In this document: in pieces, positions 1 through 64,000 of the stretch
Layout: the number at the start of each line of letters is the position of its first letter
How positions within the stretch are numbered: the stretch's first letter is position 1
Source of the DNA: Escherichia coli
Lineage (GTDB): Bacteria; Pseudomonadota; Gammaproteobacteria; Enterobacterales; Enterobacteriaceae
Assembly: GCF_003790525.1 (NCBI RefSeq)
Contig: NZ_CP033635.1
Length of the DNA stretch: 64,000 bases
Strand: one strand, 5' to 3'
Made by a program: the position numbers and the translations under genes
Notes under the pieces: generated by a model
Databases searched by the model: none
What the model was told of the DNA's origin: nothing
The model's input: only the letters and a program-made list of their open reading frames with translations

Positions 1-473
1 ATGAAGTGCGTCTGGTGTTAGCACCTGACCATCCACTGGCGGCAAAAACGCGAATTACACCGGAAGATCTCGCCAGCGAGACGCTGTTGATTTATCCGGT
101 GCAGCGTAGCCGACTGGATGTCTGGCGGCATTTTCTTCAGCCAGCAGGCGTCAGCCCGTCACTGAAAAGCGTCGATAACACCTTATTGTTGATTCAGATG
201 GTTGCCGCACGGATGGGTATTGCCGCACTACCGCATTGGGTAGTGGAGAGTTTTGAACGCCAGGGTCTGGTGGTCACCAAAACCCTGGGCGAAGGCTTGT
301 GGAGCCGACTGTACGCCGCCGTGCGCGATGGCGAGCAGCGTCAGCCGATTACAGAAGCGTTTATTCGTTCAGCGCGCAATCACGCCTGCGATCATCTGCC
401 GTTTGTGAAGAGCGCGGAGCGACCCACTTACGATGCACCCACAGTGAGGCCAGGATCACCAGCGCGCCTGTAA
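1..473 (+). CDS. metR: LysR-family regulator MetR, C-terminal part (5' end lies outside the window)
   Basis: ORF 6..473 is in frame to the window edge; translation ends ...[31 protein letters not shown], recognised as the MetR C-terminus; synteny next to yigM. Confidence 0.88.
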
Positions 474-1260
474 TAAACGTTGGCCAGTGCGGCTGTTGGT
501 GCCAGATAGCCAGGTTTACCAGCAGCCCTGCCGGAACGTGCATATTATTCATAATGCCCAGCGTTCCGGCGTCCACCTGCGTCGCGCCGTAGTTCCACAT
601 AAAGTAGCCAATCCCGGAAGCCACCACGCCAAGAAACACCAGAATGCCCCATTGCAACGTGGTTTGCGGCATTTTCTGCGCATTTCCTAGCAAGAACCAT
701 GCAATCACTGCCACCAGGAACGCGCCAAGATAGAACCACGCAAAGGCGTTATGCTGCGGCATCGGGCGAGTTTCCATCAGACGTTTGTAACCCACCATGC
801 CGATGGCAAAAGTGATATTGGAGAGTTGCACCAGCAATAAGCCAGTCCAGAAATGGTCGGTGACCTGATCATAGCGAATAATCCCGGCACCAATCACCGC
901 CAGCAAGGCGCTAAAAGCATAGCCCCAGCGCAGACGGCGCTTACTCATGATGTCATAAATCAGCGTGATGTAGAGCGGCGTCAGTACGGTGAACAGCAAC
1001 AGTTCGGAGACCGTCAGGTAGAGATAGGCGCGGAAACTCAGCATATACATCACACCGAGCTGCATCGCGCCCACCAGCATATACAGGCCGACCGTTTTCA
1101 GGCTATTGCCACGGGTACGCAGAAACGGCAGAAAAACGAGTGCCGCCAGGCCAACGCGCACCAGCACCGCAAAATAGCTATCGACGTGCCCCGCAAGGTA
1201 CTCGCCATAAAAGCTAAAGGAGAAGGCCCACAGAATCGTGGTGATGATAAGTAGCGCCAC
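361..1260 (-). CDS. yigM: EamA/DMT-family inner membrane transporter YigM (biotin transporter BioP)
   Basis: 299-aa ORF, multi-helix hydrophobic protein starting [15 protein letters not shown]; convergent 3' overlap with metR. Confidence 0.85.
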
Positions 1261-1335
1261 AATGGAAAACTCTTTGATTAACGAGTATCCATTGTAGCGA
1301 AGTATCAGGTTGACAACTGACCAAATAAAGAACGA

Positions 1336-2136
1336 TTACGATAAATAGAGCTTACGCAGATAATGCGGCACTGCGTCCTCGGCGTTAGTACCAATCACTT
1401 CCAGTTCCGGATGCAGATCTTTCAGACGCTGGTGCGCACTGCCCATAATGCAGCCTTTCCCCGCCATCGACAGCATTTCGGCGTCGTTCATGCCATCGCC
1501 AAAGGCAATACAATCTTGCAGGCTGTAGCCCAGTTTCTTCGCCACCGCTTCCAGCGCATGGCCTTTCGACACGCCGCCCGCCATCACTTCCAGACAGGTT
1601 AAGGTAGAGAAACTAACGTTGACGCGATCGCCCCAGCGAGCATTAATCGCCTGCTCCAGCGGCAGCAGTTGTTCATGGGAATCGCAGGTGAAGAACACTT
1701 TGCTGACGCCTTCCGGCTCCAGTAATCCCGGCTCATACAGCGCATATTTGAATACCGCTTCTTTAAAAAAGCGCATCTCTTCCGGGCGATGACGATTCAT
1801 AAACCATTCGTCGTCGCGATAAACGTTAGTAATGATGTCCGGATTGTCGTTGACTACGCCAAACAGATCGCTGGCAATATCGCGATCCAGGTTATGAGCA
1901 AAAATCAGATTGCCATCCAGATCGTGAACGCGCGCGCCATTGGAGGTAATCATGTAAGACTTAATCTCCAGATTATCGCGAATTTGCCCCACATCAACGT
2001 GGTGACGACCGGTCGCAAATACAAAGTTGATGCCGCGCGCGGTGAGCAGCTTCAGAGTTTCTTTGGCGTAAGGGGATAACGTATGGTCGGGAGAAAGTAA
2101 CGTGCCATCTAAATCAGACGCAACAACCTGGTACAT
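1336..2136 (-). CDS. yigL: HAD-family sugar/pyridoxal phosphate phosphatase YigL
   Basis: ORF 1336..2262 trimmed to the internal Met giving MYQVVASDLDGTLL (HAD motif DxDGT), 266 aa; start sits 8 nt after the pldB stop. Confidence 0.85.
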   Translation of the reverse strand: MYQVVASDLDGTLLSPDHTLSPYAKETLKLLTARGINFVFATGRHHVDVGQIRDNLEIKSYMITSNGARVHDLDGNLIFAHNLDRDIASDLFGVVNDNPDIITNVYRDDEWFMNRHRPEEMRFFKEAVFKYALYEPGLLEPEGVSKVFFTCDSHEQLLPLEQAINARWGDRVNVSFSTLTCLEVMAGGVSKGHALEAVAKKLGYSLQDCIAFGDGMNDAEMLSMAGKGCIMGSAHQRLKDLHPELEVIGTNAEDAVPHYLRKLYLS

Positions 2137-2143
2137 AAGAAAT

Positions 2144-3166
2144 TTAAACCTCTGTAGAGCGGTTTCCGCTGGGTGAGTTATGCCTGTTGAAAAAATCAAC
2201 GATAGCGTGGAGCGCGACTGAGCGCATTGCGTCCTTTTCAAAAAGGATCTCATGGTACGCACCTTTAATTACCAACGGCCGTCCTCCTTCGACAGGATGG
2301 CCCGCAGCGGTGCGTAGTTCACAAAAACGGTCGTGCATGCGGTTATCCACCACGCGTTCCTCTTCAGCTTGTAAGAGAAGCGTTGGCGTGGCGTCATCAC
2401 CCGCACCGGCTAACACCTGTTCGCCAGCCAGAATACTTTCGCGTACCCAATGGTAGGTCGGCCCACCGACGCGAATCGTTGGGTCATCAGCATAAAAGCG
2501 TAAGTTACGTCGATATCGCTGTCTGCTGTGGGTCAGTACGTTGATAGCAAACGGCAACGCGCGCCAGCGCCCGGTGCCTATTGCATAGCCATCACGGAAA
2601 CGTGGATGCGCTTCGGCCCAGTTGAGGATCTGCCGTGCCATAAATGACGGCATACGAATCACGATCCCAAACATTGGCGCAGTTAGCGCAATGGCGTCAC
2701 ATACACCTGGATGGCGTTGCAGAAATAATGTGGAGATCGCACCGCCCATTGAATGTGCCAGTATATAGCGTTTACGCCACGGACCGGGCTGAACCTCCTG
2801 CTGCCAGAATGCCGCCAGATCATCAACATAATCATTAAAGCGATTAACATGCCCGAGATGCGGATCGGCTAACAGGCGACCGGAACGTCCCTGCCCGCGA
2901 TGGTCGATGATTAAGACATCAAACCCCAAATGGAACAGGTCATAGGCCAGTTCCGCATATTTTACGTAGCTCTCAATACGCCCCGGGCAGATGACTACCA
3001 CCCGGTCATGGTGCTGTGCGCGAAAACGGACAAAGCGCACCGGAATGTCATCCACACCAGTAAATTCTGCTTCATCACGCTGACGCCAGAAATCAGTCAG
3101 CGGTCCCATGGTAAAAGCAGCAAACGCGTTTTCTCTTGTTTCCCAGTCTTTTTGCTGCTGAAACAT
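2144..3166 (-). CDS. pldB: Lysophospholipase L2
   Basis: 340-aa ORF with alpha/beta-hydrolase motif HSMGG; synteny. Confidence 0.9.
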   Translation of the reverse strand: MFQQQKDWETRENAFAAFTMGPLTDFWRQRDEAEFTGVDDIPVRFVRFRAQHHDRVVVICPGRIESYVKYAELAYDLFHLGFDVLIIDHRGQGRSGRLLADPHLGHVNRFNDYVDDLAAFWQQEVQPGPWRKRYILAHSMGGAISTLFLQRHPGVCDAIALTAPMFGIVIRMPSFMARQILNWAEAHPRFRDGYAIGTGRWRALPFAINVLTHSRQRYRRNLRFYADDPTIRVGGPTYHWVRESILAGEQVLAGAGDDATPTLLLQAEEERVVDNRMHDRFCELRTAAGHPVEGGRPLVIKGAYHEILFEKDAMRSVALHAIVDFFNRHNSPSGNRSTEV

Positions 3167-3276
3167 CGGGTAATCTGCCTCTTAAACCACGTAAAATCGT
3201 TTTTTTAAGCGTGCCTGACACAACGCTGCGACAGTAGCGTATTGTGGCACAAAAATAGACACACCGGGAGTTCATC

Positions 3277-3897
3277 ATGACCTTAGAATGGTGGTTTGCC
3301 TACCTGCTGACATCGATCATTTTAAGCCTGTCGCCAGGCTCTGGCGCAATCAACACCATGACCACCTCGCTCAACCACGGTTATCGCGGCGCGGTGGCGT
3401 CTATTGCTGGGCTTCAGACCGGACTGGCGATTCATATTGTGCTGGTTGGCGTGGGGTTGGGGACGCTATTTTCCCGCTCAGTGATTGCGTTTGAAGTGTT
3501 GAAGTGGGCAGGCGCAGCTTACTTGATTTGGCTGGGAATACAGCAATGGCGCGCCGCTGGTGCAATTGACCTTAAATCGCCAGCCTCTACTCAATCGCGC
3601 CGACATTTGTTCCAGCGCGCAGTTTTTGTGAATCTTACCAATCCCAAAAGTATTGTGTTTCTGGCGGCGCTATTTCCGCAATTCATCATGCCGCAGCAGC
3701 CACAACTGATGCAGTATATCGTGCTCGGCGTCACCACTATTGTGGTCGATATTATTGTGATGATCGGTTACGCCACCCTTGCTCAACGGATTGCTCTATG
3801 GATTAAAGGACCAAAGCAGATGAAGGCGCTGAATAAGATTTTCGGCTCGTTGTTTATGCTGGTGGGAGCGCTGTTAGCATCGGCGAGGCATGCGTGA
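3277..3897 (+). CDS. rhtB: LysE/RhtB-family homoserine/homoserine-lactone exporter
   Basis: 206-aa membrane protein [27 protein letters not shown]; divergent from pldB. Confidence 0.9.
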
Positions 3898-3905
3898 AAA
3901 ATAAT

Positions 3906-3935
3906 GTCGGATGCGGCGTAAACGCCTTATCCGAC
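3906..3935. repeat. REP (repetitive extragenic palindrome) between the convergent rhtB and rhtC
   Basis: Palindromic tcggatgcggcgtaaacgccttatccga read directly in the intergenic spacer. Confidence 0.6.
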
Positions 3936-3958
3936 TTACTCTGATGACGCGTCTGGCA

Positions 3959-4579
3959 TCAACGCGAAATAATCAAATGAATGCCAAATCCGGCAAATAA
4001 CGCCCCGGCAAAACCATCAATCCACTTCGCCAGACGTTGATAACCACGGCGCATTTGCGGCAGGGCAAACAGGCTGGCAACGACGGTAAACCACGCCAGT
4101 GTTTCGATAATAATCAACGCGAAAATGCCCCAGCGCTCAGTGGTGCCGACGTTATCGCCGACAAACAGCGAGAATACCGAACCAAAGTAGATAATCGCTT
4201 TCGGATTGGCGAGATTGGTCAGTAAGCCTTTCAGGAAACTGCGCCCGCTTTTTGCCAGCTCAACCTGTGGTGCAGGCGCAGAAACCGCCTCTTTTTTCAG
4301 TGCACCGCGTAGCATCTGGTAACCCATCCAGCAGAGATACAGGCCACCGCCCACCATAATCAGCGTATGCAGCCAGGCCATTTTTTCGATAATCAAATGT
4401 AGGCCAAGCAACGCAATCCCAGCCCAAACCATTACGCCGCAGGTAATGCCCAGCACGCCCATCATCGCTTCTTTACGGGAACGACTGACAGCGGTCTGAG
4501 AGACAAAAAAGAAATCGGGACCGGGGCTCATAAGCGCCACAATGTGCACCATGGCGACGGTGAGGAATAACATCAACAT
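3959..4579 (-). CDS. rhtC: LysE/RhtB-family threonine exporter
   Basis: 206-aa membrane protein MLMLFLTVAMVHIVALMSPGPDFFF; paralogous to rhtB. Confidence 0.9.
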   Translation of the reverse strand: MLMLFLTVAMVHIVALMSPGPDFFFVSQTAVSRSRKEAMMGVLGITCGVMVWAGIALLGLHLIIEKMAWLHTLIMVGGGLYLCWMGYQMLRGALKKEAVSAPAPQVELAKSGRSFLKGLLTNLANPKAIIYFGSVFSLFVGDNVGTTERWGIFALIIIETLAWFTVVASLFALPQMRRGYQRLAKWIDGFAGALFAGFGIHLIISR

Positions 4580-4642
4580 ACATTAGACTCGCGGGGGAAA
4601 CGTTTACGGAGTCTTCATCCTGGCACTTTTTTATGCTGCTGA

Positions 4643-6478
4643 CTACTCTTCGTCGTCACCATCGACATGCGCGCGGATAAGCGCCATAAACGGTTTACCA
4701 AAGCGTTCCAGCTTGCGCATCCCAACGCCGTTAACGCTGAGCATTTCGCTGGCGGTGATCGGCATCTGTTCAGCCATCTCAATCAAGGTTGCGTCGTTAA
4801 ACACCACGTACGGCGGGACATTGCTTTCATCGGCAATCGATTTACGCAGTTTGCGTAATTTGGCGAACAGTTTGCGATCATAGTTGCCGCCGAAGGATTT
4901 CTGCATCGCTTTCGGTTTGAGCGCCACGATACGCGGCACGGCAAGTTGCAAAGAGGATTCGCCGCGCAGCACCGGACGCGCAGCCTCTGTCAGTTGTAGG
5001 GCAGAATGCTGGGCAATATTTTGCGTCACCAGGCCGAGGTGAATCAGCTGGCGGATCACGCTCACCCAATGTTCATGGCTTTTATCACGGCCCATGCCAT
5101 AGACTTTCAGTTTGTCATGACCATAGTCGCGGATACGCTGATTATTAGCACCGCGAATAACTTCCACCACATAGCCCATCCCAAACCGCTGATTCACACG
5201 ACCAATGGTGGAAAGGGCAATCTGAGCATCGGTTGAACCATCGTATTGTTTCGGCGGATCGAGGCAGATATCGCAGTTCCCGCACGGCTCCTGCCGCCCT
5301 TCGCCAAAGTAGTTCAGCAGCACCAGACGACGGCAAGTTTGCGCTTCGGCAAACGCGCCCATCGCATTGAGTTTATGGCGCTCGATATCCTGCAATTGCC
5401 CCTGCGGCTTCTCTTCCAGACAACGGCGTAGCCACGCCATATCGGCCGGATCGTAAAACAGCATCGCTTCCGCGGGCAGGCCATCACGCCCGGCGCGACC
5501 GGTTTCCTGATAATAGGATTCGATATTGCGCGGAATATCAAAGTGGACCACGAAGCGGACGTTAGGCTTGTTGATGCCCATGCCAAACGCCACGGTCGCC
5601 ACCACAATTTGCAGGTCATCGCGCTGAAATTTTTCCTGCACGTCGGCGCGGACATTATTTTCCAGCCCGGCATGATAGGCCGCCGCGCTAATACCCTTGC
5701 TTTGCAGGCGCGCAGCGGTGTCTTCTACTTTCGCCCGGCTGTTGCAGTAGATAATGCCGGACTTACCGCGCTGTTCCTGCACGTAGCGCATCAACTGATC
5801 GAGCGGTTTGAACTTCTCCATCAGCATGTAGCGAATATTCGGACGATCAAAACTGCTGATTTGAATCAGCGGATCGTTCAGCCCCAGCAGGCGCACGATA
5901 TCCTGGCGCGTGGTGTCATCGGCTGTGGCAGTCAGCGCCATAAACGGCAGCGTCGGAAAACGCTGACGCAGCTGACCGAGGGCAGCGTATTCCGGGCGGA
6001 AATCGTGACCCCATTGGGAGATACAGTGCGCTTCATCAACGGCTAATAACACCGGATTCCAGTGCGCCAGATGCTCAAGAAAGTTATCCAGCATCAGGCG
6101 TTCCGGCGCGATATAAAGCAGGCGGATTTGCCCGGTGCGACAGCCTGTCATCACTTCAAGTTGCTGCTCGCGGGTTTGCGTCGAGTTAAGGCACACCGCC
6201 GCCACGCCGTTGGCTTGCAGTTGATCCACCTGATCTTTCATCAACGAAATCAGCGGTGAAACAACCACGGTAAGGCCGTTTAGCAATAAGGCAGGGATTT
6301 GATAGCAAAGGGATTTTCCGCCACCAGTGGGCATGACAACGAGGCAATCGCGGCCGGAAAGCACAGTGTCGATAATTTCTTCCTGGCCGGGGCGAAACTG
6401 TTGGTAGCCAAAGGTTTCTTGTAAAACCTGTTTAGCCCCGGACTCCAGATTCAACACTTCCGCCTGCGCCACATTCAC
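4643..6478 (-). CDS. recQ: ATP-dependent DNA helicase RecQ
   Basis: 611-aa ORF with DEAH box ([15 protein letters not shown]), Zn-binding cysteines and an HRDC-type C-terminus; the true start may be the GTG two codons in (6472). Confidence 0.93.
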
Positions 6479-6490
6479 CCCGATTGCCTG

Positions 6491-6520
6491 AAATAAAAAC
6501 AGGCGCTATTTTCAGCGCCT
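6491..6520 (-). terminator. Rho-independent terminator downstream of pldA
   Basis: On the minus strand: hairpin aggcgct-gaaaat-agcgcct followed by GTTTTTATTT. Confidence 0.55.
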
Positions 6521-6596
6521 GCGCGAGAAACTGCAATGCTTTTAGTCTCTGAGAGGGTAATCCTGGATGCTGGATTCCAGATTTGCCAACCATTCA

Positions 6597-7466
6597 TCAA
6601 AACAGGTCGTTTAGCATAACTCCCACACCAACGCGGGTCTGGTTGAAGTTATAGTCGATGAGCGATTCGCCATAGCCGCTGTAAACCTGAGTATAAAGGC
6701 GCACATGTTTGGTGATCGGGTAACTTAAGCCTAACTCCGCGCCGCCGTAGCCCGTGTTCCAGTTGTACTGTCCTTTCGCACTCAACACCGCATCACCGAG
6801 GTGATAGCCGATTTTAAGCTGGTAGTAACCCATATATTTGGTGATATCCGGGTTATCGTCAGTATTACCCACCACATACCACGGCTTCACCTCTACCAGC
6901 CAGTTACCGTTTTCTGCCATCAGGCGTGTATAAAGGCGGTTCCAGCTGCGGGAGGTCGGGTCTGAACGCCCGTTAGAGTCGTGGTTATAACCCATCTCCA
7001 CATCGCGCAGCGTCCAACCTGCAAAACGGTAATCGGTGGCAAAACCGAGGAACAATTGCGGTTCGTAGTTGGTTTCACGAAACGGTGAAGACTCTTCGCT
7101 ATTGGACAGTTGCCACCAGGATTTTTGCGTGTAAGACGCACCCAATACCGAGTTCGGGCCTAAAATCCCACGCCACAGCGGAAATGCCAGGCTCAACTGA
7201 AACTTTACTTCATCCTTACGCGCATTTTCCGCCCAGTCGTAACTGGCAATCGCTTCTTTATTCAGATCGCTGGTTTGGGTGTAGATGATGTAGTTGGTGT
7301 CATAAGGATAAAGGGTGAACGGATTGTCATGCTCCTGCAGCATATTGGCGATAATACTGCCACGCACCGCTGGCGCGTCATGCACCTCTTTCACCGTTGC
7401 CTCTTGTGCATATACTGCCATAGGCAACATAAACACCGGCAACAACCAGCCCTGCAGAGTCCGCAT
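6597..7466 (-). CDS. pldA: Outer membrane phospholipase A
   Basis: 289-aa ORF with signal peptide MRTLQGWLLPVFMLPMAVYA and a beta-barrel ending in F. Confidence 0.92.
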   Translation of the reverse strand: MRTLQGWLLPVFMLPMAVYAQEATVKEVHDAPAVRGSIIANMLQEHDNPFTLYPYDTNYIIYTQTSDLNKEAIASYDWAENARKDEVKFQLSLAFPLWRGILGPNSVLGASYTQKSWWQLSNSEESSPFRETNYEPQLFLGFATDYRFAGWTLRDVEMGYNHDSNGRSDPTSRSWNRLYTRLMAENGNWLVEVKPWYVVGNTDDNPDITKYMGYYQLKIGYHLGDAVLSAKGQYNWNTGYGGAELGLSYPITKHVRLYTQVYSGYGESLIDYNFNQTRVGVGVMLNDLF

Positions 7467-7630
7467 CGCTCGTGTTCTCCGTAACGAATTATTGATAAGG
7501 TGAATATTTTTCTGCGGGCTATTTTACATACTTAACTCCATAGCCGTTAGTTATCCCTTCCTAAAGTAGAAATCAACAATAAAGAAGCATAAAATCAACA
7601 TTTCATTAACTAATGAAGTGTAAGGATGAT

Positions 7631-8098
7631 ATGTCTGCCGTACTGACCGCTGAACAAGCCCTGAAATTAGTGGGTGAGATGTTTGTTTATCACATGCCGT
7701 TTAACCGCGCATTGGGGATGGAACTGGAGCGTTACGAAAAAGAGTTCGCACAGCTGGCCTTTAAAAATCAGCCAATGATGGTGGGTAACTGGGCGCAAAG
7801 CATTTTGCACGGCGGGGTCATTGCGTCGGCGCTGGATGTCGCCGCCGGTCTGGTGTGCGTGGGAAGTACCTTAACCCGCCACGAAACCATCAGTGAAGAT
7901 GAACTACGCCAGCGGCTATCGCGGATGGGGACCATTGATCTTCGCGTCGATTATCTGCGCCCAGGCAGAGGCGAGCGTTTTACTGCTACCAGTAGCCTGT
8001 TACGTGCAGGCAATAAAGTCGCCGTCGCCCGCGTTGAATTACACAATGAAGAACAGCTTTATATTGCCAGTGCCACCGCCACCTATATGGTAGGTTGA
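7631..8098 (+). CDS. yigI: 4HBT/PaaI-family acyl-CoA thioesterase YigI
   Basis: ORF 7613..8098 trimmed to [18 protein letters not shown] (155 aa). Confidence 0.8.
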
Positions 8099-8149
8099 AG
8101 ACATAAAAGCAGGTAAACTGCTGTTACCAATTAAAAATGAGTATTCCCG

Positions 8150-9040
8150 ATGGATGCAAAACAAACGCGGCAGGGCGTATTACTCGCTCTTGCCGCTTAT
8201 TTTATTTGGGGTATTGCGCCAGCGTACTTCAAGCTGATTTACTACGTGCCCGCCGATGAGATCCTGACGCATCGCGTGATCTGGTCGTTTTTCTTTATGG
8301 TGGTGCTGATGAGCATTTGCCGCCAGTGGTCCTATTTAAAAACGCTGATTCAGACGCCACAGAAAATTTTTATGCTGGCAGTCTCTGCCGTGCTGATTGG
8401 TGGCAACTGGCTACTGTTTATCTGGGCGGTGAACAATCACCATATGCTGGAAGCGAGCCTTGGTTACTTTATTAACCCACTGGTGAACATTGTGCTGGGG
8501 ATGATTTTCCTCGGCGAGCGATTCCGCCGGATGCAATGGCTGGCGGTGATTCTGGCGATATGTGGCGTGTTGGTTCAGTTGTGGACTTTTGGTTCACTGC
8601 CGATTATCGCGCTGGGGCTGGCGTTTAGTTTTGCCTTCTACGGCCTGGTACGCAAGAAGATTGCTGTTGAAGCGCAAACCGGCATGTTAATCGAAACTAT
8701 GTGGTTGCTGCCCGTGGCGGCGATTTACCTGTTTGCTATTGCCGACAGCTCAACCAGCCATATGGGGCAAAACCCGATGTCGCTGAATTTACTGCTGATC
8801 GCCGCCGGTATTGTCACTACCGTACCGCTGTTGTGTTTTACTGCGGCTGCGACACGCCTGCGTCTCTCAACGTTAGGCTTTTTTCAGTACATTGGCCCGA
8901 CGCTGATGTTCCTGCTGGCTGTGACGTTTTATGGTGAAAAACCGGGTGCCGATAAGATGGTAACCTTCGCCTTTATTTGGGTGGCGCTGGCAATTTTTGT
9001 GATGGATGCGATTTATACGCAGCGTAGAACGTCCAAATAA
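8150..9040 (+). CDS. rarD: EamA/DMT-family transporter RarD
   Basis: 296-aa polytopic membrane protein MDAKQTRQGVLLALAAYFIWGIAP. Confidence 0.9.
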   Translation: MDAKQTRQGVLLALAAYFIWGIAPAYFKLIYYVPADEILTHRVIWSFFFMVVLMSICRQWSYLKTLIQTPQKIFMLAVSAVLIGGNWLLFIWAVNNHHMLEASLGYFINPLVNIVLGMIFLGERFRRMQWLAVILAICGVLVQLWTFGSLPIIALGLAFSFAFYGLVRKKIAVEAQTGMLIETMWLLPVAAIYLFAIADSSTSHMGQNPMSLNLLLIAAGIVTTVPLLCFTAAATRLRLSTLGFFQYIGPTLMFLLAVTFYGEKPGADKMVTFAFIWVALAIFVMDAIYTQRRTSK

Positions 9041-9349
9041 AAAATAAATATATTCTGAAAAAATATGCCGACTCTTGCATGAGAGTGGGCATATTGCCAT
9101 GCTGACAGGAGACTCACATAAGGAAAGGCAGAATTTCCAGACGTCGTTGTATATTTTCATTTGCTTTAATAAATTTCATTTTTGGTAAATTCAGCATTAT
9201 GTTATTAGCGATGAGCAAGACCAATCATTAACCAAGTTCTCTTCAGAATGTAATGAAAAATGTGAAGTGCATTTCTTTTTTAAAATTTTTTACCCTATTA
9301 TTTCTTATCAAATTAACATTGCCCTTAATTATAAGAAAGGAGAATATAA

Positions 9350-10198
9350 ATGAACAACATATTAGGCTCATCAATTAATATGCCCTGTACACTTTTCGAA
9401 ACTATTACTTTATTCGATGATTTTTCTGCTGATGATATGCAGTATGGGGATATGGAAGAACAAGATTTTCTCTCACTCGGCTTAAGCGACATCTCTGCAA
9501 AAGTTGATCCTTACCGCCTCATTAAATACCATTTTCCTGGGCCGAATTCTACTTATGGTGCTTTTAGTGTTCCAACTTCTGGAACAAAAATATCACAAAG
9601 TGAATGTATTGATATTTTATTTGCAGAAATGAAAGATCTGGCAAAAATGTTTTCCTTTTTTGGACAATACAAAACACTCATCCAGGATCTGATTGATCAT
9701 TTTAGATATGGAAATGGCAACAGTTTCCATAGCCAGGAATTGAACTTATCTTTTCATGAACGAATAAACAAATATGATTATAATAGCCCAATACGTGTAA
9801 TCAAAGAATGTATCGAAAATGATATTTCTTCAACACCTACGATAGGATACCGGCCTCTTCTCCTACAAAAGATTAAGACCGAATTACTTTCATCAAGACT
9901 AAATAAATTCAATGATTTTAAAGATAATTTTAATGGCATGGGAATCAGCATTCATGATATCTCAGCTCAAAAAATATCTCTTTTAAATTTTCAAAAATAT
10001 CCTATGGGCTGGAGCGCTACCATTCATTTCATAGCACAAGACCACTTTGGTTTGGATGTGACTGATATAAAAAACAAGATTTACAACAAGTATAGATTTT
10101 TTCGCATATGGTTCTTTTTACAACGGCATAAAGACTTTGCTTTCAAACCTTTTTTCACCAATTTTAACACTATCGAAAGAATCGAAAATTATCTATGA
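9350..10198 (+). CDS. Hypothetical soluble protein (282 aa), first gene of the AT-rich cassette
   Basis: Long ORF in a visibly AT-rich region, preceded by Shine-Dalgarno aaggag (9337..9342) about 8 nt before the ATG; no signal peptide or TM segment; codons strongly A/T-biased. Family unknown (tentative recollection: DUF3289-like length and composition). Confidence 0.75.
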   Translation: MNNILGSSINMPCTLFETITLFDDFSADDMQYGDMEEQDFLSLGLSDISAKVDPYRLIKYHFPGPNSTYGAFSVPTSGTKISQSECIDILFAEMKDLAKMFSFFGQYKTLIQDLIDHFRYGNGNSFHSQELNLSFHERINKYDYNSPIRVIKECIENDISSTPTIGYRPLLLQKIKTELLSSRLNKFNDFKDNFNGMGISIHDISAQKISLLNFQKYPMGWSATIHFIAQDHFGLDVTDIKNKIYNKYRFFRIWFFLQRHKDFAFKPFFTNFNTIERIENYL

Positions 10199-10692
10199 AA
10201 AGAAAACTCCAGAAAATTATATTATATTTATTTCTTCTATGCTGCATCTATAATTTATGGACATTGCGTCCTGTACAGATTTTGTATACATACTCTGATG
10301 CTGGCAATTCAGTCTTTCTGGTCGTTGATCATCTGCCATGGACTGACAGCGATAAAATAAATTGGTATCTGAAGCATCAGAATGAAATTAAAAATCAACA
10401 CCCCCTACCAGAAGGTAGTTGGCATACCTGGTATGTTATTGATATCGGTAATGGCTTCACTGACTATAAAAAATATATCGAAGGGCCGTATGAAGATCTC
10501 TACTGTTTCCCGACGATTAAGAGCAATGATAATTGCATCGTAAAAAACTATTTAATGGTTATTAATGAATATCCTTACCGTAATACTCATTTTTTTATTG
10601 CTGATAACAATGAGTATCAACTAACCCAGGAAAATAAGATAGAGCGAGTGTTCAACCCGCATGACTTTGAAAAAGACAATTTTCAGCAATAA
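10195..10692 (+). CDS. Hypothetical small membrane-anchored protein (165 aa), second gene of the AT-rich cassette
   Basis: Start overlaps the upstream stop in ATGA (10195..10198); N-terminus MKRKLQK followed by a ~17-residue hydrophobic segment IILYLFLLCCIYNLWTL, then a hydrophilic domain. Family unknown (tentative recollection: DUF943-like). Confidence 0.7.
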   Translation: MKRKLQKIILYLFLLCCIYNLWTLRPVQILYTYSDAGNSVFLVVDHLPWTDSDKINWYLKHQNEIKNQHPLPEGSWHTWYVIDIGNGFTDYKKYIEGPYEDLYCFPTIKSNDNCIVKNYLMVINEYPYRNTHFFIADNNEYQLTQENKIERVFNPHDFEKDNFQQ

Positions 10693-10720
10693 GCCGGATA
10701 AAGAACAATCTTTACCCGGC
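10693..10720. terminator. Stem-loop between the convergent cassette gene B and corA (possible bidirectional terminator)
   Basis: gccggataaag / aacaat / ctttacccggc, an 11-bp stem with one mismatch, immediately after the gene B stop and just before the corA stop. Confidence 0.45.
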
Positions 10721-10727
10721 ATTTATA

Positions 10728-11678
10728 TTACAACCAGTTCTTCCGCTTAAAGTACAGATACGGTGCCAGGCCCGCGAGGATCATAAAGATAATCGCGCCA
10801 GGGTAGCCGAAGCTCCACTTCAGTTCCGGCATAAACTCAAAGTTCATCCCGTAGCTGGAAGCGACCAGCGTCGGTGGCAGGAACACCACGGATACCACCG
10901 AGAAGATTTTGATGATGCGGTTCTGCTCGATATTGATAAAGCCCATCGCCGCCTGCATCAGGAAGTTCACCTTCTGGAACAGGGATTCGTTATGCGGCAG
11001 CAGGGATTCGATATCTCGCAGGATTTCACGCGCCTGCTCCAGTTGCCCACCCGGTAAGCGTGCTTTACGTACCAGGAAGTTGAGCGCGCGCTGGGTATCC
11101 ATCAGACACAGGCGAACTTTCCAGCCGATATCTTCCAGTTCCGCCAGCGTGGAGAGCGCCTCGTCGTACTCATCGCCCTGATGCCCTTCCATAATTACCC
11201 GGCTCAACTGCTCCAGGTCACTGTAGATATTTTCAATTTCATCCGCCAACTGTTCGATTTTGGTTTCGAACAGATCCAGCAACAGCTCGTAGGCGTTACC
11301 GTCCACCATCGACTGGCTACGGGCACGCATACGATACAGACGAAAAGCGGGCAGTTCACGCTCACGCAGAGTAAACAGACGACCATCACGAATGGTAAAT
11401 GCCACAGTGGAGTTACCGGCGTGATCTTCCGCATCTTCAAAGAAGAAGAAGGAGTGAATATGCAGGCCGTCATCGTCTTCAAAGAAACGTGCCGATGCTT
11501 CGATGTCTTCCAGTTCCGGGCGGGTTGCCAGGCTCTGGCCAAGTTCAGATTGTACGCGCAGTCGCTCGTCGTCGTCCGGTTCGACAAGATCAATCCATAC
11601 TGCATTTACAAGGGGTTGTGACTCTTCGACTTCCAGCCGGGTCAGTCGGTTATTTTCCAGTTGAAATGCGCTCAGCAT
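10728..11678 (-). CDS. corA: Magnesium/cobalt transporter CorA
   Basis: ORF 10728..11693 trimmed to [15 protein letters not shown] (316 aa); GMNF motif and C-terminal TM helices present. Confidence 0.93.
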
Positions 11679-12047
11679 GACCGGGACTCCCAATGCTTAA
11701 AATATCGGACAGTTCGGTGGGCACACAGAAACAAATTGGGTTTCAGACCATTAAACAGCCTGACTCAGCGCGACGGGAAAAATTGAGGTCGCTGACAACC
11801 GCTAAGGCTATCAGCAAAAAGGGATAGCCTTAGGAGTTGATCCTGGATGACAGGATAGTGAGCCAGTATCTACTGGGTGTGTCCAAGGCGAATGTCCTCT
11901 TAGAGTGATCGTGCGCGCATGTTACGCCAGCAAAATTTTGCCGTCAACACGCAACAGAACACCACAGAACAATAGTTGAACTTCGCGCTTTTTGGTACTC
12001 GTCAAGGTCGCTAACAGGATAAAAAAATCCCACATCCAGGACCTATA

Positions 12048-12812
12048 ATGGCGCATCGGCTACTCATTGGTAAAGGAATGATCACCTTGAATCTCAAACG
12101 GATTTTTCTCACCTTCACCTTACTTCCCTTGTTTGCTGTTGCCGCTGATGATTGCGCACTCTCAGATCCGACGCTGACCGTACAGGCGTATACCGTTAAT
12201 CCTCAAACAGAGCGGGTGAAAATGTACTGGCAAAAAGCCAATGGCGAAGCGTGGGGAACGTTACATGCTCTGCTGGCGGATATGAATAGTCAGGGTCAGG
12301 TGCAGATGGCGATGAACGGCGGCATCTATGATGAAAGCTATGCGCCGCTCGGTTTGTACATCGAAAACGGTCAGCAGAAGGTGGCGTTAAATCTCGCTTC
12401 AGGTGAAGGGAATTTCTTTATTCGTCCTGGCGGCGTGTTTTATGTCGCGGGAGATAAAGTCGGCATCGTTCGTCTGGATGCCTTTAAAACCAGTAAAGAG
12501 ATTCAGTTTGCAGTGCAGTCAGGGCCAATGTTATTAGAAAACGGCGTAATTAATCCACGCATTCACCCGAATGTTGCCTCGCGTAAAATTCGTAACGGTG
12601 TAGGGATTAATAAACAAGGGAACGCCGTGTTTTTGTTGAGCCAGCAGGCGACAAATTTTTATGATTTTGCCTGCTATGCCAAAGCGAAACTGAACGTTGA
12701 GCAGCTGCTTTATCTTGATGGCACAATTTCACATATGTATATGAAAGGCTGGGCAATCCCGTGGCAACACTATCCTTTTGTTACCATGATTTCCGTCGAG
12801 TGGAAAGGTTAA
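12048..12812 (+). CDS. yigE: DUF2233-family exported protein YigE
   Basis: 254-aa ORF with a signal-peptide-like N-terminus; AGGA about 7 nt upstream of the ATG; divergent from corA. Confidence 0.8.
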   Translation: MAHRLLIGKGMITLNLKRIFLTFTLLPLFAVAADDCALSDPTLTVQAYTVNPQTERVKMYWQKANGEAWGTLHALLADMNSQGQVQMAMNGGIYDESYAPLGLYIENGQQKVALNLASGEGNFFIRPGGVFYVAGDKVGIVRLDAFKTSKEIQFAVQSGPMLLENGVINPRIHPNVASRKIRNGVGINKQGNAVFLLSQQATNFYDFACYAKAKLNVEQLLYLDGTISHMYMKGWAIPWQHYPFVTMISVEWKG

Positions 12813-12894
12813 GCATTGTACACTCGAGGAGGCCAGACAAACTGGGACTGGCTACACAGCTGGAAAATCATCAGATAAATGAAGGGAAACAAAA

Positions 12895-13797
12895 ATGAAA
12901 AAAAGGCTCGCAACGTTATTTTTATTAACGTGTCTGGGATCATCATCCGCCTATGCGGATAACGCTTTGATTTTACAAACTGATTTTAGCCTGAAAGATG
13001 GTGCCGTCTCGGCGATGAAAGGGGTCGCATTCGGCGTTGACCATAATCTTAAAATCTTTGATTTAACACACGAAATTCCACCGTATAACATCTGGGAAGG
13101 CGCTTATCGCCTGTATCAGACTGCCAGTTACTGGCCGCAAGGTTCGGTGTTTGTTAGCGTGGTCGATCCGGGCGTAGGCACTGACCGTAAATCGGTAGTG
13201 CTGAAAACCAAAAACGGTCAATACTTCGTTTCACCAGATAACGGTACGCTCACTTTGGTGGCACAAACTCTGGGTATTGATAGCGTCCGAGAAATCGACG
13301 AAAAAGCTAACCGCCTGAAAGGTTCTGAAAAGTCATATACCTTCCACGGTCGTGACGTGTATGCCTACACCGGTGCGCGTCTGGCTTCCGGGGCGATTAC
13401 GTTCGAACAGGTGGGGCCAGAGCTTCCTGCAAAAGTTGTCGAACTTTCTTATCAGAAAGCAAAAGCAACAAAAGGTGAAGTGAAGGGCAATATCCCGATT
13501 CTCGATATTCAGTACGGCAACGTCTGGAGCAATATCAGCGACGAGTTGCTGAATCAGGCAGGAATCAAACTCAACGACACGTTGTGTGTGACCATTTCCG
13601 AAGGTTCCCAGCAAAAATACGCAGGGAAAATGCCATATGTCGCAAGCTTCGGCGATGTGCCGGAAGGCCAGCCGATGGTGTATCTGAACAGCTTATTGAA
13701 TGTTTCCGTGGCGCTGAATATGGATAATTTTGCGCAGAAACATCAGGTTGCGTCTGGTGCTGACTGGAATATTGATGTGAAGAAGTGCGCTAAGTAA
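12895..13797 (+). CDS. SAM hydroxide adenosyltransferase (DUF62; fluorinase/chlorinase/SAM-hydrolase) family protein with N-terminal signal peptide
   Basis: 300-aa ORF with signal peptide MKKRLATLFLLTCLGSSSAYA and family-type motifs LILQTDFSLKDGAVSAMKGV, VFVSVVDPGVGT, YFVSPDNGTLT and DIQYGNVWSNI. Confidence 0.8.
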   Translation: MKKRLATLFLLTCLGSSSAYADNALILQTDFSLKDGAVSAMKGVAFGVDHNLKIFDLTHEIPPYNIWEGAYRLYQTASYWPQGSVFVSVVDPGVGTDRKSVVLKTKNGQYFVSPDNGTLTLVAQTLGIDSVREIDEKANRLKGSEKSYTFHGRDVYAYTGARLASGAITFEQVGPELPAKVVELSYQKAKATKGEVKGNIPILDIQYGNVWSNISDELLNQAGIKLNDTLCVTISEGSQQKYAGKMPYVASFGDVPEGQPMVYLNSLLNVSVALNMDNFAQKHQVASGADWNIDVKKCAK

Positions 13798-13805
13798 GGT
13801 GCTGA

Positions 13806-13838
13806 TGCCGAATGCGGTGTGGCGCACCGCATCCTGCA
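13806..13838. repeat. REP-like palindrome between the convergent DUF62 gene and uvrD
   Basis: tgccgaatgcggtgtggcgcaccgcatcctgca, an imperfect inverted repeat of REP type. Confidence 0.4.
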
Positions 13839-13851
13839 ACGGAGTTGTAAA

Positions 13852-16014
13852 TTACACCGTCTCCAGTCGGGCATAAGCCGCCACCAGCCATTTAATACCC
13901 TGGCCCTGGAATGCCACCTGCAAACGGCTATGCTCGCCGCTGCCTTCCATATTGACGATGGTGCCTTCACCAAACTTAGCGTGGCGTACGCGCTGGCCGA
14001 GCTTGTAGCCGCTGTCGTTCTCGACCATCGGCGTACCCATCCGTTGATGGCTGACCGGGCGGCTTACCGTAGCGCGCAGGCGCACCTCTTCCACACACTC
14101 TTCCGGCAACTCACCGATAAAGCGCGACGGGCGATGGTAAACCTCTTTGCCATACAGACGGCGAGTTTCCGCGTAGGTCAGCGTCAGTTTCTGCATCGCG
14201 CGGGTTACGCCAACGTAGGCCAGACGGCGTTCTTCTTCCAGACGTCCGCCTTCATCCAGCGACATCTGGCTTGGGAACATGCCCTCTTCCATACCAACGA
14301 TAAACACCTGCGGGAACTCCAGGCCTTTCGCCGAGTGTAGCGTCATCAACTGCACCGCGTCCTGCCAGGTATCCGCCTGCCCCTCGCCCGCTTCCAGCGC
14401 CGCATGGGAGAGGAATGCCTGCAGCGGCATTAAATCTTCGTCTTCTTCGTTGTAGCTGAACTGGCGCGTTGCCGTCACCAGTTCCTCCAGGTTTTCGATA
14501 CGCGTCTGACCTTTTTCGCCCTTCTCCTGCTCGTACATGGTGCGCAAGCCGGAGTCTTTAATTACCCGGTCAGTCTGTACATGCAGCGGCATATCGGCAG
14601 TTTCCTGCGCTAAGGCGTCGATCAGCTCCATAAACCGCTGTAAGGCACTGGCAGCACGTCCGGCGAGGGCTTTTTCCTGCAACAGTTCACGACATGCCTG
14701 CCAGAGTGTTAACTGGCGATCACGCGATGTCTGACGTACCACGTCCAGCGTCCGGTCACCAATACCCCGCGTTGGTGTATTCACCACGCGCTCAAAGGCC
14801 GCGTCGTCATTACGGTTGGCAATCAGGCGCAGATACGAGAGCGCATCTTTGATTTCCTGGCGTTCGAAGAATCGCATCCCGCCGTAAATACGGTACGGCA
14901 TACTTGCCTGTAACAGTGCTTCTTCCAGCACACGCGACTGGGCGTTGCTGCGGTAGAGAATGGCGCACTCGGCAAGCGCCCCGCCGTTGTCCTGCCAGGT
15001 TTTGATACGGTTAACCACAAAACGCGCTTCATCGAGTTCGTTAAAAGCGCAATAGAGGGAAATAGGCTCACCATCCGCGCCATCGGTCCACAGTTTTTTA
15101 CCCAAACGCCCGTTGTTGTTTTCAATCAGGGCGTTCGCGGCGCTCAGAATATTGCTGGTAGAGCGGTAGTTCTGCTCCAGACGGATAGTTTCAGCACCGG
15201 GGAAATCATTGAGGAAACGCTGAATATTCTCCACCTGCGCTCCGCGCCAGCCGTAGATTGACTGATCGTCATCGCCAACGATCATCACTTTGCCGGTATC
15301 GCCCGCCAGCAGGCGGATCCACGCATACTGAATGTTGTTGGTATCCTGGAATTCGTCCACCAGGATATTGGTAAACCGTTCGCGATAGTGCTGAAGGATA
15401 TGCGGCTTGTTAAGCCACAACTCGTGAGCACGTAGCAGCAGCTCGGCGAAGTCCACCAGCCCCGCGCGGTCACACGCTTCCTGATACGCCTGATACACCT
15501 TCTGCCAGGTCTGCTCCACCGGATTACCGTAGCTTTGAATATGATGTGGACGCAGGCCTTCATCTTTCTGGCTGTTGATGTACCACATTGCCTGGCGCGG
15601 CGGCCACTGCTTCTCGTCGAGGTTCATCGCCTTGATTAGGCGTTTGAGCAGGCGTAGCTGGTCCTCGCTGTCGAGGATCTGAAAATCCTGCGGCAGATTG
15701 GCGTCCATATGGTGCGCACGCAGCAGACGGTGCGCCAGCCCGTGGAAGGTGCCGACCCACATGCCGCCCTGGCTGGTGCCCATCAGCTGCCCGATACGAT
15801 GACGCATCTCCGCCGCCGCTTTGTTGGTAAACGTTACCGCCATAATCGAGTATGGCGAGCAGTTTTCCACGCTCATCAGCCAGGCGATACGATGCACCAG
15901 TACGCGCGTCTTACCACTGCCCGCGCCCGCCAGCACCAGAAGGTTGCTGCGTGGCGCGGCCACCGCTTCGCGCTGTTTGTCATTAAGGCTGTCGAGCAGG
16001 TAAGAAACGTCCAT
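13852..16014 (-). CDS. uvrD: DNA helicase II UvrD
   Basis: ORF 13852..16200 trimmed to MDVSYLLDSLNDKQREAVAAP (720 aa); Walker [10 protein letters not shown]. Confidence 0.93.
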   Translation of the reverse strand: MDVSYLLDSLNDKQREAVAAPRSNLLVLAGAGSGKTRVLVHRIAWLMSVENCSPYSIMAVTFTNKAAAEMRHRIGQLMGTSQGGMWVGTFHGLAHRLLRAHHMDANLPQDFQILDSEDQLRLLKRLIKAMNLDEKQWPPRQAMWYINSQKDEGLRPHHIQSYGNPVEQTWQKVYQAYQEACDRAGLVDFAELLLRAHELWLNKPHILQHYRERFTNILVDEFQDTNNIQYAWIRLLAGDTGKVMIVGDDDQSIYGWRGAQVENIQRFLNDFPGAETIRLEQNYRSTSNILSAANALIENNNGRLGKKLWTDGADGEPISLYCAFNELDEARFVVNRIKTWQDNGGALAECAILYRSNAQSRVLEEALLQASMPYRIYGGMRFFERQEIKDALSYLRLIANRNDDAAFERVVNTPTRGIGDRTLDVVRQTSRDRQLTLWQACRELLQEKALAGRAASALQRFMELIDALAQETADMPLHVQTDRVIKDSGLRTMYEQEKGEKGQTRIENLEELVTATRQFSYNEEDEDLMPLQAFLSHAALEAGEGQADTWQDAVQLMTLHSAKGLEFPQVFIVGMEEGMFPSQMSLDEGGRLEEERRLAYVGVTRAMQKLTLTYAETRRLYGKEVYHRPSRFIGELPEECVEEVRLRATVSRPVSHQRMGTPMVENDSGYKLGQRVRHAKFGEGTIVNMEGSGEHSRLQVAFQGQGIKWLVAAYARLETV

Positions 16015-16072
16015 TGGCACCGCCGCGTAAAAATAGGTTGGGCGGAGAAGCGCAACGCCCTCCGCCAAAAAG

Positions 16073-16088
16073 CTGGGTATATATACAG
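16073..16088 (-). promoter_or_regulatory. LexA (SOS) box in the uvrD promoter
   Basis: Minus strand reads CTGTATATATACCCAG, fitting CTGT-N8-ACAG, about 60 nt upstream of the uvrD start. Confidence 0.7.
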
Positions 16089-16097
16089 ATTTGCTGA

Positions 16098-16814
16098 TTA
16101 TATCAGCGAGGTCAGAGATGCCAACCGGGAAATTTCCAGATGCGGGAGTAAACGGCTGTCCCAGGTTTGCATCAGATCGCCATTTTCCGGTCTGATCCAA
16201 CAGGCCTGCATTCCGCTGCGAATTGCCCCACCCACGTCAGTGGTGAGATCGTCCCCGACATGTAAGATCTCGCCGATCGGCACGTTGAGTTTTTCCGCCG
16301 CCAGGAAGTACATATCGCTGAACGGTTTTGAGCGCCCGTGCGGGCCAGCGCGCAACACAAACTCAAAATAATCCCCTAAACCAAACAGCTCCGGCTGGGC
16401 GTTACCGTTGGTGATCGCCACCAGCGGCCATTTCTTCGCCAGCTGTTTTAAGGTGTCGTGGGTTTGCTGCGGGACATCGATTCGGCTGCGCCATTTGGCA
16501 AAGTTGATCATTGCTGCGTGTGCGCCTGCACTGGCTTCTTCGGCACTCAGCCCGGCGTCGAGCATGGCTTGTTCAATCGAACGAAAACGCCAGCGCGTCA
16601 CGTCGTGATAAATCTCGGGTTCCGCTTCCCGTACCGCCTGGCGCAGGCGTTGCAGATCTTCATTCTGGAAGCTGCGCAGCGCCGGATGATAATTTTGCAC
16701 AAAGGTAAGCGCCTCTCGCTCGGTGCGCAAAATCACCGGACGGTTATCGTAAAGGGTATCATCCAGGTCAAAGGTGAGCGCCGAGATGCGCCCCAAAGGC
16801 CGGTAAAAACGCAT
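16098..16814 (-). CDS. yigB: HAD-family phosphatase YigB (5-amino-6-(5-phospho-D-ribitylamino)uracil phosphatase)
   Basis: 238-aa ORF with HAD motif FDLDDTLYD; start overlaps the xerC stop (TAATG). Confidence 0.88.
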
Positions 16815-17710
16815 TATTTCCCCCGTTTGGCGCGTGGATGCGCCGCATCGTACACCGAGGCAAGGTGTTGAAAATCAAGATGAGTATAGATTTGCGTGGT
16901 GGAGAGGTTGGCATGACCCAGCAGCTCCTGCACACCACGAAGATCGCCGCTCGACTCCAGCATATGCGTAGCGAACGAGTGACGTAATTTATGCGGGTGA
17001 ACGTGATTATTCAGCCCCTGTTTTATTCCCCATTCGGCAAAGCGTTTTTGCACATTACGCGCGGAGATACGCTTGCCCAGTTTCGACAGGAAAAGCGCGT
17101 CGTCTTCGCTGCCAAACAGGTCGCGCAAATCAAGCCAGTGCTCAATCCACGCCACGGCGTTACGACCAATCGGCAGGCGGCGCTCTTTGCTGCCTTTCCC
17201 CATCACCCACACTTCGCCGGACTCCAGGTCGAGGTGTTTGATATCGAGCCCCACCAGTTCGGAAAGACGCAGCCCCGCGCCGTACATCACTTCCAGCATT
17301 GCCCGATCGCGCACGGCGAGGGGATCGTTGATATCAATATCCAGCAGCCGATTCATATCATCGACGTCGATGTTTTTCGGCAGATGACGCGGCGCTTTCG
17401 GTGCCGACACACCTTTCGCCGGGTTGGCTTTGAGTTCGTTCTGGCTGACCAGCCAGTCAAAAAAGCTACGTAGCGCAGAAAGCCGTAACGCCAGACTTGC
17501 AGCTCCCAGCCCTTTACGGCGGCTGCGTACAGCGAAATTGCGCACCATCGTCACATCACATTGCTGCCAGCTTTGCAGGCCGTTTTCACTGGCAAAATTG
17601 ATGATCGCCTCAAGCTGACGCTGATAGTTAAGTAGGGTTATCGGGCTAAGCTGACGCTCCACGCTCAGATAACGTAGGTAGCGTTCTACATCGGTGTGTA
17701 AATCGGTCAT
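16814..17710 (-). CDS. xerC: Tyrosine recombinase XerC (chromosome dimer resolution)
   Basis: 298-aa ORF with tyrosine-recombinase C-terminal motifs ([12 protein letters not shown] ... [14 protein letters not shown]); core synteny dapF-yigA-xerC-yigB. Confidence 0.93.
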
Positions 17711-18414
17711 ACGCGTTCAATCCAACGCTCCAGAAGCTCCGGCAACATCAGCGCAATTTCATGAAGTAACTGCGTTCCCTGCCCTTGTTGATAGTGACTG
17801 GCATCGCGACTGGTAAACAGCACGACACCCAAATCAGCATCGCTTCCCAGCATCGACATCGCCACCGATCCCACCGCTTTCGCTTCCGGTAGCACCACCA
17901 GAAGCTCCGGTCCGTTAAGTGGCCCCAGATAGTGCTGTTCCTGCCCCAGACGCTGAATACGCAGCGGTTCGAAAGACTGACGGCTTAATGCCAGATGAGT
18001 GTGGTTCGACGGCGCACCTAAACGCCAGCGATCCGGGAACAGGCGTAGGCTCGCACCCGCCAGGCCGAGATCGCGCGCCCAGCGGTGAAAGCGCATCAGC
18101 ATATCATCGAGACTGCTGGCGGCGGTGAGACTGCGCTGCAGGTAGAGTAGACGATAAAACAGGCCTTCGTTGGCAATAGCCTGTTCCATCAACAACGCCA
18201 TGTTCTCTTCCAGAACATGAATGTGATTACGTGCGCGGGCCATGTGCCATTCGACCAACGAAACGGTGCCGCGTACCGGATGCGGCACACGTATCGCTTC
18301 AACTGCGCGCGCATTGCGGATAAAAAACTCAGGATTTTTAATCAGATAATCGACAACCGCCCGGTCATCAAGCTCCGTGAGTGTTTCCTGCAGTTCTTCC
18401 CCTGGTTGCTTCAT
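17707..18414 (-). CDS. yigA: DUF484-family protein YigA
   Basis: 235-aa ORF; 4-nt overlaps with dapF upstream and xerC downstream. Confidence 0.85.
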
Positions 18415-19235
18415 AGATGAATAAATCCGTCGTAGACATGTACCGCCGGGCCAGTCATATATAACGGGTGACCCGGACCTTTCCAGGCGATATCAAGACG
18501 ACCGCCGGGGAGTTCCACGCGTACTTCTTCGGCCAGCAAACCTTGCTGAATCCCTACCGCCACCGCCGCACATGCGCCGCTGCCGCAGGCCTGGGTTTCT
18601 CCTGCCCCACGCTCATAAACGCGTAAACGAATATGCTCGCGCTTAACCACTTGCATAAAACCGATATTGGCGCGCTCCGGGAAACGTTCGTGGCTTTCCA
18701 GAACAGGACCAAGCGTTTCTACCGCCGCGGTATCGACATCATCGACCTGAATCACGCAATGCGGATTTCCCATCGACACCACGCCGCATAAGATTGTCTG
18801 CTCGGCGGCGCGCATAATATAGGTCTTTTCCGCTTTGTTAGCGCGAAACGGCACGGCAGAAGGTTCGAAGTTGGGTTCGCCCATATTTACGCGGACCAGA
18901 TCATCATCGGTGACGGTAAGAACCATCCGCCCGTTGGCGGTGCTGACGCGGATATCGCGCTTATTGGTCAGCCCTTTCAGACGCACAAAACGGGCAAAGC
19001 AGCGTGCTCCGTTGCCGCACTGCGCCACTTCACTGCCATCAGCATTGAAAATGCGATAGTGAAAATCCAGTTCAGGATCATACGGCGGCTCAACCACCAG
19101 CAGTTGGTCAAACCCTACCCCCAGGTGCCGATCAGCCAGGCGACGAATCAGCTCCGGTGAAAAAAAGACATTCTGCGTTACCGCGTCGACGACCATAAAA
19201 TCGTTGCCAAGGCCATGCATTTTCGAGAACTGCAT
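18411..19235 (-). CDS. dapF: Diaminopimelate epimerase
   Basis: ORF trimmed to [17 protein letters not shown] (274 aa); catalytic Cys motifs GNGARC and GSGACA. Confidence 0.92.
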
Positions 19236-19271
19236 CATTTACTCCAATCACGCGGGTACAGAAACTGACTT

Positions 19272-19475
19272 TTAGTAATTCACCTGGGATGGACCATCGC
19301 CAGTGGCGCGGTCGTTTTTATCCGGCACCGTGGATTGCGTTTGCGTCTCTACCGGTTTGGTCGGTGGCGGTGCGTTTTTATCTGCAGGCGGGAAATAGAG
19401 CGGACCTTTCAGACCGCAGCCCGTCAGGCTGAAGAGAGTAAGTAATACAGTGAGTGCCTTAAACACGTTTTTCAT
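19272..19475 (-). CDS. yifL: Small lipoprotein YifL (LptM)
   Basis: 67-aa ORF with lipobox LTGC after the signal sequence MKNVFKALTVLLTLFSLTGC. Confidence 0.85.
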   Translation of the reverse strand: MKNVFKALTVLLTLFSLTGCGLKGPLYFPPADKNAPPPTKPVETQTQSTVPDKNDRATGDGPSQVNY

Positions 19476-19944
19476 TATGGATTGCCTGTAAAGTTCATCG
19501 CTTTCTGCTTTCTATCATCGCAGGAGAAGACGTAAAAGCAAGCGTTTAGCGACTCTTTATGAAGTCTGAAAAGTGAGGAAATGCTGCGAGTATAACGCTT
19601 ACACGTGGCGATTTATGTTTTGCTGGCAGTTTCGTGATCGGCACCTCGCGCCAGGATGGCTTTATGCACTATCGCAACGTGGTTTGTTTGTTGTCTTGTT
19701 CGTTGTTCTTATCGTCGGCATGGGGATGTCGGCTTTCCGCGCCTGAACATAATATTTACCAGAAACAGGGAAAAGGCGTGGTGTACCTGCGTCCTTATGA
19801 AAAGACCAATCTTTCGCTATATAGAGATATTATTATTCCGTTGACGGATGAATCATGCCGTAACGCAGCCGCAGACGGGCAAACTTTGAAGCCCTGACCC
19901 CATACCGCTATACTGCCGCCATCACTTAAAAACAGGATACAACA

Positions 19945-20265
19945 ATGAACGACAGTGAATTTCATCGCCTGGCTGATCAACTGTGGCTGACCATTGAAGA
20001 GCGTCTGGACGACTGGGATGGCGATAGCGATATCGACTGCGAAATCAACGGCGGCGTGCTGACCATTACCTTTGAAAACGGGAGCAAAATCATTATCAAC
20101 CGCCAGGAACCGCTGCACCAGGTATGGCTGGCAACCAAACAGGGCGGCTACCATTTTGATATGAAAGGCGATGAGTGGATTTGCGATCGTAGCGGCGAAA
20201 CCTTCTGGGATTTGCTGGAACAGGCGGCAACGCAGCAAGCGGGTGAAACAGTCAGTTTCCGCTAA
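19945..20265 (+). CDS. cyaY: Frataxin-like iron-sulfur cluster assembly protein CyaY
   Basis: 106-aa [36 protein letters not shown]. Confidence 0.92.
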
Positions 20266-20272
20266 GATTGCA

Positions 20273-20298
20273 TGCCGGATAAGCCTCGCTTTCCGGCA
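20273..20298. repeat. REP-like hairpin between the convergent cyaY and cyaA
   Basis: tgccgga-taagcctcgcttt-ccggca inverted repeat. Confidence 0.4.
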
Positions 20299-20304
20299 CG
20301 CTCA

Positions 20305-22851
20305 TCACGAAAAATACTGCTGTAATAGCGGCGTGTCGTGATCCTGATTGGCAGGCGGCATGTTGCCAATCGATTTGGTGCGGAACGGAATCACCTGTTC
20401 ACGACCATCAACCTTCACAATCTGATAGAACTGCGGCAGGTTGAAGTTGATGAAGCTTGAGCCGTAGGTAAAACGGTCGTGCGATGACGAGTAGAAGCGA
20501 CTGACGTCACGCACCAGCTCCTCTTTGCTGCCTTCGCAGTGGTGATACACCTCAACCCGGTTGCTTTCGTCGAGAATGTAGATATTAAAGCCATTCTCGT
20601 CTTGCGTTTCTTCGAAGAAGAACTGGATGATCCCTTCGCTGGCAAAGCCGTCCACCACCGCCGGTAATTTGACGTGATTGGTTTCAACCTGCACTGACAG
20701 GCCGTGCAGTTTGTTATGCGAAATAGCGCCATAAAACTCGATGGCATTTTCTAGTTTCTGTACCGATACATTCAGGCGTTCGAAGAATAAGCCCCAGGTT
20801 TGACCAGAAACGCGCAGCGCCTTGAAACGTCCGGTTTCCTGGCGGGTGCTGGAAAGACGCAGTTCAATGCACTCAGAAACCAGTTGCTGCACGCGAGTAC
20901 GGATTAATCCGCGCAGATGCTGGCTATAACAGAAGACTTCCACGCTATCTGGCGGTGCGGCGTCCTGATGCATTTTACCGAGAATGGTTTTCAGGGCTTC
21001 GATCATCGACTGCTCGCCGTTGAAGTGCAACGTACGCACTTCGTTCCACGAGTTGCGGTACAGCAGGTCCACGCTACCTACCAGGCAATTTTGATTCTCG
21101 CCAAAGCTGAAGACGTCCAGCTTACGGAAATCAAAATGCACCACCTGATTGCGGAACGCAGCTGTCGGGTCATATTCCAGGTTAACGATAATCGCCAGAT
21201 GGCGAATCTCACATGGGCTGTAGAGCGCTTTTGGCGTCGGTGCAGGCAGGCGCAGCGGGAAATGGTGCGACACGTCGGCGACCATCTCCTGCAACTTAGG
21301 CAAATCGACAATGCCGTTGCCTTTAATATACAAGCGGGTGCGCGAGGTCAGCAGGCCGTTAAACCATGCCCACGCCACCAGTTTATTCAGGTAACGGTTA
21401 TATTCCAGCGGCTGATGGCTGATGATCGACTCAATATTTGGCGCGCGGTTATACAGATACCAACCTGAACGGTTAGCCCGGCCCGGCGGCACATAAATAA
21501 AGGTCAGATTCGGTTCCGAGAGATCGGGCGAAATCTGCGGGTTTACCAGCGTCACTTTACCTGGCAATGCTTCAAACGCGGCGTACAGCTTACGTGTCAG
21601 CACGCCGATATCCTGCGGGCTGGCGGAGACGCTAAGGTTATTGCGGCGCGCAAAGCGGATCAGATTACGGTAGCTCTGCATCATCGCGTCGAGCAGCTCG
21701 TTGTGCGCCTCACGCACCTGATCAATCTTCCAGTTGGCGCGGTTATCGAGCATTGCCAGACGCGCATCGTCCCATTCCCACTCTTTCACTAACTGGGTTA
21801 GCACTTCACGACGCCAGCCTACGCAAGCGCGTTCGCGGCTGAGTTTTTCGCACACTTTTAAATAGAAGCAGCGGCGTACTAAATCCAGACGGGTGAAATC
21901 TTCAATCGCCGTCAGGTATTCCGTAACACGCTCCAGCATCATGCAGTATGGATCGAGGCCAAACGACACAATCTCGCCGTCGTGCAAACGCTGTTTGATA
22001 TCTTTCGCCAGCAGGCGTGGGTTGGGATATTCCCAGGAATAGGCTTCCAATAGCAGTGTTTTCAGCACCGCTTTGTATGGGGAATCGATACTCTTGTAGA
22101 GCTGCCAAAGGCTGGCACCAAAGTACTCTTCAGCAGAAAGCGAGCTTAAGCCACCAAGATCCAGCCATTCATTAGGAGTAAGCACGCCCTGCGCGTAAAG
22201 CGTCATCACATAGTCGTCGTAATGCTCTTCTTCGTCGCACGGCACCATATTCCACAGAATACGCTTACCGGCGAGACGCACGGCGGTACGATAAAATTCG
22301 TCAAGCAGCAGTATATGCTGGGTGGAGCCACAATCTTCGCCCCCCAGGCTGCCGCTTTCATTATGACGGAAGCGATTTTCATCAATCAGGAAGAAGCTGA
22401 CTTCCACACCCAGCGAGGCGGCCCAGCTTTCCAGCAGACTACATTTACGTTGTAGTAACTGGCGCTCTTCGCTATCGAGCCAGGATTGATGACAGACCCA
22501 GATATCCAGGTCAGAGGAACAACTTTGCCCTACGGACGAGGTGCTGCCCATGGTGTATACACCAGTAATTGGAAGCTCACCTTTCGGCGGATCCTGTACT
22601 GACATTCCACGATACAGTTCAAGCTCGTTCAGGTAGTGGCGTTGAGTTTCATCAGGCGTGTAAAGGCAAATGCCTTTGGGAACGTTACCATCAAGGTAAC
22701 CCGGCATTAGCGGATGGTGATAGTGCAACAATGTCGGCAGTAGACTGTAGACCTGTTGGAATGCAGGCCCCATAGCAGCAAGCGCGCGATCCACACGCAA
22801 TTGATTTATGGCATCCAGTCTCTGTTTCAGAGTCTCAATATAGAGGTACAA
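20305..22851 (-). CDS. cyaA: Class I adenylate cyclase
   Basis: 848-aa ORF ([19 protein letters not shown]...); the first codon is TTG (reverse complement of caa at 22849..22851). Confidence 0.93.
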
Positions 22852-23237
22852 GACGTATCGCCTGATTTGCTACCCGTCATGACTGTGATTCCGCCAACAT
22901 CAACGGTAACACGCGGCATTCGGGATATTTCGTATGTCAAAGGTAACCGTTACCACTTTTCGCGCCTGGTTTTTTTAGTTTCACGACGAAAAAATGGTCT
23001 AAAACGTGATCAATTTAACACCTTGCTGATTGACCGTAAAGAAAGATGCGCTACATACAAGTGTAGCACCGTTTATTCTCTGTAAATTCCTTATTACGAC
23101 GGCGTGAAACGCCTGTCAGGATCCACTGCCAGACCTCATTTTACGGTTTGCGCAGGCGTCTACGTTTCACCACAACACTGACATCGCTCTGGCAAGGATG
23201 TTAGGATGGACCACGGATGATAATGACGGTAACAAGC

Positions 23238-24179
23238 ATGTTAGACAATGTTTTAAGAATTGCCACACGCCAAAGCCCACTTGCACTCTGGCAGGCACAC
23301 TATGTCAAAGACAAGTTGATGGCGAGCCATCCGGGCCTGGTCGTTGAACTGGTACCGATGGTGACGCGCGGCGATGTGATTCTTGATACGCCGCTGGCGA
23401 AAGTAGGCGGAAAAGGCTTATTTGTTAAAGAGCTGGAAGTCGCGCTCCTGGAGAATCGCGCCGATATCGCCGTACATTCAATGAAAGATGTGCCGGTTGA
23501 ATTCCCGCAAGGTCTGGGGCTGGTCACCATTTGCGAGCGTGAAGATCCTCGCGATGCCTTTGTGTCCAATAACTATGAAAGTCTGGATGCGTTACCGGCA
23601 GGCAGTATCGTCGGGACGTCCAGTTTACGTCGCCAGTGCCAACTGGCTGAACGCCGCCCGGATCTGATTATCCGCTCCCTGCGCGGCAACGTCGGCACTC
23701 GCCTGAGTAAACTGGATAACGGCGAATACGATGCCATCATTCTTGCCGTAGCCGGACTAAAACGTTTAGGTCTGGAGTCCCGCATTCGCGCCGCATTGCC
23801 ACCCGAGATTTCTCTTCCGGCGGTAGGACAAGGTGCGGTGGGTATTGAATGCCGCCTTGATGATTCTCGCACTCGCGAGCTGCTTGCCGCGCTGAATCAC
23901 CACGAAACTGCACTGCGCGTTACCGCAGAACGCGCCATGAATACCCGTCTCGAAGGCGGATGTCAGGTGCCAATTGGTAGCTACGCCGAGCTTATTGATG
24001 GCGAAATCTGGCTGCGTGCGCTGGTCGGCGCGCCGGACGGTTCGCAGATTATTCGCGGTGAACGCCGCGGTGCGCCGCAAGATGCCGAACAAATGGGGAT
24101 TTCGCTGGCAGAAGAGCTACTGAATAACGGCGCGCGCGAGATCCTCGCTGAAGTCTATAACGGAGACGCCCCGGCATGA
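23238..24179 (+). CDS. hemC: Porphobilinogen deaminase (hydroxymethylbilane synthase)
   Basis: ORF 23217..24179 trimmed to [20 protein letters not shown] (313 aa). Confidence 0.92.
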
Positions 24180-24916
24180 GTATCCTGGTCACCCGCCCGT
24201 CTCCCGCTGGAGAAGAGTTAGTGAGCCGTCTGCGCACACTGGGGCAGGTGGCCTGGCATTTTCCGCTGATTGAGTTTTCTCCGGGTCGACAATTACCGCA
24301 ACTTGCTGATCAACTGGCAGCGCTGGGGGAGAGCGATCTGTTGTTTGCCCTCTCGCAACACGCGGTTGCTTTTGCCCAATCACAGCTACATCAGCAAGAT
24401 CGTAAATGGCCCCGATTACCTGATTATTTCGCCATTGGACGCACCACCGCACTGGCATTACATACCGTAAGCGGACAGAAGATTCTCTACCCGCAGGATC
24501 GGGAAATCAGCGAAGTCTTGCTACAATTACCTGAATTACAAAATATTGCGGGCAAACGTGCGCTGATATTACGTGGCAATGGCGGTCGTGAGCTAATTGG
24601 GGATTCCCTGACGGCGCGCGGTGCTGAGGTCACTTTTTGTGAATGTTATCAACGATGCGCAATCCATTACGATGGTGCAGAAGAAGCGATGCGCTGGCAA
24701 TCCCGCGAGGTGACGACGGTCGTTGTTACCAGCGGTGAAATGTTGCAGCAACTCTGGTCGCTGATCCCACAATGGTATCGTGAGCACTGGTTACTACGCT
24801 GTCGACTATTGGTCGTCAGTGAGCGTTTGGCGAAACTCGCCCGGGAACTGGGCTGGCAAGACATTAAGGTCGCCGATAACGCTGACAACGATGCGCTTTT
24901 ACGGGCATTACAATAA
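24176..24916 (+). CDS. hemD: Uroporphyrinogen-III synthase
   Basis: 246-aa ORF overlapping the hemC stop by 4 nt. Confidence 0.9.
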
Positions 24917-24937
24917 CTCTCATAACAGGAAGCCATA

Positions 24938-26131
24938 ATGACGGAACAAGAAAAAACCTCCGCCGTGGTTGAAGAGACCAGGGAGGCCGTGGACACCACG
25001 TCACAACCTGTCGCAACAGAAAAAAAGAGTAAGAACAATACCGCATTGATTCTCAGCGCGGTGGCTATCGCTATTGCTCTGGCGGCGGGCGTCGGTTTGT
25101 ATGGCTGGGGTAAACAACAGGCCGTCAATCAGACTGCCACCAGCGATGCCCTGGCTAACCAACTTACTGCACTGCAAAAAGCCCAGGAGAGCCAAAAAGC
25201 CGAGCTGGAAGGCATTATCAAGCAACAAGCTGTACAGCTTGAGCAGGCGAATCGTCAGCAAGAAACGCTGGCAAAACAGCTGGATGAAGTCCAACAAAAG
25301 GTCGCCACCATTTCCGGCAGCGATGCTAAAACCTGGCTGCTGGCTCAGGCTGATTTCCTGGTGAAACTCGCCGGACGGAAGCTGTGGAGCGATCAGGACG
25401 TCACGACCGCTGCAGCGTTGCTGAAAAGTGCAGACGCCAGCCTGGCGGATATGAATGACCCGAGTCTGATTACCGTTCGCCGGGCAATTACCGATGATAT
25501 CGCCAGCCTTTCTGCGGTATCGCAGGTGGATTATGACGGCATTATCCTTAAGCTTAATCAGCTTTCAAATCAGGTAGATAACCTGCGTCTTGCTGATAAT
25601 GATAGCGATGGTTCGCCGATGGATTCCGACGGTGAAGAGCTTTCCAGTTCCATCAGCGAATGGCGTATCAATCTGCAAAAAAGCTGGCAGAACTTTATGG
25701 ACAACTTCATTACGATTCGCCGTCGTGATGACACCGCCGTACCGCTGTTAGCGCCAAATCAGGATATCTATCTGCGCGAAAATATTCGCTCTCGCCTGCT
25801 GGTCGCAGCACAAGCTGTACCGCGTCACCAGGAAGAGACTTATCGCCAGGCGCTGGAGAACGTCTCCACCTGGGTACGTGCTTACTACGATACTGATGAT
25901 GCCACCACCAAAGCGTTCCTCGACGAGGTGGACCAGTTAAGCCAGCAAAATATCTCGATGGATCTTCCGGAAACCCTGCAAAGCCAGGCGATGCTGGAAA
26001 AATTGATGCAGACCCGCGTGCGTAACCTGCTGGCACAACCGGCAGCAGGGACAACGGAAGCTAAACCTGCACCTGCACCTGCACCTGCACCGCAAGCTGA
26101 TACTCCGGCAGCCGCGCCGCAAGGAGAATAA
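24938..26131 (+). CDS. hemX: HemX (uroporphyrinogen-III C-methyltransferase homologue; membrane protein)
   Basis: 397-aa ORF with one TM segment, coiled-coil Q/A-rich region and a C-terminal PAPAPAPAP tract. Confidence 0.9.
26066..26089 (+). repeat. Tandem hexanucleotide repeat (cctgca)x4 inside hemX, encoding (PA)n
   Basis: cctgcacctgcacctgcacctgca read directly. Confidence 0.8.
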
Positions 26132-26133
26132 CC

Positions 26134-27330
26134 ATGCTAAAAGTGTTATTGCTCTTTGTTTTGCTGATTGCGGGGATCGTGGTTGGCCCGATGATTGCCG
26201 GTCATCAGGGGTACGTATTGATTCAGACCGACAACTACAATATCGAAACCAGCGTCACTGGCCTCGCGATTATTTTGATTCTGGCGATGGTAGTGCTGTT
26301 TGCCATTGAGTGGCTACTGCGGCGGATCTTCCGCACAGGCGCGCACACCCGTGGGTGGTTTGTCGGACGTAAGCGTCGCCGTGCCCGTAAGCAGACCGAA
26401 CAGGCGCTGCTGAAACTAGCGGAAGGCGATTATCAGCAAGTTGAAAAGCTGATGGCGAAAAATGCCGATCACGCTGAACAACCGGTGGTGAACTATCTGC
26501 TGGCTGCCGAAGCCGCGCAACAACGCGGTGATGAAGCACGCGCCAACCAACATCTGGAACGCGCAGCGGAGCTGGCCGGCAACGACACAATTCCGGTAGA
26601 AATCACCCGTGTACGTCTGCAACTGGCCCGTAATGAAAACCATGCTGCACGCCACGGCGTGGATAAGCTGCTGGAAGTTACGCCACGCCATCCGGAAGTA
26701 TTACGTCTGGCGGAACAGGCGTATATCCGCACTGGTGCATGGAGTTCGCTGCTGGATATCATCCCATCAATGGCGAAAGCCCACGTTGGCGATGAAGAAC
26801 ATCGTGCAATGCTGGAACAACAGGCATGGATTGGCCTGATGGATCAGGCGCGTGCCGATAACGGTAGCGAAGGTTTGCGTAACTGGTGGAAAAACCAAAG
26901 CCGGAAAACGCGTCATCAGGTGGCGTTACAGGTGGCAATGGCGGAACACCTTATTGAGTGTGATGACCATGACACCGCCCAGCAAATTATCATCGACGGC
27001 CTGAAACGCCAGTATGACGATCGCCTGCTGCTGCCGATCCCGCGTCTGAAAACCAATAACCCGGAACAGCTGGAAAAAGTGCTGCGCCAACAGATCAAAA
27101 ACGTGGGCGATCGCCCGTTGTTGTGGAGCACACTGGGTCAGTCGCTGATGAAGCACGGCGAATGGCAGGAAGCATCGCTCGCCTTCCGCGCGGCGCTGAA
27201 ACAACGTCCGGACGCCTACGATTACGCATGGCTTGCCGACGCGCTGGACAGACTGCACAAACCGGAAGAAGCCGCAGCGATGCGTCGCGATGGCTTGATG
27301 CTGACCTTACAGAATAACCCGTCACAGTAG
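26134..27330 (+). CDS. hemY: HemY (TPR-containing membrane protein of the hem operon)
   Basis: 398-aa ORF with two N-terminal TM segments, 2 nt after the hemX stop. Confidence 0.9.
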   Translation: MLKVLLLFVLLIAGIVVGPMIAGHQGYVLIQTDNYNIETSVTGLAIILILAMVVLFAIEWLLRRIFRTGAHTRGWFVGRKRRRARKQTEQALLKLAEGDYQQVEKLMAKNADHAEQPVVNYLLAAEAAQQRGDEARANQHLERAAELAGNDTIPVEITRVRLQLARNENHAARHGVDKLLEVTPRHPEVLRLAEQAYIRTGAWSSLLDIIPSMAKAHVGDEEHRAMLEQQAWIGLMDQARADNGSEGLRNWWKNQSRKTRHQVALQVAMAEHLIECDDHDTAQQIIIDGLKRQYDDRLLLPIPRLKTNNPEQLEKVLRQQIKNVGDRPLLWSTLGQSLMKHGEWQEASLAFRAALKQRPDAYDYAWLADALDRLHKPEEAAAMRRDGLMLTLQNNPSQ

Positions 27331-27377
27331 TTCTTTCTCACCCGGAGGCAAGCACCTCCGGGACCTTTCTGATACAT

Positions 27378-27584
27378 AAAAAAACGCCTGCTCTTATTAC
27401 GGAGCAGGCGTTAAAACAGGTCTGTATGACAACAAGTGGGTGCTTCACTCAACGTTGTGTCCATGGTGTCTGATGAGGCATAAGCGACATCTGTCAGTGG
27501 ACGATAAGCACCGTAAACGGCTCTGCGTCATTCCGGAGTTTATGAGGCACTAAGGCGAACATAAGAGATGGAATGAGCATCTAC
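27378..27584 (-). ncRNA. glmZ: Small RNA GlmZ (activator of glmS translation)
   Basis: Minus strand begins GTAGATGCTCATTCCATCTCTTATGTTCGCC and ends with the hairpin AACGCCTGCTCCGTAATAAGAGCAGGCGTTTTTTT, matching the GlmZ sequence as I recall it; located between hemY and aslA. Confidence 0.85.
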
Positions 27585-27993
27585 TCGTTTATTATGCCAC
27601 AGAGAACCGGGAAATAACATCCCTTAACACTTGTTATGAGATAATTCTGTAATCCTCTTTGCTTCCTGAGTGAATATTTCTCCTGCGCACGATTCTACAC
27701 ATATATATAATGAATAATAAAATTCATTCAATTAATAACATATATATTAATTGCCGTTAAAACTAAAAACAGCATCAATAATCAACGCGATATAACATCA
27801 CCGCCTTACATATCACCTGCGCCAGAGGTAGGATTGAAAACGCTCTCCTGATTTTCCAATTCATTTTCTGGATAAATAAATAATTTATTTTTATCACTAT
27901 TATTTATGCAATCATCCTGTCAGGGAGAGGGATCTCAATTATCAATGCTTAATTACGTCAACATTTTGACGACATGAAACCGGAGCATTTTGC

Positions 27994-29649
27994 ATGGAAT
28001 TTTCGTTTTCACCCAAACTTCTTGTTGTAGCTGTCGCCGCCGCTCTTCCACTCATGGCCAACGCAGCAGATACCCCGTCAACCGCCACCGCACGCAAAGG
28101 CTTTGCCGGATACGATCACCCAAACCAGTATCTGGTTAAACCGGCGACCACTATTGCCGACAACATGATGCCGGTGATGCAGCATCCTGCACAAGACAAA
28201 GAAACCCAGCAGAAGCTGGCAGAACTTGAGAAAAAAACCGGTAAGAAACCGAACGTGGTTGTTTTCTTGCTGGATGATGTGGGCTGGATGGATGTTGGCT
28301 TTAACGGCGGCGGCGTGGCGGTGGGTAACCCTACACCAGATATCGACGCCGTTGCCAGCCAGGGGCTGATTTTAACTTCGGCGTATTCTCAACCGAGTTC
28401 TTCCCCAACCCGCGCCACGATTCTTACCGGACAATACTCCATCCACCACGGCATTCTGATGCCGCCAATGTACGGGCAACCGGGCGGTCTGCAAGGGTTA
28501 ACCACTCTGCCGCAGTTGCTGCACGATCAGGGCTACGTCACTCAGGCCATCGGGAAATGGCATATGGGGGAAAACAAAGAGTCGCAGCCGCAGAACGTTG
28601 GCTTTGATGATTTCCGCGGCTTTAACTCGGTATCCGATATGTATACCGAATGGCGTGATGTTCACGTCAACCCGGAAGTCGCCCTGAGCCCGGATCGTTC
28701 TGAATACATCCAAAAACTGCCGTTCAGCAAAGATGACGTTCATGCCGTGCGCGGCGGTGAACAGGAAGCCATTGCCGACATTACGCCGAAATATATGGAA
28801 GACCTGGATCAACGCTGGATGGAATATGGCGTTAAGTTCCTCGACAAGATGGCGAAGAGCGATAAGCCTTTCTTCCTCTACTACTGCACTCGCGGCTGTC
28901 ACTTCGATAACTACCCAAATGCGAAATATGCGGGTAGCTCTCCGGCGCGCACCTCTTACGGCGACTGCATGGTGGAGATGAACGATATCTTCGCCAATCT
29001 GTATAAAGCACTGGAGAAAAACGGTCAGCTTGATAACACGCTGATTGTGTTCACCTCTGATAACGGTCCGGAAGCCGAAGTTCCGCCGCACGGTCGCACG
29101 CCGTTCCGCGGTGCGAAAGGTTCTACATGGGAAGGCGGCGTTCGTGTGCCAACCTTCGTTTACTGGAAAGGCATGATCCAACCGCGTAAATCTGACGGCA
29201 TTGTCGATCTGGCGGATCTCTTCCCTACGGCGCTGGATCTGGCGGGGCATCCTGGGGCGAAGGTAGCGAATTTAGTACCGAAAACCACCTTTATCGATGG
29301 TGTGGACCAGACATCTTTCTTCCTGGGAACAAATGGTCAGTCTAACCGTAAGGCCGAGCACTACTTCCTCAACGGTAAACTTTCTGCTGTGCGTATGGAT
29401 GAGTTCAAGTATCACGTCCTGATCCAGCAACCGTACGCGTATACCCAGAGCGGGTATCAGGGTGGATTCACCGGCACAGTAATGCAAACGGCGGGATCGT
29501 CGGTGTTTAACCTGTACACCGATCCGCAGGAAAGCGACTCCATCGGCGTGCGCCATATTCCGATGGGTGTACCGCTACAGACCGAAATGCACGCGTATAT
29601 GGAGATCCTGAAAAAATATCCACCACGCGCGCAGATTAAATCTGACTAA
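27994..29649 (+). CDS. aslA: Arylsulfatase-family protein AslA
   Basis: 551-aa ORF with signal peptide and a sulfatase-type CxPxR-like motif ([11 protein letters not shown]). Confidence 0.9.
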
Positions 29650-29677
29650 GCCGGCGCTATCGCTGAGATCTGCCTTT

Positions 29678-29781
29678 GCCGGATGCGATGCTGACGCATC
29701 TTATCCAGCCTACAGAACGCTGCAATTTATTGAATTTGCAAGGATTGTAGGCCGGATAAGGCGTTCACGCCGCATCCGGCA
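29678..29781. repeat. BIME: two inverted REP units between aslA and aslB
   Basis: gccggatgcgatgctgacgcatcttatccagcctac and gtaggccggataaggcgttcacgccgcatccggca. Confidence 0.6.
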
Positions 29782-29806
29782 ATCAACCGCAGGCGGCCGC
29801 CGATTT

Positions 29807-31042
29807 CTACTTATTCACCACCATCAAATGCGCCTGCATAATGTCGCTGGCCGGACGACCGTGCGCCAGCAAATCAGCCATTGCTTTAAGATATGGCGGT
29901 AGATGGCGGAAATAACGCTGATACCCGGCACACAAATAATTCAGCCCCGGTTTGCCGCTGGCATCGAGCATAAAGCGGTGTTTCGGGCAGCCTCCCCAAC
30001 ATGCTTTTAACACGTTACAACTGCGACACTGCGCTGGTAACTGCTTAAATTTATCTTCACCAAACACCTGCTGTTGCGGGGAATCTACCATTTCTGCAAT
30101 TGTCTGCTGAAGCATATTCCCCAGTCGATATTGCGAATAAACATAGTGATCGCAGGCGTAAACGTCGCCGTTGTGTTCAACAATCACCGAGCGCCCACAG
30201 GTTGGCTGATGATGGCAAACCGCTCCTGGCGCACCGACAAAATTGGCAAACGCCCATTCGATATTCATCACGAAAATCTTGCCGACGTCGCGTTTGATCC
30301 AGTGGTCGAATATCGCCACCAAAAATTCACCGAACTCATCGGGGCGTACCGACCATTCCGTCAGTTCGCCCTGAATATCGCCGGGAGCATGTAGCTTAAG
30401 TCCAGCATGAACAGCCGTTTCATCAGCCAGGCGTTCGACCACAGGAATAAACTGGATAAACTCAACGCCTGCATCACACAGAAAATCATAGACTTGCAAA
30501 GGTTGTAACGCACTGGTGCGATTTACGCAGACCAGCACGTTATAGTTGACATGATGTTTTTGCAGGAGCGTCAGGGCACGCATCACCAGCTTATGCGTTG
30601 GTCTGCCGCCTTTGGTCACGCGATATTGATTGTGGATCTCAGCCGGACCATCCAGCGATAACCCAACAAGAAAATGATTTTCTGCCAGAAATGCACACCA
30701 TTCGTCATCAAGCAGAACGCCGTTAGTCTGGAAGCTGTTACTTATCTTCCTGCCAGCACCATATTTCGCCTGTAGCGCCACGGCACGGCGGTAAAAATCC
30801 AGCCCGAGTAACGTTGGTTCGCCACCCTGCCAGGTAAAAGCCACTTCGTTTTGGGTTTCGCTGGCAGCGATATAGTGACGGACATACGCTTCCAGCGTGT
30901 CATCGTCCATATGCGTGACTGGCTTTTCGCGGTAAAGGGATTGTTTTTCGAGATAAAAACAGTAGTCACAGTTCAGATTACAATCGGAACCGCTCGGTTT
31001 CGCCATCACATGAAAAGCACGCGTTGGAACCTGTTGCAGCAT
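29807..31042 (-). CDS. aslB: Radical-SAM anaerobic sulfatase-maturating enzyme homologue AslB
   Basis: ORF 29807..31072 trimmed to MLQQVPTRAFHVMAKPSGSDCNLNCDYCFY (CxxxCxxC radical-SAM motif). Confidence 0.88.
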   Translation of the reverse strand: MLQQVPTRAFHVMAKPSGSDCNLNCDYCFYLEKQSLYREKPVTHMDDDTLEAYVRHYIAASETQNEVAFTWQGGEPTLLGLDFYRRAVALQAKYGAGRKISNSFQTNGVLLDDEWCAFLAENHFLVGLSLDGPAEIHNQYRVTKGGRPTHKLVMRALTLLQKHHVNYNVLVCVNRTSALQPLQVYDFLCDAGVEFIQFIPVVERLADETAVHAGLKLHAPGDIQGELTEWSVRPDEFGEFLVAIFDHWIKRDVGKIFVMNIEWAFANFVGAPGAVCHHQPTCGRSVIVEHNGDVYACDHYVYSQYRLGNMLQQTIAEMVDSPQQQVFGEDKFKQLPAQCRSCNVLKACWGGCPKHRFMLDASGKPGLNYLCAGYQRYFRHLPPYLKAMADLLAHGRPASDIMQAHLMVVNK

Positions 31043-31153
31043 GGTCGCTCCTTGCCTGAAGTCATCCTTCAATAAGTTAAGGGCGAAATCATACCGTGGC
31101 GCAATGCGTTATTACGGGCGTTTATTGCGAAGGGAAAGTGACGAAATGCACAG

Positions 31154-31180
31154 AAAACAAAAAACCCCGCCGAAGCGGGG
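31154..31180 (-). terminator. Rho-independent terminator of the tRNA operon
   Basis: Minus strand: ccccgcttcggcgggg hairpin followed by TTTTTTGTTTT, just 3' of tRNA-Pro. Confidence 0.7.
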
Positions 31181-31188
31181 TTCAAAAT

Positions 31189-31265
31189 TGGTCGGCGAGA
31201 GAGGATTCGAACCTCCGACCCACTGGTCCCAAACCAGTTGCGCTACCAAGCTGCGCTACTCGCCG
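31189..31265 (-). tRNA. proM: tRNA-Pro (anticodon UGG)
   Basis: Minus strand CGGCGAGTAGCGCAGCTTGGTAGCGCAACTGGTTTGGGACCAGTGGGTCGGAGGTTCGAATCCTCTCTCGCCGACCA; cloverleaf with anticodon TGG and encoded CCA. Confidence 0.95.
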
Positions 31266-31307
31266 AAATACTGCTTTTTGAATTTTTAGTTCAATTCTTT
31301 AAAGTCG

Positions 31308-31394
31308 TGGTGCGAGGGGGGGGACTTGAACCCCCACGTCCGTAAGGACACTAACACCTGAAGCTAGCGCGTCTACCAATTCCGCCACCTTCGC
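31308..31394 (-). tRNA. leuT: tRNA-Leu (anticodon CAG)
   Basis: Minus strand GCGAAGGTGGCGGAATTGGTAGACGCGCTAGCTTCAGGTGTTAG...CTCGCACCA; long variable arm, anticodon CAG. Confidence 0.95.
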
Positions 31395-31414
31395 ATTGTC
31401 ACAACTTCTAATAA

Positions 31415-31491
31415 TGGGGTGGCTAATGGGATTCGAACCCACGACAACTGGAATCACAATCCAGGGCTCTACCAACTGAGCTATAGCCACC
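31415..31491 (-). tRNA. hisR: tRNA-His (anticodon GUG)
   Basis: Minus strand GGTGGCTATAGCTCAGTTGGTAGAGCCCTGGATTGTGATTCCAG...GCCACCCCA; includes the extra 5' G typical of tRNA-His. Confidence 0.95.
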
Positions 31492-31548
31492 ACTACAAAT
31501 CTTGTTACGCGGTATTACTACCACCGCAGCTCAAGCGCCGGGACTAAA

Positions 31549-31625
<77 letters not shown>

Positions 31626-31727
31626 TTAGCGCCGTTGCGGGGGTGGATAATACGGACTTCCCACCCCTCTGTCTAGTCCCTTTTTAAATAAATTGCGCGT
31701 TTGGTTACGGTTTGTGCGTTTTGCTGC

Positions 31728-33113
31728 TTATTCCTCCAGTTTATGCGCTTTACCGTGGCGATTAAGCCCAAAAATTTTATAAATCGCCGTCACCGCCAGC
31801 ATAAAGATGATGCCGACAAACAGCGACATACGCGTATCTTCATTAAAGTACATGCCGATCAAAACGCAAATCAGGAATGCCATTGTTACGTAGTTGGCCC
31901 ACGGGAACAGGATTGAGCGGAACGGATGGCTGGCAATCGCCGCTTTATGCGCACGACGAAAACGCAGCTGGCTTATCAATATCACAAACCATGGCACCAT
32001 CCCCGGAAGCACGCTGGCACTGTAGACGTAGACAAACACACGCTGCGGATTGGGAATGATGTAGTTCAGGCATGAGCCAATTAACAGGATAGCAATAGAT
32101 ACTGCCACACCCGCAACCGGTACGCCGTGACGGGAAACTTTCGCCATTGCCGCCGGTAACTGACGGTTTTTCGCCAGTGCGTAGAGCATACGTCCGCAAC
32201 TGTACATGCCGCTGTTACAGCCAGAGAGCGCAGCCGTCAGCACCACAAAGTTGATAATACCCGCCGCTGCGGTAATGCCGATTTTGGCGAAAGTCAGTAC
32301 GAACGGGCTGCCGTTGCTGCCTATTTCATTCCACGGGAAGATGGTGACGATAACGAAAATCGCGCCTACGTAGAAAATCAGGATTCGCCACAGCACCTTG
32401 CCTACGGCACTGCGCAGCGTCACCTGCGGATTCTTCGCTTCACCGGCAGTAATGCCAATCAGCTCCACGCCCTGGTAGGACGCCACCACAATACACAGCG
32501 CGGTCAGGAACCCTTTCCAGCCCCCCGCAAAGAAACCGCCATGCTCTGTGAGATTGCTAAAACCAATCGACTGCCCGCCATTGCCAAAGCCAAAGAAAAT
32601 CACGCCCAGGCCAATGACAATCATCACGATAATCGTGGTGACTTTGATCATCGCAAACCAGAACTCGATTTCGCCGTACAACCGCACCGCCGCCAGATTC
32701 GCCAATGCTACCAGCGCCACCGCGATCAATGCCGGTATCCATTGCGCCATCTCCGGGAACCAGAACTGGACATAAACGCCAATGGCGGTGATTTCTGAGA
32801 TCCCCACCGCCATCCACATAAACCAGTAAGACCAGGCGGTGAGATAGCCAAAAAACGGGCTCATATAACGATGCGCATAAACGGCGAACGAACCGGTAAC
32901 AGGTTCGAGGAACAACATTTCGCCCATTGAACGCATGATGAAAAAGACGAATAGCCCGGCGATGATATAGGCCAACAATACGGATGGCCCGGCCCATTTC
33001 AGGGTACTGGCGGCCCCCATAAACAGGCCGACGCCAATGGTGCCCCCCAGGGCGATGAGTTCGATATGTCGAGCCTCCAGCCCACGCTGTAGCTCTGGTT
33101 TGTTATCTGCCAT
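31728..33113 (-). CDS. yifK: APC-family amino acid permease YifK
   Basis: 461-aa polytopic membrane protein [31 protein letters not shown]. Confidence 0.9.
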
Positions 33114-33303
33114 AAATCCTCGTGTTGTGTTTGCATGCTTTCCGGTGTTACCGGTTATCGTTATGGGTACATCGAGTGTTGCGAATGTTTTCGTAATTCA
33201 GGAGAAATGGCAAATAAAGCATTAAAAATTTGAATGCTTTGTGTAATAAAAAAGCAGGAAGGCGACGAAGTGACCACTCCGTCGCTTTACAAAGAGAGGA
33301 AAA

Positions 33304-34044
33304 TCAGAGGTTGCCGGTGTAGTGCCAGCGTAAATAACGCAGCAAACGAAGCTGACGCTTAATGCGGCTCGGCTGCGAAAGCAGGCGGTAGAGCCACTCC
33401 AGCCCCAGCGTTTGCCAGATTTTCGGTGCGCGTTTTACGTGACCGGTGAAAACATCGTAAGTCCCGCCAACGCCCATATACAGCGCATCCGGATGCACCA
33501 GACGGCAGTCGCGCATGAAGATCTCCTGCTTTGGCGATCCCATCGCAACGGTGACGATTTGCGCTCCGCTGGCATGAATGCGTTCAAACAGCGCCTGACG
33601 CTGCTCGGGTTTAAAATAACCATCCTGACTGCCAACGATATTCACATTCCACTGGTTGCGCAGTTTAGCTTCAGTTTGCGCCAGCACTTCAGGTTTACCG
33701 CCCACAAGAAATACCGGCGTCCCTTCTTTGCCTGCGCGCGCCATCAGCTCTTCCCAGAGATCGGCCCCGGCAACGCGGGAAACCTGCGCCTGCGGGTACT
33801 TTTTACGTACTGAACGTACAACGCTGATGCCATCCGCATATTTAAATTCGGCAGCGTTAATTAACTCCCTGACCTCAGCATTATCTTCAATGGTCAGCAT
33901 TTTTTCAGCATTAATGGCAACCAGCGTTCCCTGCTTAAGCTGCCCGTCAGCGAACAGATAATCGAGGGCGTGCTGCATATCACGCCAACCGATCAACTGT
34001 AAGCCACGCAGCGTATAGGTCGGTGCCGTGGTGTTGTTATTCAT
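33304..34044 (-). CDS. wecG: UDP-N-acetyl-D-mannosaminuronic acid transferase (ECA biosynthesis)
   Basis: 246-aa ORF at the end of the enterobacterial common antigen (ECA) cluster. Confidence 0.9.
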
Positions 34045-34046
34045 TG

Positions 34047-35399
34047 TTATCCTTCAACCTGCGTCCGGAGCGATGATTTTGTTCGTTTATGAATGAGTCC
34101 GGCGCTTTCAAAAAGCCAGTACAACAGTTTTGCGATCATCAGACATGCGCCGAAGACCACGATAAAAAAGACCACGCGTGAGACAAACGAATCCAGCCCT
34201 TCACGCGCCAGCACGATCATATTGAAGATCGCCCCGAAGCAGAAACTGTGCAATATCGCAGCCTTATAGCGATTAGTCTCGCGGTTGCCCAGCTCATACA
34301 GCCAGTCGAACCATTTGATGATCAGTCCAACAACAATCGCCCCGAGCGGGATGAACAACGCGCCGCCCATCACCACCAGTGAGCCTATAAGCGTAGGCGA
34401 GATCGCCAGTCCGGAGTGGTTATTCAGCACTTCCCAGGTAAAGTAGTTGGCGGAGTTCAGTACCATACTCGGGCGACCCGGCCACAGCCAGGAAGGGATA
34501 AAGACATAGAAATCGCGGACAATGGGAGCCAGGCCCTGGAAGTCGATGTTGTCGTAGTTCTGCAGCAGCAATGCCAGATTCTCCCACGGCGAAAAGGTAT
34601 CGCGGGTGAGATAGAGAAACGTATAGAACGCTTCATCACCGCTCACATTCATTCCATAGCGTTTTAGCGCCAGCCAGAACATGCCCACAATCCCCAGCAC
34701 GCCCGCCGCCGCCAGCATCCACAACGAAATCCAGCCGCGAATAATGCCAATAAACAGGAAGATAGCGAATGCGATGATGATATTGGCGCGAGTGCCGCCG
34801 ACAATCATATAAGTCAGCAAGCCAAAAGCGACCGTGCTGACGAGGAAAAACAGCCACGCTTTGCTGTCCTGGCGCAGAAAGTAGACCACCAGCATCGCCG
34901 GGATGAAAAAGTAAAAGAAGCGTTTTAATGCCACGCCGGAGACTTCGCTGGAAAAGATCTGACTGTAAGAATTAAGCCGGAACAGCAAAAAGCCGTTGTG
35001 CATGAAGAAGATGCCGACGCTCACCAGCGCGATGCCCATCAGGATCACCCACGTGAGATTGGTCTCCACGCGGTTCATGGTAAACAGCGGACGGCGCGGT
35101 GCATCAGCAACGCGTTTGCGTAGACGGGTTTTGTAGGTGACATAGTAAACCGCGTAGAAGCAGCCTGCAGAAAGCAACGCCTGCAACAAGATTTCTGGCG
35201 GCGCGACACCAACATCAAAGCGAAATACCAGCACGCTGGTCAGCGGAAAGCCGAAGAAAAAGGTGAGCAAAAACAGCAATGAAAAGAAGACATTGAAGTT
35301 AAAGCGCACACGGCGAAACTCAAACCAGGTCAGCGTGGCAATAAACAGCGTGCAGAGCAGCCAGACAACAAAAAGGCCACTGAATTGCAGCAGACTCAT
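34047..35399 (-). CDS. wzyE: ECA polysaccharide polymerase
   Basis: 450-aa polytopic membrane protein; 2 nt upstream of wecG. Confidence 0.9.
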
Positions 35400-36475
35400 G
35401 CGACCTCCCCGGTGGCAATCGCCAACGCCCGCTGCCAGCCTTGTAGATAGTTAGGGCTAAAGAAGGCAATGGTGTTTTTATCCACCGACGCCAGCTGGCG
35501 CTGCGCTTCACGCACAATATCCTCGTTGAGATCGTCGGTAGTAAACAGCACCGGCAAATGTTGTTCCGTCATATCCTGCCAGAACGGATTTTCCCGGTTA
35601 AGCACACAAGGAATGCCCGCCTGAATCAGTAAGCACAGCGTACCAATGCCCTGCTGGCGGGCAAAAATAAAGTAACCAAGATCGCACTGACGAAGTAGCG
35701 TCAGATAGGCGTCAAATTCCAGTTTTTCGCTCAGAACTTGCAGATTTTCTTCGCTGAATAACTCCAGCCCCGCCTGACGAACTTCCTCGATGTACGCTTC
35801 GTTATTAGGCGGATATCCCATCGGCACCACCACTTTTACCGTATCGCCAAATTGCTGATGAACGGCGCGCAAGGCAGCAATATGCTCATTGCTGCGGTCG
35901 CCGGAGTTGCCCACCAGAATGGTCATTTTTCCTTCACGTTGCCGATCGTTCGCCATCGTATTGAGAGAAGGATCCATCCGCGTCGGGAAGTACAGCAGTT
36001 CGCCCCGCACCTTTGGGTGCGTTTTGGCAAAAAAGCTCAAATCACCGCGGGTGGCAAATACACAGCCGACTCGCTTTTGCGCCAGGCGACGTAGTGGGTA
36101 AAAAAGCTTATATCTCAAGCCACTGGAAAGCTCGTACAGGTCTGCCCCCCAGATATGCCAGTAAAACTGGCTGGGCTTAATACCACCACTCAGCAGAGCC
36201 AGCCACAGTGTGGGATTGAACTGACCGTGGAAAAAAAAACGCTGCTGACGGTTAGCTTTTGCTTTCGCGATGACCGCTTCCGCCAGCGATTTTTTCCCAG
36301 GGAAAAATTGCACAGAAAGCGTCGGACAGCTATCACTTAAACCGTCGTCCTTGCCAACAACCATAAACTCGCGCGCGTGCTCGCTCGTCGCGGCCAGCGC
36401 GTCATTGAAAAACCGCAAAACGGTTCGGTTATGGTGAGGGATATCCGATCCCAGTACGTGAATCAGTACAGTCAT
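35396..36475 (-). CDS. wecF: TDP-Fuc4NAc:lipid II Fuc4NAc transferase
   Basis: 359-aa ORF; 4-nt overlaps with both neighbours. Confidence 0.9.
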
Positions 36476-37722
36476 GCCCGCCTACGCCAGAGTAAAAACA
36501 CGCCACAACAAAGAGAAAAATAGACGATATAGGTTGCCATATAGGCCTGCGCCGCGCCCAGTGCACCATGCGCAGGGATTAGCCAGTGGGAAAATACCAT
36601 CAATAAAGTGAACTGGCTGACTTCCGCCAGAATATAAAACCGCAGTGACGCTTTGGCGATCACCAGATAACCAAAGACATAAGCGCCCACTTTTAACACA
36701 TCACCTACCAACTGCCAGGCAAAGAGATCGCGCATAGCGGTAAATTTATTCGACAACAGCAGCCAGATAGCAAAATCACGCAGCAACCAGACGGAAAAAC
36801 TCGCCGCCGCCACTGCCGGTAAGACGAATTTCAGCGATTTAACCACTTCCCGGGTGATATCGCGCTTTTCCGTTAGCCGCGACAACGTGGGCAGCAAATA
36901 TACGCTGAACGATGCCGTAATAAATTGCAGGTAGGCATCGGAAATACTGCTCACCCCTTGCCAGATCCCCACTTCATCCCAGCTATACTGCGCCGCCAGC
37001 AGTTTACGCATCATGATGTAAGCAACAGGCAAGGTTACCGACGTAATCAACGCCATGAGCGTAAATTTGCTCAACTGCCCTGCCAGGCCGTTATCCCAGC
37101 TGGGTTTCAGATAGCTTAACGGGATTGCACCACGCTTAATTAGCATGATGACGGCAGGAATCACCACCAGCGCGGGAATCAACGCCAGCCCCAGCAACGC
37201 CCCTTCATAACCGCCCAAACGGTAACTGACGTAGTACGCAAGAACGCCAATCAGGCTGCCGACAATCAGGGATAACGCATTACCTGCGGCATCGCGAAAG
37301 CCTTTCATCAACGCCAGTAACAGGTTGCCCCAGGCGATCCCCATTTGCACCAACGCCACTAAACGCACCAGCCCCTGATAGTCGGTATTACCGAACAATC
37401 CCTGGCTGATTGGCGCAGCTGCCAGCACAAAAACCAGCGCCATTAGCATAGAGAAGCCAAGTACCATCGCTGATGAAGTGCCGACCACGCGGCGCAATTG
37501 TTGGGGATTATCATGGTACTGGGCAACGTATTTGGTTACGCCGTTAAAGATGCCTGCCCCGGCAAGCACGCCGAGCACGGTAATCAACTGGCGGAAATTT
37601 GCCGCCAGCCCAAGCCCCGCCGGACCAAATGACACTGCCAGCAACTTACCGACCAGTAACCCGGCACCAATCTTGACCAGTGTACTGGCCGCCGTCCACA
37701 AGGACGCTTTTGCCAACGACAT
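36472..37722 (-). CDS. wzxE: ECA lipid III flippase (Wzx family)
   Basis: 416-aa polytopic membrane protein. Confidence 0.9.
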
Positions 37723-37723
37723 A

Positions 37724-38854
37724 TCAGGAGAAGTAGTTCAACAAGGTCGCAATTACCGTACGCTGATTGACGGGCGACAGGTTGTAGAACAACGGCAGGC
37801 GCAGCAGGCGCTCGCTCTCTTTGGTGGTGTAGCGATCTTCACCGTGGAACTCACCAAAGCGCTCCCCCGCAGGGCAACCGTGCAGCGGAATGTAATGGAA
37901 CACCGCCATGATTTCCGCTTCTTTCAGAAAGTTAATCAACGCGCTCCGGTCATCAATATCCCGCAGTTTAATGTAGAACATATGCGCGTTCTGCACGCAG
38001 CCATCGGGAATCGACGGCAGCTCGATACGCCCGGCTTTCGCCAGAGGCGCTAACGCATCGTAGTAGTTTTGCCACAGCGCCAGACGCTGCTGATTGATAC
38101 GTTCAGCGGCTTCCAGTTGCGCCCAAAGGTACGCTGCTTGCAGATCGGACATCAAATAGCTGGAGCCAATATCGCGCCAGGTATATTTATCGACCTGACC
38201 ACGGAAGAACTGGCTGCGGTTTGTGCCTTTTTCACGGATGATCTCGGCTCGTTCGATCAACGCTTTATCGTTAATCAGCGTCGCGCCGCCTTCACCGCCC
38301 GCCGTGTAGTTTTTGGTTTCATGGAAGCTAAAGCAGCCAATATGACCAATGGTTCCCAGTGCACGCCCTTTGTAAGTGGACATCACGCCCTGAGCGGCAT
38401 CTTCCACCACAAATAGATTATGCTTCTTCGCCAACGCCATAATAGTGTCCATTTCGCAGGCCACACCCGCGTAATGAACCGGCACGATAACGCGCGTTTT
38501 GTCGGTGATCGCCGCTTCAATCAGCGTTTCGTCGATGTTCATGGTGTCCGGGCGAACATCCACAAAAACGATTTTTGCGCCACGCAGCACAAAGGCATTG
38601 GCGGTGGAGACAAAGGTGTAGCTCGGCATGATCACTTCATCGCCAGGCTGGATATCGAGCAGCAGCGCCGCCATCTCCAGCGAAGCGGTGCAGGATGGCG
38701 TCAGTAACACTTTGGCGCTGCCAAAACGTTGCTCCAGCCACTGCTGGCAGCGACGGGTAAAACCACCATCGCCGCACAGTTTGCCGCTACCCATTGCCGA
38801 CTGCATATAGTCGAGTTCGGTTCCCACCACCGGCGGTGCGTTAAATGGAATCAT
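37724..38854 (-). CDS. wecE: dTDP-4-amino-4,6-dideoxygalactose transaminase (DegT/PLP-dependent)
   Basis: 376-aa ORF with aminotransferase features. Confidence 0.92.
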   Translation of the reverse strand: MIPFNAPPVVGTELDYMQSAMGSGKLCGDGGFTRRCQQWLEQRFGSAKVLLTPSCTASLEMAALLLDIQPGDEVIMPSYTFVSTANAFVLRGAKIVFVDVRPDTMNIDETLIEAAITDKTRVIVPVHYAGVACEMDTIMALAKKHNLFVVEDAAQGVMSTYKGRALGTIGHIGCFSFHETKNYTAGGEGGATLINDKALIERAEIIREKGTNRSQFFRGQVDKYTWRDIGSSYLMSDLQAAYLWAQLEAAERINQQRLALWQNYYDALAPLAKAGRIELPSIPDGCVQNAHMFYIKLRDIDDRSALINFLKEAEIMAVFHYIPLHGCPAGERFGEFHGEDRYTTKESERLLRLPLFYNLSPVNQRTVIATLLNYFS

Positions 38855-38858
38855 GTGA

Positions 38859-39533
38859 TCACCTGTATAACCAGTACGTGGTGCTTTCTACATTCGCACC
38901 ACTTTGTATGTATCGTTTAAGCGCGGCGGTGTTGCCCATCTGGGTCGCCACCCGCAAAGTTGTTTTACCGCGAGCATACGCCCAGTTTAGCGCCGTTTGC
39001 ATTAGCTCAGCACCTGCACCGCGTCCAGCCAGCAGGCCAATTCGCGCATCTGTCGCATTGAGTTCCCGTAAAGAGACATAACCGCGAATATCGCCGGACG
39101 CCGCACGTAAAATCAGACATTGATGATCAAAGGTGCCGCGCACGGCATTTTCAATCCACTGTGCATAAAAGCGACCGCTGGCGTCAGGCGCATACCACGG
39201 CGCACGAAAACGGCTTTGCGCAAATGCGGCGCTGGCTAACTGACGTAATGCGGGAATATCGGTCTCTTGTGCCACTACTGCACCGCTATCACTGACATTG
39301 TTCACGGGTAGTGCCAAATCAACTTCACCTTCTACCAGGGAGAATCCCAGCTGTTGCAGGGCATCCAGTTCACCCGTATTTGATGCCGCAATTTTGGCCT
39401 GCACCCGTGACCACGGCGCTAACGCGTCTGGCGTCAGGAGCGGTGCTTCAGACGTAATGCGCACGATGGCGCTGTTAACACCAAAGAAGGCGTTTTCCCA
39501 GGTTAGTGGCTCAATACTGGCGCGGACGGGCAC
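38859..39533 (-). CDS. wecD: dTDP-fucosamine acetyltransferase (GNAT)
   Basis: 224-aa ORF; its 5' end overlaps the rffH 3' end by 23 nt. Confidence 0.85.
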
Positions 39534-40392
39534 GAAGTAACTCCAGCAGATATTGGCCGTAGCCAGTTTTCGCTAATGAACTGGCAGCACGCTTCACACC
39601 CTCGTCATCGAGCCAGCCGTTACGCCAGGCAATCTCTTCCAGGCAGGCAATCTTAAAGCCCTGGCGTTTTTCCACCGTCTGTACAAAGGTGCTGGCTTCA
39701 ATCAGGCTGTCGTGAGTGCCAGTGTCCAGCCAGGCAAATCCGCGCCCAAGCAGTTCAACGGTCAGGTTGCCCGCCTCGAGGTACATCTGGTTGATGGAGG
39801 TAATCTCCAGCTCACCCCGCTCCGACGGCTTCACCTGCTTTGCGTACTCCACGACTTTACTGTCGTAGAAATAAAGCCCGGTCACCGCCCAGTTTGATTT
39901 CGGCTGTTTTGGTTTTTCTTCCAGCGAGATAGCGCGGAAATTGTCGTCAAACTCCACGACGCCAAAGCGTTCCGGGTCCATCACCTGATAGCCAAATACC
40001 GTCGCCCCTTCCGTGCGCGCCGCAACATGACGCAGCTTCGGACTGAAGCCCTGTCCGAAGAAAATGTTATCGCCCAGCACCAGACAAGAAGGTTCACCGT
40101 TGAGGAAAGTTTCACCGATGATAAAGGCCTGCGCCAGACCGTCCGGGCTGGGCTGTTCGGCATATTCCAGCTGGATACCGAACTCACTACCATCGCCCAG
40201 CAGGCGCTGGAAATAACCTTTATCTTCCGGCGTAGTGATGATGAGAATTTCGCGGATACCGGCCAACATCAGCACCGACAGCGGATAGTAAATCATTGGC
40301 TTATCGTAAATCGGCAACAGTTGCTTCGATACGCCGCGCGTAATCGGATGCAATCGGGTGCCGGAACCGCCCGCCAGGATAATACCTTTCAT
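39511..40392 (-). CDS. rffH: Glucose-1-phosphate thymidylyltransferase 2
   Basis: 293-aa [42 protein letters not shown] (nucleotidyltransferase G-rich loop). Confidence 0.92.
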
Positions 40393-40410
40393 GTTTGCCT
40401 CCGCTGAAAA

Positions 40411-41478
40411 TTAGCCTTTCAGACCTAAACGCTCGCCCTGATAGCTGCCGTCCTGCACCTGCTTCCACCAGCTTTCATTAGCCAGATACCACTGCACCGT
40501 TTTACGCATTCCACTTTCAAAGGTTTCCTGCGGCAGCCAGCCAAGTTCACGGGCAATTTTCGAAGCATCAATGGCATAACGCAGATCATGCCCCGGACGG
40601 TCAGCGACAAAGGTGATCAGGTCACGATAGTGCGCCACGCCGTGCGGCTTGTTCGGAGCCAGTTCTTCCAGCAGCTCGCAAATGGTTTCCACAACATCGA
40701 GATTCTTACGCTCGTTGTGACCACCAATATTATAGGTTTCACCGACTTTCCCGGTGGTCGCCACGCAATACAGCGCGCGGGCGTGATCTTCAACATACAG
40801 CCAGTCACGGATTTGCTGCCCGTTGCCATATACCGGCAGCGGTTTACCCGCCAGCGCGTTGAGGATCATCAGCGGGATCAGTTTTTCCGGAAAGTGGTAA
40901 GGGCCGTAGTTATTCGAGCAGTTGGTGATAAGCGTCGGCAGACCATAGGTCCGCAGCCAGGCGCGTACCAGATGGTCACTGCTGGCTTTTGAAGCGGAAT
41001 AAGGGCTGCTCGGCGCATACGGCGTGGTTTCGGTGAAGAAATCATCCGTCGAGTGCAGGTCACCATATACTTCGTCGGTGGAGATATGATGAAAACGGAA
41101 CGCTGATTTTTTATCTTCCGTCAGCGCATTCCAGTAAGTCCGCGCCGCTTCAAGCAATGTATAAGTCCCGACAATGTTGGTTTCAATAAACGCTGCCGGG
41201 CCGTCAATAGAACGGTCAACATGGCTTTCGGCTGCCAGATGCATGACACAGTCTGGCTGATGCTCAGTGAATACGCGCGCCAGTTCTGCCCGATCGCAGA
41301 TATCAACTTTCTCAAAGGCAAAGCGCTCGCTTTGCGCGACCGGTGCCAGCGACATCAGATTTCCGGCGTAGGTCAGCTTATCGACCACTACCACCGCGTC
41401 GCTCGTTTCGTTGATGATATAACGCACCAGCGCCGAGCCAATAAACCCGGCACCACCTGTTATCAGAATCTTTCTCAT
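40411..41478 (-). CDS. rffG: dTDP-glucose 4,6-dehydratase 2
   Basis: ORF trimmed to [20 protein letters not shown] (Rossmann GxxGxxG), 355 aa. Confidence 0.92.
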
Positions 41479-42740
41479 CAGCGCCAAACTCCTTTGGCAT
41501 CGACGACATACTGCTGATGGACATTGTCGCCATTGATAACTTTGAACTGACTATGATCGACCAGCATCACCAGCACGTCTGCCGTTGCCAGCGCCTCGTC
41601 AAGCTGCGCCAGAGTACAAAGCCCGGTCAGTTTTTTCGGCAACTGGTGGATGTTAGGCTCAACAACCAGCGTTTCGCCGCTATGCCACTGGGCGAGCAGT
41701 TCAGCGATTTCCATCGCCGGGCTTTCGCGCAGGTCATCAATATTCGGTTTAAACGCCAGACCAAAGCAGGCGATTTTCAGTTCACTGGCGCGTTTATCGG
41801 TAGCAGCAAGGCAGTCGGCAACCGCCGCTTTCACCTGATCGATAACCCAGAACGGTTTGTGATCGTTCACTTCGCGCGCGGTACGGATAAGCCGCGCCTG
41901 CTGCGGGTTCTGTGCCACGATAAACCACGGATCAACAGCAATGCAGTGACCGCCCACGCCAGGACCAGGCTGAAGAATATTAACGCGAGGGTGACGATTC
42001 GCCAGGCGAATCAGTTCCCAGACGTTAATTCCCTGATCGGCACAAATCAGCGACAGTTCGTTAGCAAAAGCGATATTCACATCGCGGAAGCTGTTTTCGG
42101 TGAGCTTACACATTTCCGCCGTCCGCGAGTTAGTGACGACACACTCACCTTCGAGGAAAATTTTGTACAGTTCGCTGGCGCGGGCCGAACAAACCGGCGT
42201 CATACCACCAATCACGCGATCGTTTTTAATCAGCTCGACCATAACCTGGCCCGGTAACACGCGTTCCGGACAGTAAGCAATGTTGACGTCCGCCAACTCG
42301 CCCACCTGCTGTGGGAAAGTGAGATCTGGACGCATCTCTGCTAACCATTCTGCCATCTTCTCGGTTGACCCCACCGGCGAGGTGGATTCAAGGATCACCA
42401 GCGCGCCTTTTTTCAGCACTGGCGCAATGGAGCGAGCAGCCGATTCAACGTAGGTCATATCTGGCTCATGATCGCCTTTAAACGGCGTGGGTACAGCAAT
42501 CAGCCAGGCATCCGCTTCAACTGGCGTCGTGCTCGCTCGTAAAAAACCGCCTTCTACGGCAGTTTTTACTACGCTCGCCAAATCAGGTTCGACGATATGG
42601 ATTTCGCCACGATTGATGGTATCAACCGCGTGTTGGTTGATATCGACACCAATCACCTGTTTTTGCCTTGAGGCAAACGCAGCTGCTGTAGGCAGCCCGA
42701 TGTAACCCAGTCCGATAACAGAAATGGTCGCAAAACTCAT
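41478..42740 (-). CDS. wecC: UDP-N-acetyl-D-mannosamine dehydrogenase
   Basis: 420-aa [26 protein letters not shown] (NAD-binding). Confidence 0.92.
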
Positions 42741-43867
42741 AGTGATATCCGATTATTTTTTAACGCTTCCAGAATGCGAGAGCATGCCTGACCATCACCA
42801 TACGGGTTATGGGCGCGGCTCATAGCTTGATATTCGTTTTCGTCTTTTAAAAGACGCGTCACTTCCTCGACAATTCGCTGCTTATCCGTGCCGACCAGAC
42901 GCACCGTCCCCGCTGTCACCGCTTCCGGACGCTCAGTGGTATCGCGCATCACCAGCACCGGTTTCCCCAGCGAAGGCGCTTCTTCCTGAATGCCGCCTGA
43001 GTCGGTCAAAATCAGCCAGGCGTGGTTCATCAGCCAGACAAACGGTAAATACTCCTGGGGATCGATCAGAATGACATTTTTCACATGCCCCAGAATGCGA
43101 TTGACCGGCTCTCTGACGTTCGGGTTGAGATGCACCGGATAGACAATCTGGATGTCCTGGTGCGTGGTGGCGATGTCTGCCAGCGCCTGGCAGATTTCTT
43201 CAAAGCCACGACCGAAGCTCTCACGCCTGTGACCGGTCACCAGAATCATCTTTTTATCGGGGTCGATAAACGGGTAATTTGCCGCCAGTTCTGAACGCAG
43301 CGTGTCGCTGCTCATCACCTGGTCACGCACCCATAACAGTGCATCGATGACAGTATTACCGGTAATGAAGATTCGGCTGTCAGCAACGTTTTCACGCAGC
43401 AAGTTTTGCCGGGAAGTTTCGGTTGGAGAGAAGTGATACATCGCCAGATGCCCGGTCAATGTACGGTTAGCCTCTTCCGGCCACGGCGAATAGAGATCGC
43501 CCGTGCGCAGACCTGCCTCAACGTGACCAACTGGAATACGCTGATAAAACGCCGCCAGGCTGGTTGCCAGCGTCGTCGTAGTATCGCCGTGAACCAGCAC
43601 GACATCTGGTTTGAACTCGGCAAGAATTGGTTTTAGCCCTTCCAGAATCCGACAGGTTATCTCTGTCAGGCCCTGTCCTGGCTGCATTATGTTGAGATCG
43701 TAGTCAGGTACAATGGAAAAGAGTTTCAGCACCTGATCGAGCATCTCCCGATGCTGCGCAGTGACGCAAACTTTAGCCTCAAAAAAAGGATCTTTTGCCA
43801 ACGCATGCACCAACGGAGCCATCTTGATGGCTTCCGGGCGCGTACCAAATACAGTCAGTACTTTCAC
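42737..43867 (-). CDS. wecB: UDP-N-acetylglucosamine 2-epimerase
   Basis: ORF 42737..43912 trimmed to a GTG start giving [19 protein letters not shown] (376 aa). Confidence 0.9.
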
Positions 43868-43922
43868 ATCGATTCTCTTCGAATAAGCGGCGAGCGCCTT
43901 TGCGCTCACCACAGCAGTGTTG

Positions 43923-44969
43923 CTATTTCGAGCAACGGCGGGTTAATGCGACACCAGCCCCGATCAGTCCCCCGACAATGCCCCACATAATCATCAGGAA
44001 GGCACGACGTGGGCTATCGCGTTTTACCGGTTCTTCCGGCGTACGCAAATAGCGATAGGTCTGAAAACGCGGATCCAGGGTTGGACCAACATTCAGGGTG
44101 TTTAACATGGCCCGATTCTGATCATAGTCGAGATCAAAGGCCGGACCGACGGCCTGTAAATTTTCCAGTCGAGCCTGGAGCATTGGACGCCCAAGCAGGA
44201 ACATTTCTGAATCAGGTAGTTCCTCGGCAGGCACATCTGTCGCACTGCGCGAAATATTATGCTGCTCAGCAATTTTCAGCGCCTGTTCAATACTGTTCAT
44301 CCGGCGATCGTAGATAGCTTTCGCCACCTCTTCCTGACGCTTCACCTGAGCTTTCATCTGGATGGTGCGTGCCGCCCATGCGCCTTTCAGCTCATCATTC
44401 AGATGGCTGGCTGCACGCTGGCTGGCAAAAGCAACATACTGACGTAACAGGTTATTAGCGTCAGGCGCAGTTTCGGCAATCAGCTTCACGCTGTCATTGA
44501 CCGCGCGGGTGAAGTCACCGGGAATAAACACGATGTTGTTGATCATTTCATCCAGCAACGCCGCATCGGCTTTGCTATTGCCCACCATCCGCTGTTTGTA
44601 ATAGTCGGTTTGCAGCCAGAACTCTCTGCGGGTATCCCACGAGGCCAGTTGCATAACAAACTCTTTATAGGCTTCGTCCATGACCGATGGTTGGTCGGCA
44701 GAAGCCATGTTTGAACGGACATCGAGGTTACGCAAAAATTGCTGCTGCGAGTAATATCCCCCCAGCATATTCACCGTTGGACGATCGGTAATCGCCGTTG
44801 CGCTCCACTCCTGTCGAGCAAAAAAAGTATACGCCAGCGCGATTAACGCAAACGCCAGCCCCATGCCAATAATCCACAGCTTCCCAGCCCACAAGGTACG
44901 AAACAACCCACGAATATCCAGTTCATTTTCAGCGTCTTCGGCCGGTTTCCCAGGCATTGGTTGTGTCAT
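43923..44969 (-). CDS. wzzE: ECA chain-length regulator (polysaccharide co-polymerase)
   Basis: 348-aa ORF with N- and C-terminal TM segments flanking a periplasmic domain. Confidence 0.88.
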
Positions 44970-44980
44970 CACATCCTCAT

Positions 44981-46084
44981 TTATTTGGTTAAATTGGGGC
45001 TGCCACCACGATTTCTACGCAGTCTGCGTTTTACGCGCTTAATAAAGCGAGCAACTTTCCAGGCACGCTTGATGCAATATCCATAGAGGAAGAATGCTAG
45101 CAAAAAGAGCACCAGCATGACCCACTCCGGGACAAAATGAGAATATTCTGCCAGCACGCCAATGGAAGCGAGCAGTGCTGCGGCAAGGGTAATCAGCACA
45201 AACGCCTGGCGGGAAGTAAACCCGGCACGCATGATCAAATGGTGAATATGCTGACGGTCAGGAGAGAATGGGCTCATGCCTTTACGCAGGCGACGGTACA
45301 TAATCGCCACCATATCCATTAGTGGAATGGCGATTATCCATAATGCAGTAACCGGGCTTATTGGGTGCGTTTTTCCCTGAGTCGTTTCGAGCAGGATCCA
45401 GATAACGGTAAAACCAATCAGCGTACTGCCCGCATCCCCCATAAAGACTTTGTAGCGGCGACCCAGGATACCAAGGTTAAGCATGATGTATGGCAGGATA
45501 GCGGCGATCATCGCAAAGCACCAGATTGCGAGACTGGTTTGCCCGTCGAACCACAAAATCATACCGATTGCTGCAAACGAGACGCAGGACAACCCGCCCA
45601 GCAAGCCATCAATGCCATCAACCATGTTGAACGCATTAATGGCCGCCCAGACGGCAAATAGCGTCAGGAAGTAACCAAACGGTCCGAGCACCATCTCCCA
45701 GGAGCCAAAGATATAACCCAGGCTACTGAGATAAAGTTTGCCGAACACCATCATAACAATGCCAACAGCGGCCTGTATGGTGGCACGGATTTTTACGCTG
45801 ATATCAAAACGGTCATCCAGCGCGCCAATGAAAACAAGCACACCAGCACAAGCGAGATAGAGAGATGCATGCGGAATATAGTAATCGACAATTCCGAACG
45901 TGAAGCAAATCCCTGCGTAAACCGAAATCCCCCCAACGAGAGGTATCAATCCCTGGTGACGTTTGCGGAAGTTTGGTTTATCCACTAAACCGACTTTTTT
46001 TGCCACCTTACGGGCAAAAAACAGAAACAGTGTCGTGAATAAAAAAATACTGATGAGATCAGTACTCACTGTCAGTAAATTCAC
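44981..46084 (-). CDS. wecA: UDP-GlcNAc:undecaprenyl-phosphate GlcNAc-1-phosphate transferase
   Basis: 367-aa polytopic membrane protein; first gene of the ECA cluster. Confidence 0.92.
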   Translation of the reverse strand: MNLLTVSTDLISIFLFTTLFLFFARKVAKKVGLVDKPNFRKRHQGLIPLVGGISVYAGICFTFGIVDYYIPHASLYLACAGVLVFIGALDDRFDISVKIRATIQAAVGIVMMVFGKLYLSSLGYIFGSWEMVLGPFGYFLTLFAVWAAINAFNMVDGIDGLLGGLSCVSFAAIGMILWFDGQTSLAIWCFAMIAAILPYIMLNLGILGRRYKVFMGDAGSTLIGFTVIWILLETTQGKTHPISPVTALWIIAIPLMDMVAIMYRRLRKGMSPFSPDRQHIHHLIMRAGFTSRQAFVLITLAAALLASIGVLAEYSHFVPEWVMLVLFLLAFFLYGYCIKRAWKVARFIKRVKRRLRRNRGGSPNLTK

Positions 46085-46270
46085 AATGCATGCTCTCAGA
46101 GAAAATTATTAGCAGAAGTATAACCACGAAGACCTTTATTCAGAAGGGAAAGTCCGTTCCGAACCCACCAGCCCTGTGCAAAAATTAACCATTTGATATG
46201 CAAATTGCATAACACACCAGCAAATTCCAGGAATTTTCCTAGCATCGCCAGCGCGGCATTAAGATTACAG

Positions 46271-46309
46271 ATATAAAAGCAAAACGCCACGTAAACACGT
46301 GGCGTTTTT
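46271..46309 (-). terminator. Rho-independent terminator downstream of rho
   Basis: Hairpin aacgccacgt-aaac-acgtggcgtt flanked by T-runs on both strands. Confidence 0.65.
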
Positions 46310-46323
46310 GGCATAAAACAAAT

Positions 46324-47583
46324 TTATGAGCGTTTCATCATTTCGAAGAAATCGTCATTGGTCTTGGTCATTGCCAGTTTATTAATGAGGAATTCCATTG
46401 CATCGATTTCGCCCATCGGGTGAATGATTTTGCGCAGGATCCACATTTTCTGCAGTTCTTCCTGAGTCGTGAGCAGCTCTTCTTTACGGGTACCGGAACG
46501 GTTGTAGTCGATAGCCGGGAAGACGCGTTTTTCAGCGATCTTACGAGAGAGGTGCAGTTCCATGTTGCCTGTACCTTTAAACTCTTCGTAGATAACTTCG
46601 TCCATCTTGGAACCGGTATCGATAAGCGCGGTAGCGATGATGGTCAGGCTGCCGCCCTCTTCCACGTTACGCGCCGCACCAAAGAAGCGTTTCGGACGAT
46701 GCAGAGCATTGGCATCCACACCACCGGTCAACACTTTACCTGACGCCGGAACAACGGTGTTGTAAGCGCGCGCCAGACGAGTGATGGAGTCGAGCAGAAT
46801 GATAACGTCTTTCTTGTGCTCAACCAGGCGTTTGGCCTTCTCGATCACCATTTCCGCAACCTGAACGTGGCGAGATGCGGGTTCGTCAAAGGTAGAAGCA
46901 ACAACTTCACCTTTAACCAGACGCTGCATCTCGGTGACTTCTTCCGGACGTTCGTCGATCAGCAGAACCATCAGTACGCAATCCGGGTGGTTGTAAGCAA
47001 TGCTCTGAGCAATGTTCTGCAGCAGCATGGTTTTACCGGCTTTCGGCGGTGCCACAATCAGACCACGCTGACCACGACCGATAGGTGATGCCAGATCCAG
47101 TACGCGAGCGGTTAAATCTTCCGTAGAACCGTTACCACGTTCCATACGCAGACGAGAGTTTGCGTGCAGCGGGGTTAAGTTCTCAAAGAGGATTTTGTTG
47201 CGGGCGTTTTCAGGTTTGTCGAAGTTAACTTCGTTAACTTTCAGCAGCGCAAAATAGCGTTCACCTTCTTTCGGCGGGCGAATCTTACCAGAGATGGTAT
47301 CACCAGTGCGGAGGTTGAAACGGCGGATTTGGCTAGGGGAAACGTAGATGTCATCAGGACCGGCGAGGTAGGAGCTGTCTGCGGAACGGAGGAAACCAAA
47401 TCCATCCTGCAATATCTCCAGTACGCCATCACCAAAGATATCTTCGCCACTCTTTGCGTGCTGCTTCAGGATGGCAAAAATAATGTCCTGCTTACGCATA
47501 CGAGCCAGGTTTTCCAGCCCCATATTTTCGCCGAGAGTGATCAGCTCAGAAACCGGCGTATTCTTTAATTCGGTAAGATTCAT
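46324..47583 (-). CDS. rho: Transcription termination factor Rho
   Basis: ORF 46324..47655 trimmed to [25 protein letters not shown] (419 aa); Walker A PPKAGKT. Confidence 0.95.
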
Positions 47584-47667
47584 AGTGGTGTGAGTTCTTA
47601 AACTTGGGGTAAATCTCGAACTTAATGTTGTGAATGGTATGGCAGGATCATCCATGCCTGTTTACGG

Positions 47668-47769
47668 TCATCGACTCATGTCTTTTCGCTGTCTGGTCAC
47701 AGGAGAGTACGCAGAACTGAAACGACAAGACGGATTGAGTGACGAGCCAGAAATCTGTTCACTTCGCAT
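47668..47769 (-). CDS. rhoL: rho operon leader peptide
   Basis: 33-codon minus-strand ORF ATGCGAAGTGAACAG... translating to MRSEQISGSSLNPSCRFSSAYSPVTRQRKDMSR, upstream of rho; too short for the ORF track. Confidence 0.8.
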   Translation of the reverse strand: MRSEQISGSSLNPSCRFSSAYSPVTRQRKDMSR

Positions 47770-47909
47770 TTAAGATAAAACGGGAAGCGTTGGAAATTAC
47801 AAGATTCAAACTTAATAAGGTATGTTTAATACGAAGTCAACACTAAGTTAGCATGACTCACGCCGGGCGTCCAGTTTTTAGCGACGGGGCACCCGAACAT
47901 GAAATTCCC

Positions 47910-48239
47910 TTACGCCAGGTTAGCGTCGAGGAACTCTTTCAACTGACCTTTAGACAGTGCGCCCACTTTGGTTGCCGCCACTTCACCGTTTTTGAACAGC
48001 AGCAGAGTCGGGATACCACGGATGCCATATTTCGGCGCAGTGCCAGGGTTTTGATCGATGTTCAGTTTTGCAACGGTCAGTTTGCCCTGATATTCGTCAG
48101 CGATTTCATCCAGAATCGGGGCGATCATTTTGCACGGACCGCACCACTCTGCCCAGAAATCAACGAGGATCGCCCCGTCCGCTTTGAGTACATCCGTGTC
48201 AAAACTGTCGTCAGTCAGGTGAATAATTTTATCGCTCAT
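47910..48239 (-). CDS. trxA: Thioredoxin 1
   Basis: ORF trimmed to [37 protein letters not shown] (109 aa, active site CGPC). Confidence 0.95.
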
Positions 48240-48369
48240 ATATAACTCCACAGGAATAAGCCTGGCGTGTTGGTTTCGTTGTTGGTGTAACATTAACCAA
48301 CTAAAGGTTGACTTTATTTCACCGGATACGCTTTCGTAAAGCAATAGTAAGCTGATATTCTACCACACT

Positions 48370-49635
48370 ATGAGCAAAACACATTTAACAGAACAGAAGT
48401 TTTCCGACTTCGCCCTGCATCCGAAGGTTGTAGAAGCCCTTGAAAAAAAAGGGTTTCATAACTGTACGCCCATTCAGGCACTGGCCCTTCCGCTGACGCT
48501 GGCGGGTCGTGACGTAGCCGGGCAGGCGCAAACCGGTACCGGGAAAACGATGGCGTTTCTTACGTCAACGTTTCATTATCTTCTCTCTCATCCTGCGATA
48601 GCCGATCGCAAGGTGAATCAACCGCGTGCCTTAATTATGGCACCGACGCGTGAACTTGCCGTGCAGATCCACGCCGACGCGGAGCCACTTGCGCAAGCTA
48701 CCGGCCTGAAGCTGGGTCTGGCTTACGGTGGTGATGGCTACGACAAACAGCTGAAAGTGCTGGAAAGCGGCGTTGACATTCTGATTGGCACCACGGGGCG
48801 TTTAATTGACTACGCCAAGCAGAACCACATTAACCTCGGTGCCATTCAGGTAGTGGTACTGGACGAAGCCGATCGTATGTACGATCTGGGCTTTATTAAA
48901 GATATCCGCTGGCTGTTCCGCCGTATGCCGCCTGCAAACCAGCGCCTCAACATGCTGTTCTCCGCCACGCTTTCGTACCGGGTACGTGAACTAGCGTTCG
49001 AGCAGATGAACAATGCCGAATATATTGAAGTGGAACCGGAACAGAAAACGGGCCACCGTATTAAAGAAGAGCTTTTCTACCCTTCTAACGAAGAAAAAAT
49101 GCGTTTGCTGCAAACGCTGATCGAAGAAGAGTGGCCAGACAGAGCGATTATTTTCGCCAACACCAAACACCGTTGTGAAGAGATCTGGGGCCACCTGGCG
49201 GCAGATGGTCATCGTGTCGGTTTGTTGACAGGCGATGTCGCGCAGAAAAAACGTCTGCGTATTCTTGATGAATTTACCCGTGGGGATCTGGATATTCTGG
49301 TTGCCACCGACGTTGCCGCGCGTGGTTTGCATATTCCGGCAGTGACGCACGTCTTTAACTACGATTTACCCGATGACTGTGAAGATTACGTTCACCGTAT
49401 TGGTCGTACAGGTCGCGCAGGCGCAAGCGGTCACTCTATCAGCCTGGCCTGTGAAGAGTATGCATTGAATTTGCCTGCTATTGAGACCTATATTGGTCAC
49501 TCAATTCCGGTAAGTAAATACAATCCGGACGCATTGATGACCGATCTGCCAAAACCGCTGCGCCTCACGCGCCCGCGCACAGGCAATGGTCCGCGTCGTA
49601 CTGGCGCTCCGCGTAATCGTCGTCGTTCAGGTTAA
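48370..49635 (+). CDS. rhlB: ATP-dependent RNA helicase RhlB (degradosome component)
   Basis: 421-aa ORF with DEAD-box motifs ([15 protein letters not shown]) and an Arg-rich C-terminus. Confidence 0.93.
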
Positions 49636-49770
49636 ATAAAAAATGTCATACTCCAAATCATTCAAGCTGTATCAAGATGGCAAGAGAATGAATCCCGATG
49701 AGTTTACTGTAGTAAGTGATTCAGGTGAAAGAATGCAGCCAACACAGAGACAGATTGAAGGATGAAGAGT

Positions 49771-51255
49771 ATGGGTTCCACCTCGTCGCTGTATGCAGCC
49801 ATTGATCTCGGTTCGAATAGTTTTCATATGCTGGTTGTGCGCGAGGTGGCTGGAAGCATCCAGACGCTGACGCGAATTAAACGCAAAGTGCGTCTGGCTG
49901 CTGGCCTGAATAGCGAAAATGCCCTGTCTAATGAAGCAATGGAGCGCGGTTGGCAATGTCTGCGCCTGTTTGCTGAACGTCTGCAAGATATCCCTCCCTC
50001 GCAAATTCGCGTTGTCGCTACGGCGACATTACGACTAGCCGTCAATGCGGGTGATTTTATCGCCAAAGCACAGGAAATCCTCGGTTGTCCGGTACAGGTG
50101 ATCAGCGGTGAAGAGGAAGCACGTCTGATTTATCAGGGCGTTGCTCACACAACTGGCGGTGCCGATCAGCGCCTGGTGGTGGATATAGGCGGTGCCAGTA
50201 CGGAACTGGTAACCGGCACGGGTGCACAAACCACCTCGTTGTTCAGCCTGTCGATGGGCTGCGTCACCTGGCTGGAACGCTATTTTGCCGATCGTAATCT
50301 GGGGCAGGAAAATTTTGATGCTGCAGAAAAAGCGGCACGCGAAGTGTTACGTCCGGTTGCCGATGAATTACGGTATCACGGCTGGAAAGTGTGCGTTGGC
50401 GCTTCCGGCACCGTGCAGGCGTTACAGGAAATCATGATGGCACAGGGGATGGATGAACGCATTACCCTGGAAAAGTTGCAGCAACTGAAACAACGCGCCA
50501 TTCATTGCGGTCGGCTGGAAGAGCTAGAGATTGACGGGCTGACGCTGGAACGTGCGTTAGTGTTCCCGAGTGGTCTGGCGATCCTGATAGCCATTTTTAC
50601 CGAACTGAATATTCAGTGTATGACCCTGGCGGGCGGTGCGCTGCGTGAAGGCCTGGTCTACGGTATGTTACATCTTACCGTCGAGCAGGATATTCGCAGC
50701 CGTACGCTGCGTAATATTCAGCGCCGCTTTATGATCGATATTGATCAGGCACAGCGCGTAGCCAAAGTTGCGGCTAACTTCTTCGATCAGGTGGAAAATG
50801 AATGGCATCTTGAAGCAATAAGCCGCGATTTGCTCATCAGCGCCTGCCAGCTTCATGAAATCGGCCTGAGCGTTGACTTCAAACAAGCGCCGCAACACGC
50901 TGCTTATCTGGTACGTAATCTGGATCTTCCCGGTTTTACCCCCGCACAGAAAAAACTGCTGGCGACGCTACTGCTCAACCAGACTAATCCGGTCGATCTC
51001 TCATCGCTGCATCAGCAAAATGCCGTACCACCGCGCGTCGCAGAACAACTCTGCCGTTTACTCCGCCTGGCTATCATTTTTGCCAGCCGTCGCCGTGACG
51101 ATCTCGTGCCAGAGATGACATTACAGGCTAACCATGAACTGTTGACCTTGACGCTTCCGCAAGGTTGGCTAACCCAACATCCGCTGGGTAAAGAGATTAT
51201 TGATCAGGAAAGCCAGTGGCAGAGCTATGTCCACTGGCCGCTGGAAGTGCATTAA
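49771..51255 (+). CDS. gppA: Guanosine pentaphosphate phosphohydrolase / exopolyphosphatase
   Basis: ORF 49762..51255 trimmed to [22 protein letters not shown] (494 aa). Confidence 0.9.
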
Positions 51256-51264
51256 TGAGTAAGT

Positions 51265-51296
51265 GCCGGATGCGATGCTGACACATCTTTTCCGGC
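51265..51296. repeat. REP element between the convergent gppA and rep
   Basis: gccggatgcgatgctgacacatcttttccggc palindrome. Confidence 0.55.
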
Positions 51297-51301
51297 CTTG
51301 A

Positions 51302-53323
51302 TTATTTCCCTCGTTTTGCCGCCATCATCGCTTTCAGATTCGCCAGATGGCTTTGCCCTTTCTGCATCCGTTCTTCGGCGCTGACCACTTTGCGCTCCTG
51401 TTCCCAAATCAGATCATCCTGCGGCAGCTCCAGCAAAAAGCGGCTCGGCTCCGGGCGCACCAGTTCGCCGTACTGACGGCGTTCTTTACACAGCGTAAAG
51501 GTCAATTCCTTCTGGGCGCGGGTAATGCCGACATAGGCCAGCCGCCGCTCCTCATCGATATTATCTTCATCGATGCTGCTCTGGTGCGGCAAAAACCCTT
51601 CTTCCATACCGACCATGTAGACATAAGGAAACTCCAGCCCTTTCGACGCGTGGAGAGTCATCAGTTGCACCTGATCCAGCTCTTCTTCACTCTCACCACG
51701 CTCCATCATGTCGCGCAAAGTAAAGCGCGTCACCACCTGGGTTAACGTCATCGGCTCATCCAGTTCACTGCCTTCGAGCATCTCCGTCATCCAGCTAAAC
51801 AGTTGGTTGACGTTCTTCATGCGCATTTCGGCGGCTTTCGGGCTGGGCGATGTTTCGTACAGCCAGGATTCATAATCCATGCCGTGAATCAGATCACGCA
51901 CCGCGGCAATCGGCTCTCGCTCCGCCAGGCGCTGGATTTCTGCCAACCAGTGAGTGAAGCGGGTCAATGCTTCATAACCACGTCCGCTAAGCGTCTGACT
52001 CAGGCCCATATCAAAGCTGGCGGTAAACATGCTTTTATTGCGCGTCATCGCCCACTCACCCAGCTTTTTCAGCGTAGCCGGGCCAATCTCTCGCTTCGGC
52101 GTGTTAACGATACGCAGGAATGCGCTGTCATCGTCCGGGTTAGTCAGCACGCGCAGATAAGCCAGCAAATCCTTGATTTCAGGGCGAGAGAAAAACGACG
52201 TACCACCAGAAATTTTGTACGGGATGCGGTTTTGCATCAGGAATTTTTCAAACACCCGCGACTGATGGTTGCCGCGATAAAGAATGGCGTAATCTTTGTA
52301 CTGCGTTTTATTGACGAAGTGATGCGCGATCAGCTCGCCGGTGACTCTCTCGGCTTCATGTTCTTCGTTATTCGCGCTTAAAACTTTTAGCTCCGCGCCA
52401 TAGCCCAGTTCGGAGAACAGACGCTTTTCAAAGACGTGCGGGTTATTGGCGATCAGGATGTTCGCCGCTTTCAGAATACGTCCGGAAGAGCGGTAGTTCT
52501 GCTCAAGCTTAATCACCTTCAGTGCCGGGAAATCCTGACTCAACAGCACCAGGTTTTGCGGACGTGCACCGCGCCAGGAGTAGATCGACTGATCGTCATC
52601 GCCAACTACGGTAAAGCGCGCGCGGCTGCCCACCAGCAGTTTCACCAGTTCATACTGGCTGGTGTTGGTGTCCTGATACTCATCCACCAGCAGGTAGCGA
52701 ATTTTGTTCTGCCAGCGCTCGCGGACTTCTTCATTGCGTTGCAGCAGTAACGTCGGCAATAAAATCAGATCATCGAAGTCGAGAACGTTACAGGCTTTCA
52801 GGTGTGCATCATACAGCCCATAACAATGGGCAAAAATACGGTCCCGCTCGCCAATCGCACTGGCTGCCGCCTGGGACGGTGTTTTGAGATCGTTCTTCCA
52901 GTTAGAGATGGTCGAAATCAGCTGTTGCAGGAGGACTTTGTCATCTTCAATCAGCCCCTCGGTCAGCTCTTTAAGCAACGCCAGCTGATCGGTGTCATCA
53001 AACAGCGAAAAGTTCGCTTTCATCCCCAACGCCGCATACTCACGCTTGATGATATCCAGCCCCAGCGTGTGGAAGGTGGAAATCATCAGCCCGCGCGCCT
53101 CTTTGCGCCCCAGCGTCTGCCCGACACGCTCTTTCATCTCGCGCGCCGCCTTATTGGTAAAGGTCACCGCCGCGATATGTCGCGCCTGATAACCGCAACC
53201 GCGGATCAGATGGGCGATTTTATTGGTGATGACACGAGTTTTACCGGAACCCGCGCCTGCCAGCACCAGGCAGGGGCCGGTAACGAATTCGACAGCTTGT
53301 TGTTGGCCGGGGTTTAGACGCAT
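51302..53323 (-). CDS. rep: ATP-dependent DNA helicase Rep
   Basis: ORF 51302..53338 trimmed to [31 protein letters not shown] (673 aa). Confidence 0.93.
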
Positions 53324-53540
53324 AGGTATATTGCTCAATCTTCGAACGGGGGGGAGGATTGTAGCAGAATCGCATTTGAATGTGACCGAGTGAAAACCGC
53401 TAACCGGATGGCTGCGGATGTTTAAATCAGAGAGGGAAGGCCGAAACCGGAGTTCATCATGAATCCATTAGACTTAGAAAATATCGGGTCGTAACGTTGT
53501 GTTATTACTTTTTCAGAGTTTACTAAGGAGAGGTTTACTC

Positions 53541-53990
53541 GTGGCGATTAATTTCAGCCCCAAGGTTGGTGAAATACTGGAATGCAACTTTGGTAACTAT
53601 CCTGTTAGCCAGAATGGACAGTTCAGCACGACGTATTACGATGGCCGCATTCCACCTGAGATGATAAAAAATAGGTTGGTTGTCGTGCTCAACGGAAAAA
53701 TTAATGGCAACGCATGTATCGTCGTTCCATTATCAACCACTCGCGACCATGACAAGTTAAATCGTGGAATGCATGTTGAAATAGCCAGTAATGTTATCAA
53801 TGACCTGCAATTCTTTGATCAGCAGATACGTTGGGCTAAAGCCGACCTGGTACAACAAGTCAGTCGAAATCGATTAAACAGAGCAAGGACTTATCGGGGG
53901 TATCTTAATCAATGTTTGCCACATGAGTTGGTTGCAGACATACAGAGGGCAGTCATCAAGTCAATCAATGCCATATCGCTCATAAATTGA
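53541..53990 (+). CDS. yifN: PemK/MazF-like toxin-family protein YifN (apparently intact)
   Basis: GTG at 53541 preceded by aaggagag (53525..53532); the translation has MazF/PemK-like motif spacing (VGEILECNF, RLVVVLNG, ACIVVPLSTT). The 163-aa track ORF from 53499 is an alternative start. Confidence 0.6.
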   Translation: MAINFSPKVGEILECNFGNYPVSQNGQFSTTYYDGRIPPEMIKNRLVVVLNGKINGNACIVVPLSTTRDHDKLNRGMHVEIASNVINDLQFFDQQIRWAKADLVQQVSRNRLNRARTYRGYLNQCLPHELVADIQRAVIKSINAISLIN

Positions 53991-54066
53991 CAATAAAATC
54001 ACCATCCCCGATAATGACTCTGTAGCCCATAGAGGCCCTAAGTTTTCTCCCCTTGAGGGACCTGCG

Positions 54067-54090
54067 AAGCCCGGATTTTCCGGGCTTTTG
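54067..54090 (+). terminator. Putative rho-independent terminator after yifN
   Basis: agcccgg-attttc-cgggct hairpin followed by TTTTG. Confidence 0.5.
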
Positions 54091-54118
54091 CCATATATGT
54101 CCCCCCCTCCCTGACTGA

Positions 54119-54424
<306 letters not shown>

Positions 54425-54428
54425 CAGC

Positions 54429-54453
54429 AAGGCCTTCTCCGGGAGAAGGCCTT
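54429..54453. other. Stem-loop between the convergent ppiC and ilvC
   Basis: aaggccttct-ccggg-agaaggcctt perfect 10-bp stem; no clear T-run on either side. Confidence 0.4.
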
Positions 54454-54469
54454 GAACTCTGAATCGCAC

Positions 54470-55945
54470 TTAACCTGCAACAGCAATACGTTTCATATCC
54501 GTCATATAGCCGCGCAGTTTCTTACCTACCTGCTCAATCGCATGGCTGCGAATCGCTTCGTTCACATCACGCAACTGCGCGTTATCTACCGCACCTTCCG
54601 GAATAGCTTTACCCAAGTCGCCCGGTTGCAGCTCTGCCATAAACGGTTTCAGCAGCGGCACACAAGCGTAAGAGAACAGATAGTTACCGTACTCGGCGGT
54701 ATCAGAGATAACCACGTTCATTTCGTACAGACGCTTACGAGCGATAGTGTTGGCAATCAGCGGCAGTTCGTGCAGTGATTCATAGTAAGCAGACTCTTCG
54801 ATGATGCCGGAATCAACCATGGTTTCAAACGCCAACTCAACGCCTGCTTTTACCATCGCGATCATCAGTACGCCTTTATCGAAGTACTCCTGCTCGCCGA
54901 TTTTGCCTTCATACTGCGGCGCGGTTTCGAACGCGGTTTTGCCGGTCTCTTCACGCCAGGTCAGCAGTTTCTTATCGTCGTTGGCCCAGTCTGCCATCAT
55001 GCCGGAAGAGAATTCGCCGGAGATGATGTCATCCATGTGTTTCTGGAACAGCGGCGCCATGATCTCTTTCAGCTGTTCAGACAGCGCGTAAGCACGCAGT
55101 TTCGCCGGGTTAGAGAGACGGTCCATCATCAGCGTGATGCCGCCCTGTTTCAGCGCTTCGGTGATGGTTTCCCAGCCGAACTGAATCAGTTTTTCTGCGT
55201 ATGCCGGATCGGTGCCTTCTTCCACCAGTTTGTCGAAGCACAGCAGAGAGCCAGCCTGCAACATACCGCACAGGATGGTTTGCTCGCCCATCAGGTCAGA
55301 TTTCACTTCCGCAACGAAAGAGGATTCCAGCACGCCCGCACGATGACCACCGGTTGCCGCCGCCCACGCTTTAGCGATCGCCATGCCTTCGCCTTTCGGA
55401 TCGTTTTCCGGGTGAACGGCAATCAGCGTCGGTACGCCGAATCCACGTTTGTACTCTTCACGCACTTCGGTGCCAGGGCATTTCGGCGCAACCATTACTA
55501 CGGTGATGTCTTTACGGATCTGCTCGCCTACTTCCACGATGTTGAAACCATGCGAGTAACCCAGCGCCGCGCCGTCCTTCATCAGTGGCTGTACGGTGCG
55601 CACTACATCAGAGTGCTGCTTGTCCGGCGTCAGGTTAACCACCAGATCCGCCTGTGGGATCAGTTCTTCGTAAGTACCCACTTTAAAACCATTTTCGGTT
55701 GCTTTACGCCAGGATGCGCGCTTTTCGGCAATCGCTTCTTTACGCAGAGCGTAGGAGATATCGAGACCAGAATCACGCATGTTCAGGCCCTGGTTCAGAC
55801 CCTGTGCGCCACAGCCGACGATGACTACTTTTTTACCCTGAAGGTAGCTCGCGCCATCGGCGAATTCATCGCGCCCCATAAAGCGACATTTGCCCAGCTG
55901 TGCCAGCTGCTGGCGCAGATTCAGTGTATTGAAGTAGTTAGCCAT
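54470..55945 (-). CDS. ilvC: Ketol-acid reductoisomerase
   Basis: ORF 54470..56167 trimmed to [23 protein letters not shown] (491 aa). Confidence 0.95.
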
Positions 55946-56094
55946 GGTGATTCCTCGTGATGTTGTGCTTCTTATTGTTCGGTTCGCGTTTGCGAGATTG
56001 AATTCACTATATGACAGGAAATTTATTGCGGAAATTGATATATTCACAACGTCACATTGCAATTTTTGCAACGTCAACATTGAGGGCTGCGCCA
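55946..56094. promoter_or_regulatory. Divergent ilvC/ilvY promoter-operator region
   Basis: AT-rich spacer between divergent starts, containing LysR-type dyad-like sequence attgcaatttttgcaac; IlvY-dependent regulation of ilvC is established knowledge. Confidence 0.6.
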
Positions 56095-56985
56095 TTGGAT
56101 TTACGCGATCTGAAAACCTTCCTGCATCTGGCGGAAAGCCGCCATTTTGGGCGCAGCGCGCGGGCAATGCACGTTAGCCCGTCTACGCTTTCGCGACAAA
56201 TACAGCGCCTGGAAGAAGATCTCGGTCAGCCGCTGTTTGTGCGTGATAACCGCACGGTAACGCTGACGGAAGCGGGCGAAGAACTGCGCGTTTTCGCCCA
56301 GCAAACGCTGTTGCAATATCAGCAATTGCGCCACACCATCGACCAGCAAGGGCCGTCGCTCTCTGGTGAATTACATATCTTCTGCTCGGTGACCGCTGCC
56401 TACAGCCATCTTCCACCGATTCTCGACCGCTTCCGCGCGGAACATCCGTCAGTGGAGATCAAACTCACTACCGGTGATGCAGCCGATGCGATGGAAAAGG
56501 TGGTCACTGGCGAAGCGGATCTGGCGATTGCCGGGAAACCGGAAACCTTGCCGGGCGCAGTGGCGTTTTCGATGCTGGAGAATCTGGCGGTGGTGCTGAT
56601 TGCTCCCGCGCTGCCCTGCCCGGTGCGTAATCAGGTCTCTGTCGAAAAGCCCGACTGGTCTACAGTGCCGTTTATCATGGCCGATCAGGGACCGGTACGC
56701 CGCCGCATTGAACTGTGGTTTCGGCGTAACAAAATCAGCAACCCAATGATTTACGCCACGGTTGGCGGGCATGAAGCGATGGTATCGATGGTGGCGCTCG
56801 GCTGTGGCGTGGCGCTGTTGCCGGAAGTGGTGCTGGATAACAGCCCGGAACCGGTGCGTAACCGCGTGATGATTTTAGAGCGCAGTGATGAAAAAACGCC
56901 GTTTGAGCTGGGCGTGTGCGTACAAAAAAAGCGGCTTCATGAGCCGCTGATTGAGGCGTTCTGGAAGATTTTGCCGAACCACTAA
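56095..56985 (+). CDS. ilvY: LysR-family transcriptional regulator IlvY
   Basis: ORF 56011..56985; the protein recognised as IlvY begins at the TTG codon at 56095 ([37 protein letters not shown]); an upstream ATG at 56011 is an alternative. Confidence 0.85.

Positions 56986-64000: not shown

Follow-up and report, generated by a model that had tools for sequence, protein, structure and literature searches.

Results

The cyaA Gene and Its Genomic Setting

The window, by which we mean the whole stretch of 64,000 nucleotides of Escherichia coli DNA that was analysed, carries on its minus strand a cyaA coding sequence of 848 codons plus a stop (20305..22851), which was assigned to class I adenylate cyclase from its open reading frame, NCBIfam, Pfam and the RefSeq annotation. 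The product scores 2049.3 bits against the NCBIfam equivalog NF006977 (cutoff 1761) in an alignment that covers residues 1-848 of 848, and its Pfam architecture consists of PF12633 (Adenyl_cycl_N) at residues 5-200 (E = 1e-82) and PF01295 (Adenylate_cycl) at residues 228-825 (E = 9e-259). In the RefSeq annotation of the genomes that match the window, cyaA is flanked by hemC in divergent and cyaY in convergent orientation, and cyaY or hemC also adjoins the gene in distant class I cyclase homologues. The equivalog match, the domain order and this chromosomal context are those of the enterobacterial type of class I adenylate cyclase. For the identical E. coli protein, the literature documents the conversion of ATP to cAMP. 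A PDB sequence search returned no solved structure for any CyaA relative.

The 801-nt region around the cyaA start matches many E. coli genomes, B and C strains among them, at 100% identity. A match was obtained in 5425 of the 5426 complete E. coli genomes, leaving one genome without a match. One copy is plasmid-borne and a few genomes have two copies. A 25-kb stretch of the window is identical to strain SMS-3-5 and its relatives, and the gene is the chromosomal cyaA of an SMS-3-5-like E. coli strain. Outside the window, some class I cyclase homologues reach 1,300-3,250 aa (P0019, P0024, P0042 and about 15 others). In the three named proteins, which were scanned, 1,100-2,100 residues that match no Pfam family lie between PF12633 (residues about 13-205) and PF01295; in P0019 this insert is rich in Ala, Ser and Gly and of low complexity.

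Several other features of the window were recorded. The hemC frame runs 7 codons upstream of its annotated start and holds two further in-frame ATGs (23217..23238, plus strand), and from its letters the true hemC start is ambiguous. Between ppiC and rep lies an intact gene for a PemK/MazF-family toxin with a GTG start (53541..53990, plus strand), next to which the annotation has no antitoxin gene, and a DKNYY-family pseudogene fragment (19634..19819, plus strand) is located between cyaY and lptM. Known RNA elements on the minus strand are the GlmZ sRNA (27378..27584), the trxA 5' UTR thermometer (48210..48309) and an Arg-His-Leu-Pro tRNA cluster (31189..31625); on the same strand the Rfam entry 'Rev39 5' UTR' matches over the ilvL/ilvX leader (63319..63608).

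The TTG Start Codon in the Sequence

The initiation codon assigned to cyaA, on the basis of sequence, RefSeq start, conservation and literature, is a TTG (22849..22851, minus strand). On that strand the start region reads TAG CAA ATC AGG CGA TAC GTC TTG TAC CTC TAT ATT GAG ACT CTG AAA CAG, so that an in-frame TAG (22870..22872) 7 codons 5' of the TTG closes the frame in this strain. None of the six codons between them is ATG, GTG or TTG, and a start of the cyaA frame further upstream is therefore impossible. On the 3' side, the in-frame codons of start type are a TTG at codon 18 (22800) and a GTG at codon 20 (22794), and the first in-frame ATG, seen in the sequence and in the open reading frame, is codon 27 (22771..22773, minus strand). 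The earlier note had claimed that cyaA opens with TTG in an 848-codon frame with no in-frame ATG near the N-terminus. Both statements hold: sequence, open reading frame and RefSeq start agree on 22851..22849, the first ATG comes only at codon 27 and the upstream frame is shut by the TAG. Comparison with the annotated start, which the note had put forward as a check, gives the same result, since the first base of cyaA in RefSeq (PGAP) falls on window position 22851 in two strains (protein WP_000281696.1, 848 aa).

Of the 59 annotated coding sequences in the window, ATG opens 50, GTG 6 and TTG 3 (cyaA, ilvY and ysgD), and a TTG start is thus uncommon here, though not unique. The other two TTG-start genes lie on different strands (ilvY, start 56095, plus strand; ysgD, start 11886, minus strand). 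cyaA shows the marks of a UUG-initiated gene in that no start-type codon separates the stop from the TTG, which is preceded by a Shine-Dalgarno-like element at a suitable distance, opens a coding signature and is conserved across relatives. In other species the distance between the TTG and the in-frame stop upstream varies between 7 and 98 codons, a spread that would be expected for non-coding DNA.

Conservation of the TTG

Of 5425 complete E. coli genomes, 5417 contain an exact copy of the 71-nt context of the TTG, and the same 71-mer queried with ATG or GTG in place of TTG had no exact match among complete E. coli genomes. The only non-exact genome inspected differs at -31, which leaves the start codon unaffected. 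Beyond E. coli, the homologous position is TTG in all 80 loci sampled from 79 Enterobacteriaceae species. In eight class I cyclases that have diverged further (40-63% identity) the called starts, which are gene-caller predictions, are TTG in three, GTG in three and ATG in two. Several of these eight have an in-frame stop a few codons upstream and no ATG nearby. In the two nearest outgroup representatives, L085 (63% identity, TTG) and L086 (54%, GTG), the starts align on residue 1 of the E. coli protein; some divergent homologues carry short N-terminal extensions.

UUG at cyaA has been described as phylogenetically conserved in many Enterobacterales and in other gammaproteobacteria (PMC5499595), a statement with which the non-ATG starts called in the distant cyclases agree. 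Conservation in every Enterobacteriaceae species sampled, together with the majority of non-ATG starts among the distant homologues, fits a picture in which selection favours low or tuned amounts of CyaA. We infer that the weak codon persists because selection acts to limit or tune the level of the enzyme.

The Shine-Dalgarno Sequence and the Initiation Block

The TTG is preceded by a Shine-Dalgarno-like AGGCGAT (22857..22863, minus strand), with 6 of 7 bases complementary to the 3' end of 16S rRNA and with its AGG core 9 nt before the start codon. The motif is invariant in an alignment of 76 sequences, and in distant homologues an AGG core likewise precedes the TTG. The energy of its duplex with the anti-Shine-Dalgarno sequence is -6.0 kcal/mol, which ranks 29 of 59 window genes. 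A weak Shine-Dalgarno sequence was considered as a cause of low CyaA expression and is unsupported by this mid-rank strength. Because the motif is average, low expression cannot be read from it and the case rests on the start codon and the literature.

Across the 79 species (76 distinct sequences), the conservation footprint reveals a near-invariant initiation block from -15 to +20 (22832..22866, minus strand) that takes in the synonymous sites of codons 2-7, in which 2/6 third positions are variable, compared with 269/293 in codons 8-300 (Fisher p = 8e-4). Such suppression of synonymous change points to a reading that we regard as possible though rather doubtful, namely that the TTG is indeed the start but is kept for a regulatory property of UUG, or as one element of a larger initiation module under constraint. 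The first form of this reading draws on the literature: mRNAs with UUG are reported to stay competitive under nutritional stress, which has been linked to cyaA and spoT, and UUG has been proposed to make translation respond comparatively little to ppGpp, cold and competition (PMC5499595). Post-transcriptional control of cyaA does exist elsewhere, as the Qrr sRNAs of Vibrio cholerae repress cyaA mRNA (PMC9732341). This reading meets several objections. Folding of the initiation region gave a minimum free energy of -24.1 kcal/mol, no better than that of shuffled sequences (z = 0.29), so that no stable or unusual RNA structure is indicated and structure was dropped as an explanation of the invariant block. 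A search of the cyaA 5' UTR, including the start, at Rfam gathering thresholds matched no family. Furthermore, fewer synonymous changes in the first codons are common in bacterial genes generally.

The sole frequently variable base of the block falls in the triplet at -5 to -3, which is ACG in E. coli (22854..22856, minus strand). Its counterpart in 47 of the 79 Enterobacteriaceae species (L014-L081, locus positions 796..798) reads ATG, out of frame and 5 nt before the TTG (gatATGtcTTG), as against ACG in 31. The frame opened by this ATG has 9 codons (MSCTSILR.) and overlaps the TTG in 38 of the 47 species, and it has at least 20 codons in the other 9. The toggling between the two states could be taken in favour of a constrained module, but the site flips repeatedly within genera, e.g. 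Kosakonia, Cedecea and Pluralibacter, which looks like near-neutral change. A strong out-of-frame AUG at -5 is carried by most genera, but we consider it unlikely that CyaA synthesis is set by competition of such a decoy with the UUG, or by a trans-acting factor that binds the -15 to +20 block.

The Coding Signature of Codons 2-26

In the 79 Enterobacteriaceae species, variable sites in codons 2-26 number 4, 0 and 17 of 25 at the first, second and third codon position, respectively, and residues 2-26 are invariant except for D21E in 2/79. The 75 nt upstream of the TTG have 23, 24 and 25 of 25 sites variable in the three phases, with no period of three. In the footprint drawn from 76 distinct sequences, the period of three begins after the TTG; the substitution pattern switches at the TTG. 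At almost every position codons 2-7 are invariant, and the Enterobacteriaceae therefore offer no evidence from synonymous change in that interval, a gap that the distant homologues alone fill. When nine divergent homologue N-termini (32-57% N-terminal identity) were aligned, R22 and A23 were invariant. CyaA residues 5-26 align to PF12633 from Pfam position 2 onward, and among the best 150 representatives of clusters at 50% identity most align from query residues 1-11.

These observations bear on the possibility that the real start is the first in-frame ATG, codon 27 (22773..22771), with the interval from the TTG to Met27 as an untranslated leader. ATG is the commonest start codon in the window (50/59 genes), and the ATG at codon 27 is kept in all 79 Enterobacteriaceae species sampled. 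Even so, we judge a start at Met27 to be highly improbable. An untranslated leader is at odds with an invariant peptide in which 17/25 third but 0/25 second positions vary. The NCBIfam equivalog aligns from residue 1 and PF12633 from residue 5, and with PF12633 extending over 5-26 and R22 and A23 unchanged among the homologues, translation from Met27 would cut into a conserved domain. Met27 itself is not conserved in the divergent homologues, several of which have A, L, T or S at that position, and some lack an ATG anywhere in the 45 codons around the called start (L090). Published mutagenesis of the UUG, as cited in PMC5499595, shifts expression 2- and 6-fold.

Starts at Met27, at TTG18, at GTG20 and at an upstream ATC were all rejected on conservation. 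The last three are in frame with cyaA, and AUC, which here lies five codons upstream of the TTG, is capable of very weak initiation, but any of them as the true start is scarcely credible, given that residues 2-17 are conserved as protein, that homologues begin at aligned position 1, that direct inspection found no Shine-Dalgarno-like element before codons 18 or 20, and that the frame around the ATC is not conserved, with its stop at 7-98 codons and no period of three. The 848-aa annotation is confirmed, and a gene caller should not trim CyaA to Met27.

The Upstream Region

About 150-205 nt upstream of the cyaA start, the conservation profile inspected by eye shows a conserved promoter-like block, TTTACG and TAAATT separated by 17 nt, which overlaps a CRP-like site (block, 23005..23040, minus strand). 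The CRP-like site itself, TGTTAAATTGATCACG (23005..23020, minus strand), has an 8/10 match. A second CRP-like site, TGTTGGCGGAATCACA (22884..22899, minus strand), identified by sequence match and the conservation profile, lies inside the 5' UTR and is moderately conserved. A generic promoter scan predicted no cyaA promoter near the conserved block, and it missed the CRP-like elements. The block is a putative main promoter of cyaA, of the kind repressed by cAMP-CRP, which would leave the mRNA with about 150 nt of 5' UTR. It probably corresponds to the cyaA promoter P2, reportedly described in Aiba 1985 and Roy 1983.

Discussion

It is almost certain that translation of CyaA starts at the UUG at 22851..22849, after a modest Shine-Dalgarno sequence, and that weak initiation at this codon caps its synthesis. 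The UUG stands behind the modest AGGCGAU, with the AGG core at 9 nt, and is read by the initiator fMet-tRNA, so that CyaA begins with Met. Imperfect pairing of UUG with the initiator anticodon holds initiation several-fold below that of AUG, and such inefficient initiation in turn keeps the maximum output of adenylate cyclase low. The Shine-Dalgarno sequence is ordinary, and the weak step is the start codon. cyaA is also under transcriptional repression by cAMP-CRP, and the phosphotransferase system controls the protein after translation; the cap imposed by UUG would add to both of these controls.

The UUG of cyaA is a textbook case that goes back to the 1980s and is among the earliest documented non-AUG starts that limit expression in E. 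coli. The TTG start and its expression-limiting reading are already known and already in the annotation. It matters little as a discovery, and what the comparisons show is the depth of its conservation. In the experiments of Reddy, Peterkofsky and McKenney (PNAS 1985), as cited in PMC5499595, cyaA starting with UUG, GUG or AUG yielded adenylate cyclase in the ratio 1:2:6, respectively, and with a lacZ fusion the same three start codons gave 1:2:3. The proposal made in the earlier note, that a rare TTG keeps adenylate cyclase translation low, is borne out by the 1:2:6 ratio, to the extent that PMC5499595 relays it, and by the conservation of UUG at cyaA.

Comparison With Known Systems

The cyaA gene of E. 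coli K-12 was reportedly described by Roy, Haziza and Danchin in 1983, by Aiba and co-workers in 1984 and by Reddy, Peterkofsky and McKenney in 1985. It is the same gene as the one in the window (UniProt P00936), with a TTG start, an 848-aa product and the hemC-cyaA-cyaY neighbourhood, and in the K-12 W3110 record the 71-nt context of the TTG is identical to that of the window. In comparison with K-12 cyaA nothing relevant differs; the whole window matches SMS-3-5, and the start region is found species-wide.

Weak start codons are likewise conserved at other low-abundance bacterial regulatory proteins, such as AUU in infC, GUG in hupB and UUG in spoT (PMC5499595), where they serve to limit or regulate expression, and in this respect cyaA resembles them. 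For infC, an autoregulatory loop has been demonstrated in which IF3 acts on the AUU. We know of no infC-like feedback that acts on the cyaA UUG. Other gammaproteobacterial class I cyclases have PF12633, PF01295 and the N-terminal helix in common with CyaA. The start codon varies among them (TTG, GTG, ATG) and several have short N-terminal extensions, while six of the eight divergent representatives share with the E. coli gene a called start that is not ATG.

Follow-up and report, generated by a model that had tools for sequence, protein, structure and literature searches.

The hexanucleotide repeat in the C-terminal tail of HemX is the VNTR of the Escherichia coli MLVA locus CVN014

The tandem CCTGCA repeat near the 3' end of Escherichia coli hemX is an already known element, namely the VNTR of the generic E. 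coli MLVA locus CVN014. We consider it highly probable (roughly 0.87) that the tract is a slippage VNTR located in a disordered and non-conserved tail of the HemX protein and most likely nearly neutral. During replication, slipped-strand mispairing would add or drop whole CCTGCA units within the pure run, and because the unit equals two codons the reading frame would always be kept while Pro-Ala pairs are gained or lost. Nothing but the C-terminal tail of HemX, an inner-membrane protein, would be affected.

The repeat tract and locus CVN014

In the 64-kb stretch of E. coli DNA that we analysed (the window; Table 1), positions 26060..26095 read gct aaa (cct gca)x4 ccg caa. Codon 377 of the open reading frame at 24938..26131 opens with position 26066, which places the tract in frame with P377-A384 forming PAPAPAPA. 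Sequence and ORF thus agree with the first-pass annotation, which had described four perfect cctgca copies at this place encoding PAPAPAPA near the HemX C-terminus. Tandem Repeats Finder (TRF) called the tract at 26065..26091 (period 6, 4.5 copies, 100% matches), the sole array with 100% matches among the seven weak hits returned for the window, and the expected count of a three-unit CCTGCA pattern over 100 shuffles was 0. The six further TRF repeats (10980..11021, 28269..28300, 46996..47024, 55781..55804, 57944..57970 and 63483..63519) are two-copy and imperfect, with periods of 12-21 and 80-92% matches, and none is a perfect multi-copy array. An ORF on the minus strand at 25937..26122 (61 aa, containing 'RCRCRCRC') was rejected as a gene, as it mirrors the repeat inside the well-supported hemX. 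We also set aside the idea that a strong DNA hairpin drives the instability, given that the tract reaches only -3.2 kcal/mol (z = -1.6) and slippage needs no such structure.

Table 1. Features of the hemX-hemY region, in window coordinates
Feature	Position	Strand	Basis
hemX CDS, 397 aa: N-terminal transmembrane helix, long helix, Pfam HemX domain	24938..26131	+	ORF, Pfam, RefSeq, AlphaFold2
A/P/Q/T-rich tail of HemX, residues 367-397 (31 residues)	26036..26128	+	outside Pfam domain; predicted coil
CVN014 primer R site (GCAGCRGGGACAACGGAAGC)	26042..26061	+	exact match, unique in window; primer from PMC8143711 Table 1
(CCTGCA)x4 hexanucleotide VNTR, the CVN014 repeat array	26066..26089	+	sequence (zero mismatches, read directly), TRF, shuffles, allelic series
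hemY Shine-Dalgarno AAGGAG, within last hemX codons (Q-G-E; caa gga gaa)	26121..26126	+	
hemY CDS	26134..27330	+	ORF, RefSeq; start 45 nt past repeat
CVN014 primer F site (TCCCCGCAATCAGCAAMACAAAGA), in first hemY codons	26153..26176	-	exact match, unique in window; primer from PMC8143711 Table 1

The assignment of CVN014 to the hemX tail follows from our mapping of the published primers, which are convergent, lie one on each side of the tract and delimit an amplicon of 135 bp (26042..26176). The locus has been described with a 6-bp unit and an offset of 111 bp, such that the number of repeats is (product size - 111)/6 (PMC8143711). Applied to the window, (135-111)/6 gives 4 repeats, equal to the CCTGCA units counted directly, and for the K-12 allele a product of 123 bp would be expected, equal to 2 units. 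CVN014 and the tract in the window therefore share locus, primers, 6-bp unit and offset, with nothing substantive that differs between them. CVN014 has been called 'the most variable locus' of its scheme (PMC3877011), varied the most in a further study (PMC5217547) and took values of 2-11 in ST131 isolates in which the other loci were constant (PMC3407997); the alleles published so far range from 2 to 15. In the citations given by PMC8143711, PMC5217547, PMC3877011 and PMC3407997, the GECM-7/GECM-10 scheme goes back to Lindstedt et al. 2007 and Lobersli et al. 2012. Within the open-access MLVA papers that could be searched hemX is not named, and we found no literature that joins hemX with a tandem repeat; the hemX search turned up only a point mutation in Salmonella hemX, which is unrelated.

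Coding VNTRs with in-frame 6-bp units are used to type enterobacteria, as with STTR5 in yohM of Salmonella Typhimurium and the hexamer loci of O157. The hemX tract is like these in being a hexanucleotide within a CDS, with in-frame slippage, fast turnover inside clones and a role as marker in epidemiology, but it appears to differ from them in the gene and in the repeat sequence.

Copy number among complete E. coli genomes

Using a 241-nt query across the tract, we found the locus in nearly all complete E. coli genomes (5425 of 5426). In the single remaining genome nothing matches the hemX-hemY junction; one of the matching places is plasmid-borne, and in a few genomes there are two such places. 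Among the matches listed, the matched spans were 229, 235, 241 and so on up to 289 nt, always in steps of 6 nt, and a 1001-nt query gave the same pattern with spans reaching +78 nt, again among the matches listed. From the 5425 genomes we drew two systematic samples (n=40 and n=60, the latter evenly spaced) and fetched one record per length class, the copy number of the non-fetched genomes being derived from the alignment span. Across the two samples the copy number ranges from 0 to 17, in a broad, unimodal distribution with a long right tail, and the Simpson diversity in the n=60 sample is ~0.89 (Table 2). That copy number varies between strains had been claimed in the first-pass annotation, which named invariance as the outcome that would speak against it; the complete genomes are far from invariant. 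Its statement that K-12 HemX is a few residues shorter also proved right, as K-12 hemX has 1182 nt and encodes 393 aa against 397 aa in the window, a difference of exactly two units. Our survey agrees with the published range and variability of CVN014 and adds alleles of 0, 16 and 17 units.

Table 2. CCTGCA copy number in the n=60 sample and in named strains, the strains being listed independently of the sample
CCTGCA units	Genomes in n=60 sample	Strains
2	8	K-12
3	2	S88
4	6	this window
5	9	CLSC36
6	10	BL21(DE3)
7	6	other strains
8	6	other strains
9	5	other strains
10	2	other strains
11		other strains
12	2	O157:H7 Z910
13	2	
16	1	E1
17	1	DETEC-P1056

The sequences of the alleles point to replication slippage. 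Thirteen fetched alleles are pure CCTGCA runs of 2-12, 16 and 17 units with flanks that are otherwise collinear, and the entire length difference falls within the uninterrupted run. Each of three SNP haplotypes in the 3' flank occurs with at least three different copy numbers, and three strains labelled O157:H7 have 6, 12 and 13 units, which suggests that copy-number changes recur within lineages; the values of 2-11 in ST131 isolates (PMC3407997) point the same way. There is also a counter-pattern, in that the sampled K-12 derivatives all share the 2-unit allele and the two BL21 strains the 6-unit one. Taken together with what is established for short tandem repeats, the pure units, the whole-unit alleles and the apparent recurrent change within lineages argue for slipped-strand mispairing as the source of the variation.

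We regard it as almost certainly wrong that chance produced the tract as a low-complexity run or that its length variation is an assembly artefact. Long-read assemblies can indeed miscall short repeats, but the length differences are all exact multiples of 6 nt with the reading frame kept in the RefSeq annotations, and capillary electrophoresis in MLVA studies has independently recorded the same variation. A chance run is contradicted by the shuffles, which give zero expected matches. Chance and artefact are thus both refuted.

In all fetched alleles hemX is annotated as an intact CDS of 384-423 aa with the frame kept. The shortest of these belongs to NCTC11023 (NZ_LS483297.1), which carries a natural in-frame deletion of 27 nt relative to a two-unit allele of the K-12 type, equivalent to 26068..26106 of the window. 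This deletion takes the whole tract plus CCGCAAGCTGATACTCC, with loss of the next four codons (QADT), lies between short CC microhomologies and leaves a HemX of 384 aa. In a separate observation, an ENA metagenome protein of 485 aa resembles the HemX of E. coli but has a tract that is interrupted (PAPAPAPTPAPAPAP) as well as ~88 additional residues, which presumably represent an N-terminal extension or a gene-call fusion.

A phase-variation switch was considered and rejected, since the 6-nt unit is in frame, all alleles encode an intact hemX and the tract lies within the CDS. With a unit of two codons no frameshift is possible, which excludes on/off switching. Contingency loci are the phase-variable simple-sequence genes of Neisseria, Haemophilus and Campylobacter. 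The hemX tract shares with them a slippage-prone short tandem repeat within a gene and probably high mutation rates; unlike theirs, its unit is a multiple of three, it is not in a promoter and it causes no frameshift.

The HemX tail in E. coli and related genera

RefSeq calls the ORF hemX in E. coli SMS-3-5, whose sequence is identical to the window and whose gene order at the locus is cyaA, hemC, hemD, hemX, hemY, aslA. The product name there is 'uroporphyrinogen-III C-methyltransferase', an assignment that Pfam labels 'putative' and that seems to be carried over from older annotation, with little to support it as a function. What HemX does is poorly defined. One study describes it as a remote Mic60 homologue without the mitofilin domain (bioRxiv 10.1101/2022.06.14.496148), and YhcB/ZapG has been reported as a two-hybrid partner whose interaction with HemX is conserved in three species (PMC8163987); neither source deals with the tail.

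An AlphaFold2 model of HemX built from 70 homologues (mean pLDDT 78) is membrane-anchored and all-helical, with a helix at residues 36-126 followed by a helical domain. Helices run throughout up to residue 366, after which residues 367-397 are coil with pLDDT dropping from 77 to 48. The Pfam HemX domain covers residues 130-363 and leaves the tract outside, and by the positive-inside rule the tail is probably periplasmic. The A/P/Q-rich low-complexity tail of the first-pass annotation is therefore borne out, the residues in question being A/P/Q/T-rich and modelled as low-confidence coil. Its idea that the repeat may act as a flexible linker is not supported, for only 12-13 residues and no domain follow the tract before the stop codon, which leaves nothing to link; in addition, distant homologues have no tail or unrelated tails, and NCTC11023 lacks the tract together with four codons. 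Segments of the (AP)n type are, besides, usually regarded as stiff and not as flexible.

Representatives of distant HemX homologues extend 1-106 residues past the last helix in unrelated low-complexity sequence, many of them stopping 1-10 residues past the domain, and none of these representatives has a run of at least three consecutive PA/AP pairs. Among the closer relatives, we compared the orthologous spots of Citrobacter gillenii (1380..1500), C. sedlakii (1380..1503) and Salmonella enterica (1350..1470; all in coordinates of the respective records). The Citrobacter freundii complex also has a GCACCT/CCTGCA hexamer encoding (AP)3-5, with GCACCT x3-5 corresponding to proteins of 395, 397 and 399 aa. 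In C. sedlakii the unit is one of 9 nt (GCACCTGCC) in 1-3 copies (proteins of 394, 397 and 400 aa), and Salmonella has no repeat and a single GCGCCTGCC. The Citrobacter length variants are independent of those in E. coli and occur at the equivalent position, which on comparison of these sequences appears to be an indel hot spot, hit repeatedly within a tail that tolerates such changes, in Citrobacter though not in Salmonella. An A/P-rich tail ending in PAAAPQGE is kept in Escherichia, Citrobacter and Salmonella, three closely related genera with an overall identity of 86-91%. Outside this group, the terminal QGE is the one piece of the tail to recur.

The retained tail and octapeptide raise the question of selection. 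One reading, which we hold to be unlikely, is that (PA)n is a selected, length-tunable stiff spacer that sets the periplasmic reach of PAAAPQGE or the sensitivity of the protein to tail-specific proteolysis, so that copy-number variation would be adaptive tuning of an envelope protein. It draws on the retention of the A/P-rich tail and terminal octapeptide in three genera, on the length polymorphism of the equivalent position in two Citrobacter lineages, and on the report of an envelope partner of HemX (YhcB/ZapG, two-hybrid, three species; PMC8163987). Against this, Pfam and AlphaFold2 place no folded domain after the tract, the tails of distant homologues vary over 1-106 aa with no common motif and without the Pro-Ala run, and a natural allele exists without the tract and QADT. 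Furthermore, the QGE that recurs outside the three genera has codons that hold the hemY ribosome-binding site, and the broad, unimodal and right-tailed copy distribution is what slippage and drift predict.

The (EP)n(KP)n region of TonB and the APAPAPAP hinge of OmpA are proline-rich periplasmic (XP)n spacers, each placed between two functional domains. In HemX the tract is like these in its alternating X-Pro sequence in an envelope protein, for which an extended, non-globular form is expected, but it joins no domains and its length varies even within one species.

We thus return to near-neutral slippage as the preferred reading. Since anything from 0 up to at least 17 units is tolerated, a nearly neutral polymorphism is most likely, and the tail seems at least partly dispensable. 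The A/P-rich tail and PAAAPQGE shared by three genera could still reflect some function, but the genera are closely related and the last codons are bound by the hemY Shine-Dalgarno sequence.

The hemX-hemY junction and implications

The stop codon of hemX (26129..26131) and the hemY ATG (26134) are separated by a gap of 2 nt, and the Shine-Dalgarno AAGGAG sits 7 nt 5' of that ATG. The short stop-start gap and the position of the Shine-Dalgarno inside hemX suggest that the two genes are translationally coupled. Citrobacter and Salmonella keep both the QGE ending and GGAG, and DNA-level constraint from the hemY Shine-Dalgarno in its codons is enough to explain the conservation of QGE. A hairpin between the Shine-Dalgarno and hemY codons 5-10 was predicted as well, yet it is no better than shuffles (z = -1.1) and was discarded.

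With only 45 nt from the tract to the hemY ATG, and the apparent coupling just described, repeat length might alter the expression of hemY through mRNA structure or through ribosome transit over the Pro-Ala codons. We judge such an effect very improbable. In partition-function folding with 0-20 units, the unpaired probability of the Shine-Dalgarno is 0.002-0.003 throughout and the accessibility of the initiation region is likewise constant at 0.30-0.32, with predicted pairing of the repeat to the initiation region essentially zero. The distance from the ribosome-binding site to the start codon is unaffected by copy number, and PA repeats are without the consecutive prolines linked to strong ribosome stalling.

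CVN014 has been used in routine E. coli outbreak typing since 2007, so the tract carries little weight as a discovery. The added value is modest and consists in placing CVN014 explicitly in the HemX C-terminal tail, together with a genome-based allele range of 0-17 units that matches the electrophoresis-based literature. There is a small chance, which we put well into the improbable range, that the Pro-Ala pairs serve by their number as a 'ruler', heritable and quick to mutate, which sets how far the C-terminus of HemX reaches or how stable it is to proteolysis. If that were true, lineages would drift between envelope or haem-related phenotypes via slippage at CVN014, and the typing marker would be a quantitative contingency locus. 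Under near-neutral slippage, the tract would instead be a fast-evolving strain marker rather than a functional switch, and a tail that tolerates very different lengths is unlikely to be critical for HemX function.

Follow-up and report, generated by a model that had tools for sequence, protein, structure and literature searches.

What, if anything, is encoded on the minus strand in the interval between hemY and aslA? An earlier note, made from the letters of the window (the whole 64-kb stretch of DNA analysed here), had read a 207-nt segment of this interval as the sRNA GlmZ, closed at its 3' end by a terminator hairpin, and had named a covariance-model scan as the test that could refute this reading and an alignment to K-12 glmZ as a further check. 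To the first point, Rfam 15 was searched with cmscan against the whole window, and RF00083 (GlmZ_SraJ) was returned on the minus strand at the same coordinates as the note had given, with a score of 218.4 bits (3.6x the gathering score of 60) and E = 3.4e-56. The match is untruncated and spans model positions 1-214 of 214, with the 5' G at 27584 and the 3' U-tail finishing at 27378; the published length of the primary GlmZ transcript is 207 nt (PMC4152352). A low-threshold Rfam scan of 27200..28100 gave, besides GlmZ, two chance-level matches only (E = 0.23). The alignment to K-12, described below, agrees over the full length of the segment. We are therefore nearly certain that it is glmZ, encoding the Hfq-dependent 207-nt sRNA GlmZ of E. 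coli, and no observation made in the analysis speaks against this. This is a gene already known, found here in its ordinary E. coli context, and nothing about it is new. Its parts and its neighbours are listed in Table 1.

Table 1. Features of the glmZ locus in window coordinates, with the strand and the basis of each assignment (nt, position in the GlmZ transcript).
Feature	Position	Strand	Basis
glmZ gene; primary transcript GlmZ (= SraJ), 207 nt	27378..27584	-	RF00083 and K-12 identity
Likely sigma-70 -35, ATGTTA at -36..-31, 3/6 matches to TTGACA, 18-bp spacer	27615..27620	-	read by hand
Likely sigma-70 -10, extended, CATAAT at -12..-7 after TGG at -15..-13 (TGGCATAAT)	27591..27599	-	read by hand
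SL1, nt 6-61	27524..27579	-	RNAalifold, 93 sequences; Rfam consensus structure agrees
SL2, nt 73-146, with lateral bulge, includes A125 and A127	27439..27512	-	RNAalifold and covariation
SSR, 26 nt, nt 147-172, CACUUGUUGUCAUACAGACCUGUUUU	27413..27438	-	RNAalifold; literature match
Mini-hairpin in linker, 3 bp, nt 155-165			RNAalifold
glmS-pairing (anti-antisense) site, nt 149-170	27415..27436	-	accessibility-corrected scan
Predicted RNase E cleavage site within SSR, ~nt 151	~27434	-	literature on K-12 RNA
Predicted Hfq-binding region within SSR	27413..27438	-	literature on K-12 RNA
SL3 intrinsic terminator (stem 27412..27383; nt 174-201 in RNAalifold) and oligo-U tail (27382..27378)	27378..27412	-	terminator scan
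hemY	26134..27330	+	annotated in SMS-3-5
aslA	27994..29649	+	annotated in SMS-3-5

GlmZ has a homologue, GlmY, with which it shares the SL1/SL2 architecture, and the covariance-model match has to be weighed against the reading that the segment is this paralogous decoy sRNA of clan CL00011, which sequesters RapZ instead of pairing with glmS. Two observations speak for that reading: cmscan removed a lower-scoring overlapping match of the same clan, and a GlmY-like sequence from another species (locus L051, described below) also fits the search pattern that we derived from GlmZ. The clan competition was nevertheless won by GlmZ_SraJ with 218 bits, and the sequence is that of K-12 glmZ, unlike that of K-12 glmY, which is found between purL and glrK, whereas the locus here is hemY-aslA. 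The segment also carries a 26-nt SSR with complementarity to glmS, as against an SSR of 12 nt with none in GlmY. With the clan winner, the locus and the SSR all differing from what GlmY (RF00128) has, this identity was rejected, and we give it a negligible probability; the segment is read as GlmZ from here on.

Aligned with K-12 MG1655, the segment shows no mismatch over its 207 nt (100% identity), beginning at the 5' end annotated for glmZ (3986432, corresponding to window 27584) and finishing with the final T of the terminator tail; of the 54 bases aligned upstream of the gene, 53 also agree. In the aligned stretch the differences from K-12 lie at window 27607, 27368 and 27363; the first is position -23 in the promoter spacer (G here, A in K-12), and the other two are substitutions just past the glmZ terminator and before the hairpin on the hemY side. 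The alignment also contains a 3-nt end gap where the extracted pieces fail to overlap. Over the wider stretch 27000..28300, E. coli SMS-3-5 and at least 14 further complete genomes have exactly the same sequence (100% identity). Across complete E. coli genomes the 207 nt are present at ≥ 99% identity in 5424 of 5426, and the median copy number is one. The flanking 1.3 kb reach merely 90-95% identity in most of these genomes, against 99-100% for the 207 nt, which indicates that glmZ is under far stronger constraint than its flanks.

The gene lies where the earlier note had placed it, on the minus strand between hemY and aslA, both of which run on the plus strand. Between the GlmZ 3' end and the stop codon of hemY, which is read from the other strand, there are 47 nt; the two genes are convergent, and a convergent hemY was found in 72 of the 92 homologous loci that we collected (median gap 76 nt); an aslA homologue was present in 4 of the 92 only. 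This agrees with the published description, in which glmZ clusters with hemCDXY and the upstream side is variable (PMC3045617), and the position convergent to the hemCDXY cluster that is typical of the GlmZ family is thus seen here. On the aslA side, the region that had been described as very AT-rich (27600..27993) is indeed so, with a GC content of 0.28-0.37 over 27600..27999 and of 0.48-0.62 in the flanks. On the hemY side, a perfect 8-bp G+C-rich hairpin (CCCGGAGG-CAAGCA-CCTCCGGG) is found on the plus strand at 27341..27362, 11 nt past the hemY stop codon. Its T tract is weak and it was missed by the terminator scan, but it is probably the hemY terminator, placed back to back with that of glmZ.

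This arrangement bears on a second alternative, namely that there is no independent gene here and that the segment is either part of hemY, as a structured 3' region or a terminator for both directions, or a regulatory part upstream of aslA, with the covariance-model match reflecting a decayed relic. The convergent distance to hemY is short, and the terminator hairpin could in principle also halt read-through from that gene. However, hemY has a hairpin of its own (above), the match to the family is full-length and untruncated, and experiments have established the promoter, the transcript and the function of the K-12 gene with which the sequence agrees at 100% (PMC4152352, PMC3045617). The identity of 99-100% across 5424 genomes, set against 90-95% in the flanks, speaks of a strong constraint that is unlike a relic. 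We regard this alternative as very improbable, and an intact glmZ as the proper description.

Records of the locus are incomplete. In the RefSeq annotation of SMS-3-5, which has the identical sequence, hemY and aslA are the sole features annotated here, and no feature was found under the match in any of 12 sampled E. coli genomes. The description of the gene as invisible to ORF-based annotation therefore holds for SMS-3-5 and for these 12 genomes. In K-12 (NC_000913.3), the glmZ feature runs from 3986432 to 3986603, which is 172 nt and ends 35 nt short of the end of the terminator and U-tail; the discrepancy between 172 and 207 nt is a difference of annotation, since the sequence is the same. 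The practical value of the present result is accordingly one of annotation, with PGAP RefSeq records omitting glmZ (SMS-3-5 and the sampled genomes) and the K-12 feature being too short. For a gene that is missing or shortened in the records, recovery with exact boundaries by the scan makes a useful positive control.

Other RNA features were recorded elsewhere in the window. At 63319..63608 (-), the Rfam family 'Rev39_5p_UTR' was matched with 159.6 bits; the matched stretch contains a 32-codon ORF at 63439..63537 (-), MTALLRVISLVVISVVVIIIPPCGAALGRGKA, which is followed by a strong terminator. We take this ORF to be the ilvL leader peptide, and on this assumption its succession by a strong terminator would make the match the ilvGMEDA attenuator under another family name. 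A TrxA 5' UTR thermometer was matched at 48210..48309 (-) with 78.8 bits (gathering score: 58). Four tRNA genes are clustered at 31189..31625 (-), namely Arg(ccg), His(gtg), Leu(cag) and Pro(tgg), in an order that corresponds to that of the argX-hisR-leuT-proM operon.

The structure of the RNA was assessed from the window sequence and its homologues. GlmZ folds 3.3 sd below dinucleotide shuffles of its sequence. Homologues were sought in one genome per species by means of a motif conserved in the 3' strand of SL2, which gave 120 pattern matches. Of these, 24 were dropped as chance matches that did not carry the conserved GlmZ 5' motif (those with titles listed were from outside Enterobacterales), and 4 more were dropped at contig edges. 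What remained was a set of 92 distinct sequences whose 5' end is GlmZ-like (Enterobacterales: Escherichia, Salmonella, Citrobacter, Enterobacter, Serratia, Yersinia, Pectobacterium, Providencia, Proteus, Morganella and other genera); these were aligned together with the window sequence, giving 93 in total. RNAalifold, supplied with no prior structure, recovered SL1, SL2, the mini-hairpin and SL3 from this alignment. Of the alignment cells in the predicted pairs, 99.7% are paired; sliding the 3' partners by 1-3 columns lowers this to 32-41%. Compensatory changes occur in 14 pairs, and the covariation score was reached by 0 of 500 shuffles.

Covariation was seen in each of the three stem-loops. 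In SL1, pairs 32:89 (UA 79 / CG 14) and 33:88 (CG 89 / UA 4) covary, and in SL3 compensatory changes across species were found in 7 of the 9 pairs called by RNAalifold. In SL2, pairs 117:198 (UA 55 / CG 38) and 123:182 (UA 68 / UG 18 / CG 7) covary, although part of its 3' strand is invariant by ascertainment, being fixed as the search pattern, and within that part two free positions alone are informative; the strongest SL2 covariation (UA 55 / CG 38) falls at one of these two. The three-stem-loop architecture of GlmZ_SraJ is thus present in the window with covariation behind it, subject in SL2 to the part of the 3' strand set by the search pattern. One pattern match, locus L051 (9556..9799, Erwinia endophytica), resembles GlmY, with AGTGGCTCATTCACC at the 5' end and a different linker and terminator. 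That a GlmY-like sequence fits the pattern indicates that the SL2 3' strand is conserved between the paralogues GlmZ and GlmY.

The published features of the RNA can be placed on this structure. The terminator hairpin that the earlier note had pointed out was called by the terminator scan as a stem of 11 bp, 7 of them G-C, with a T-run behind it, so that the intrinsic terminator and 3' oligo-U tail of the family are both in place. Such a tail is an Hfq-binding determinant in the literature (PMC4737144), and the same role is predicted for it here. The SSR is unpaired in the RNAalifold consensus save for the 3-bp mini-hairpin, and its extent in the window agrees with the published 26 nt between SL2 and SL3 (PMC4737144). 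SL1 and SL2 are the RapZ-binding stem-loops (PMC9841335), SL2 serving as the recognition module for RapZ and RNase E (PMC4737144, PMC9841335); the window sequence has both A125 and A127, the RapZ contacts of the cryo-EM structure (PMC9841335).

The same alignment speaks to a third alternative, that the segment encodes a small protein on either strand. Five mechanical ORFs of 26-37 codons do overlap it, but the longest of them reaches no more than 37 codons, the indels in the cross-species alignment are not multiples of three, and the substitutions track base pairs rather than codons. As the RNA model fully accounts for the conservation, a coding function has a vanishingly small probability in our assessment, and GlmZ is retained as a structured RNA.

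We then asked where this RNA could pair with glmS, which is ~73 kb away and outside the window. The glmU-glmS intergenic region was taken as a stand-in from SMS-3-5, whose sequence does not differ from that of the window where the two were compared; the last 109 nt of this region before the glmS start codon are the same as in K-12. Every 26-nt window of GlmZ was scanned against every 26-nt window of the glmS UTR, with opening energies added. The top-ranked interaction joins GlmZ nt 149-170 to glmS -41..-21 (hybridisation: -19.2 kcal/mol; total: -8.9 kcal/mol) through two helices, formed by UUGUUGUC and GACCUGU on the GlmZ side with GACAACGA and ACAGGUU on that of the glmS 5' UTR. GlmY, scanned against the glmS UTR as a control, reached -5.1 at best, with trivial matches of 4-7 bp. 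The windowed scan reproduces the published, mutationally verified GlmZ-pairing site on glmS (-41..-19; PMC4152352), and the SSR of ~26 nt complementary to the glmS 5' UTR that characterises GlmZ_SraJ is found here. RNAduplex, applied to the entire GlmZ against the whole glmS UTR, returned uninformative long-range duplexes, and shuffled sequences outscored the real one. The processed form of GlmZ is reported to be ~151 nt long (PMC4152352).

For E. coli glmZ, one constitutive sigma-70 promoter has been described, contained within -40, with the sequence upstream of that position dispensable; a -10 mutation abolishes expression, and three bases of the -35 agree with the consensus (PMC3045617). 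The hexamers in Table 1 are the likely counterparts, assigned from the sequence together with this published mapping. Owing to its weak -35, the promoter escaped a generic sigma-70 scan. A search of 27585..27993 for the GlrR site (TGTC-N10-GACA, ≤ 1 mismatch) returned none, and a search of the same interval for a sigma-54 promoter returned no credible site; a sigma-54-like candidate at 27907..27922 had two mismatches, its GG absent, and occurred at chance frequency, and was rejected. The predicted promoter, judged by sequence, is therefore of the Escherichia type, a single sigma-70 promoter within -40 with neither GlrR nor sigma-54 sites. The G at -23 might alter the constitutive GlmZ level in this lineage, or there might be trans targets other than glmS in this strain, for GlmZ or for the processed form of 151 nt. 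We consider both improbable, and the sequence gives no pointer to an altered level or to extra targets.

GlmZ is a textbook activating sRNA that is controlled by regulated decay, through the RapZ adaptor, RNase E and the GlmY decoy. Through it the supply of cell-envelope precursors is tied to the synthesis of GlmS, and it influences how resistant the cell intrinsically is to GlmS inhibitors. The steps proposed for this locus are those of published experiments on the identical K-12 sequence, transferred by the 100% identity. On this basis glmZ would be transcribed constitutively, and Hfq would bind the U-tail and the SSR of the RNA. Full-length GlmZ with Hfq would pair with the glmS mRNA from -41 to -19 (PMC4152352), and this pairing would open the hairpin that sequesters the RBS, so that GlmS (glucosamine-6-phosphate synthase) would be translated and the glmS mRNA stabilised. 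When glucosamine-6-phosphate is ample, the RapZ tetramer would bind SL1 and SL2 and offer the SSR to RNase E, whose cut at ~nt 151 would remove the pairing site (PMC4737144, PMC4152352, PMC9841335). When it is scarce, the homologous decoy sRNA GlmY would sequester RapZ and GlmZ would be spared. We infer both the RapZ-dependent cleavage at ~nt 151 and the Hfq-dependent activation of glmS from the identity with K-12. The gene for the partner sRNA, glmY, was found in 5425 of 5426 E. coli genomes.

Among known systems, GlmZ of Salmonella, Yersinia and most other Enterobacterales has the same fold, keeps the GUC...GACCUG pairing core and shows the same hemY synteny. It differs in being driven by sigma-54 and GlrR, alone or from a promoter overlapping a sigma-70 promoter (PMC3045617), whereas the window glmZ, which has neither TGTC-N10-GACA nor a sigma-54 promoter up to aslA, is of the Escherichia/Klebsiella type. 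Yersinia GlmZ (six sequences in the alignment) carries in addition an insertion of ~15 nt in the apical loop of SL1. In Providencia, Proteus, Morganella and Moellerella (eight alignment rows and others), GlmZ does not have the UGUU of the first glmS-pairing helix and its linker is longer (GACCUGAUUGU...), so that the pairing with glmS may be arranged differently in these genera. GlmY resembles GlmZ in the SL1 and SL2 that bind RapZ, in its terminator SL3 and in belonging to the same regulatory circuit. It differs, beyond its locus and its SSR, in that RapZ/RNase E leave it uncleaved and in its role as a protein decoy (PMC4737144), and the window sequence shows no such GlmY traits. The closest counterpart is GlmZ (SraJ) of E. 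coli K-12 (gene b4456, RF00083), which differs from the window by the one promoter-spacer substitution and the two just beyond the terminator, and which agrees with it in all 207 nt, in the terminator and the glmS-pairing site, in the promoter region, and in its position, with hemY downstream in convergent and aslA upstream in divergent orientation.

Follow-up and report, generated by a model that had tools for sequence, protein, structure and literature searches.

The 64,000-nucleotide stretch of Escherichia coli DNA that we analyzed (the window) holds, on the minus strand of positions 33304-46084, 12 co-oriented genes running from wecA to wecG. The edges of the cluster are exact, wecA starting at 46084 and wecG ending at 33304. 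This locus is an ordinary complete E. coli wec (rfe-rff) operon, a core feature that is already known, and the initial annotation, which had described a complete ECA cluster in canonical order and given the same coordinates, proved accurate on these points. The K-12 MG1655 wec operon (b3784-b3794, b4481) has the same 12 genes, order, gene lengths, and 11 junction spacings and differs by point changes only, the alignment—the check that had been proposed—being ungapped over 12,781 nt at 98.1% identity, with 249 mismatches and 0 indels. Most of these differences are synonymous (for example, 17 synonymous and 0 nonsynonymous in wecA), and the proteins differ by 0-7 amino acids each. All 12 ORFs are intact, each with one stop that is terminal, and neither the alignment to K-12, the ORF check, nor the RefSeq annotation revealed a rearrangement, insertion, or pseudogene in the cluster.

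The first gene, wecA (rfe; 44981-46084), encodes the UDP-GlcNAc:undecaprenyl-phosphate GlcNAc-1-phosphate transferase (TIGR02380, 575 bits; 0 amino acid differences from K-12) and has a weak Shine-Dalgarno (SD) sequence and a GTG start found in 51/51 species. Starting 11 nt past its stop, behind a GAGGA SD sequence, wzzE (43923-44969) encodes the ECA chain-length co-polymerase (NF008645, 693 bits), and wecB (42737-43867; UDP-GlcNAc 2-epimerase; TIGR00236, 620 bits) again combines a GTG start, present in 52/53 species, with a weak SD sequence. The ATG of wecC (41478-42740; UDP-ManNAc dehydrogenase; NF008286, 857 bits) overlaps the wecB stop (ATGA) and has no SD sequence (anti-SD duplex of -3.3 kcal/mol), while rffG (40411-41478; dTDP-glucose 4,6-dehydratase; NF007582, 832 bits) overlaps wecC by 1 nt (TGATG) and has a strong AAGGAG SD sequence. 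These are followed by rffH (rfbA in PGAP; 39511-40392; glucose-1-phosphate thymidylyltransferase; TIGR01207, 534 bits), the product of which is covered over its full length by PDB 1MC3, and by wecD (rffC; 38859-39533; dTDP-fucosamine acetyltransferase, 224 aa from GTG 39533; NF008212). Starting 4 nt past the wecD stop is wecE (rffA; 37724-38854; dTDP-4-keto-6-deoxyglucose transaminase; TIGR02379, 737 bits), and 1 nt past the wecE stop is wzxE (36472-37722; lipid III flippase; NF011679, 807 bits), which has no SD sequence and an anti-SD duplex of +0.4 kcal/mol (median of -1.9 over 55 species). ATGA overlaps join wzxE to wecF (rffT; 35396-36475; Fuc4NAc transferase; NF002752, 857 bits) and wecF to wzyE (34047-35399; ECA polymerase; NF002820, 869 bits), the latter with a strong GGGAGG SD sequence (anti-SD duplex of -11.7 kcal/mol), and wecG (rffM; 33304-34044; ManNAcA transferase; NF002980, 445 bits) starts 2 nt past the wzyE stop. 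With the pathway roles described for these proteins (PMC12212991), the operon would build the ECA trisaccharide repeat (GlcNAc, ManNAcA, and Fuc4NAc) on undecaprenyl phosphate, which operon products would next flip, polymerize, and regulate in length.

Junction spacings and proposed translational coupling

In operon order, the spacings are +11, +55, -4, -1, +18, -23, +4, +1, -4, -4, and +2 nt. At many junctions, the stop and start codons share nucleotides or are only a few nucleotides apart (-4 three times, -1, +1, +2, and +4), an arrangement that is conserved across species. The 4-nt overlaps mentioned in the initial annotation number exactly three, at wecB/wecC, wzxE/wecF, and wecF/wzyE, and are all ATGA. 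The overlap count by itself (5/11 junctions) is not remarkable, with P ~0.016 at the base rate of ~15% reported for all co-directional pairs (PMC6728339) and P ~0.21 at an assumed within-operon rate of 30%. What is far beyond chance is the conservation of exact spacing over 55 Enterobacterales loci, 52 of which cover the whole cluster. The three -4 overlaps are retained in 83-89% of loci (wecB/wecC in 44/53, wzxE/wecF in 48/54, and wecF/wzyE in 45/53), wecE/wzxE is +1 in 43/54, and wecC/rffG is -4 in 25/31 and -1 in 5/31. Synonymous sites are heavily diverged across these species (third-position column identity of 0.52-0.58). That the exact stop/start geometry is kept across the order is a modest comparative gain over textbook knowledge.

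Translational coupling, which the initial annotation had called extensive, is a reasonable inference from geometry and SD content for the junctions at -4, -1, +1, and +2, given that neither wecC nor wzxE has an SD sequence, in E. coli as in essentially all species compared; the 23-nt rffH/wecD overlap, however, should not be grouped with these. Ribosomes ending one cistron could start the next by termination-reinitiation, most likely at wecB>wecC, wecC>rffG, wecE>wzxE, wzxE>wecF, wecF>wzyE, and wzyE>wecG, and this would matter most for wecC and wzxE, which have no SD sequence of their own. Our literature search for a coupling experiment in wec found no direct test or dedicated study: the ECA review (PMC12212991) states that the genes form an operon but the word "translational" does not occur in it, and polar insertions are mentioned in another paper on ECA. 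Among native E. coli -4 pairs that have been tested, 4/5 are coupled, with hyfHI, astDB, ydbH/ynbE, as well as menDH, coupled by termination-reinitiation (PMC6728339). Like the wec -4 pairs, these four have an ATGA overlap within an operon and a variable SD sequence inside the upstream gene, although coupling was measured for them, whereas for the wec pairs we infer it. A variant of coupling in which translation of the upstream gene would act by RNA unfolding is unsupported, because predicted start-site accessibility (0.36-0.56) lies within the background range (0.41 +/- 0.12).

Overall, the best explanation, to which we assign a probability of about 0.9, is a standard wec operon in which the packing of the genes permits reinitiation, the -23 overlap is dual coding, and wzzE>wecB is uncoupled. 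It could be argued instead that the evolution of compact operons produced the overlapping and abutting junctions as neutral by-products and that the cistrons are translated independently, without functional coupling. A start codon readily gives rise to NTGA, and a review names such ease of evolving as a probable and partial cause of the abundance of -4 overlaps (PMC12548453). Moreover, bioBF is a native E. coli -4 pair that is not coupled (PMC6728339), at 7/11 downstream genes in the cluster the anti-SD duplex is at least as strong as -5.5 kcal/mol, and no occlusion of the start sites is predicted. However, neutrality sits uneasily with exact spacings that persist in 83-100% of loci despite the divergence at third positions, and the absence of an SD sequence at wecC and wzxE in essentially all species would make independent initiation of these genes inefficient. 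We therefore regard the neutral view as unlikely, while giving it some weight.

The wzzE-wecB spacer

In the reading that we favor, wzzE/wecB is the one clearly uncoupled junction. Its 55-nt spacer (43868-43922) contains an 11-bp GC-rich hairpin on the minus strand (43887-43912), with a dG of -24 kcal/mol, a z of -4.3, and compensatory changes at 7/8 consensus pairs among 22 Enterobacteriaceae; one of the point differences between K-12 and the window turns a C-G pair of this hairpin into U-G. In K-12, Term-seq places an RNA 3' end 7 nt past the stem, which corresponds to position 43880 of the window. The tract after the stem is only UUAUU, the consensus terminator scan did not call the hairpin, and the published intrinsic terminator score for this 3' end is 2.88 (threshold of 3.0), with read coverage falling only from 176 to 130. 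The hairpin is probably either a leaky terminator or a stem-loop that protects a 3' end and, in the proposed scheme, it would mark an RNA 3' end at the uncoupled junction. Searching the literature for a wec terminator turned up no study devoted to one.

A more far-reaching reading is that the geometry of the junctions is a conserved expression-setting device and not mere compaction. The 23-nt overlap would fix a low ratio of WecD to RffH synthesis, the hairpin would split the transcript into wecA-wzzE and a slightly attenuated wecB-wecG, and the universally conserved GTG starts with weak SD sequences at wecA and wecB would limit how much enters this pathway, a competitor for undecaprenyl phosphate. 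We put this forward as a tentative proposal, more probably wrong than right.

The rffH/wecD overlap

The 23-nt overlap between rffH and wecD (39511-39533, minus strand) encodes the C terminus of RffH (RARPRQY and the stop) in one frame and the N terminus of WecD (M/V-P-V-R-A-S-I-E) in another. The spacing is -23 in 27/27 loci having both genes, with wecD starting at ATG in 18 and at GTG in 9. The overlap has a column identity of 0.90, versus 0.74 and 0.66 in its flanks, and all three codon phases are conserved (0.86-0.97), as expected of two reading frames. In reporter data, coupling drops with overlap length and is absent at -25 nt (PMC12548453), a value of which the -23 spacing falls just short, and wecD has its own GGAG SD sequence (-5.9 kcal/mol). 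A conserved dual-coding segment thus seems a better description of the overlap than a coupling junction, and de novo initiation of wecD from its GGAG within rffH is most likely.

The overlap, which the initial annotation had also reported, is real provided that the annotated GTG at 39533 is the start of WecD. If translation truly began at the internal GTG at codon 44 (39404-39402), as in an older 181-aa annotation, the overlap would be an annotation artifact. Codon 44 is indeed GTG in the window, residue 44 is where the older TIGR02382 model starts, and the annotated start is itself GTG rather than ATG. Nevertheless, we consider an internal start very improbable, since the position-1 start is ATG in 18/27 species, conservation extends to the N-terminal peptide, NF008212 spans WecD residues 1-224, the crystallized protein (PDB 2FS5 and 2FT0) has residues 2-224, and the overlap is conserved in all three codon phases.

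Spread and surroundings of the operon

The cluster is present in 5425/5426 complete E. coli genomes, and each full-length match among those listed is exactly 12,781 nt; the same stretch in E. coli SMS-3-5 is 100% identical. The annotations of SMS-3-5 and K-12 have an identical layout, with the cluster between rho and thrP (yifK) plus the argX-hisR-leuT-proM tRNA genes, four tRNAs that were confirmed by Rfam. Subtle damage to the cluster in this strain, in the form of a rearrangement, a pseudogene, or an inserted IS element, is barely credible in view of the ungapped alignment with 12 equal gene lengths, the matches of all 12 proteins above the curated cutoffs of NCBIfam equivalog models over the whole or nearly the whole of each protein, and the RefSeq annotation, which marks none of the 12 as a pseudogene.

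The "canonical" order is correct for E. coli, as the 12-gene form is that of Escherichia, Citrobacter, Yersinia, and Serratia, but it is not universal: rffH is absent from 27/52 fully covered Enterobacterales loci, 22 of which also lack rffG and 5 of which lack rffH only. The ten-gene clusters (in Enterobacter, Cedecea, Erwinia, Rahnella, and others) share with the window the order wecA-wzzE-wecB-wecC...wecD-wecE-wzxE-wecF-wzyE-wecG and mostly retain the -4 overlaps. When rffG and rffH are missing, wecC abuts wecD at a variable spacing (-4 to +33). The redundancy of RmlA and RmlB with RffH and RffG plausibly explains why such loss is tolerated (PMC12212991). Confirming an intact core envelope-glycan operon, the genes, order, and functions of which are textbook knowledge, matters little. 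The modest comparative gain lies in the -23 overlap found wherever both genes occur, in a 12-gene form that is not universal, and in the only long internal spacer having a covarying hairpin and a mapped RNA 3' end; the engineering of nonpolar wec deletions or the tuning of ECA enzyme stoichiometry could draw on these points.

Upstream of the operon, the rho-wecA intergenic region (46085-46323, minus strand) contains the intrinsic terminator of rho (46308-46281), identified by the terminator scan, followed by the wec promoter region. A primary Term-seq 3' end of rho maps to this region, and upstream of wecA there are published sites for PdeL and NsrR as well as four transcription start sites; the operon is transcribed from promoters in this spacer. 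Separately, a published gSELEX list includes an RpoN peak between rfe (wecA) and wzzE. Downstream, a candidate operon end (33247-33284, minus strand) starts 20 nt past the wecG stop and consists of a 10-bp hairpin predicted by RNAfold (33284-33261) and a U6 run (33252-33247). K-12 conserves this hairpin, with G-C in place of one G-U pair. The start of the U run lies 8 nt past the stem, which is why the strict terminator scan did not accept it.

Scanning for promoters gave 7 promoter-like sites versus 11.1 +/- 3.1 expected, which leaves internal promoters unsupported. There were 29 terminator-like sites versus 16 +/- 4.5 expected, all of which, except for the rho terminator, are weak intragenic hairpins. 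An Rfam scan of 30500-49000 at the gathering threshold matched the trxA thermometer and the four tRNAs and nothing else, with no match inside the operon; the operon has been mentioned in the literature as a computational riboswitch candidate. Two additional ORFs were rejected as genes. A 72-aa ORF filling the rho-wecA spacer (46096-46314, minus strand) spans the rho terminator hairpin, has no family match, and shows 3 amino acid changes relative to K-12 within 219 nt, which we counted against gene status. A 246-aa antisense ORF inside wecC (41517-42257, plus strand) has >10 amino acid changes relative to K-12 versus 2 in WecC, which is the pattern of a shadow ORF.

Gene content of the wec operon

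This analysis shows that the wec/rff operon for enterobacterial common antigen (ECA) at 33304-46084 on the minus strand, which the initial annotation had described as complete, canonically ordered and core, is exactly that, and was already known. All twelve genes lie on the minus strand, flanked by rho on one side and by thrP and the argX-hisR-leuT-proM tRNA genes on the other. Each of the 12 ORFs opens with a start codon, has its single stop at the end and is a whole number of codons long, and all 12 proteins score well above the curated cut-offs of their NCBIfam equivalog or exception models, over all or nearly all of their length. The stretch matches E. coli SMS-3-5 (NC_010498.1) at 100% identity; there, RefSeq annotates wecA, wzzE, wecB, wecC, rffG, rfbA (rffH), rffC (wecD), rffA (wecE), wzxE, rffT (wecF), wzyE and wecG. 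Alignment to K-12 MG1655 (3,967,916-3,980,696; 12,781 nt, zero gaps, 249 mismatches, 98.1% identity) revealed neither rearrangement nor pseudogene; gene lengths and junctions are the same, and the great majority of the differences are silent (synonymous:non-synonymous changes 17:0 in wecA and 29:2 in wzyE, for example). By megablast, the cluster is found in 5425 of 5426 complete E. coli genomes. All full-length matches listed, among them rows drawn at even intervals through the ranking, span exactly 12,781 nt, and the sole match with coverage below 80% is cut by the start of its own record.

Outside E. coli, the twelve-gene order is not universal. We retrieved 80 comparison loci through WecE, 55 of which (L003-L057) are Enterobacterales or close relatives carrying wec genes, and mapped the twelve E. 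coli Wec proteins onto these 55, picking start codons by homology. Gene order is colinear in 55/55. Among the 52 loci that take in the cluster from end to end, 25 carry the full set of twelve genes, 22 are without rffG and rffH (L007, L009-L013, L015, L016, L018, L019, L022, L023, L027, L034, L039, L042-L044, L047, L048, L051, L056) and five are without rffH only (L017, L038, L040, L041, L055); in the reduced clusters, wecD comes after wecC or rffG at variable spacing. RffH and RffG are partly redundant with RmlA and RmlB (PMC12212991), which fits these losses and which we infer to be their reason. Several loci deserve separate mention. Spirabiliibacterium pneumoniae (L056) has a complete ten-gene cluster outside Enterobacterales, with 22-71% protein identity to E. 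coli and again tight junctions; we take the genus to belong to Pasteurellaceae. In Morganella psychrotolerans (L050:10883-11967), the wecF alignment begins only at residue 185, after a 556-nt gap, and in Enterobacter sp. R1 (L027:11956-13035) wzyE stops ~90 codons early; either anomaly may be a frameshift, pseudogene or assembly error. Finally, loci L058-L082 carry WecE homologues with 66-70% identity in Lachnospiraceae, Erysipelotrichaceae, Sulfurovum, Pseudoalteromonas, Colwellia and others. In most of them the other Wec proteins have no detectable match, several (e.g., L059, L061, L066 and L081) have rffG/rffH relatives and weak WecF or WecD matches, and these homologues probably belong to other dTDP-sugar glycan clusters.

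Conserved junctions and the rffH/wecD overlap

The 4-nt overlaps previously noted at "several" junctions amount to exactly three. Counting overlaps as negative, the spacings in the window are wecA>wzzE +11, wzzE>wecB +55, wecB>wecC -4, wecC>rffG -1, rffG>rffH +18, rffH>wecD -23, wecD>wecE +4, wecE>wzxE +1, wzxE>wecF -4, wecF>wzyE -4 and wzyE>wecG +2 nt. Five overlaps at 11 junctions give P ~0.016 against the ~15% rate for all co-directional gene pairs (PMC6728339) and P ~0.21 against an assumed 30% within-operon rate, and the overlap count by itself is not striking. Across the 55 loci, where choosing the start nearest the aligned E. coli N-terminus biases toward the same geometry if N-termini are conserved, spacing is -23 at rffH/wecD in 27/27 loci, -4 at wecB/wecC (44/53), wzxE/wecF (48/54) and wecF/wzyE (45/53), -4 (25/31) or -1 (5/31) at wecC/rffG, +1 at wecE/wzxE (43/54), and +4 (33/55) or -14 (11/55) at wecD/wecE. 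These spacings persist although synonymous sites in the lineages have diverged strongly (third-position column identity is 0.52-0.58 in the rffH/wecD flanks), and selection or strong constraint therefore maintains the geometry. At the end of wecC (41476-41481, minus strand), E. coli has tandem in-frame TGA-TGA stops (cTGATGAga); most other genera have a sense codon in place of the first TGA, which turns the -1 overlap into the commoner -4.

The 23-nt overlap between rffH and wecD is real. The segment GTGCCCGTCCGCGCCAGTATTGA encodes the RffH C terminus (RARPRQY, stop) in one frame and the WecD N terminus (VPVRASIE) in another, with an ATG start for WecD in 18/27 species and GTG in 9/27. Column identity is 0.90 in the overlap versus 0.74 in the rffH-only and 0.66 in the wecD-only flank, and conservation extends to each of the three codon phases (0.86-0.97), the pattern that dual coding predicts. 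The newer WecD model NF008212 spans residues 1-224, and the crystallised protein (2FS5, 2FT0) comprises residues 2-224. The older model TIGR02382 begins at residue 44, whose codon is GTG too, which reflects an older, shorter WecD annotation that we take to be a 181-aa protein. The 224-aa start, and hence the overlap, is well supported. RffH-RmlA homology stops at residue 286-287, immediately ahead of the overlap, leaving the overlapped tail of RffH outside the conserved enzyme core.

Possible translational coupling, and start codons

Whether this geometry amounts to the "extensive translational coupling" proposed initially is a different matter: the tight junctions stand, three of them at -4, while the coupling itself is something we infer. 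In its favour, wecC (anti-SD duplex -3.3 kcal/mol) and wzxE (+0.4) have no Shine-Dalgarno sequence in the window, which holds across species (medians -3.8 and -1.9), and both starts abut or overlap the preceding stop codon. Moreover, Huber et al. tested five native E. coli -4 pairs and found four of them coupled (PMC6728339). However, a usable Shine-Dalgarno sequence precedes each of rffG, rffH, wzyE, wecF and wecD, the predicted accessibility of the start sites is unremarkable, and -4 spacing evolves easily, as stressed by a review (PMC12548453). According to the same review, coupling weakens with overlap length and is gone at -25 nt in one reporter series, which makes de novo initiation of wecD inside rffH more likely at the -23 junction. 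The word "translational" is absent from the ECA review searched, and ECA papers mention only the operon and polar insertions. Overall, the observation is confirmed and its interpretation receives qualified support.

Among L003-L057, wecA (46084) starts with GTG in 51/51 species and wecB (43867) in 52/53, both with uniformly weak Shine-Dalgarno sequences (median ~-2.9 kcal/mol); rffG, where present, starts with TTG (18/31), GTG (7/31) or ATG (6/31) behind a strong Shine-Dalgarno sequence. Such conserved non-ATG starts suggest deliberately low initiation.

The wzzE-wecB hairpin and the operon ends

The only long internal spacer, between wzzE and wecB (43868-43922, 55 nt), holds a GC-rich 11-bp hairpin (43912..43887, minus strand; dG -24 kcal/mol, z -4.3). 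In 22 Enterobacteriaceae its sequence varies and pairing is retained, with double compensatory changes in seven of eight consensus pairs. Comparable hairpins are present in Yersiniaceae, Budviciaceae, Hafniaceae and Morganella; Erwiniaceae, Rahnella and Pectobacteriaceae have no such hairpin, their spacer being short or unstructured. Term-seq in K-12 (Adams et al. 2021, PMC7815308, supplementary files 1 and 3) places a "primary" wzzE RNA 3' end at 3,970,120 (window 43880), 7 nt past the stem and 13 nt ahead of the wecB GTG, with a nonsignificant Rho score of 1.37, an intrinsic-terminator score of 2.88 against a threshold of 3.0, and coverage of 176 upstream versus 130 downstream. We read the hairpin as a putative leaky terminator or a stem-loop protecting the 3' end and stabilising the mRNA, either of which would split the operon after wzzE.

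At the operon start, the wec promoter region lies beyond the rho terminator (46308..46281), and the literature places PdeL and NsrR sites as well as four transcription start sites between rho and wecA. In two growth conditions, the Term-seq tables (PMC7815308) also list an RNA 3' end inside the wecA ORF, 30 nt downstream of its GTG (K-12 3,967,945; window 46055); it may mark transcripts that end prematurely or are processed right at the beginning of the operon. Past wecG, a 10-bp hairpin is followed by a U6 run (33284..33247). Two long ORFs are not genes: one of 72 aa (46096-46314, minus strand) occupies the spacer between rho and wecA and runs through the rho terminator, and one of 246 aa (41517-42257, plus strand), antisense to wecC, changes freely between strains. 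Outside the operon, a TrxA 5' UTR thermometer (Rfam RF02773, 78.8 bits) lies upstream of trxA (48210-48309, minus strand).

Follow-up and report, generated by a model that had tools for sequence, protein, structure and literature searches.

Three annotated small open reading frames in the rho and ilv leaders of an Escherichia coli genome segment, with rhoL most likely an Escherichia-specific frame within a conserved RNA

Described leader systems and the segment analyzed

Rho-dependent attenuators controlled by an upstream open reading frame (uORF), such as those of tnaC, speFL, mgtL and toiL (the topAI uORF), combine a long leader with a short open reading frame (ORF) located upstream of, or overlapping, a putative rut site, and the same arrangement is seen upstream of rho in Escherichia coli, where the ORF rhoL is annotated. 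The rho leader has itself been described as an autogenous attenuator (Matsumoto et al., 1986), subject in Salmonella to antitermination by the small RNA SraL (Silva et al., 2019), and the DNA studied here shares with that system the trxA-rho locus, the long 5′ leader and a pyrimidine-rich stretch. According to PMC12121999, which cites Matsumoto 1986 and Bastet 2017, Rho terminates transcription prematurely within the leader and early rho, and in chromatin immunoprecipitation (ChIP) RNA polymerase (RNAP) drops 12-fold, in a Rho-dependent manner, between the rhoL region and rho. The other closely related system is the ilvGMEDA (ilvL) attenuator of Enterobacteriaceae, in which readthrough is established to respond to the supply of charged tRNA (Lawther and Hatfield, 1980); the ilv leader examined here is without any difference from that system, having the identical peptide, the Leu/Val/Ile-rich control region and the protector, antiterminator and terminator elements, and standing directly upstream of ilvX-ilvG. 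Finally, E. coli small proteins found through models of the ribosome-binding site and tagging, IlvX and YsgD among them, have in common a length below 20 aa, a strong Shine-Dalgarno (SD) sequence and a location in the 5′ region of a larger gene, and ilvX is itself a member of this group.

The window, by which we mean the whole stretch of 64,000 nt that was analyzed, differs from E. coli SMS-3-5 (NC_010498.1, 4229647-4293646) at 3 of 64,000 positions, the segment being in reverse orientation, and its rho-leader and ilv-leader regions are 100% identical to those of SMS-3-5 and many other strains. The original prediction held that three short minus-strand ORFs, one in the rho leader and two in the region of the ilv attenuator, translate exactly to the known peptides RhoL (33 aa), IlvL (32 aa) and IlvX (16 aa). 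Both the translations and the locations are as claimed, and the RefSeq coding sequences (CDSs) of SMS-3-5, when mapped onto the window, fall on identical coordinates for all three ORFs. That they had been missed by an ORF track is true of the track used for that prediction, whereas public annotation carries all three: rhoL, ilvL and ilvX are annotated across about 5,400 complete E. coli genomes, and the rhoL annotation is present in every E. coli genome sampled over the identity range. The three ORFs and the ilv attenuator are previously known, standard features of RefSeq and EcoCyc, and there is nothing new among them. Note also that ORF length by itself is within the range of chance for rhoL and ilvL, as 38% of dinucleotide shuffles of the 326-nt trxA-rho spacer hold an ATG-initiated ORF of at least 33 aa and 71% of those of the ilv upstream region hold one of at least 32 aa; chance does not account for the exact match to annotated peptides or, in ilvL, for the composition. 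Taken jointly, these are very probably three annotated E. coli small ORFs in two classical regulatory leaders, of which ilvL encodes the attenuator peptide, ilvX is a genuine ORF and rhoL is most likely an Escherichia-specific ORF in a conserved non-coding RNA.

The window also holds an annotated micro-ORF that was absent from the earlier list, ysgD (11830..11886, minus strand), which begins with TTG, encodes 18 aa (LDTPSRYWLTILSSRINS, WP_211180520.1) and lies about 150 nt upstream of corA; Weaver et al. (2019) detected YsgD, among other proteins, by tagging. Also on the minus strand are the GlmZ sRNA (27378..27584), a cluster of four tRNAs in the order Arg-His-Leu-Pro (31192..31625) and, between ppiC and rep at about 53541..53990, a gene annotated in SMS-3-5 as a PemK/MazF-family type II toxin (WP_000996698.1, 149 aa), next to which the SMS-3-5 annotation table lists no antitoxin CDS. 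We take the feature at this position in K-12 to be the yifN pseudogene.

The ilv attenuator and ilvX

The ilv region of the window comprises the following features.

63537..63439, minus strand: ilvL, 32 aa, MTALLRVISLVVISVVVIIIPPCGAALGRGKA (RefSeq WP_001311244.1)
63319..63608, minus strand: match of Rfam RF02744 (Rev39_5p_UTR) over the ilv leader (cmscan 159.6 bits, gathering score 88)
63414..63383, minus strand: intrinsic terminator of the ilv attenuator, a G+C-rich hairpin (63414-63391) followed by T8 (63390-63383)
63406..63472, minus strand: predicted antiterminator, GUGCGGGG (63472-63465, ilvL codons 22-25) pairing with CCCCGCAC (63413-63406, the 5′ arm of the terminator)
63352..63302, minus strand: ilvX, 16 aa, between the attenuator and ilvG (RefSeq WP_001387183.1)

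The identification of ilvL as the leader peptide gene of an attenuator is fully supported by its composition, by the terminator and antiterminator and by the family models. IlvL scores 81.9 bits against the NCBIfam equivalog NF007744 (cut-off 59) and 61.5 bits against Pfam PF08046 (cut-off 25), and Leu, Val and Ile account for 15 of its 32 residues (4 Leu, 6 Val and 5 Ile, or 47%), which places it at the top of the 378 small ORFs in the window; its SD is weak (-0.9 kcal/mol against the anti-SD). The attenuator hairpin and its T8 had been placed at 63374..63407, which is wrong, since this interval is shifted by about 8 nt in the 3′ direction, loses the 5′ arm and folds no better than its shuffles (z = +0.34). 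In the correct interval the stem is formed by 63414-63409 with 63396-63391 and by 63407-63405 with 63400-63398, closed by a GAAA loop (CCCCCG-C-ACC-GAAA-GGU-C-CGGGGG, then U8). The core of the terminator folds at -17.2 kcal/mol with an ensemble frequency of 94% (z = -2.8), and with the flanking A-U pairs the value becomes -21.6 kcal/mol (z = -4.2). A consensus promoter/terminator scan of the minus strand did not detect the ilv attenuator, whose stem contains an internal C/C mismatch.

When the transcript is truncated before the 3′ arm of the terminator (63482..63404), the antiterminator is predicted as 8 bp that close a structure of -28.5 kcal/mol, and in the full-length free leader GGGGCUG (codons 24-25) is predicted to pair upstream with CAGCCCU (codons 2-4), giving the protector, with the terminator downstream. 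Equilibrium folding of the full leader with ribosome masks always yields the terminator, and the role of the antiterminator therefore rests on a kinetic, co-transcriptional argument. In its computed anatomy the ilv leader is a classical three-state attenuator, for which we adopt the kinetic order of the established model. When charged Leu, Val or Ile tRNAs are scarce, the ribosome would stall in the Leu/Val/Ile-rich codons of ilvL and disrupt the protector, so that GUGCGGGG could pair with the terminator's 5′ arm (63413-63406); if the antiterminator forms first, RNA polymerase would read through. When charged tRNAs are plentiful, the hairpin at 63414-63391 with its T8 would form and transcription would stop. 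We also would like to mention that Term-seq 3′ ends fall within ilvL near window position 63459 (K-12 3950400 and 3950406; ORF position 78-84), just 3′ of the protector hairpin and not at the T8; they were scored as not Rho-dependent (0.60), and they are possibly products of processing or pausing.

The SD of ilvX, GAGGAG, lies 7 nt upstream of the start and, at -8.1 kcal/mol against the anti-SD, is the strongest among the starts examined. At the other end of the ORF, the stop codon TAA is followed by CT and then by the ilvG ATG (63299), which leaves a gap of 2 nt, and the ilvG SD (GGGGA) is inside ilvX. Relatives were fetched by exact IlvL match, which provided ten contigs encoding identical IlvL, three of them 83-85% identical over the region, so that the comparison of ilv leaders reaches only to about 83% identity. 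All three divergent relatives keep the 16-codon frame, the SD and the stop/start junction with ilvG, with no indels; the start is GTG in one or two of them and otherwise ATG, and the core -IKFCFSRF- is kept. Gene callers and PGAP call ilvX in 8 of the ten sampled contigs. The kept frame, the SD and the junction support the earlier listing of ilvX as a real small gene, and from its sequence context we consider it a genuine short ORF. With its strong SD, and ending 2 nt from the start codon of ilvG, it is probably translated, and coupling to the initiation of ilvG is possible.

It is conceivable, if somewhat unlikely, that ilvX is instead a conserved part of the ilvG translation-initiation region and not a functional protein, the frame persisting only through constraint on the RNA. 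None of the three divergent relatives departs from the central nucleotides AAAATTCTGTTTCTC, even at third positions, the peptide is without known function and the ilvG SD sits within its ORF; moreover, as the divergent set consists of three sequences, coding constraint on ilvX is inseparable from constraint at the RNA level. Against such an explanation speak a GAGGAG that is strong, conserved and correctly spaced, and the retention of both the start (ATG or GTG) and the stop without any indels. Tagged IlvX is said to have been detected by Hemm et al. in 2008. Our preferred reading of ilvX remains that of a genuine, probably translated short ORF. Downstream of it, ilvG (from 63299 downward, minus strand) is annotated in this strain as intact, encoding the 548-aa large subunit of acetolactate synthase II. 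The ilvGMEDA operon thus differs here from that of K-12, whose ilvG we take to be frameshifted, so that the present strain would presumably be of the valine-resistant type.

Conservation and RNA features of the rho leader

The span 47584..47909 is exactly the trxA-rho intergenic spacer, flanked by the end of the trxA stop codon at 47910 and by the rho ATG at 47583. The features discussed below are these.

47873..47845, minus strand: candidate rho sigma-70 promoter read from the sequence, -35 TGGACG (47873-47868), 17-nt spacer, -10 TAACTT (47850-47845)
47840-47835 and 47817-47812, minus strand: -35 (TTGACT) and -10 (TATTAA) of a second, less conserved sigma-70 candidate, likewise read from the sequence
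47584..47838, minus strand: rho 5′ leader, a non-coding regulatory RNA, delimited by alignments, with a 5′ limit inferred from the candidate promoter
47769..47668, minus strand: rhoL, 33 codons and TGA, MRSEQISGSSLNPSCRFSSAYSPVTRQRKDMSR, annotated as "rho operon leader peptide RhoL" (RefSeq WP_001295255.1)
47666..47748, minus strand: candidate conserved imperfect hairpin enclosing most of rhoL (RNAalifold, 22 pairs)
about 47701..47745, minus strand: candidate rut site, pyrimidine-rich and G-poor (C 33%, G 15% and 10 YC dimers per 40 nt over 47740-47701 in a composition scan)
47584..47663, minus strand: block with the deepest conservation in the leader, AACAGGCATGGAT...GCCATACCATTCAC...GTTCGAGATTTACCCC...AAGAAC, all of it downstream of the rhoL stop

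For the comparison, at least 120 loci were collected through a degenerate pattern on the rho start region, in a sample without Salmonella or named Klebsiella species. The trxA-rho spacers were extracted and 29 Enterobacteriaceae leaders, 27 of them from outside Escherichia, were aligned. The motif CTGGACGCCCG is conserved in 28 of the 29, Pluralibacter gergoviae having CTGGACGCTTG, and TAAnTT is found in most. The TGGACG/TAACTT candidate predicts a transcription start near 47838 and thus a leader of 255 nt, which we take to agree with the published leader length. Neither promoter candidate was detected by the consensus scan of the minus strand, as their -10 elements fail its rule. On the trxA side, the mRNA 3′ end mapped by Term-seq (K-12 3966142) corresponds to window position 47858, just after a hairpin (CGGGTG...CGCCCG; 47858..47897, minus strand) that has no U-tract and whose 3′ arm (CTGGACGCCCG) overlaps the candidate -35 of the rho promoter; upstream of trxA, Rfam RF02773 ("TrxA 5′ UTR thermometer") matches at 48210..48309 on the minus strand (78.8 bits, gathering score 58).

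Conservation of the leader does not follow the limits of rhoL: it starts about 24 nt past the rhoL ATG and is strongest after the rhoL stop. Across the 27 non-Escherichia leaders, mean identity to E. coli is 0.83 at 47745-47668 and 0.89 at 47667-47584, both above the 0.74 found at the third codon positions of rho in the same set. Just upstream of rhoL (47805-47770) the value falls to 0.47, and conservation is also poor over the ORF's first 24 nt (47769-47746). The last 80 nt or so (47663-47584; AACAGGCATGGAT...GCCATACCATTCAC...GTTCGAGATTTACCCCGAGTTTAAGAACCCACCAYTATG) are deeply conserved across 55 Enterobacterales leaders, being almost invariant in Enterobacteriaceae, Erwiniaceae, Yersiniaceae, Pectobacteriaceae, Hafniaceae and Sodalis-like symbionts, far above the level of synonymous sites; no Rfam family matches them at the gathering threshold. 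An in-frame ATG at 47655 (47655..47583, minus strand) lies in this block, 24 codons upstream of the rho start and without an intervening stop in E. coli. As the start of an N-terminal extension of Rho it was rejected, since 1-nt indels break the frame in other genera, where short ORFs result, and since it has no SD; the block is therefore conserved as RNA and not as an extension of Rho.

The pyrimidine-rich stretch is a candidate rut site in view of the known properties of such sites, and it forms much of the 5′ half of the predicted hairpin, in which a pyrimidine-rich 5′ half pairs with a purine-rich 3′ half through three helices (47748-47741 with 47672-47666, 47729-47720 with 47683-47675 and 47717-47712 with 47695-47688). 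In the 27-sequence alignment 96.1% of the cells in the proposed pairs form standard pairs, a share that drops to 34-50% after sliding of the partners, and four pairs have double-sided changes. The covariation score of 0.194 is above that of all 500 of 500 shuffles, with the caveat that this alignment also served to predict the structure, in which G-U pairs are numerous. This support for a conserved hairpin, which is a prediction made here, is suggestive only; such a hairpin would explain the conservation of the leader at the nucleotide level. K-12 differs in this region at a single position (47692, A vs G); the change is silent in the rhoL frame and does not disturb the predicted pair (U-A vs U-G).

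Published data also place an RNA 3′ end in this region. A Term-seq end at K-12 3966322, for which no Rho score is reported (PMC7815308 supplement), corresponds to window position 47678 on the minus strand, Term-seq ends having been placed on the window through their printed flanking sequence. It lies inside rhoL, in the 3′ arm of the second predicted helix and 95 nt upstream of the rho ATG. The consensus scan found no intrinsic terminator in 47400-48350, a scan that also missed the ilv attenuator. As in the autogenous rho leader described in the literature, both the published 3′ end and the reduced RNAP occupancy downstream depend on this region. The trxA-rho spacer would act as the autoregulatory leader of rho, an RNA-level element in which Rho terminates transcription prematurely.

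rhoL in the conserved leader

The original prediction regarded rhoL as a leader peptide gene. The database name agrees with this, and RhoL scores 95.2 bits against its NCBIfam equivalog NF007433 (cut-off 85), whereas the comparative evidence disagrees, the ORF being unpreserved outside Escherichia, devoid of an SD and of a length that chance can provide. At the aligned start position ATG occurs in one of the 27 leaders from other Enterobacteriaceae, where it is followed by a stop at codon 4, and in nearly all 27 the frame is broken by indels of 1-2 nt in either direction or by in-frame stops. An ATG-initiated uORF runs across the conserved block in only 10 of the 29 leaders, and these use all three frames and varying starts. 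Already in E. albertii the peptide has two amino-acid changes and an earlier stop, vs one synonymous change. Variation within E. coli is of no use for judging selection on rhoL, because identity reaches at least 99% in 5,379 of 5,425 genomes. The rarity of the ATG and the broken frames, despite a leader identity (0.83-0.89) above that of rho third codon positions (0.74), argue that rhoL is not a conserved CDS. No SD for rhoL was found (+1.2 kcal/mol against the anti-SD, the median for random ATGs in the window being -2.1), which is not decisive, because the SDs of ilvL and of rho itself (-1.4 kcal/mol) are weak too.

That rhoL is a bona fide regulatory uORF, whose translation controls the access of Rho to the rut site of the leader in the manner of tnaC or speFL and so tunes rho expression, is in our view unlikely. 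Such a role would fit its database name and equivalog model, its place among the leader peptides in EcoCyc and the fact that the ORF spans both the pyrimidine-rich stretch and the mapped 3′ end. Ribosome profiling with retapamulin (Ribo-RET) gives a start-site density of at least 5 RPM at rhoL, induced at least 3-fold in low Mg2+ (PMC11429745), and deletion of rhoL transiently lowers RpoS-dependent reporter activity (PMC11188689), although the deletion also removes leader RNA. On the other hand, none of the 27 other Enterobacteriaceae, which have the conserved leader RNA and presumably the same rho autoregulation, carries an intact rhoL, and besides the missing SD and the divergence in E. albertii, reviews of Rho regulation explain the control of rho by attenuation in the leader and, for Salmonella, by SraL, which masks a putative rut site, leaving rhoL unmentioned. 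In tnaC, speFL, mgtL and toiL the ORF itself is conserved and contains functionally critical codons, whereas rhoL lacks conservation as an ORF and has no known sensing residue or stalling motif. Given the Ribo-RET signal, translation of rhoL in E. coli K-12 is plausible, and the ORF could serve there as a species-specific uORF.

As judged from the sequence comparisons, rhoL is best read as an ORF that is most likely specific to Escherichia, may be translated and lies inside an RNA attenuator that is itself conserved. On this view it is a lineage-specific frame in conserved non-coding RNA rather than the gene of a conserved regulatory peptide. In E. coli, ribosomes may still start translation on it, which could modulate the access of Rho to the leader. 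The label "leader peptide" implies a mechanism like that of tnaC or trpL, which the comparative data do not support. On balance we lean towards seeing "rho operon leader peptide" as a historical misnomer, rhoL having arisen inside a hairpin conserved in Enterobacteriaceae; the conserved functional unit would be this hairpin together with the 3′ 80 nt conserved order-wide, and any translation of rhoL a recent, lineage-specific overlay, perhaps linking rho expression to Mg2+ or to translation status.

For annotation this calls for caution, as thousands of genomes carry the name "rho operon leader peptide RhoL" through the NCBI pipeline on account of an ORF that finds no support as a conserved coding gene in the sequence comparisons. 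Upstream of rho, the gene of a global regulator, it is the RNA sequence and probably its structure that are conserved, and this is relevant to how the levels of Rho are set.

Follow-up and report, generated by a model that had tools for sequence, protein, structure and literature searches.

A candidate toxin-antitoxin module in Escherichia coli pairing the MazF/PemK-fold protein YifN with a downstream small RNA

In the 64-kb stretch of Escherichia coli DNA analysed here (the window), the gene yifN is followed by a conserved small RNA gene (54022-54095) which has its own promoter and adjoins all assessable intact members of the YifN clade. The original prediction had described YifN as an orphan toxin-fold protein, a description that does not survive this finding. 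Type II systems, in which a protein antitoxin neutralises the toxin, are the textbook setting of MazF/PemK toxins. With moderate confidence, we propose that yifN and the RNA gene form a type III-like toxin-antitoxin module, in which a MazF/PemK toxin would be paired with a separately transcribed downstream RNA antitoxin. This proposal draws on the fold of the protein and its conserved residues, on the lack of a protein partner, on the RNA gene with its promoter, structure and conservation, on the strict co-occurrence of gene and RNA, and on a decay that is one-sided.

The yifN gene and its product

In the PGAP annotation of a 100%-identical E. coli genome, rep and ppiC flank yifN on either side, the start codon is placed at 53541 and the product, WP_000996698.1, is labelled 'type II toxin-antitoxin system PemK/MazF family toxin'. 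The features of the gene and its locus are as follows.

53541-53990, + strand: yifN coding sequence taken from the open reading frame list (GTG start, 149 aa plus stop), whose product is a YifN-subfamily protein with the MazF/PemK fold
53525-53533, + strand: Shine-Dalgarno of yifN, AAGGAGAGG, read from the sequence and also kept in K-12 and Superficieibacter
53499-53501, + strand: upstream in-frame GTG of the 163-aa form, from the open reading frame list; ATT in Superficieibacter and hence not conserved
53750, + strand: T in codon His70, deleted in K-12 yifN with a resulting frameshift (alignment and K-12 sequence)
53373-54093, no strand: module missing in ST131/B2-type E. coli (approximate, the boundaries having been set by eye from an alignment of the flanks)

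The start chosen by PGAP is the same GTG that had been predicted, with a good ribosome binding site, and AAGGAGAGG does precede it. The longest frame (53499-53990, + strand) would encode 163 aa if translation began at the GTG at 53499. The frame had been put at 149 to 163 codons, of which the longer form is not conserved, the upstream GTG being ATT in Superficieibacter. At the position of the 149-codon start, yifN of Superficieibacter has an ATG. Moreover, the YifN N-terminus, MAINFSPKVG, is conserved among 35 homologues. Ribosome profiling with retapamulin has recorded the annotated start of yifN together with a second in-frame start upstream (10.1101/520783). The gene is under purifying selection, with a dN/dS of 0.03-0.06 within E. 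coli and of 0.05 against Superficieibacter (YifN identity 86%, dS >1.5). An apparent 'alternative allele' of yifN in E. coli HH97 was rejected as a G-rich assembly artefact.

The K-12 gene is disrupted, as the original prediction had stated. The counterpart of yifN in MG1655 (b3777, 'uncharacterized protein YifN (PemK superfamily)') is a pseudogene, described by PGAP as 'frameshifted' in an MG1655 derivative, whereas the window allele is intact. The two are the same gene at the same locus, with 96% DNA identity; a tblastn match breaks at residues 70/71, and alignment to the K-12 locus reveals a 1-bp deletion in codon 70. An exact 45-mer across this deletion is found in 1228 of the 5426 complete genomes of E. 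coli. An open frame is nothing unusual: the yifN locus is present in ~73% of complete E. coli genomes, and the gene is intact in 6/6 sampled E. coli strains other than K-12. From ~1440 of the 5426 complete genomes the yifN and RNA module is missing. In ST131/B2-type E. coli the gap between rep and ppiC is 86 bp, and one ST131 locus (L015) is such an empty site.

YifN matches the Pfam family PF02452 (PemK_toxin) at 42.7 bits (E 7e-11, cut-off 23.1), with profile positions 14-108 of 109 aligned to residues 51-155 of the 163-aa form. Together with the open 149-codon frame, this confirms yifN as an intact MazF/PemK-like gene. When the Pfam scan was extended to E values of up to 10, PemK_toxin was joined by a weak IMS match and nothing else, and no model matching YifN was found in NCBIfam or PADLOC. 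The AlphaFold2 model (pLDDT 76.4, pTM 0.71) is a predicted beta-barrel of the MazF/Kid type, and the top 50 solved-structure matches returned by Foldseek were all MazF toxins (probability 1.0, target TM-score 0.62-0.79). Identity to solved MazF structures is 14-16%. Searching the solved structures by sequence gave no match with either the single YifN sequence or a YifN-clade profile; solved MazF chains were matched only when a broad superfamily profile was used (E 0.005).

In MazF, the catalytic residues are E24, R29 and T52. A profile comparison of YifN with E. coli MazF (E 1e-4) equates E40 with E24, R45 with R29 and S65 with T52, the last of these being less certain because the alignment of S. 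aureus MazF to YifN is shifted by two residues around S65. Among 32 superfamily sequences, with identities as low as 28%, E40, K43, R45, S65, W98 and R111 do not vary. It had been asked whether YifN might be catalytically dead; since the equivalents of E24, R29 and T52 are invariant and dN/dS is ~0.05, this appears unlikely from the sequences. Compared with relatives of ~140 aa, the YifN clade has an insertion of 20-30 residues between strands 1 and 2, and residues 31-42 of YifN, which lie in this beta1-beta2 insertion, are modelled at low confidence.

No antitoxin-sized ORF is present within 200 bp upstream or 150 bp downstream of yifN. Clustering of the ORFs at 60 homologue loci revealed no neighbouring ORF family that recurs across lineages, and none of 10 ORFs adjoining homologues upstream contained an antitoxin-type Pfam domain. 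An adjacent protein antitoxin for YifN was therefore rejected, and the original prediction was right that no MazE/PemI-type gene lies beside yifN: there is none here and none is conserved in the 60 loci.

The wider YifN family (674 clusters at 50% identity, E <1e-10) extends through Alpha-, Beta- and Gammaproteobacteria and is carried by plasmids and phages too, with relatives on 32 viral contigs and on prophage-like elements of Vibrio. YifN matches phrog_15698, a phage family with neither an assigned function nor a recorded RNA partner, over full length (E 2.4e-32). On small plasmids, the family gene directly follows the replication genes, and in phages it comes last in immunity operons. Certain distant homologues additionally have a small protein gene upstream, which could be a conventional antitoxin.

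The downstream RNA gene

The RNA gene and its parts, as they were delimited in the window, are listed below.

54022-54095, + strand: small non-coding RNA gene of ~70 nt, recognised by covariance model, conservation and northern blot; proposed partner or antitoxin of YifN
53987-54015, + strand: sigma-70 promoter of the RNA (-35 TTGACA at 53987-53992, 17-nt spacer, -10 GATAAT at 54010-54015), overlapping the yifN stop codon
54025-54036, + strand: hairpin A, GCC-CAUAGA-GGC, its three pairs invariant across a 27-sequence alignment
54049-54059, + strand: hairpin B, CCC-CUUGA-GGG, a degenerate second hairpin unit ~24 nt after hairpin A
54066-54092, + strand: intrinsic terminator of the RNA (stem of 54066-54074 with 54080-54088, followed by a U-run)

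The promoter of the RNA matches 11/12 consensus positions, and an equivalent promoter lies at a fixed distance in 34/34 loci, the end of the -10 element being 6-7 nt from nucleotide 1 of the RNA in 32 loci and 4 nt in two. Over these 34 loci the mean promoter match is 9.35/12, compared with 5.49 at control positions. The RNA itself is predicted to be composed of two GC mini-hairpins and a terminator, and its transcript probably ends near 54089-54092. Covariance model R1 detects it at 80.3 bits (E 8.5e-17), which is its sole match within the window, and the fold has a z-score of -3.1. Moreover, a published K-12 northern blot identified an sRNA 'downstream of yifN on the same strand' (PMC4681348).

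Comparison of homologous loci is consistent with this structure. Across the whole RNA structure 92.9% of cells in the alignment are paired, and cells changed on both sides number 34, compared with 8.9 in shuffled alignments, of which 0/500 reached the observed value. Compensatory changes occur in six of the ten paired positions of the terminator and at two pairs of hairpin B, in which 93.8% of cells are paired. Because hairpin A is invariant within the clade, support for its pairing is drawn only from more distant groups: all three pairs are swapped in the Pasteurellaceae homologues (CGG-CAUAGA-CCG), and in Vibrio, Acinetobacter and Drgb7 plasmids the hairpin reads GCC-GNRA-GGC. The RNA is ~97% identical in Superficieibacter, and 100% identical in 8 E. 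coli alleles, among which yifN has diverged by a dS of up to 0.17.

No direct repeat was detected within the E. coli RNA. Distant homologues have perfect tandem hairpin repeats (2x or 3x, with a period of 24-27 nt) in the position of the RNA, and relatives that lack the loop insertion still have a structured RNA downstream. When the RNAs of distant homologues were aligned by sequence only, one covarying hairpin was recovered and the other stems were misaligned.

Rfam 15 contains no family for the RNA, whether searched with the window or with 10 related loci, and no RNA gene is annotated between yifN and ppiC in the RefSeq K-12 record. Neither the RNA nor its pairing with yifN is described in Rfam 15, PADLOC or the searchable literature. 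Two other identities for the element were rejected. A recombination site, of the integron attC type or otherwise, would not account for a promoter of conserved geometry, a terminator ending in a U-run or the northern-blot signal already published, and a small peptide is at odds with a region that holds only a 3-codon ORF and has interspecies indels that are not multiples of three.

Co-occurrence, decay and competing readings

An intact YifN-clade gene was present at 65 loci, one of which, with just 42 nt of contig after the stop codon, had to be set aside, leaving 64 for assessment. A full-length match to the RNA model was found at 63 of the 64, and the remaining locus, on a Pasteurellaceae plasmid, has a variant RNA of tandem repeats in its place. 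No intact gene lacking the RNA was thus seen (0/64 loci). The usual position of the RNA is on the same strand, 30-100 nt past the stop codon of the YifN-clade gene, and such pairs were found on chromosomes, plasmids and metagenomic contigs. The reverse test gave the same picture: yifN lies just upstream in 16/16 metagenomic contigs bearing the RNA, as against 0/64 chance pattern matches. Decay affects the protein gene, with a disrupted gene beside an intact RNA at no fewer than 13 loci, representing at least 6 independent lesions. At three loci (L045, L052 and L055) the RNA gene is inverted or relocated yet still nearby, an arrangement which indicates that the RNA would act in trans.

In the proposed module, YifN would be an endoribonuclease-type toxin of the MazF/Kid fold, keeping E40, R45 and S65 and having no protein antitoxin. 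A strong, separate promoter would constantly make the ~70-nt RNA with its two short GC hairpin units, and this RNA would bind the YifN dimer and block the toxin, as in ToxIN. We infer both the toxicity of YifN and its binding and inhibition by the RNA; a role for the module, which may be plasmid or prophage addiction or phage defence, we likewise infer. Several considerations count against the module. Strict co-occurrence would also be predicted if the RNA were a substrate or cofactor of YifN, the two hairpin units of the E. coli RNA are degenerate and do not form clear tandem repeats, and the gene order and separate promoter are unlike those of every described type III family. The invariance of hairpin A within the clade and the small upstream protein gene of certain distant homologues weigh on the same side.

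Alternatively, YifN may not arrest growth at all and may be a dedicated protein that processes, binds or protects the RNA, with the RNA or the complex as the working part, for example as a regulator or a defence sensor. The strict pairing of gene and RNA and the conservation of the RNA fit this equally well, the strong purifying selection on the protein gene favours it, and the RNA is expressed in K-12 despite the broken yifN, so it may have a role of its own. However, the protein gene has been lost repeatedly and independently with the RNA kept, and never the reverse, which fits a costly toxin better. Addiction or defence toxins are typically found where the module is, on phage elements and directly behind the replication genes of plasmids, and the MazF catalytic residues are retained in YifN. 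We therefore regard a non-toxic YifN devoted to the RNA as unlikely.

Less probable again is a YifN that is a true orphan and is harmless for other reasons, be it low expression, a protein antitoxin supplied in trans (MazE or ChpS, for example) or self-inhibition by the enlarged beta1-beta2 loop, the downstream element then being just a terminator or the recombination site of a mobile cassette. The lack of an adjacent protein antitoxin would agree with this, as would the long beta1-beta2 insertion of the clade, but relatives without the loop insertion also have a structured RNA downstream, and the family is spread over many genera without a shared trans antitoxin. Moreover, an orphan YifN would leave unexplained the fixed-distance promoter in 34/34 loci and the northern-blot signal, the conservation of the RNA well above that of synonymous sites, and the nearness of the element where it has been inverted or moved.

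Lastly, we rejected as highly improbable an antisense model, in which the RNA would be a type I-like antitoxin that pairs with the yifN mRNA (for example through a C-rich stretch on the Shine-Dalgarno) and blocks translation: UCUCCCCUU in the RNA is partly complementary to AAGGAGAGG, and the 5' end of the RNA has a 7-nt match to the W98-A99-K100 codons, but duplexes between the RNA and the translation start are no stronger than those of random windows from the same locus (mean z +0.16, 22 loci), complementarity of 7-10 nt is at chance level and not conserved (the K-12 allele has lost the 7-nt match), the repeat RNAs that accompany distant homologues contain no C-rich stretch of the anti-Shine-Dalgarno kind, and the RNA is encoded on yifN's own strand and is not a cis-antisense transcript.

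Relation to known systems and significance

The proposed module resembles the type III systems (ToxIN, CptIN and TenpIN) in combining a protein toxin with an adjacent small structured RNA of repeated units (degenerate ones in E. coli), in having no protein antitoxin, and in the occurrence of its family on plasmids, phages and chromosomes. The fold of the type III toxin ToxN is, moreover, related to that of Kid/MazF. YifN itself differs in matching the Pfam family PemK_toxin and not the ToxN family, and PADLOC returns nothing for it. The two degenerate mini-hairpins of the E. coli RNA, ~24 nt apart, also contrast with type III RNAs, which are built of pseudoknot-forming repeats of 36-45 nt. Furthermore, the RNA gene of yifN is downstream and has its own promoter, whereas the type III RNA is upstream and inside the toxin operon, the order there being promoter, repeats, terminator and toxin gene (PMC12283969). 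Homologues in Photorhabdus had raised the suspicion that the system was TenpIN. This was rejected because the RNA of TenpIN is upstream, because YifN matches PemK and not TenpN, and because few E. coli have TenpN, reported in 24 E. coli sequences only, in contrast to the ~73% of genomes with yifN.

With MazEF, PemIK (Kis-Kid) and ChpBIK, YifN shares PF02452, the fold and the equivalents of the catalytic Glu, Arg and Thr/Ser. Unlike those systems it has no adjacent, co-transcribed protein antitoxin gene, either here or in 60 loci, and at 149 aa, with a long beta1-beta2 insertion, it is larger than toxins of that type (~110 aa). The parD (kis-kid) system adjoins the replication genes of plasmid R1, and plasmid-borne genes of the YifN family are found beside replication genes in the same manner.

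No report of a MazF/PemK toxin with an RNA antitoxin was found in the literature searched. It is, in our estimation, an evenly balanced question whether YifN and its RNA represent a fourth, unrecognised family of protein-RNA toxin-antitoxin systems, one with a reversed architecture and the first whose toxin is a bona fide MazF/PemK protein; on that reading, the system would have gone unnoticed in about three quarters of E. coli genomes, and K-12 would have a dead toxin with a live RNA. If true, this would account for many of the "orphan PemK/MazF toxin" labels in databases, and the inventory of E. coli, K-12 included, would gain a toxin-antitoxin or defence module and a conserved sRNA. The yifN-RNA pair would be compact and easily tested, since strains with an "intact" gene, a "dead toxin" (K-12) or an "empty" site (B2) exist in nature. 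The siting of the module after plasmid replication genes and at the ends of phage immunity operons suggests that it may serve to maintain plasmids or prophages or to defend against phages.

The yifN gene and its product

The frame between rep and ppiC had been predicted to be intact, at 149 to 163 codons with a GTG start at 53541. This is borne out by the ORF list and by E. coli AR_0013, in which the region is 100% identical and PGAP annotates a 149-aa PemK/MazF family toxin (WP_000996698.1) flanked by rep and ppiC. The features of the gene are as follows:

53499-53990, + strand: yifN open frame, 163 codons from GTG
53541, + strand: internal in-frame GTG, yielding 149 codons
53525-53533, + strand: AAGGAGAGG ahead of the 149-codon start, read from the sequence

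On alignment the conserved start is the 149-codon one, because all homologues share its N-terminus (M-A/P-I-x-F/Y-x-P-K-x-G) and Superficieibacter has ATG at this position and ATT at that of GTG 53499. A ribosome-profiling preprint (10.1101/520783) reports that E. coli uses both starts. An 11-codon ATG ORF upstream (53459-53494), also part of the original prediction, is present in the window but not conserved in this form: K-12 has GTG and Superficieibacter TTG in place of its start codon.

The proposed PemK/MazF homology was recovered with Pfam PemK_toxin (PF02452; 42.7 bits, E = 7e-11, cut-off 23.1). NCBIfam contains no model for YifN. With E limited to 0.001, a protein search returned 147 clusters; the best 120 share 44-98% identity with YifN and come from Enterobacterales, Pseudomonas, Aeromonas, Shewanella and Roseateles; the JGI name for YifN-like clusters is "uncharacterized protein YifN (PemK superfamily)". 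The family is sporadic, as it was found in only about 60 of 100,044 species (one genome scanned per species), a lower bound because the scan was pattern-based. In a set of 1.84 billion representatives, a broad profile reached 674 clusters (50% identity) with E no higher than 1e-10, and YifN also has a match (E = 2e-32) to phrog_15698, a family of phage proteins with no assigned function. Neither a single-sequence search with YifN nor the clade profile matched a solved structure. The top 50 solved-structure matches of the predicted fold (AlphaFold2, pLDDT 76.4, pTM 0.71, with a low-confidence loop at residues 31-42) are all MazF toxins, mostly at 14-16% identity and as low as 9% for the weakest.

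The broad superfamily profile also reaches S. aureus MazF (E = 0.005), and profile comparison with E. coli MazF (E = 1e-4) pairs E40 with E24, R45 with R29 and S65 with T52. In E. coli MazF, R29 and T52 are catalytic residues and E24A is an attenuating mutation. Residues E40, K43, R45, S65, W98 and R111 are invariant in 32 sequences with identity down to 28%. Whether the protein is catalytically dead had been raised as a question; it does not look so by sequence, because the equivalents of MazF E24, R29 and T52 are among these invariant positions.

In K-12 yifN is disrupted, in line with the original prediction: the RefSeq record of MG1655 has it as a pseudogene (b3777), PGAP marks it as frameshifted in an MG1655 derivative, and alignment places the lesion at the loss of one T in the codon for His70 (window position 53750). 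The deletion is not K-12-specific, an exact 45-mer across it occurring in 1228 genomes. All six other sampled strains, O157:H7 EDL933 included, have an intact 149-aa yifN. Between the window gene and other E. coli alleles dS is ~0.17 and dN/dS 0.03-0.06; against Superficieibacter electus, where yifN likewise sits between rep and ppiC, the values are 1.5-1.9 and 0.05. From these low ratios at both distances, intact yifN is judged to be under strong purifying selection, yet it has often been inactivated.

Individual alleles differ further. The intact EDL933 gene encodes Q27P, C59F, N74K and A101T, and its product may be attenuated because C59F and A101T hit the conserved motifs ACIVVP and WAKAD. 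The window rep-yifN-ppiC allele (53339-54142) belongs to a minority: only 541 genomes match it at 99% identity or more, against 3473 at 95-99%, and it lacks a ~44-bp stretch that K-12 has just before ppiC. Together with the dS of ~0.17, this rarity and missing stretch suggest a divergent lineage or import by recombination. In E. coli HH97 (NZ_CP116409.1, about 215.8-216.6 kb, corresponding to window 53470-54100) a G-rich sequence colinear with yifN stands in its place, in which G is called at many A, T and C positions and PGAP annotates nothing; it resembles a base-calling or assembly artefact and was rejected as a real allele.

The RNA gene downstream of yifN

A small non-coding RNA gene follows yifN, with these features:

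53987-54015, + strand: promoter TTGACA-17-GATAAT from a promoter scan, overlapping the yifN stop codon
54022-54095, + strand: RNA gene, the sole covariance-model match in the 64-kb window
about 54066-54092, + strand: GC hairpin and U-run, read from the sequence

The ~72-nt stretch between the promoter and the terminator end folds better than 200 of 200 shuffles (z = -3.1). The RNA is identical in eight E. coli alleles and nearly unchanged between E. coli and Superficieibacter, whereas divergence is seen in the promoter spacer, in the flanks and at synonymous sites of yifN. In all 34 loci compared, the promoter (-35 TTGAnn, spacer 16-18 nt) stands at a fixed distance from the RNA, with 6-7 nt between the end of the -10 and RNA nucleotide 1 (4 nt in two loci). 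On average it matches 9.35 of 12 positions (controls, 5.49), and the match is 9 or more in 68% of loci but in 0.8% of controls.

The covariance model was built from 27 distinct aligned copies and comprises hairpin A (GCC/GGC), hairpin B (CCC/GGG) and a terminator stem of ten pairs, with 92.9% of cells in the alignment paired. Changes on both sides of a pair occur in 34 cells, compared with 8.9 in shuffles; none of 500 shuffles attained the figure observed, and the pairing collapses once the 3' partners are slid. The terminator contributes most of the covariation, and hairpin A does not vary within the clade.

By northern blot, a K-12 transcriptome study detected an sRNA "downstream of yifN on the same strand", which the legend to its Fig. 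7 labels 'downstream of yifN (b3775)' (PMC4681348). This is likely the same RNA, although b3775 is ppiC in the current K-12 record, where yifN is b3777. No RNA gene is annotated between yifN and ppiC in the RefSeq K-12 record, and no Rfam 15 family matches the RNA. Other known RNAs of the window are all on the minus strand and none is near yifN: GlmZ (27378-27584), four tRNAs (31192-31625), the TrxA 5'-UTR thermometer (48210-48309) and the Rev39 5'-UTR element (63319-63608).

Pairing of gene and RNA

A single-sequence nucleotide search placed the element directly 3' of a yifN homologue in nearly all loci, and the covariance model, run on 86 sequence sources, gave one full-length match per YifN-clade locus (E = 1e-21 to 3e-3), with the exception of two tandem copies in Herbaspirillum. 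The RNA nearly always lies 30-100 nt past the stop codon on the same strand. Three loci have it rearranged yet still near the gene, on the opposite strand: abutting the stop codon in Shewanella, ~800 nt upstream in Massilia (one copy) and about 800-1000 nt upstream in Herbaspirillum (both copies). In the reverse direction, a search of metagenome contigs with an RNA 17-mer returned 80 loci, and yifN lay immediately upstream in 16/16 of those fitting the model and in 0/64 chance matches.

Among 85 loci with YifN-clade matches, 65 genes are intact and 64 of these are assessable, the remaining contig stopping 42 nt after the stop codon. The RNA model matched in 63 of the 64, and the other, a Pasteurellaceae plasmid, has a variant tandem-repeat RNA. 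At least 13 loci have a frameshifted or truncated gene beside an intact RNA. The lesions arose independently at least six times: E. coli has four types, Serratia quinivorans one and Photorhabdus one or two. Loci without the RNA retain just short N-terminal remnants of the gene. Because broken genes keep the RNA and RNA-less loci hold remnants, this decay is the pattern expected if loss of the RNA would be harmful only while the protein is functional.

The locus is present in ~3983 of 5426 complete E. coli genomes. In ~1440, of ST131/B2 type, toxin gene and RNA are both missing and the rep-ppiC gap is 86 bp; either loss in B2 or gain elsewhere could account for this, and Superficieibacter has the module at the same site.

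53373-54093, no strand: approximate extent of the module absent from an ST131 locus, by comparison with the window

At 27-38% identity, homologues keep this layout and their repeats are clearer: two copies of UAGCCGCAAGGCAAGUU with a period of 24 nt on Vibrio and Acinetobacter plasmids, two of UUGGCCGAAAGGCAC on plasmid Drgb7, two of UCGGCAUAGACCGCU on Pasteurellaceae plasmids (where each of the three pairs of E. coli hairpin A is swapped), and three copies with a 27-nt period in Roseateles chitinivorans. In alphaproteobacterial and viral-contig relatives the downstream RNA is longer and has several hairpins as well as a promoter and a terminator; it shares the motifs UUAAG(U/A)CC and (G/A)CAAG, and two pairs of one hairpin covary. 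Of three arbitrarily chosen superfamily members, two have the architecture and the third is ambiguous. In some of these distant relatives a small gene also precedes the yifN homologue; its type is unknown or it encodes a helix-turn-helix domain. A YifN-like gene (27% identical) lies at one genome end in eleven Vibrio elements of Vinavirales type and 13 kb, among them Vibrio phage 10N.239.311.A09_PE001 (PQ189296.1). There it comes after a helix-turn-helix gene resembling CI and a fragment of an S24 peptidase, with short repeated hairpins 3' of it.

Gene neighbourhoods and proposed mechanism

No MazE/PemI-sized ORF flanks yifN in the ORF list of the window, in agreement with the original prediction. 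The gene lies between rep and ppiC in Escherichia and Superficieibacter, beside mutS in Photorhabdus, among unrelated neighbours in Serratia and Roseateles, with IS91 flanking it on E. coli pig plasmids, and on pCAR1-type Pseudomonas plasmids amid small hypothetical genes in an array. ORFs of 40 aa or more lying no further than 600 bp from the gene were clustered for 60 loci and yielded no family recurring between lineages; in about half of the loci no ORF on the same strand ends close to the start codon, and ten candidate upstream ORFs contained no antitoxin-type domain. With neither a recurring neighbour family nor an upstream antitoxin domain, the lack of a protein antitoxin is, on these comparisons, a trait of the whole YifN clade.

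Two plasmid-type settings were also observed. On pCAR1-type Pseudomonas plasmids and integrative elements, a long same-strand array holds the yifN-like gene, the RNA and an orphan N6 DNA methylase, and resembles a plasmid leading or establishment region. In five further loci, two on complete small plasmids (Glaesserella pHN61 and Actinobacillus) and three on genome contigs with replication-type genes (Shewanella, Massilia and Herbaspirillum), the yifN-like gene begins at most ~20 nt after a plasmid-type gene. This gene codes for a primase C-terminal domain protein in one locus and a resolvase in another, each with a gap of 3 nt, for a Rep_3 initiator in a third (gap of 4 nt), and for an HTH_36/DnaD_N protein in the other two. 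The arrangement recalls that of kis-kid, which adjoins repA on plasmid R1.

The best-supported reading of the sequence evidence is that yifN and the RNA form a type III-like toxin-antitoxin pair of protein and RNA. Its main rival holds that the two form a non-toxic ribonucleoprotein in which the RNA is substrate or cofactor to YifN. There is no support for a type I antisense mechanism, because duplex energies between the RNA and the translation start were no better than those of random windows (mean z = +0.16).

YifN itself is already known and annotated; the RNA gene and its obligate pairing with a MazF/PemK subfamily have no description in Rfam 15, PADLOC, the RefSeq K-12 record or the searchable literature. 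In a 2025 survey the type III families are still only toxIN, cptIN and tenpIN. The yifN module differs from these in gene order and toxin family, and because it departs from the formal definition on these two points we describe it as type III-like, outside the three known families. As a toxin-antitoxin pair, the constitutively made RNA would bind and block YifN, a MazF-fold ribonuclease, and its two hairpin units may be matched to the two sites of a MazF-type dimer.
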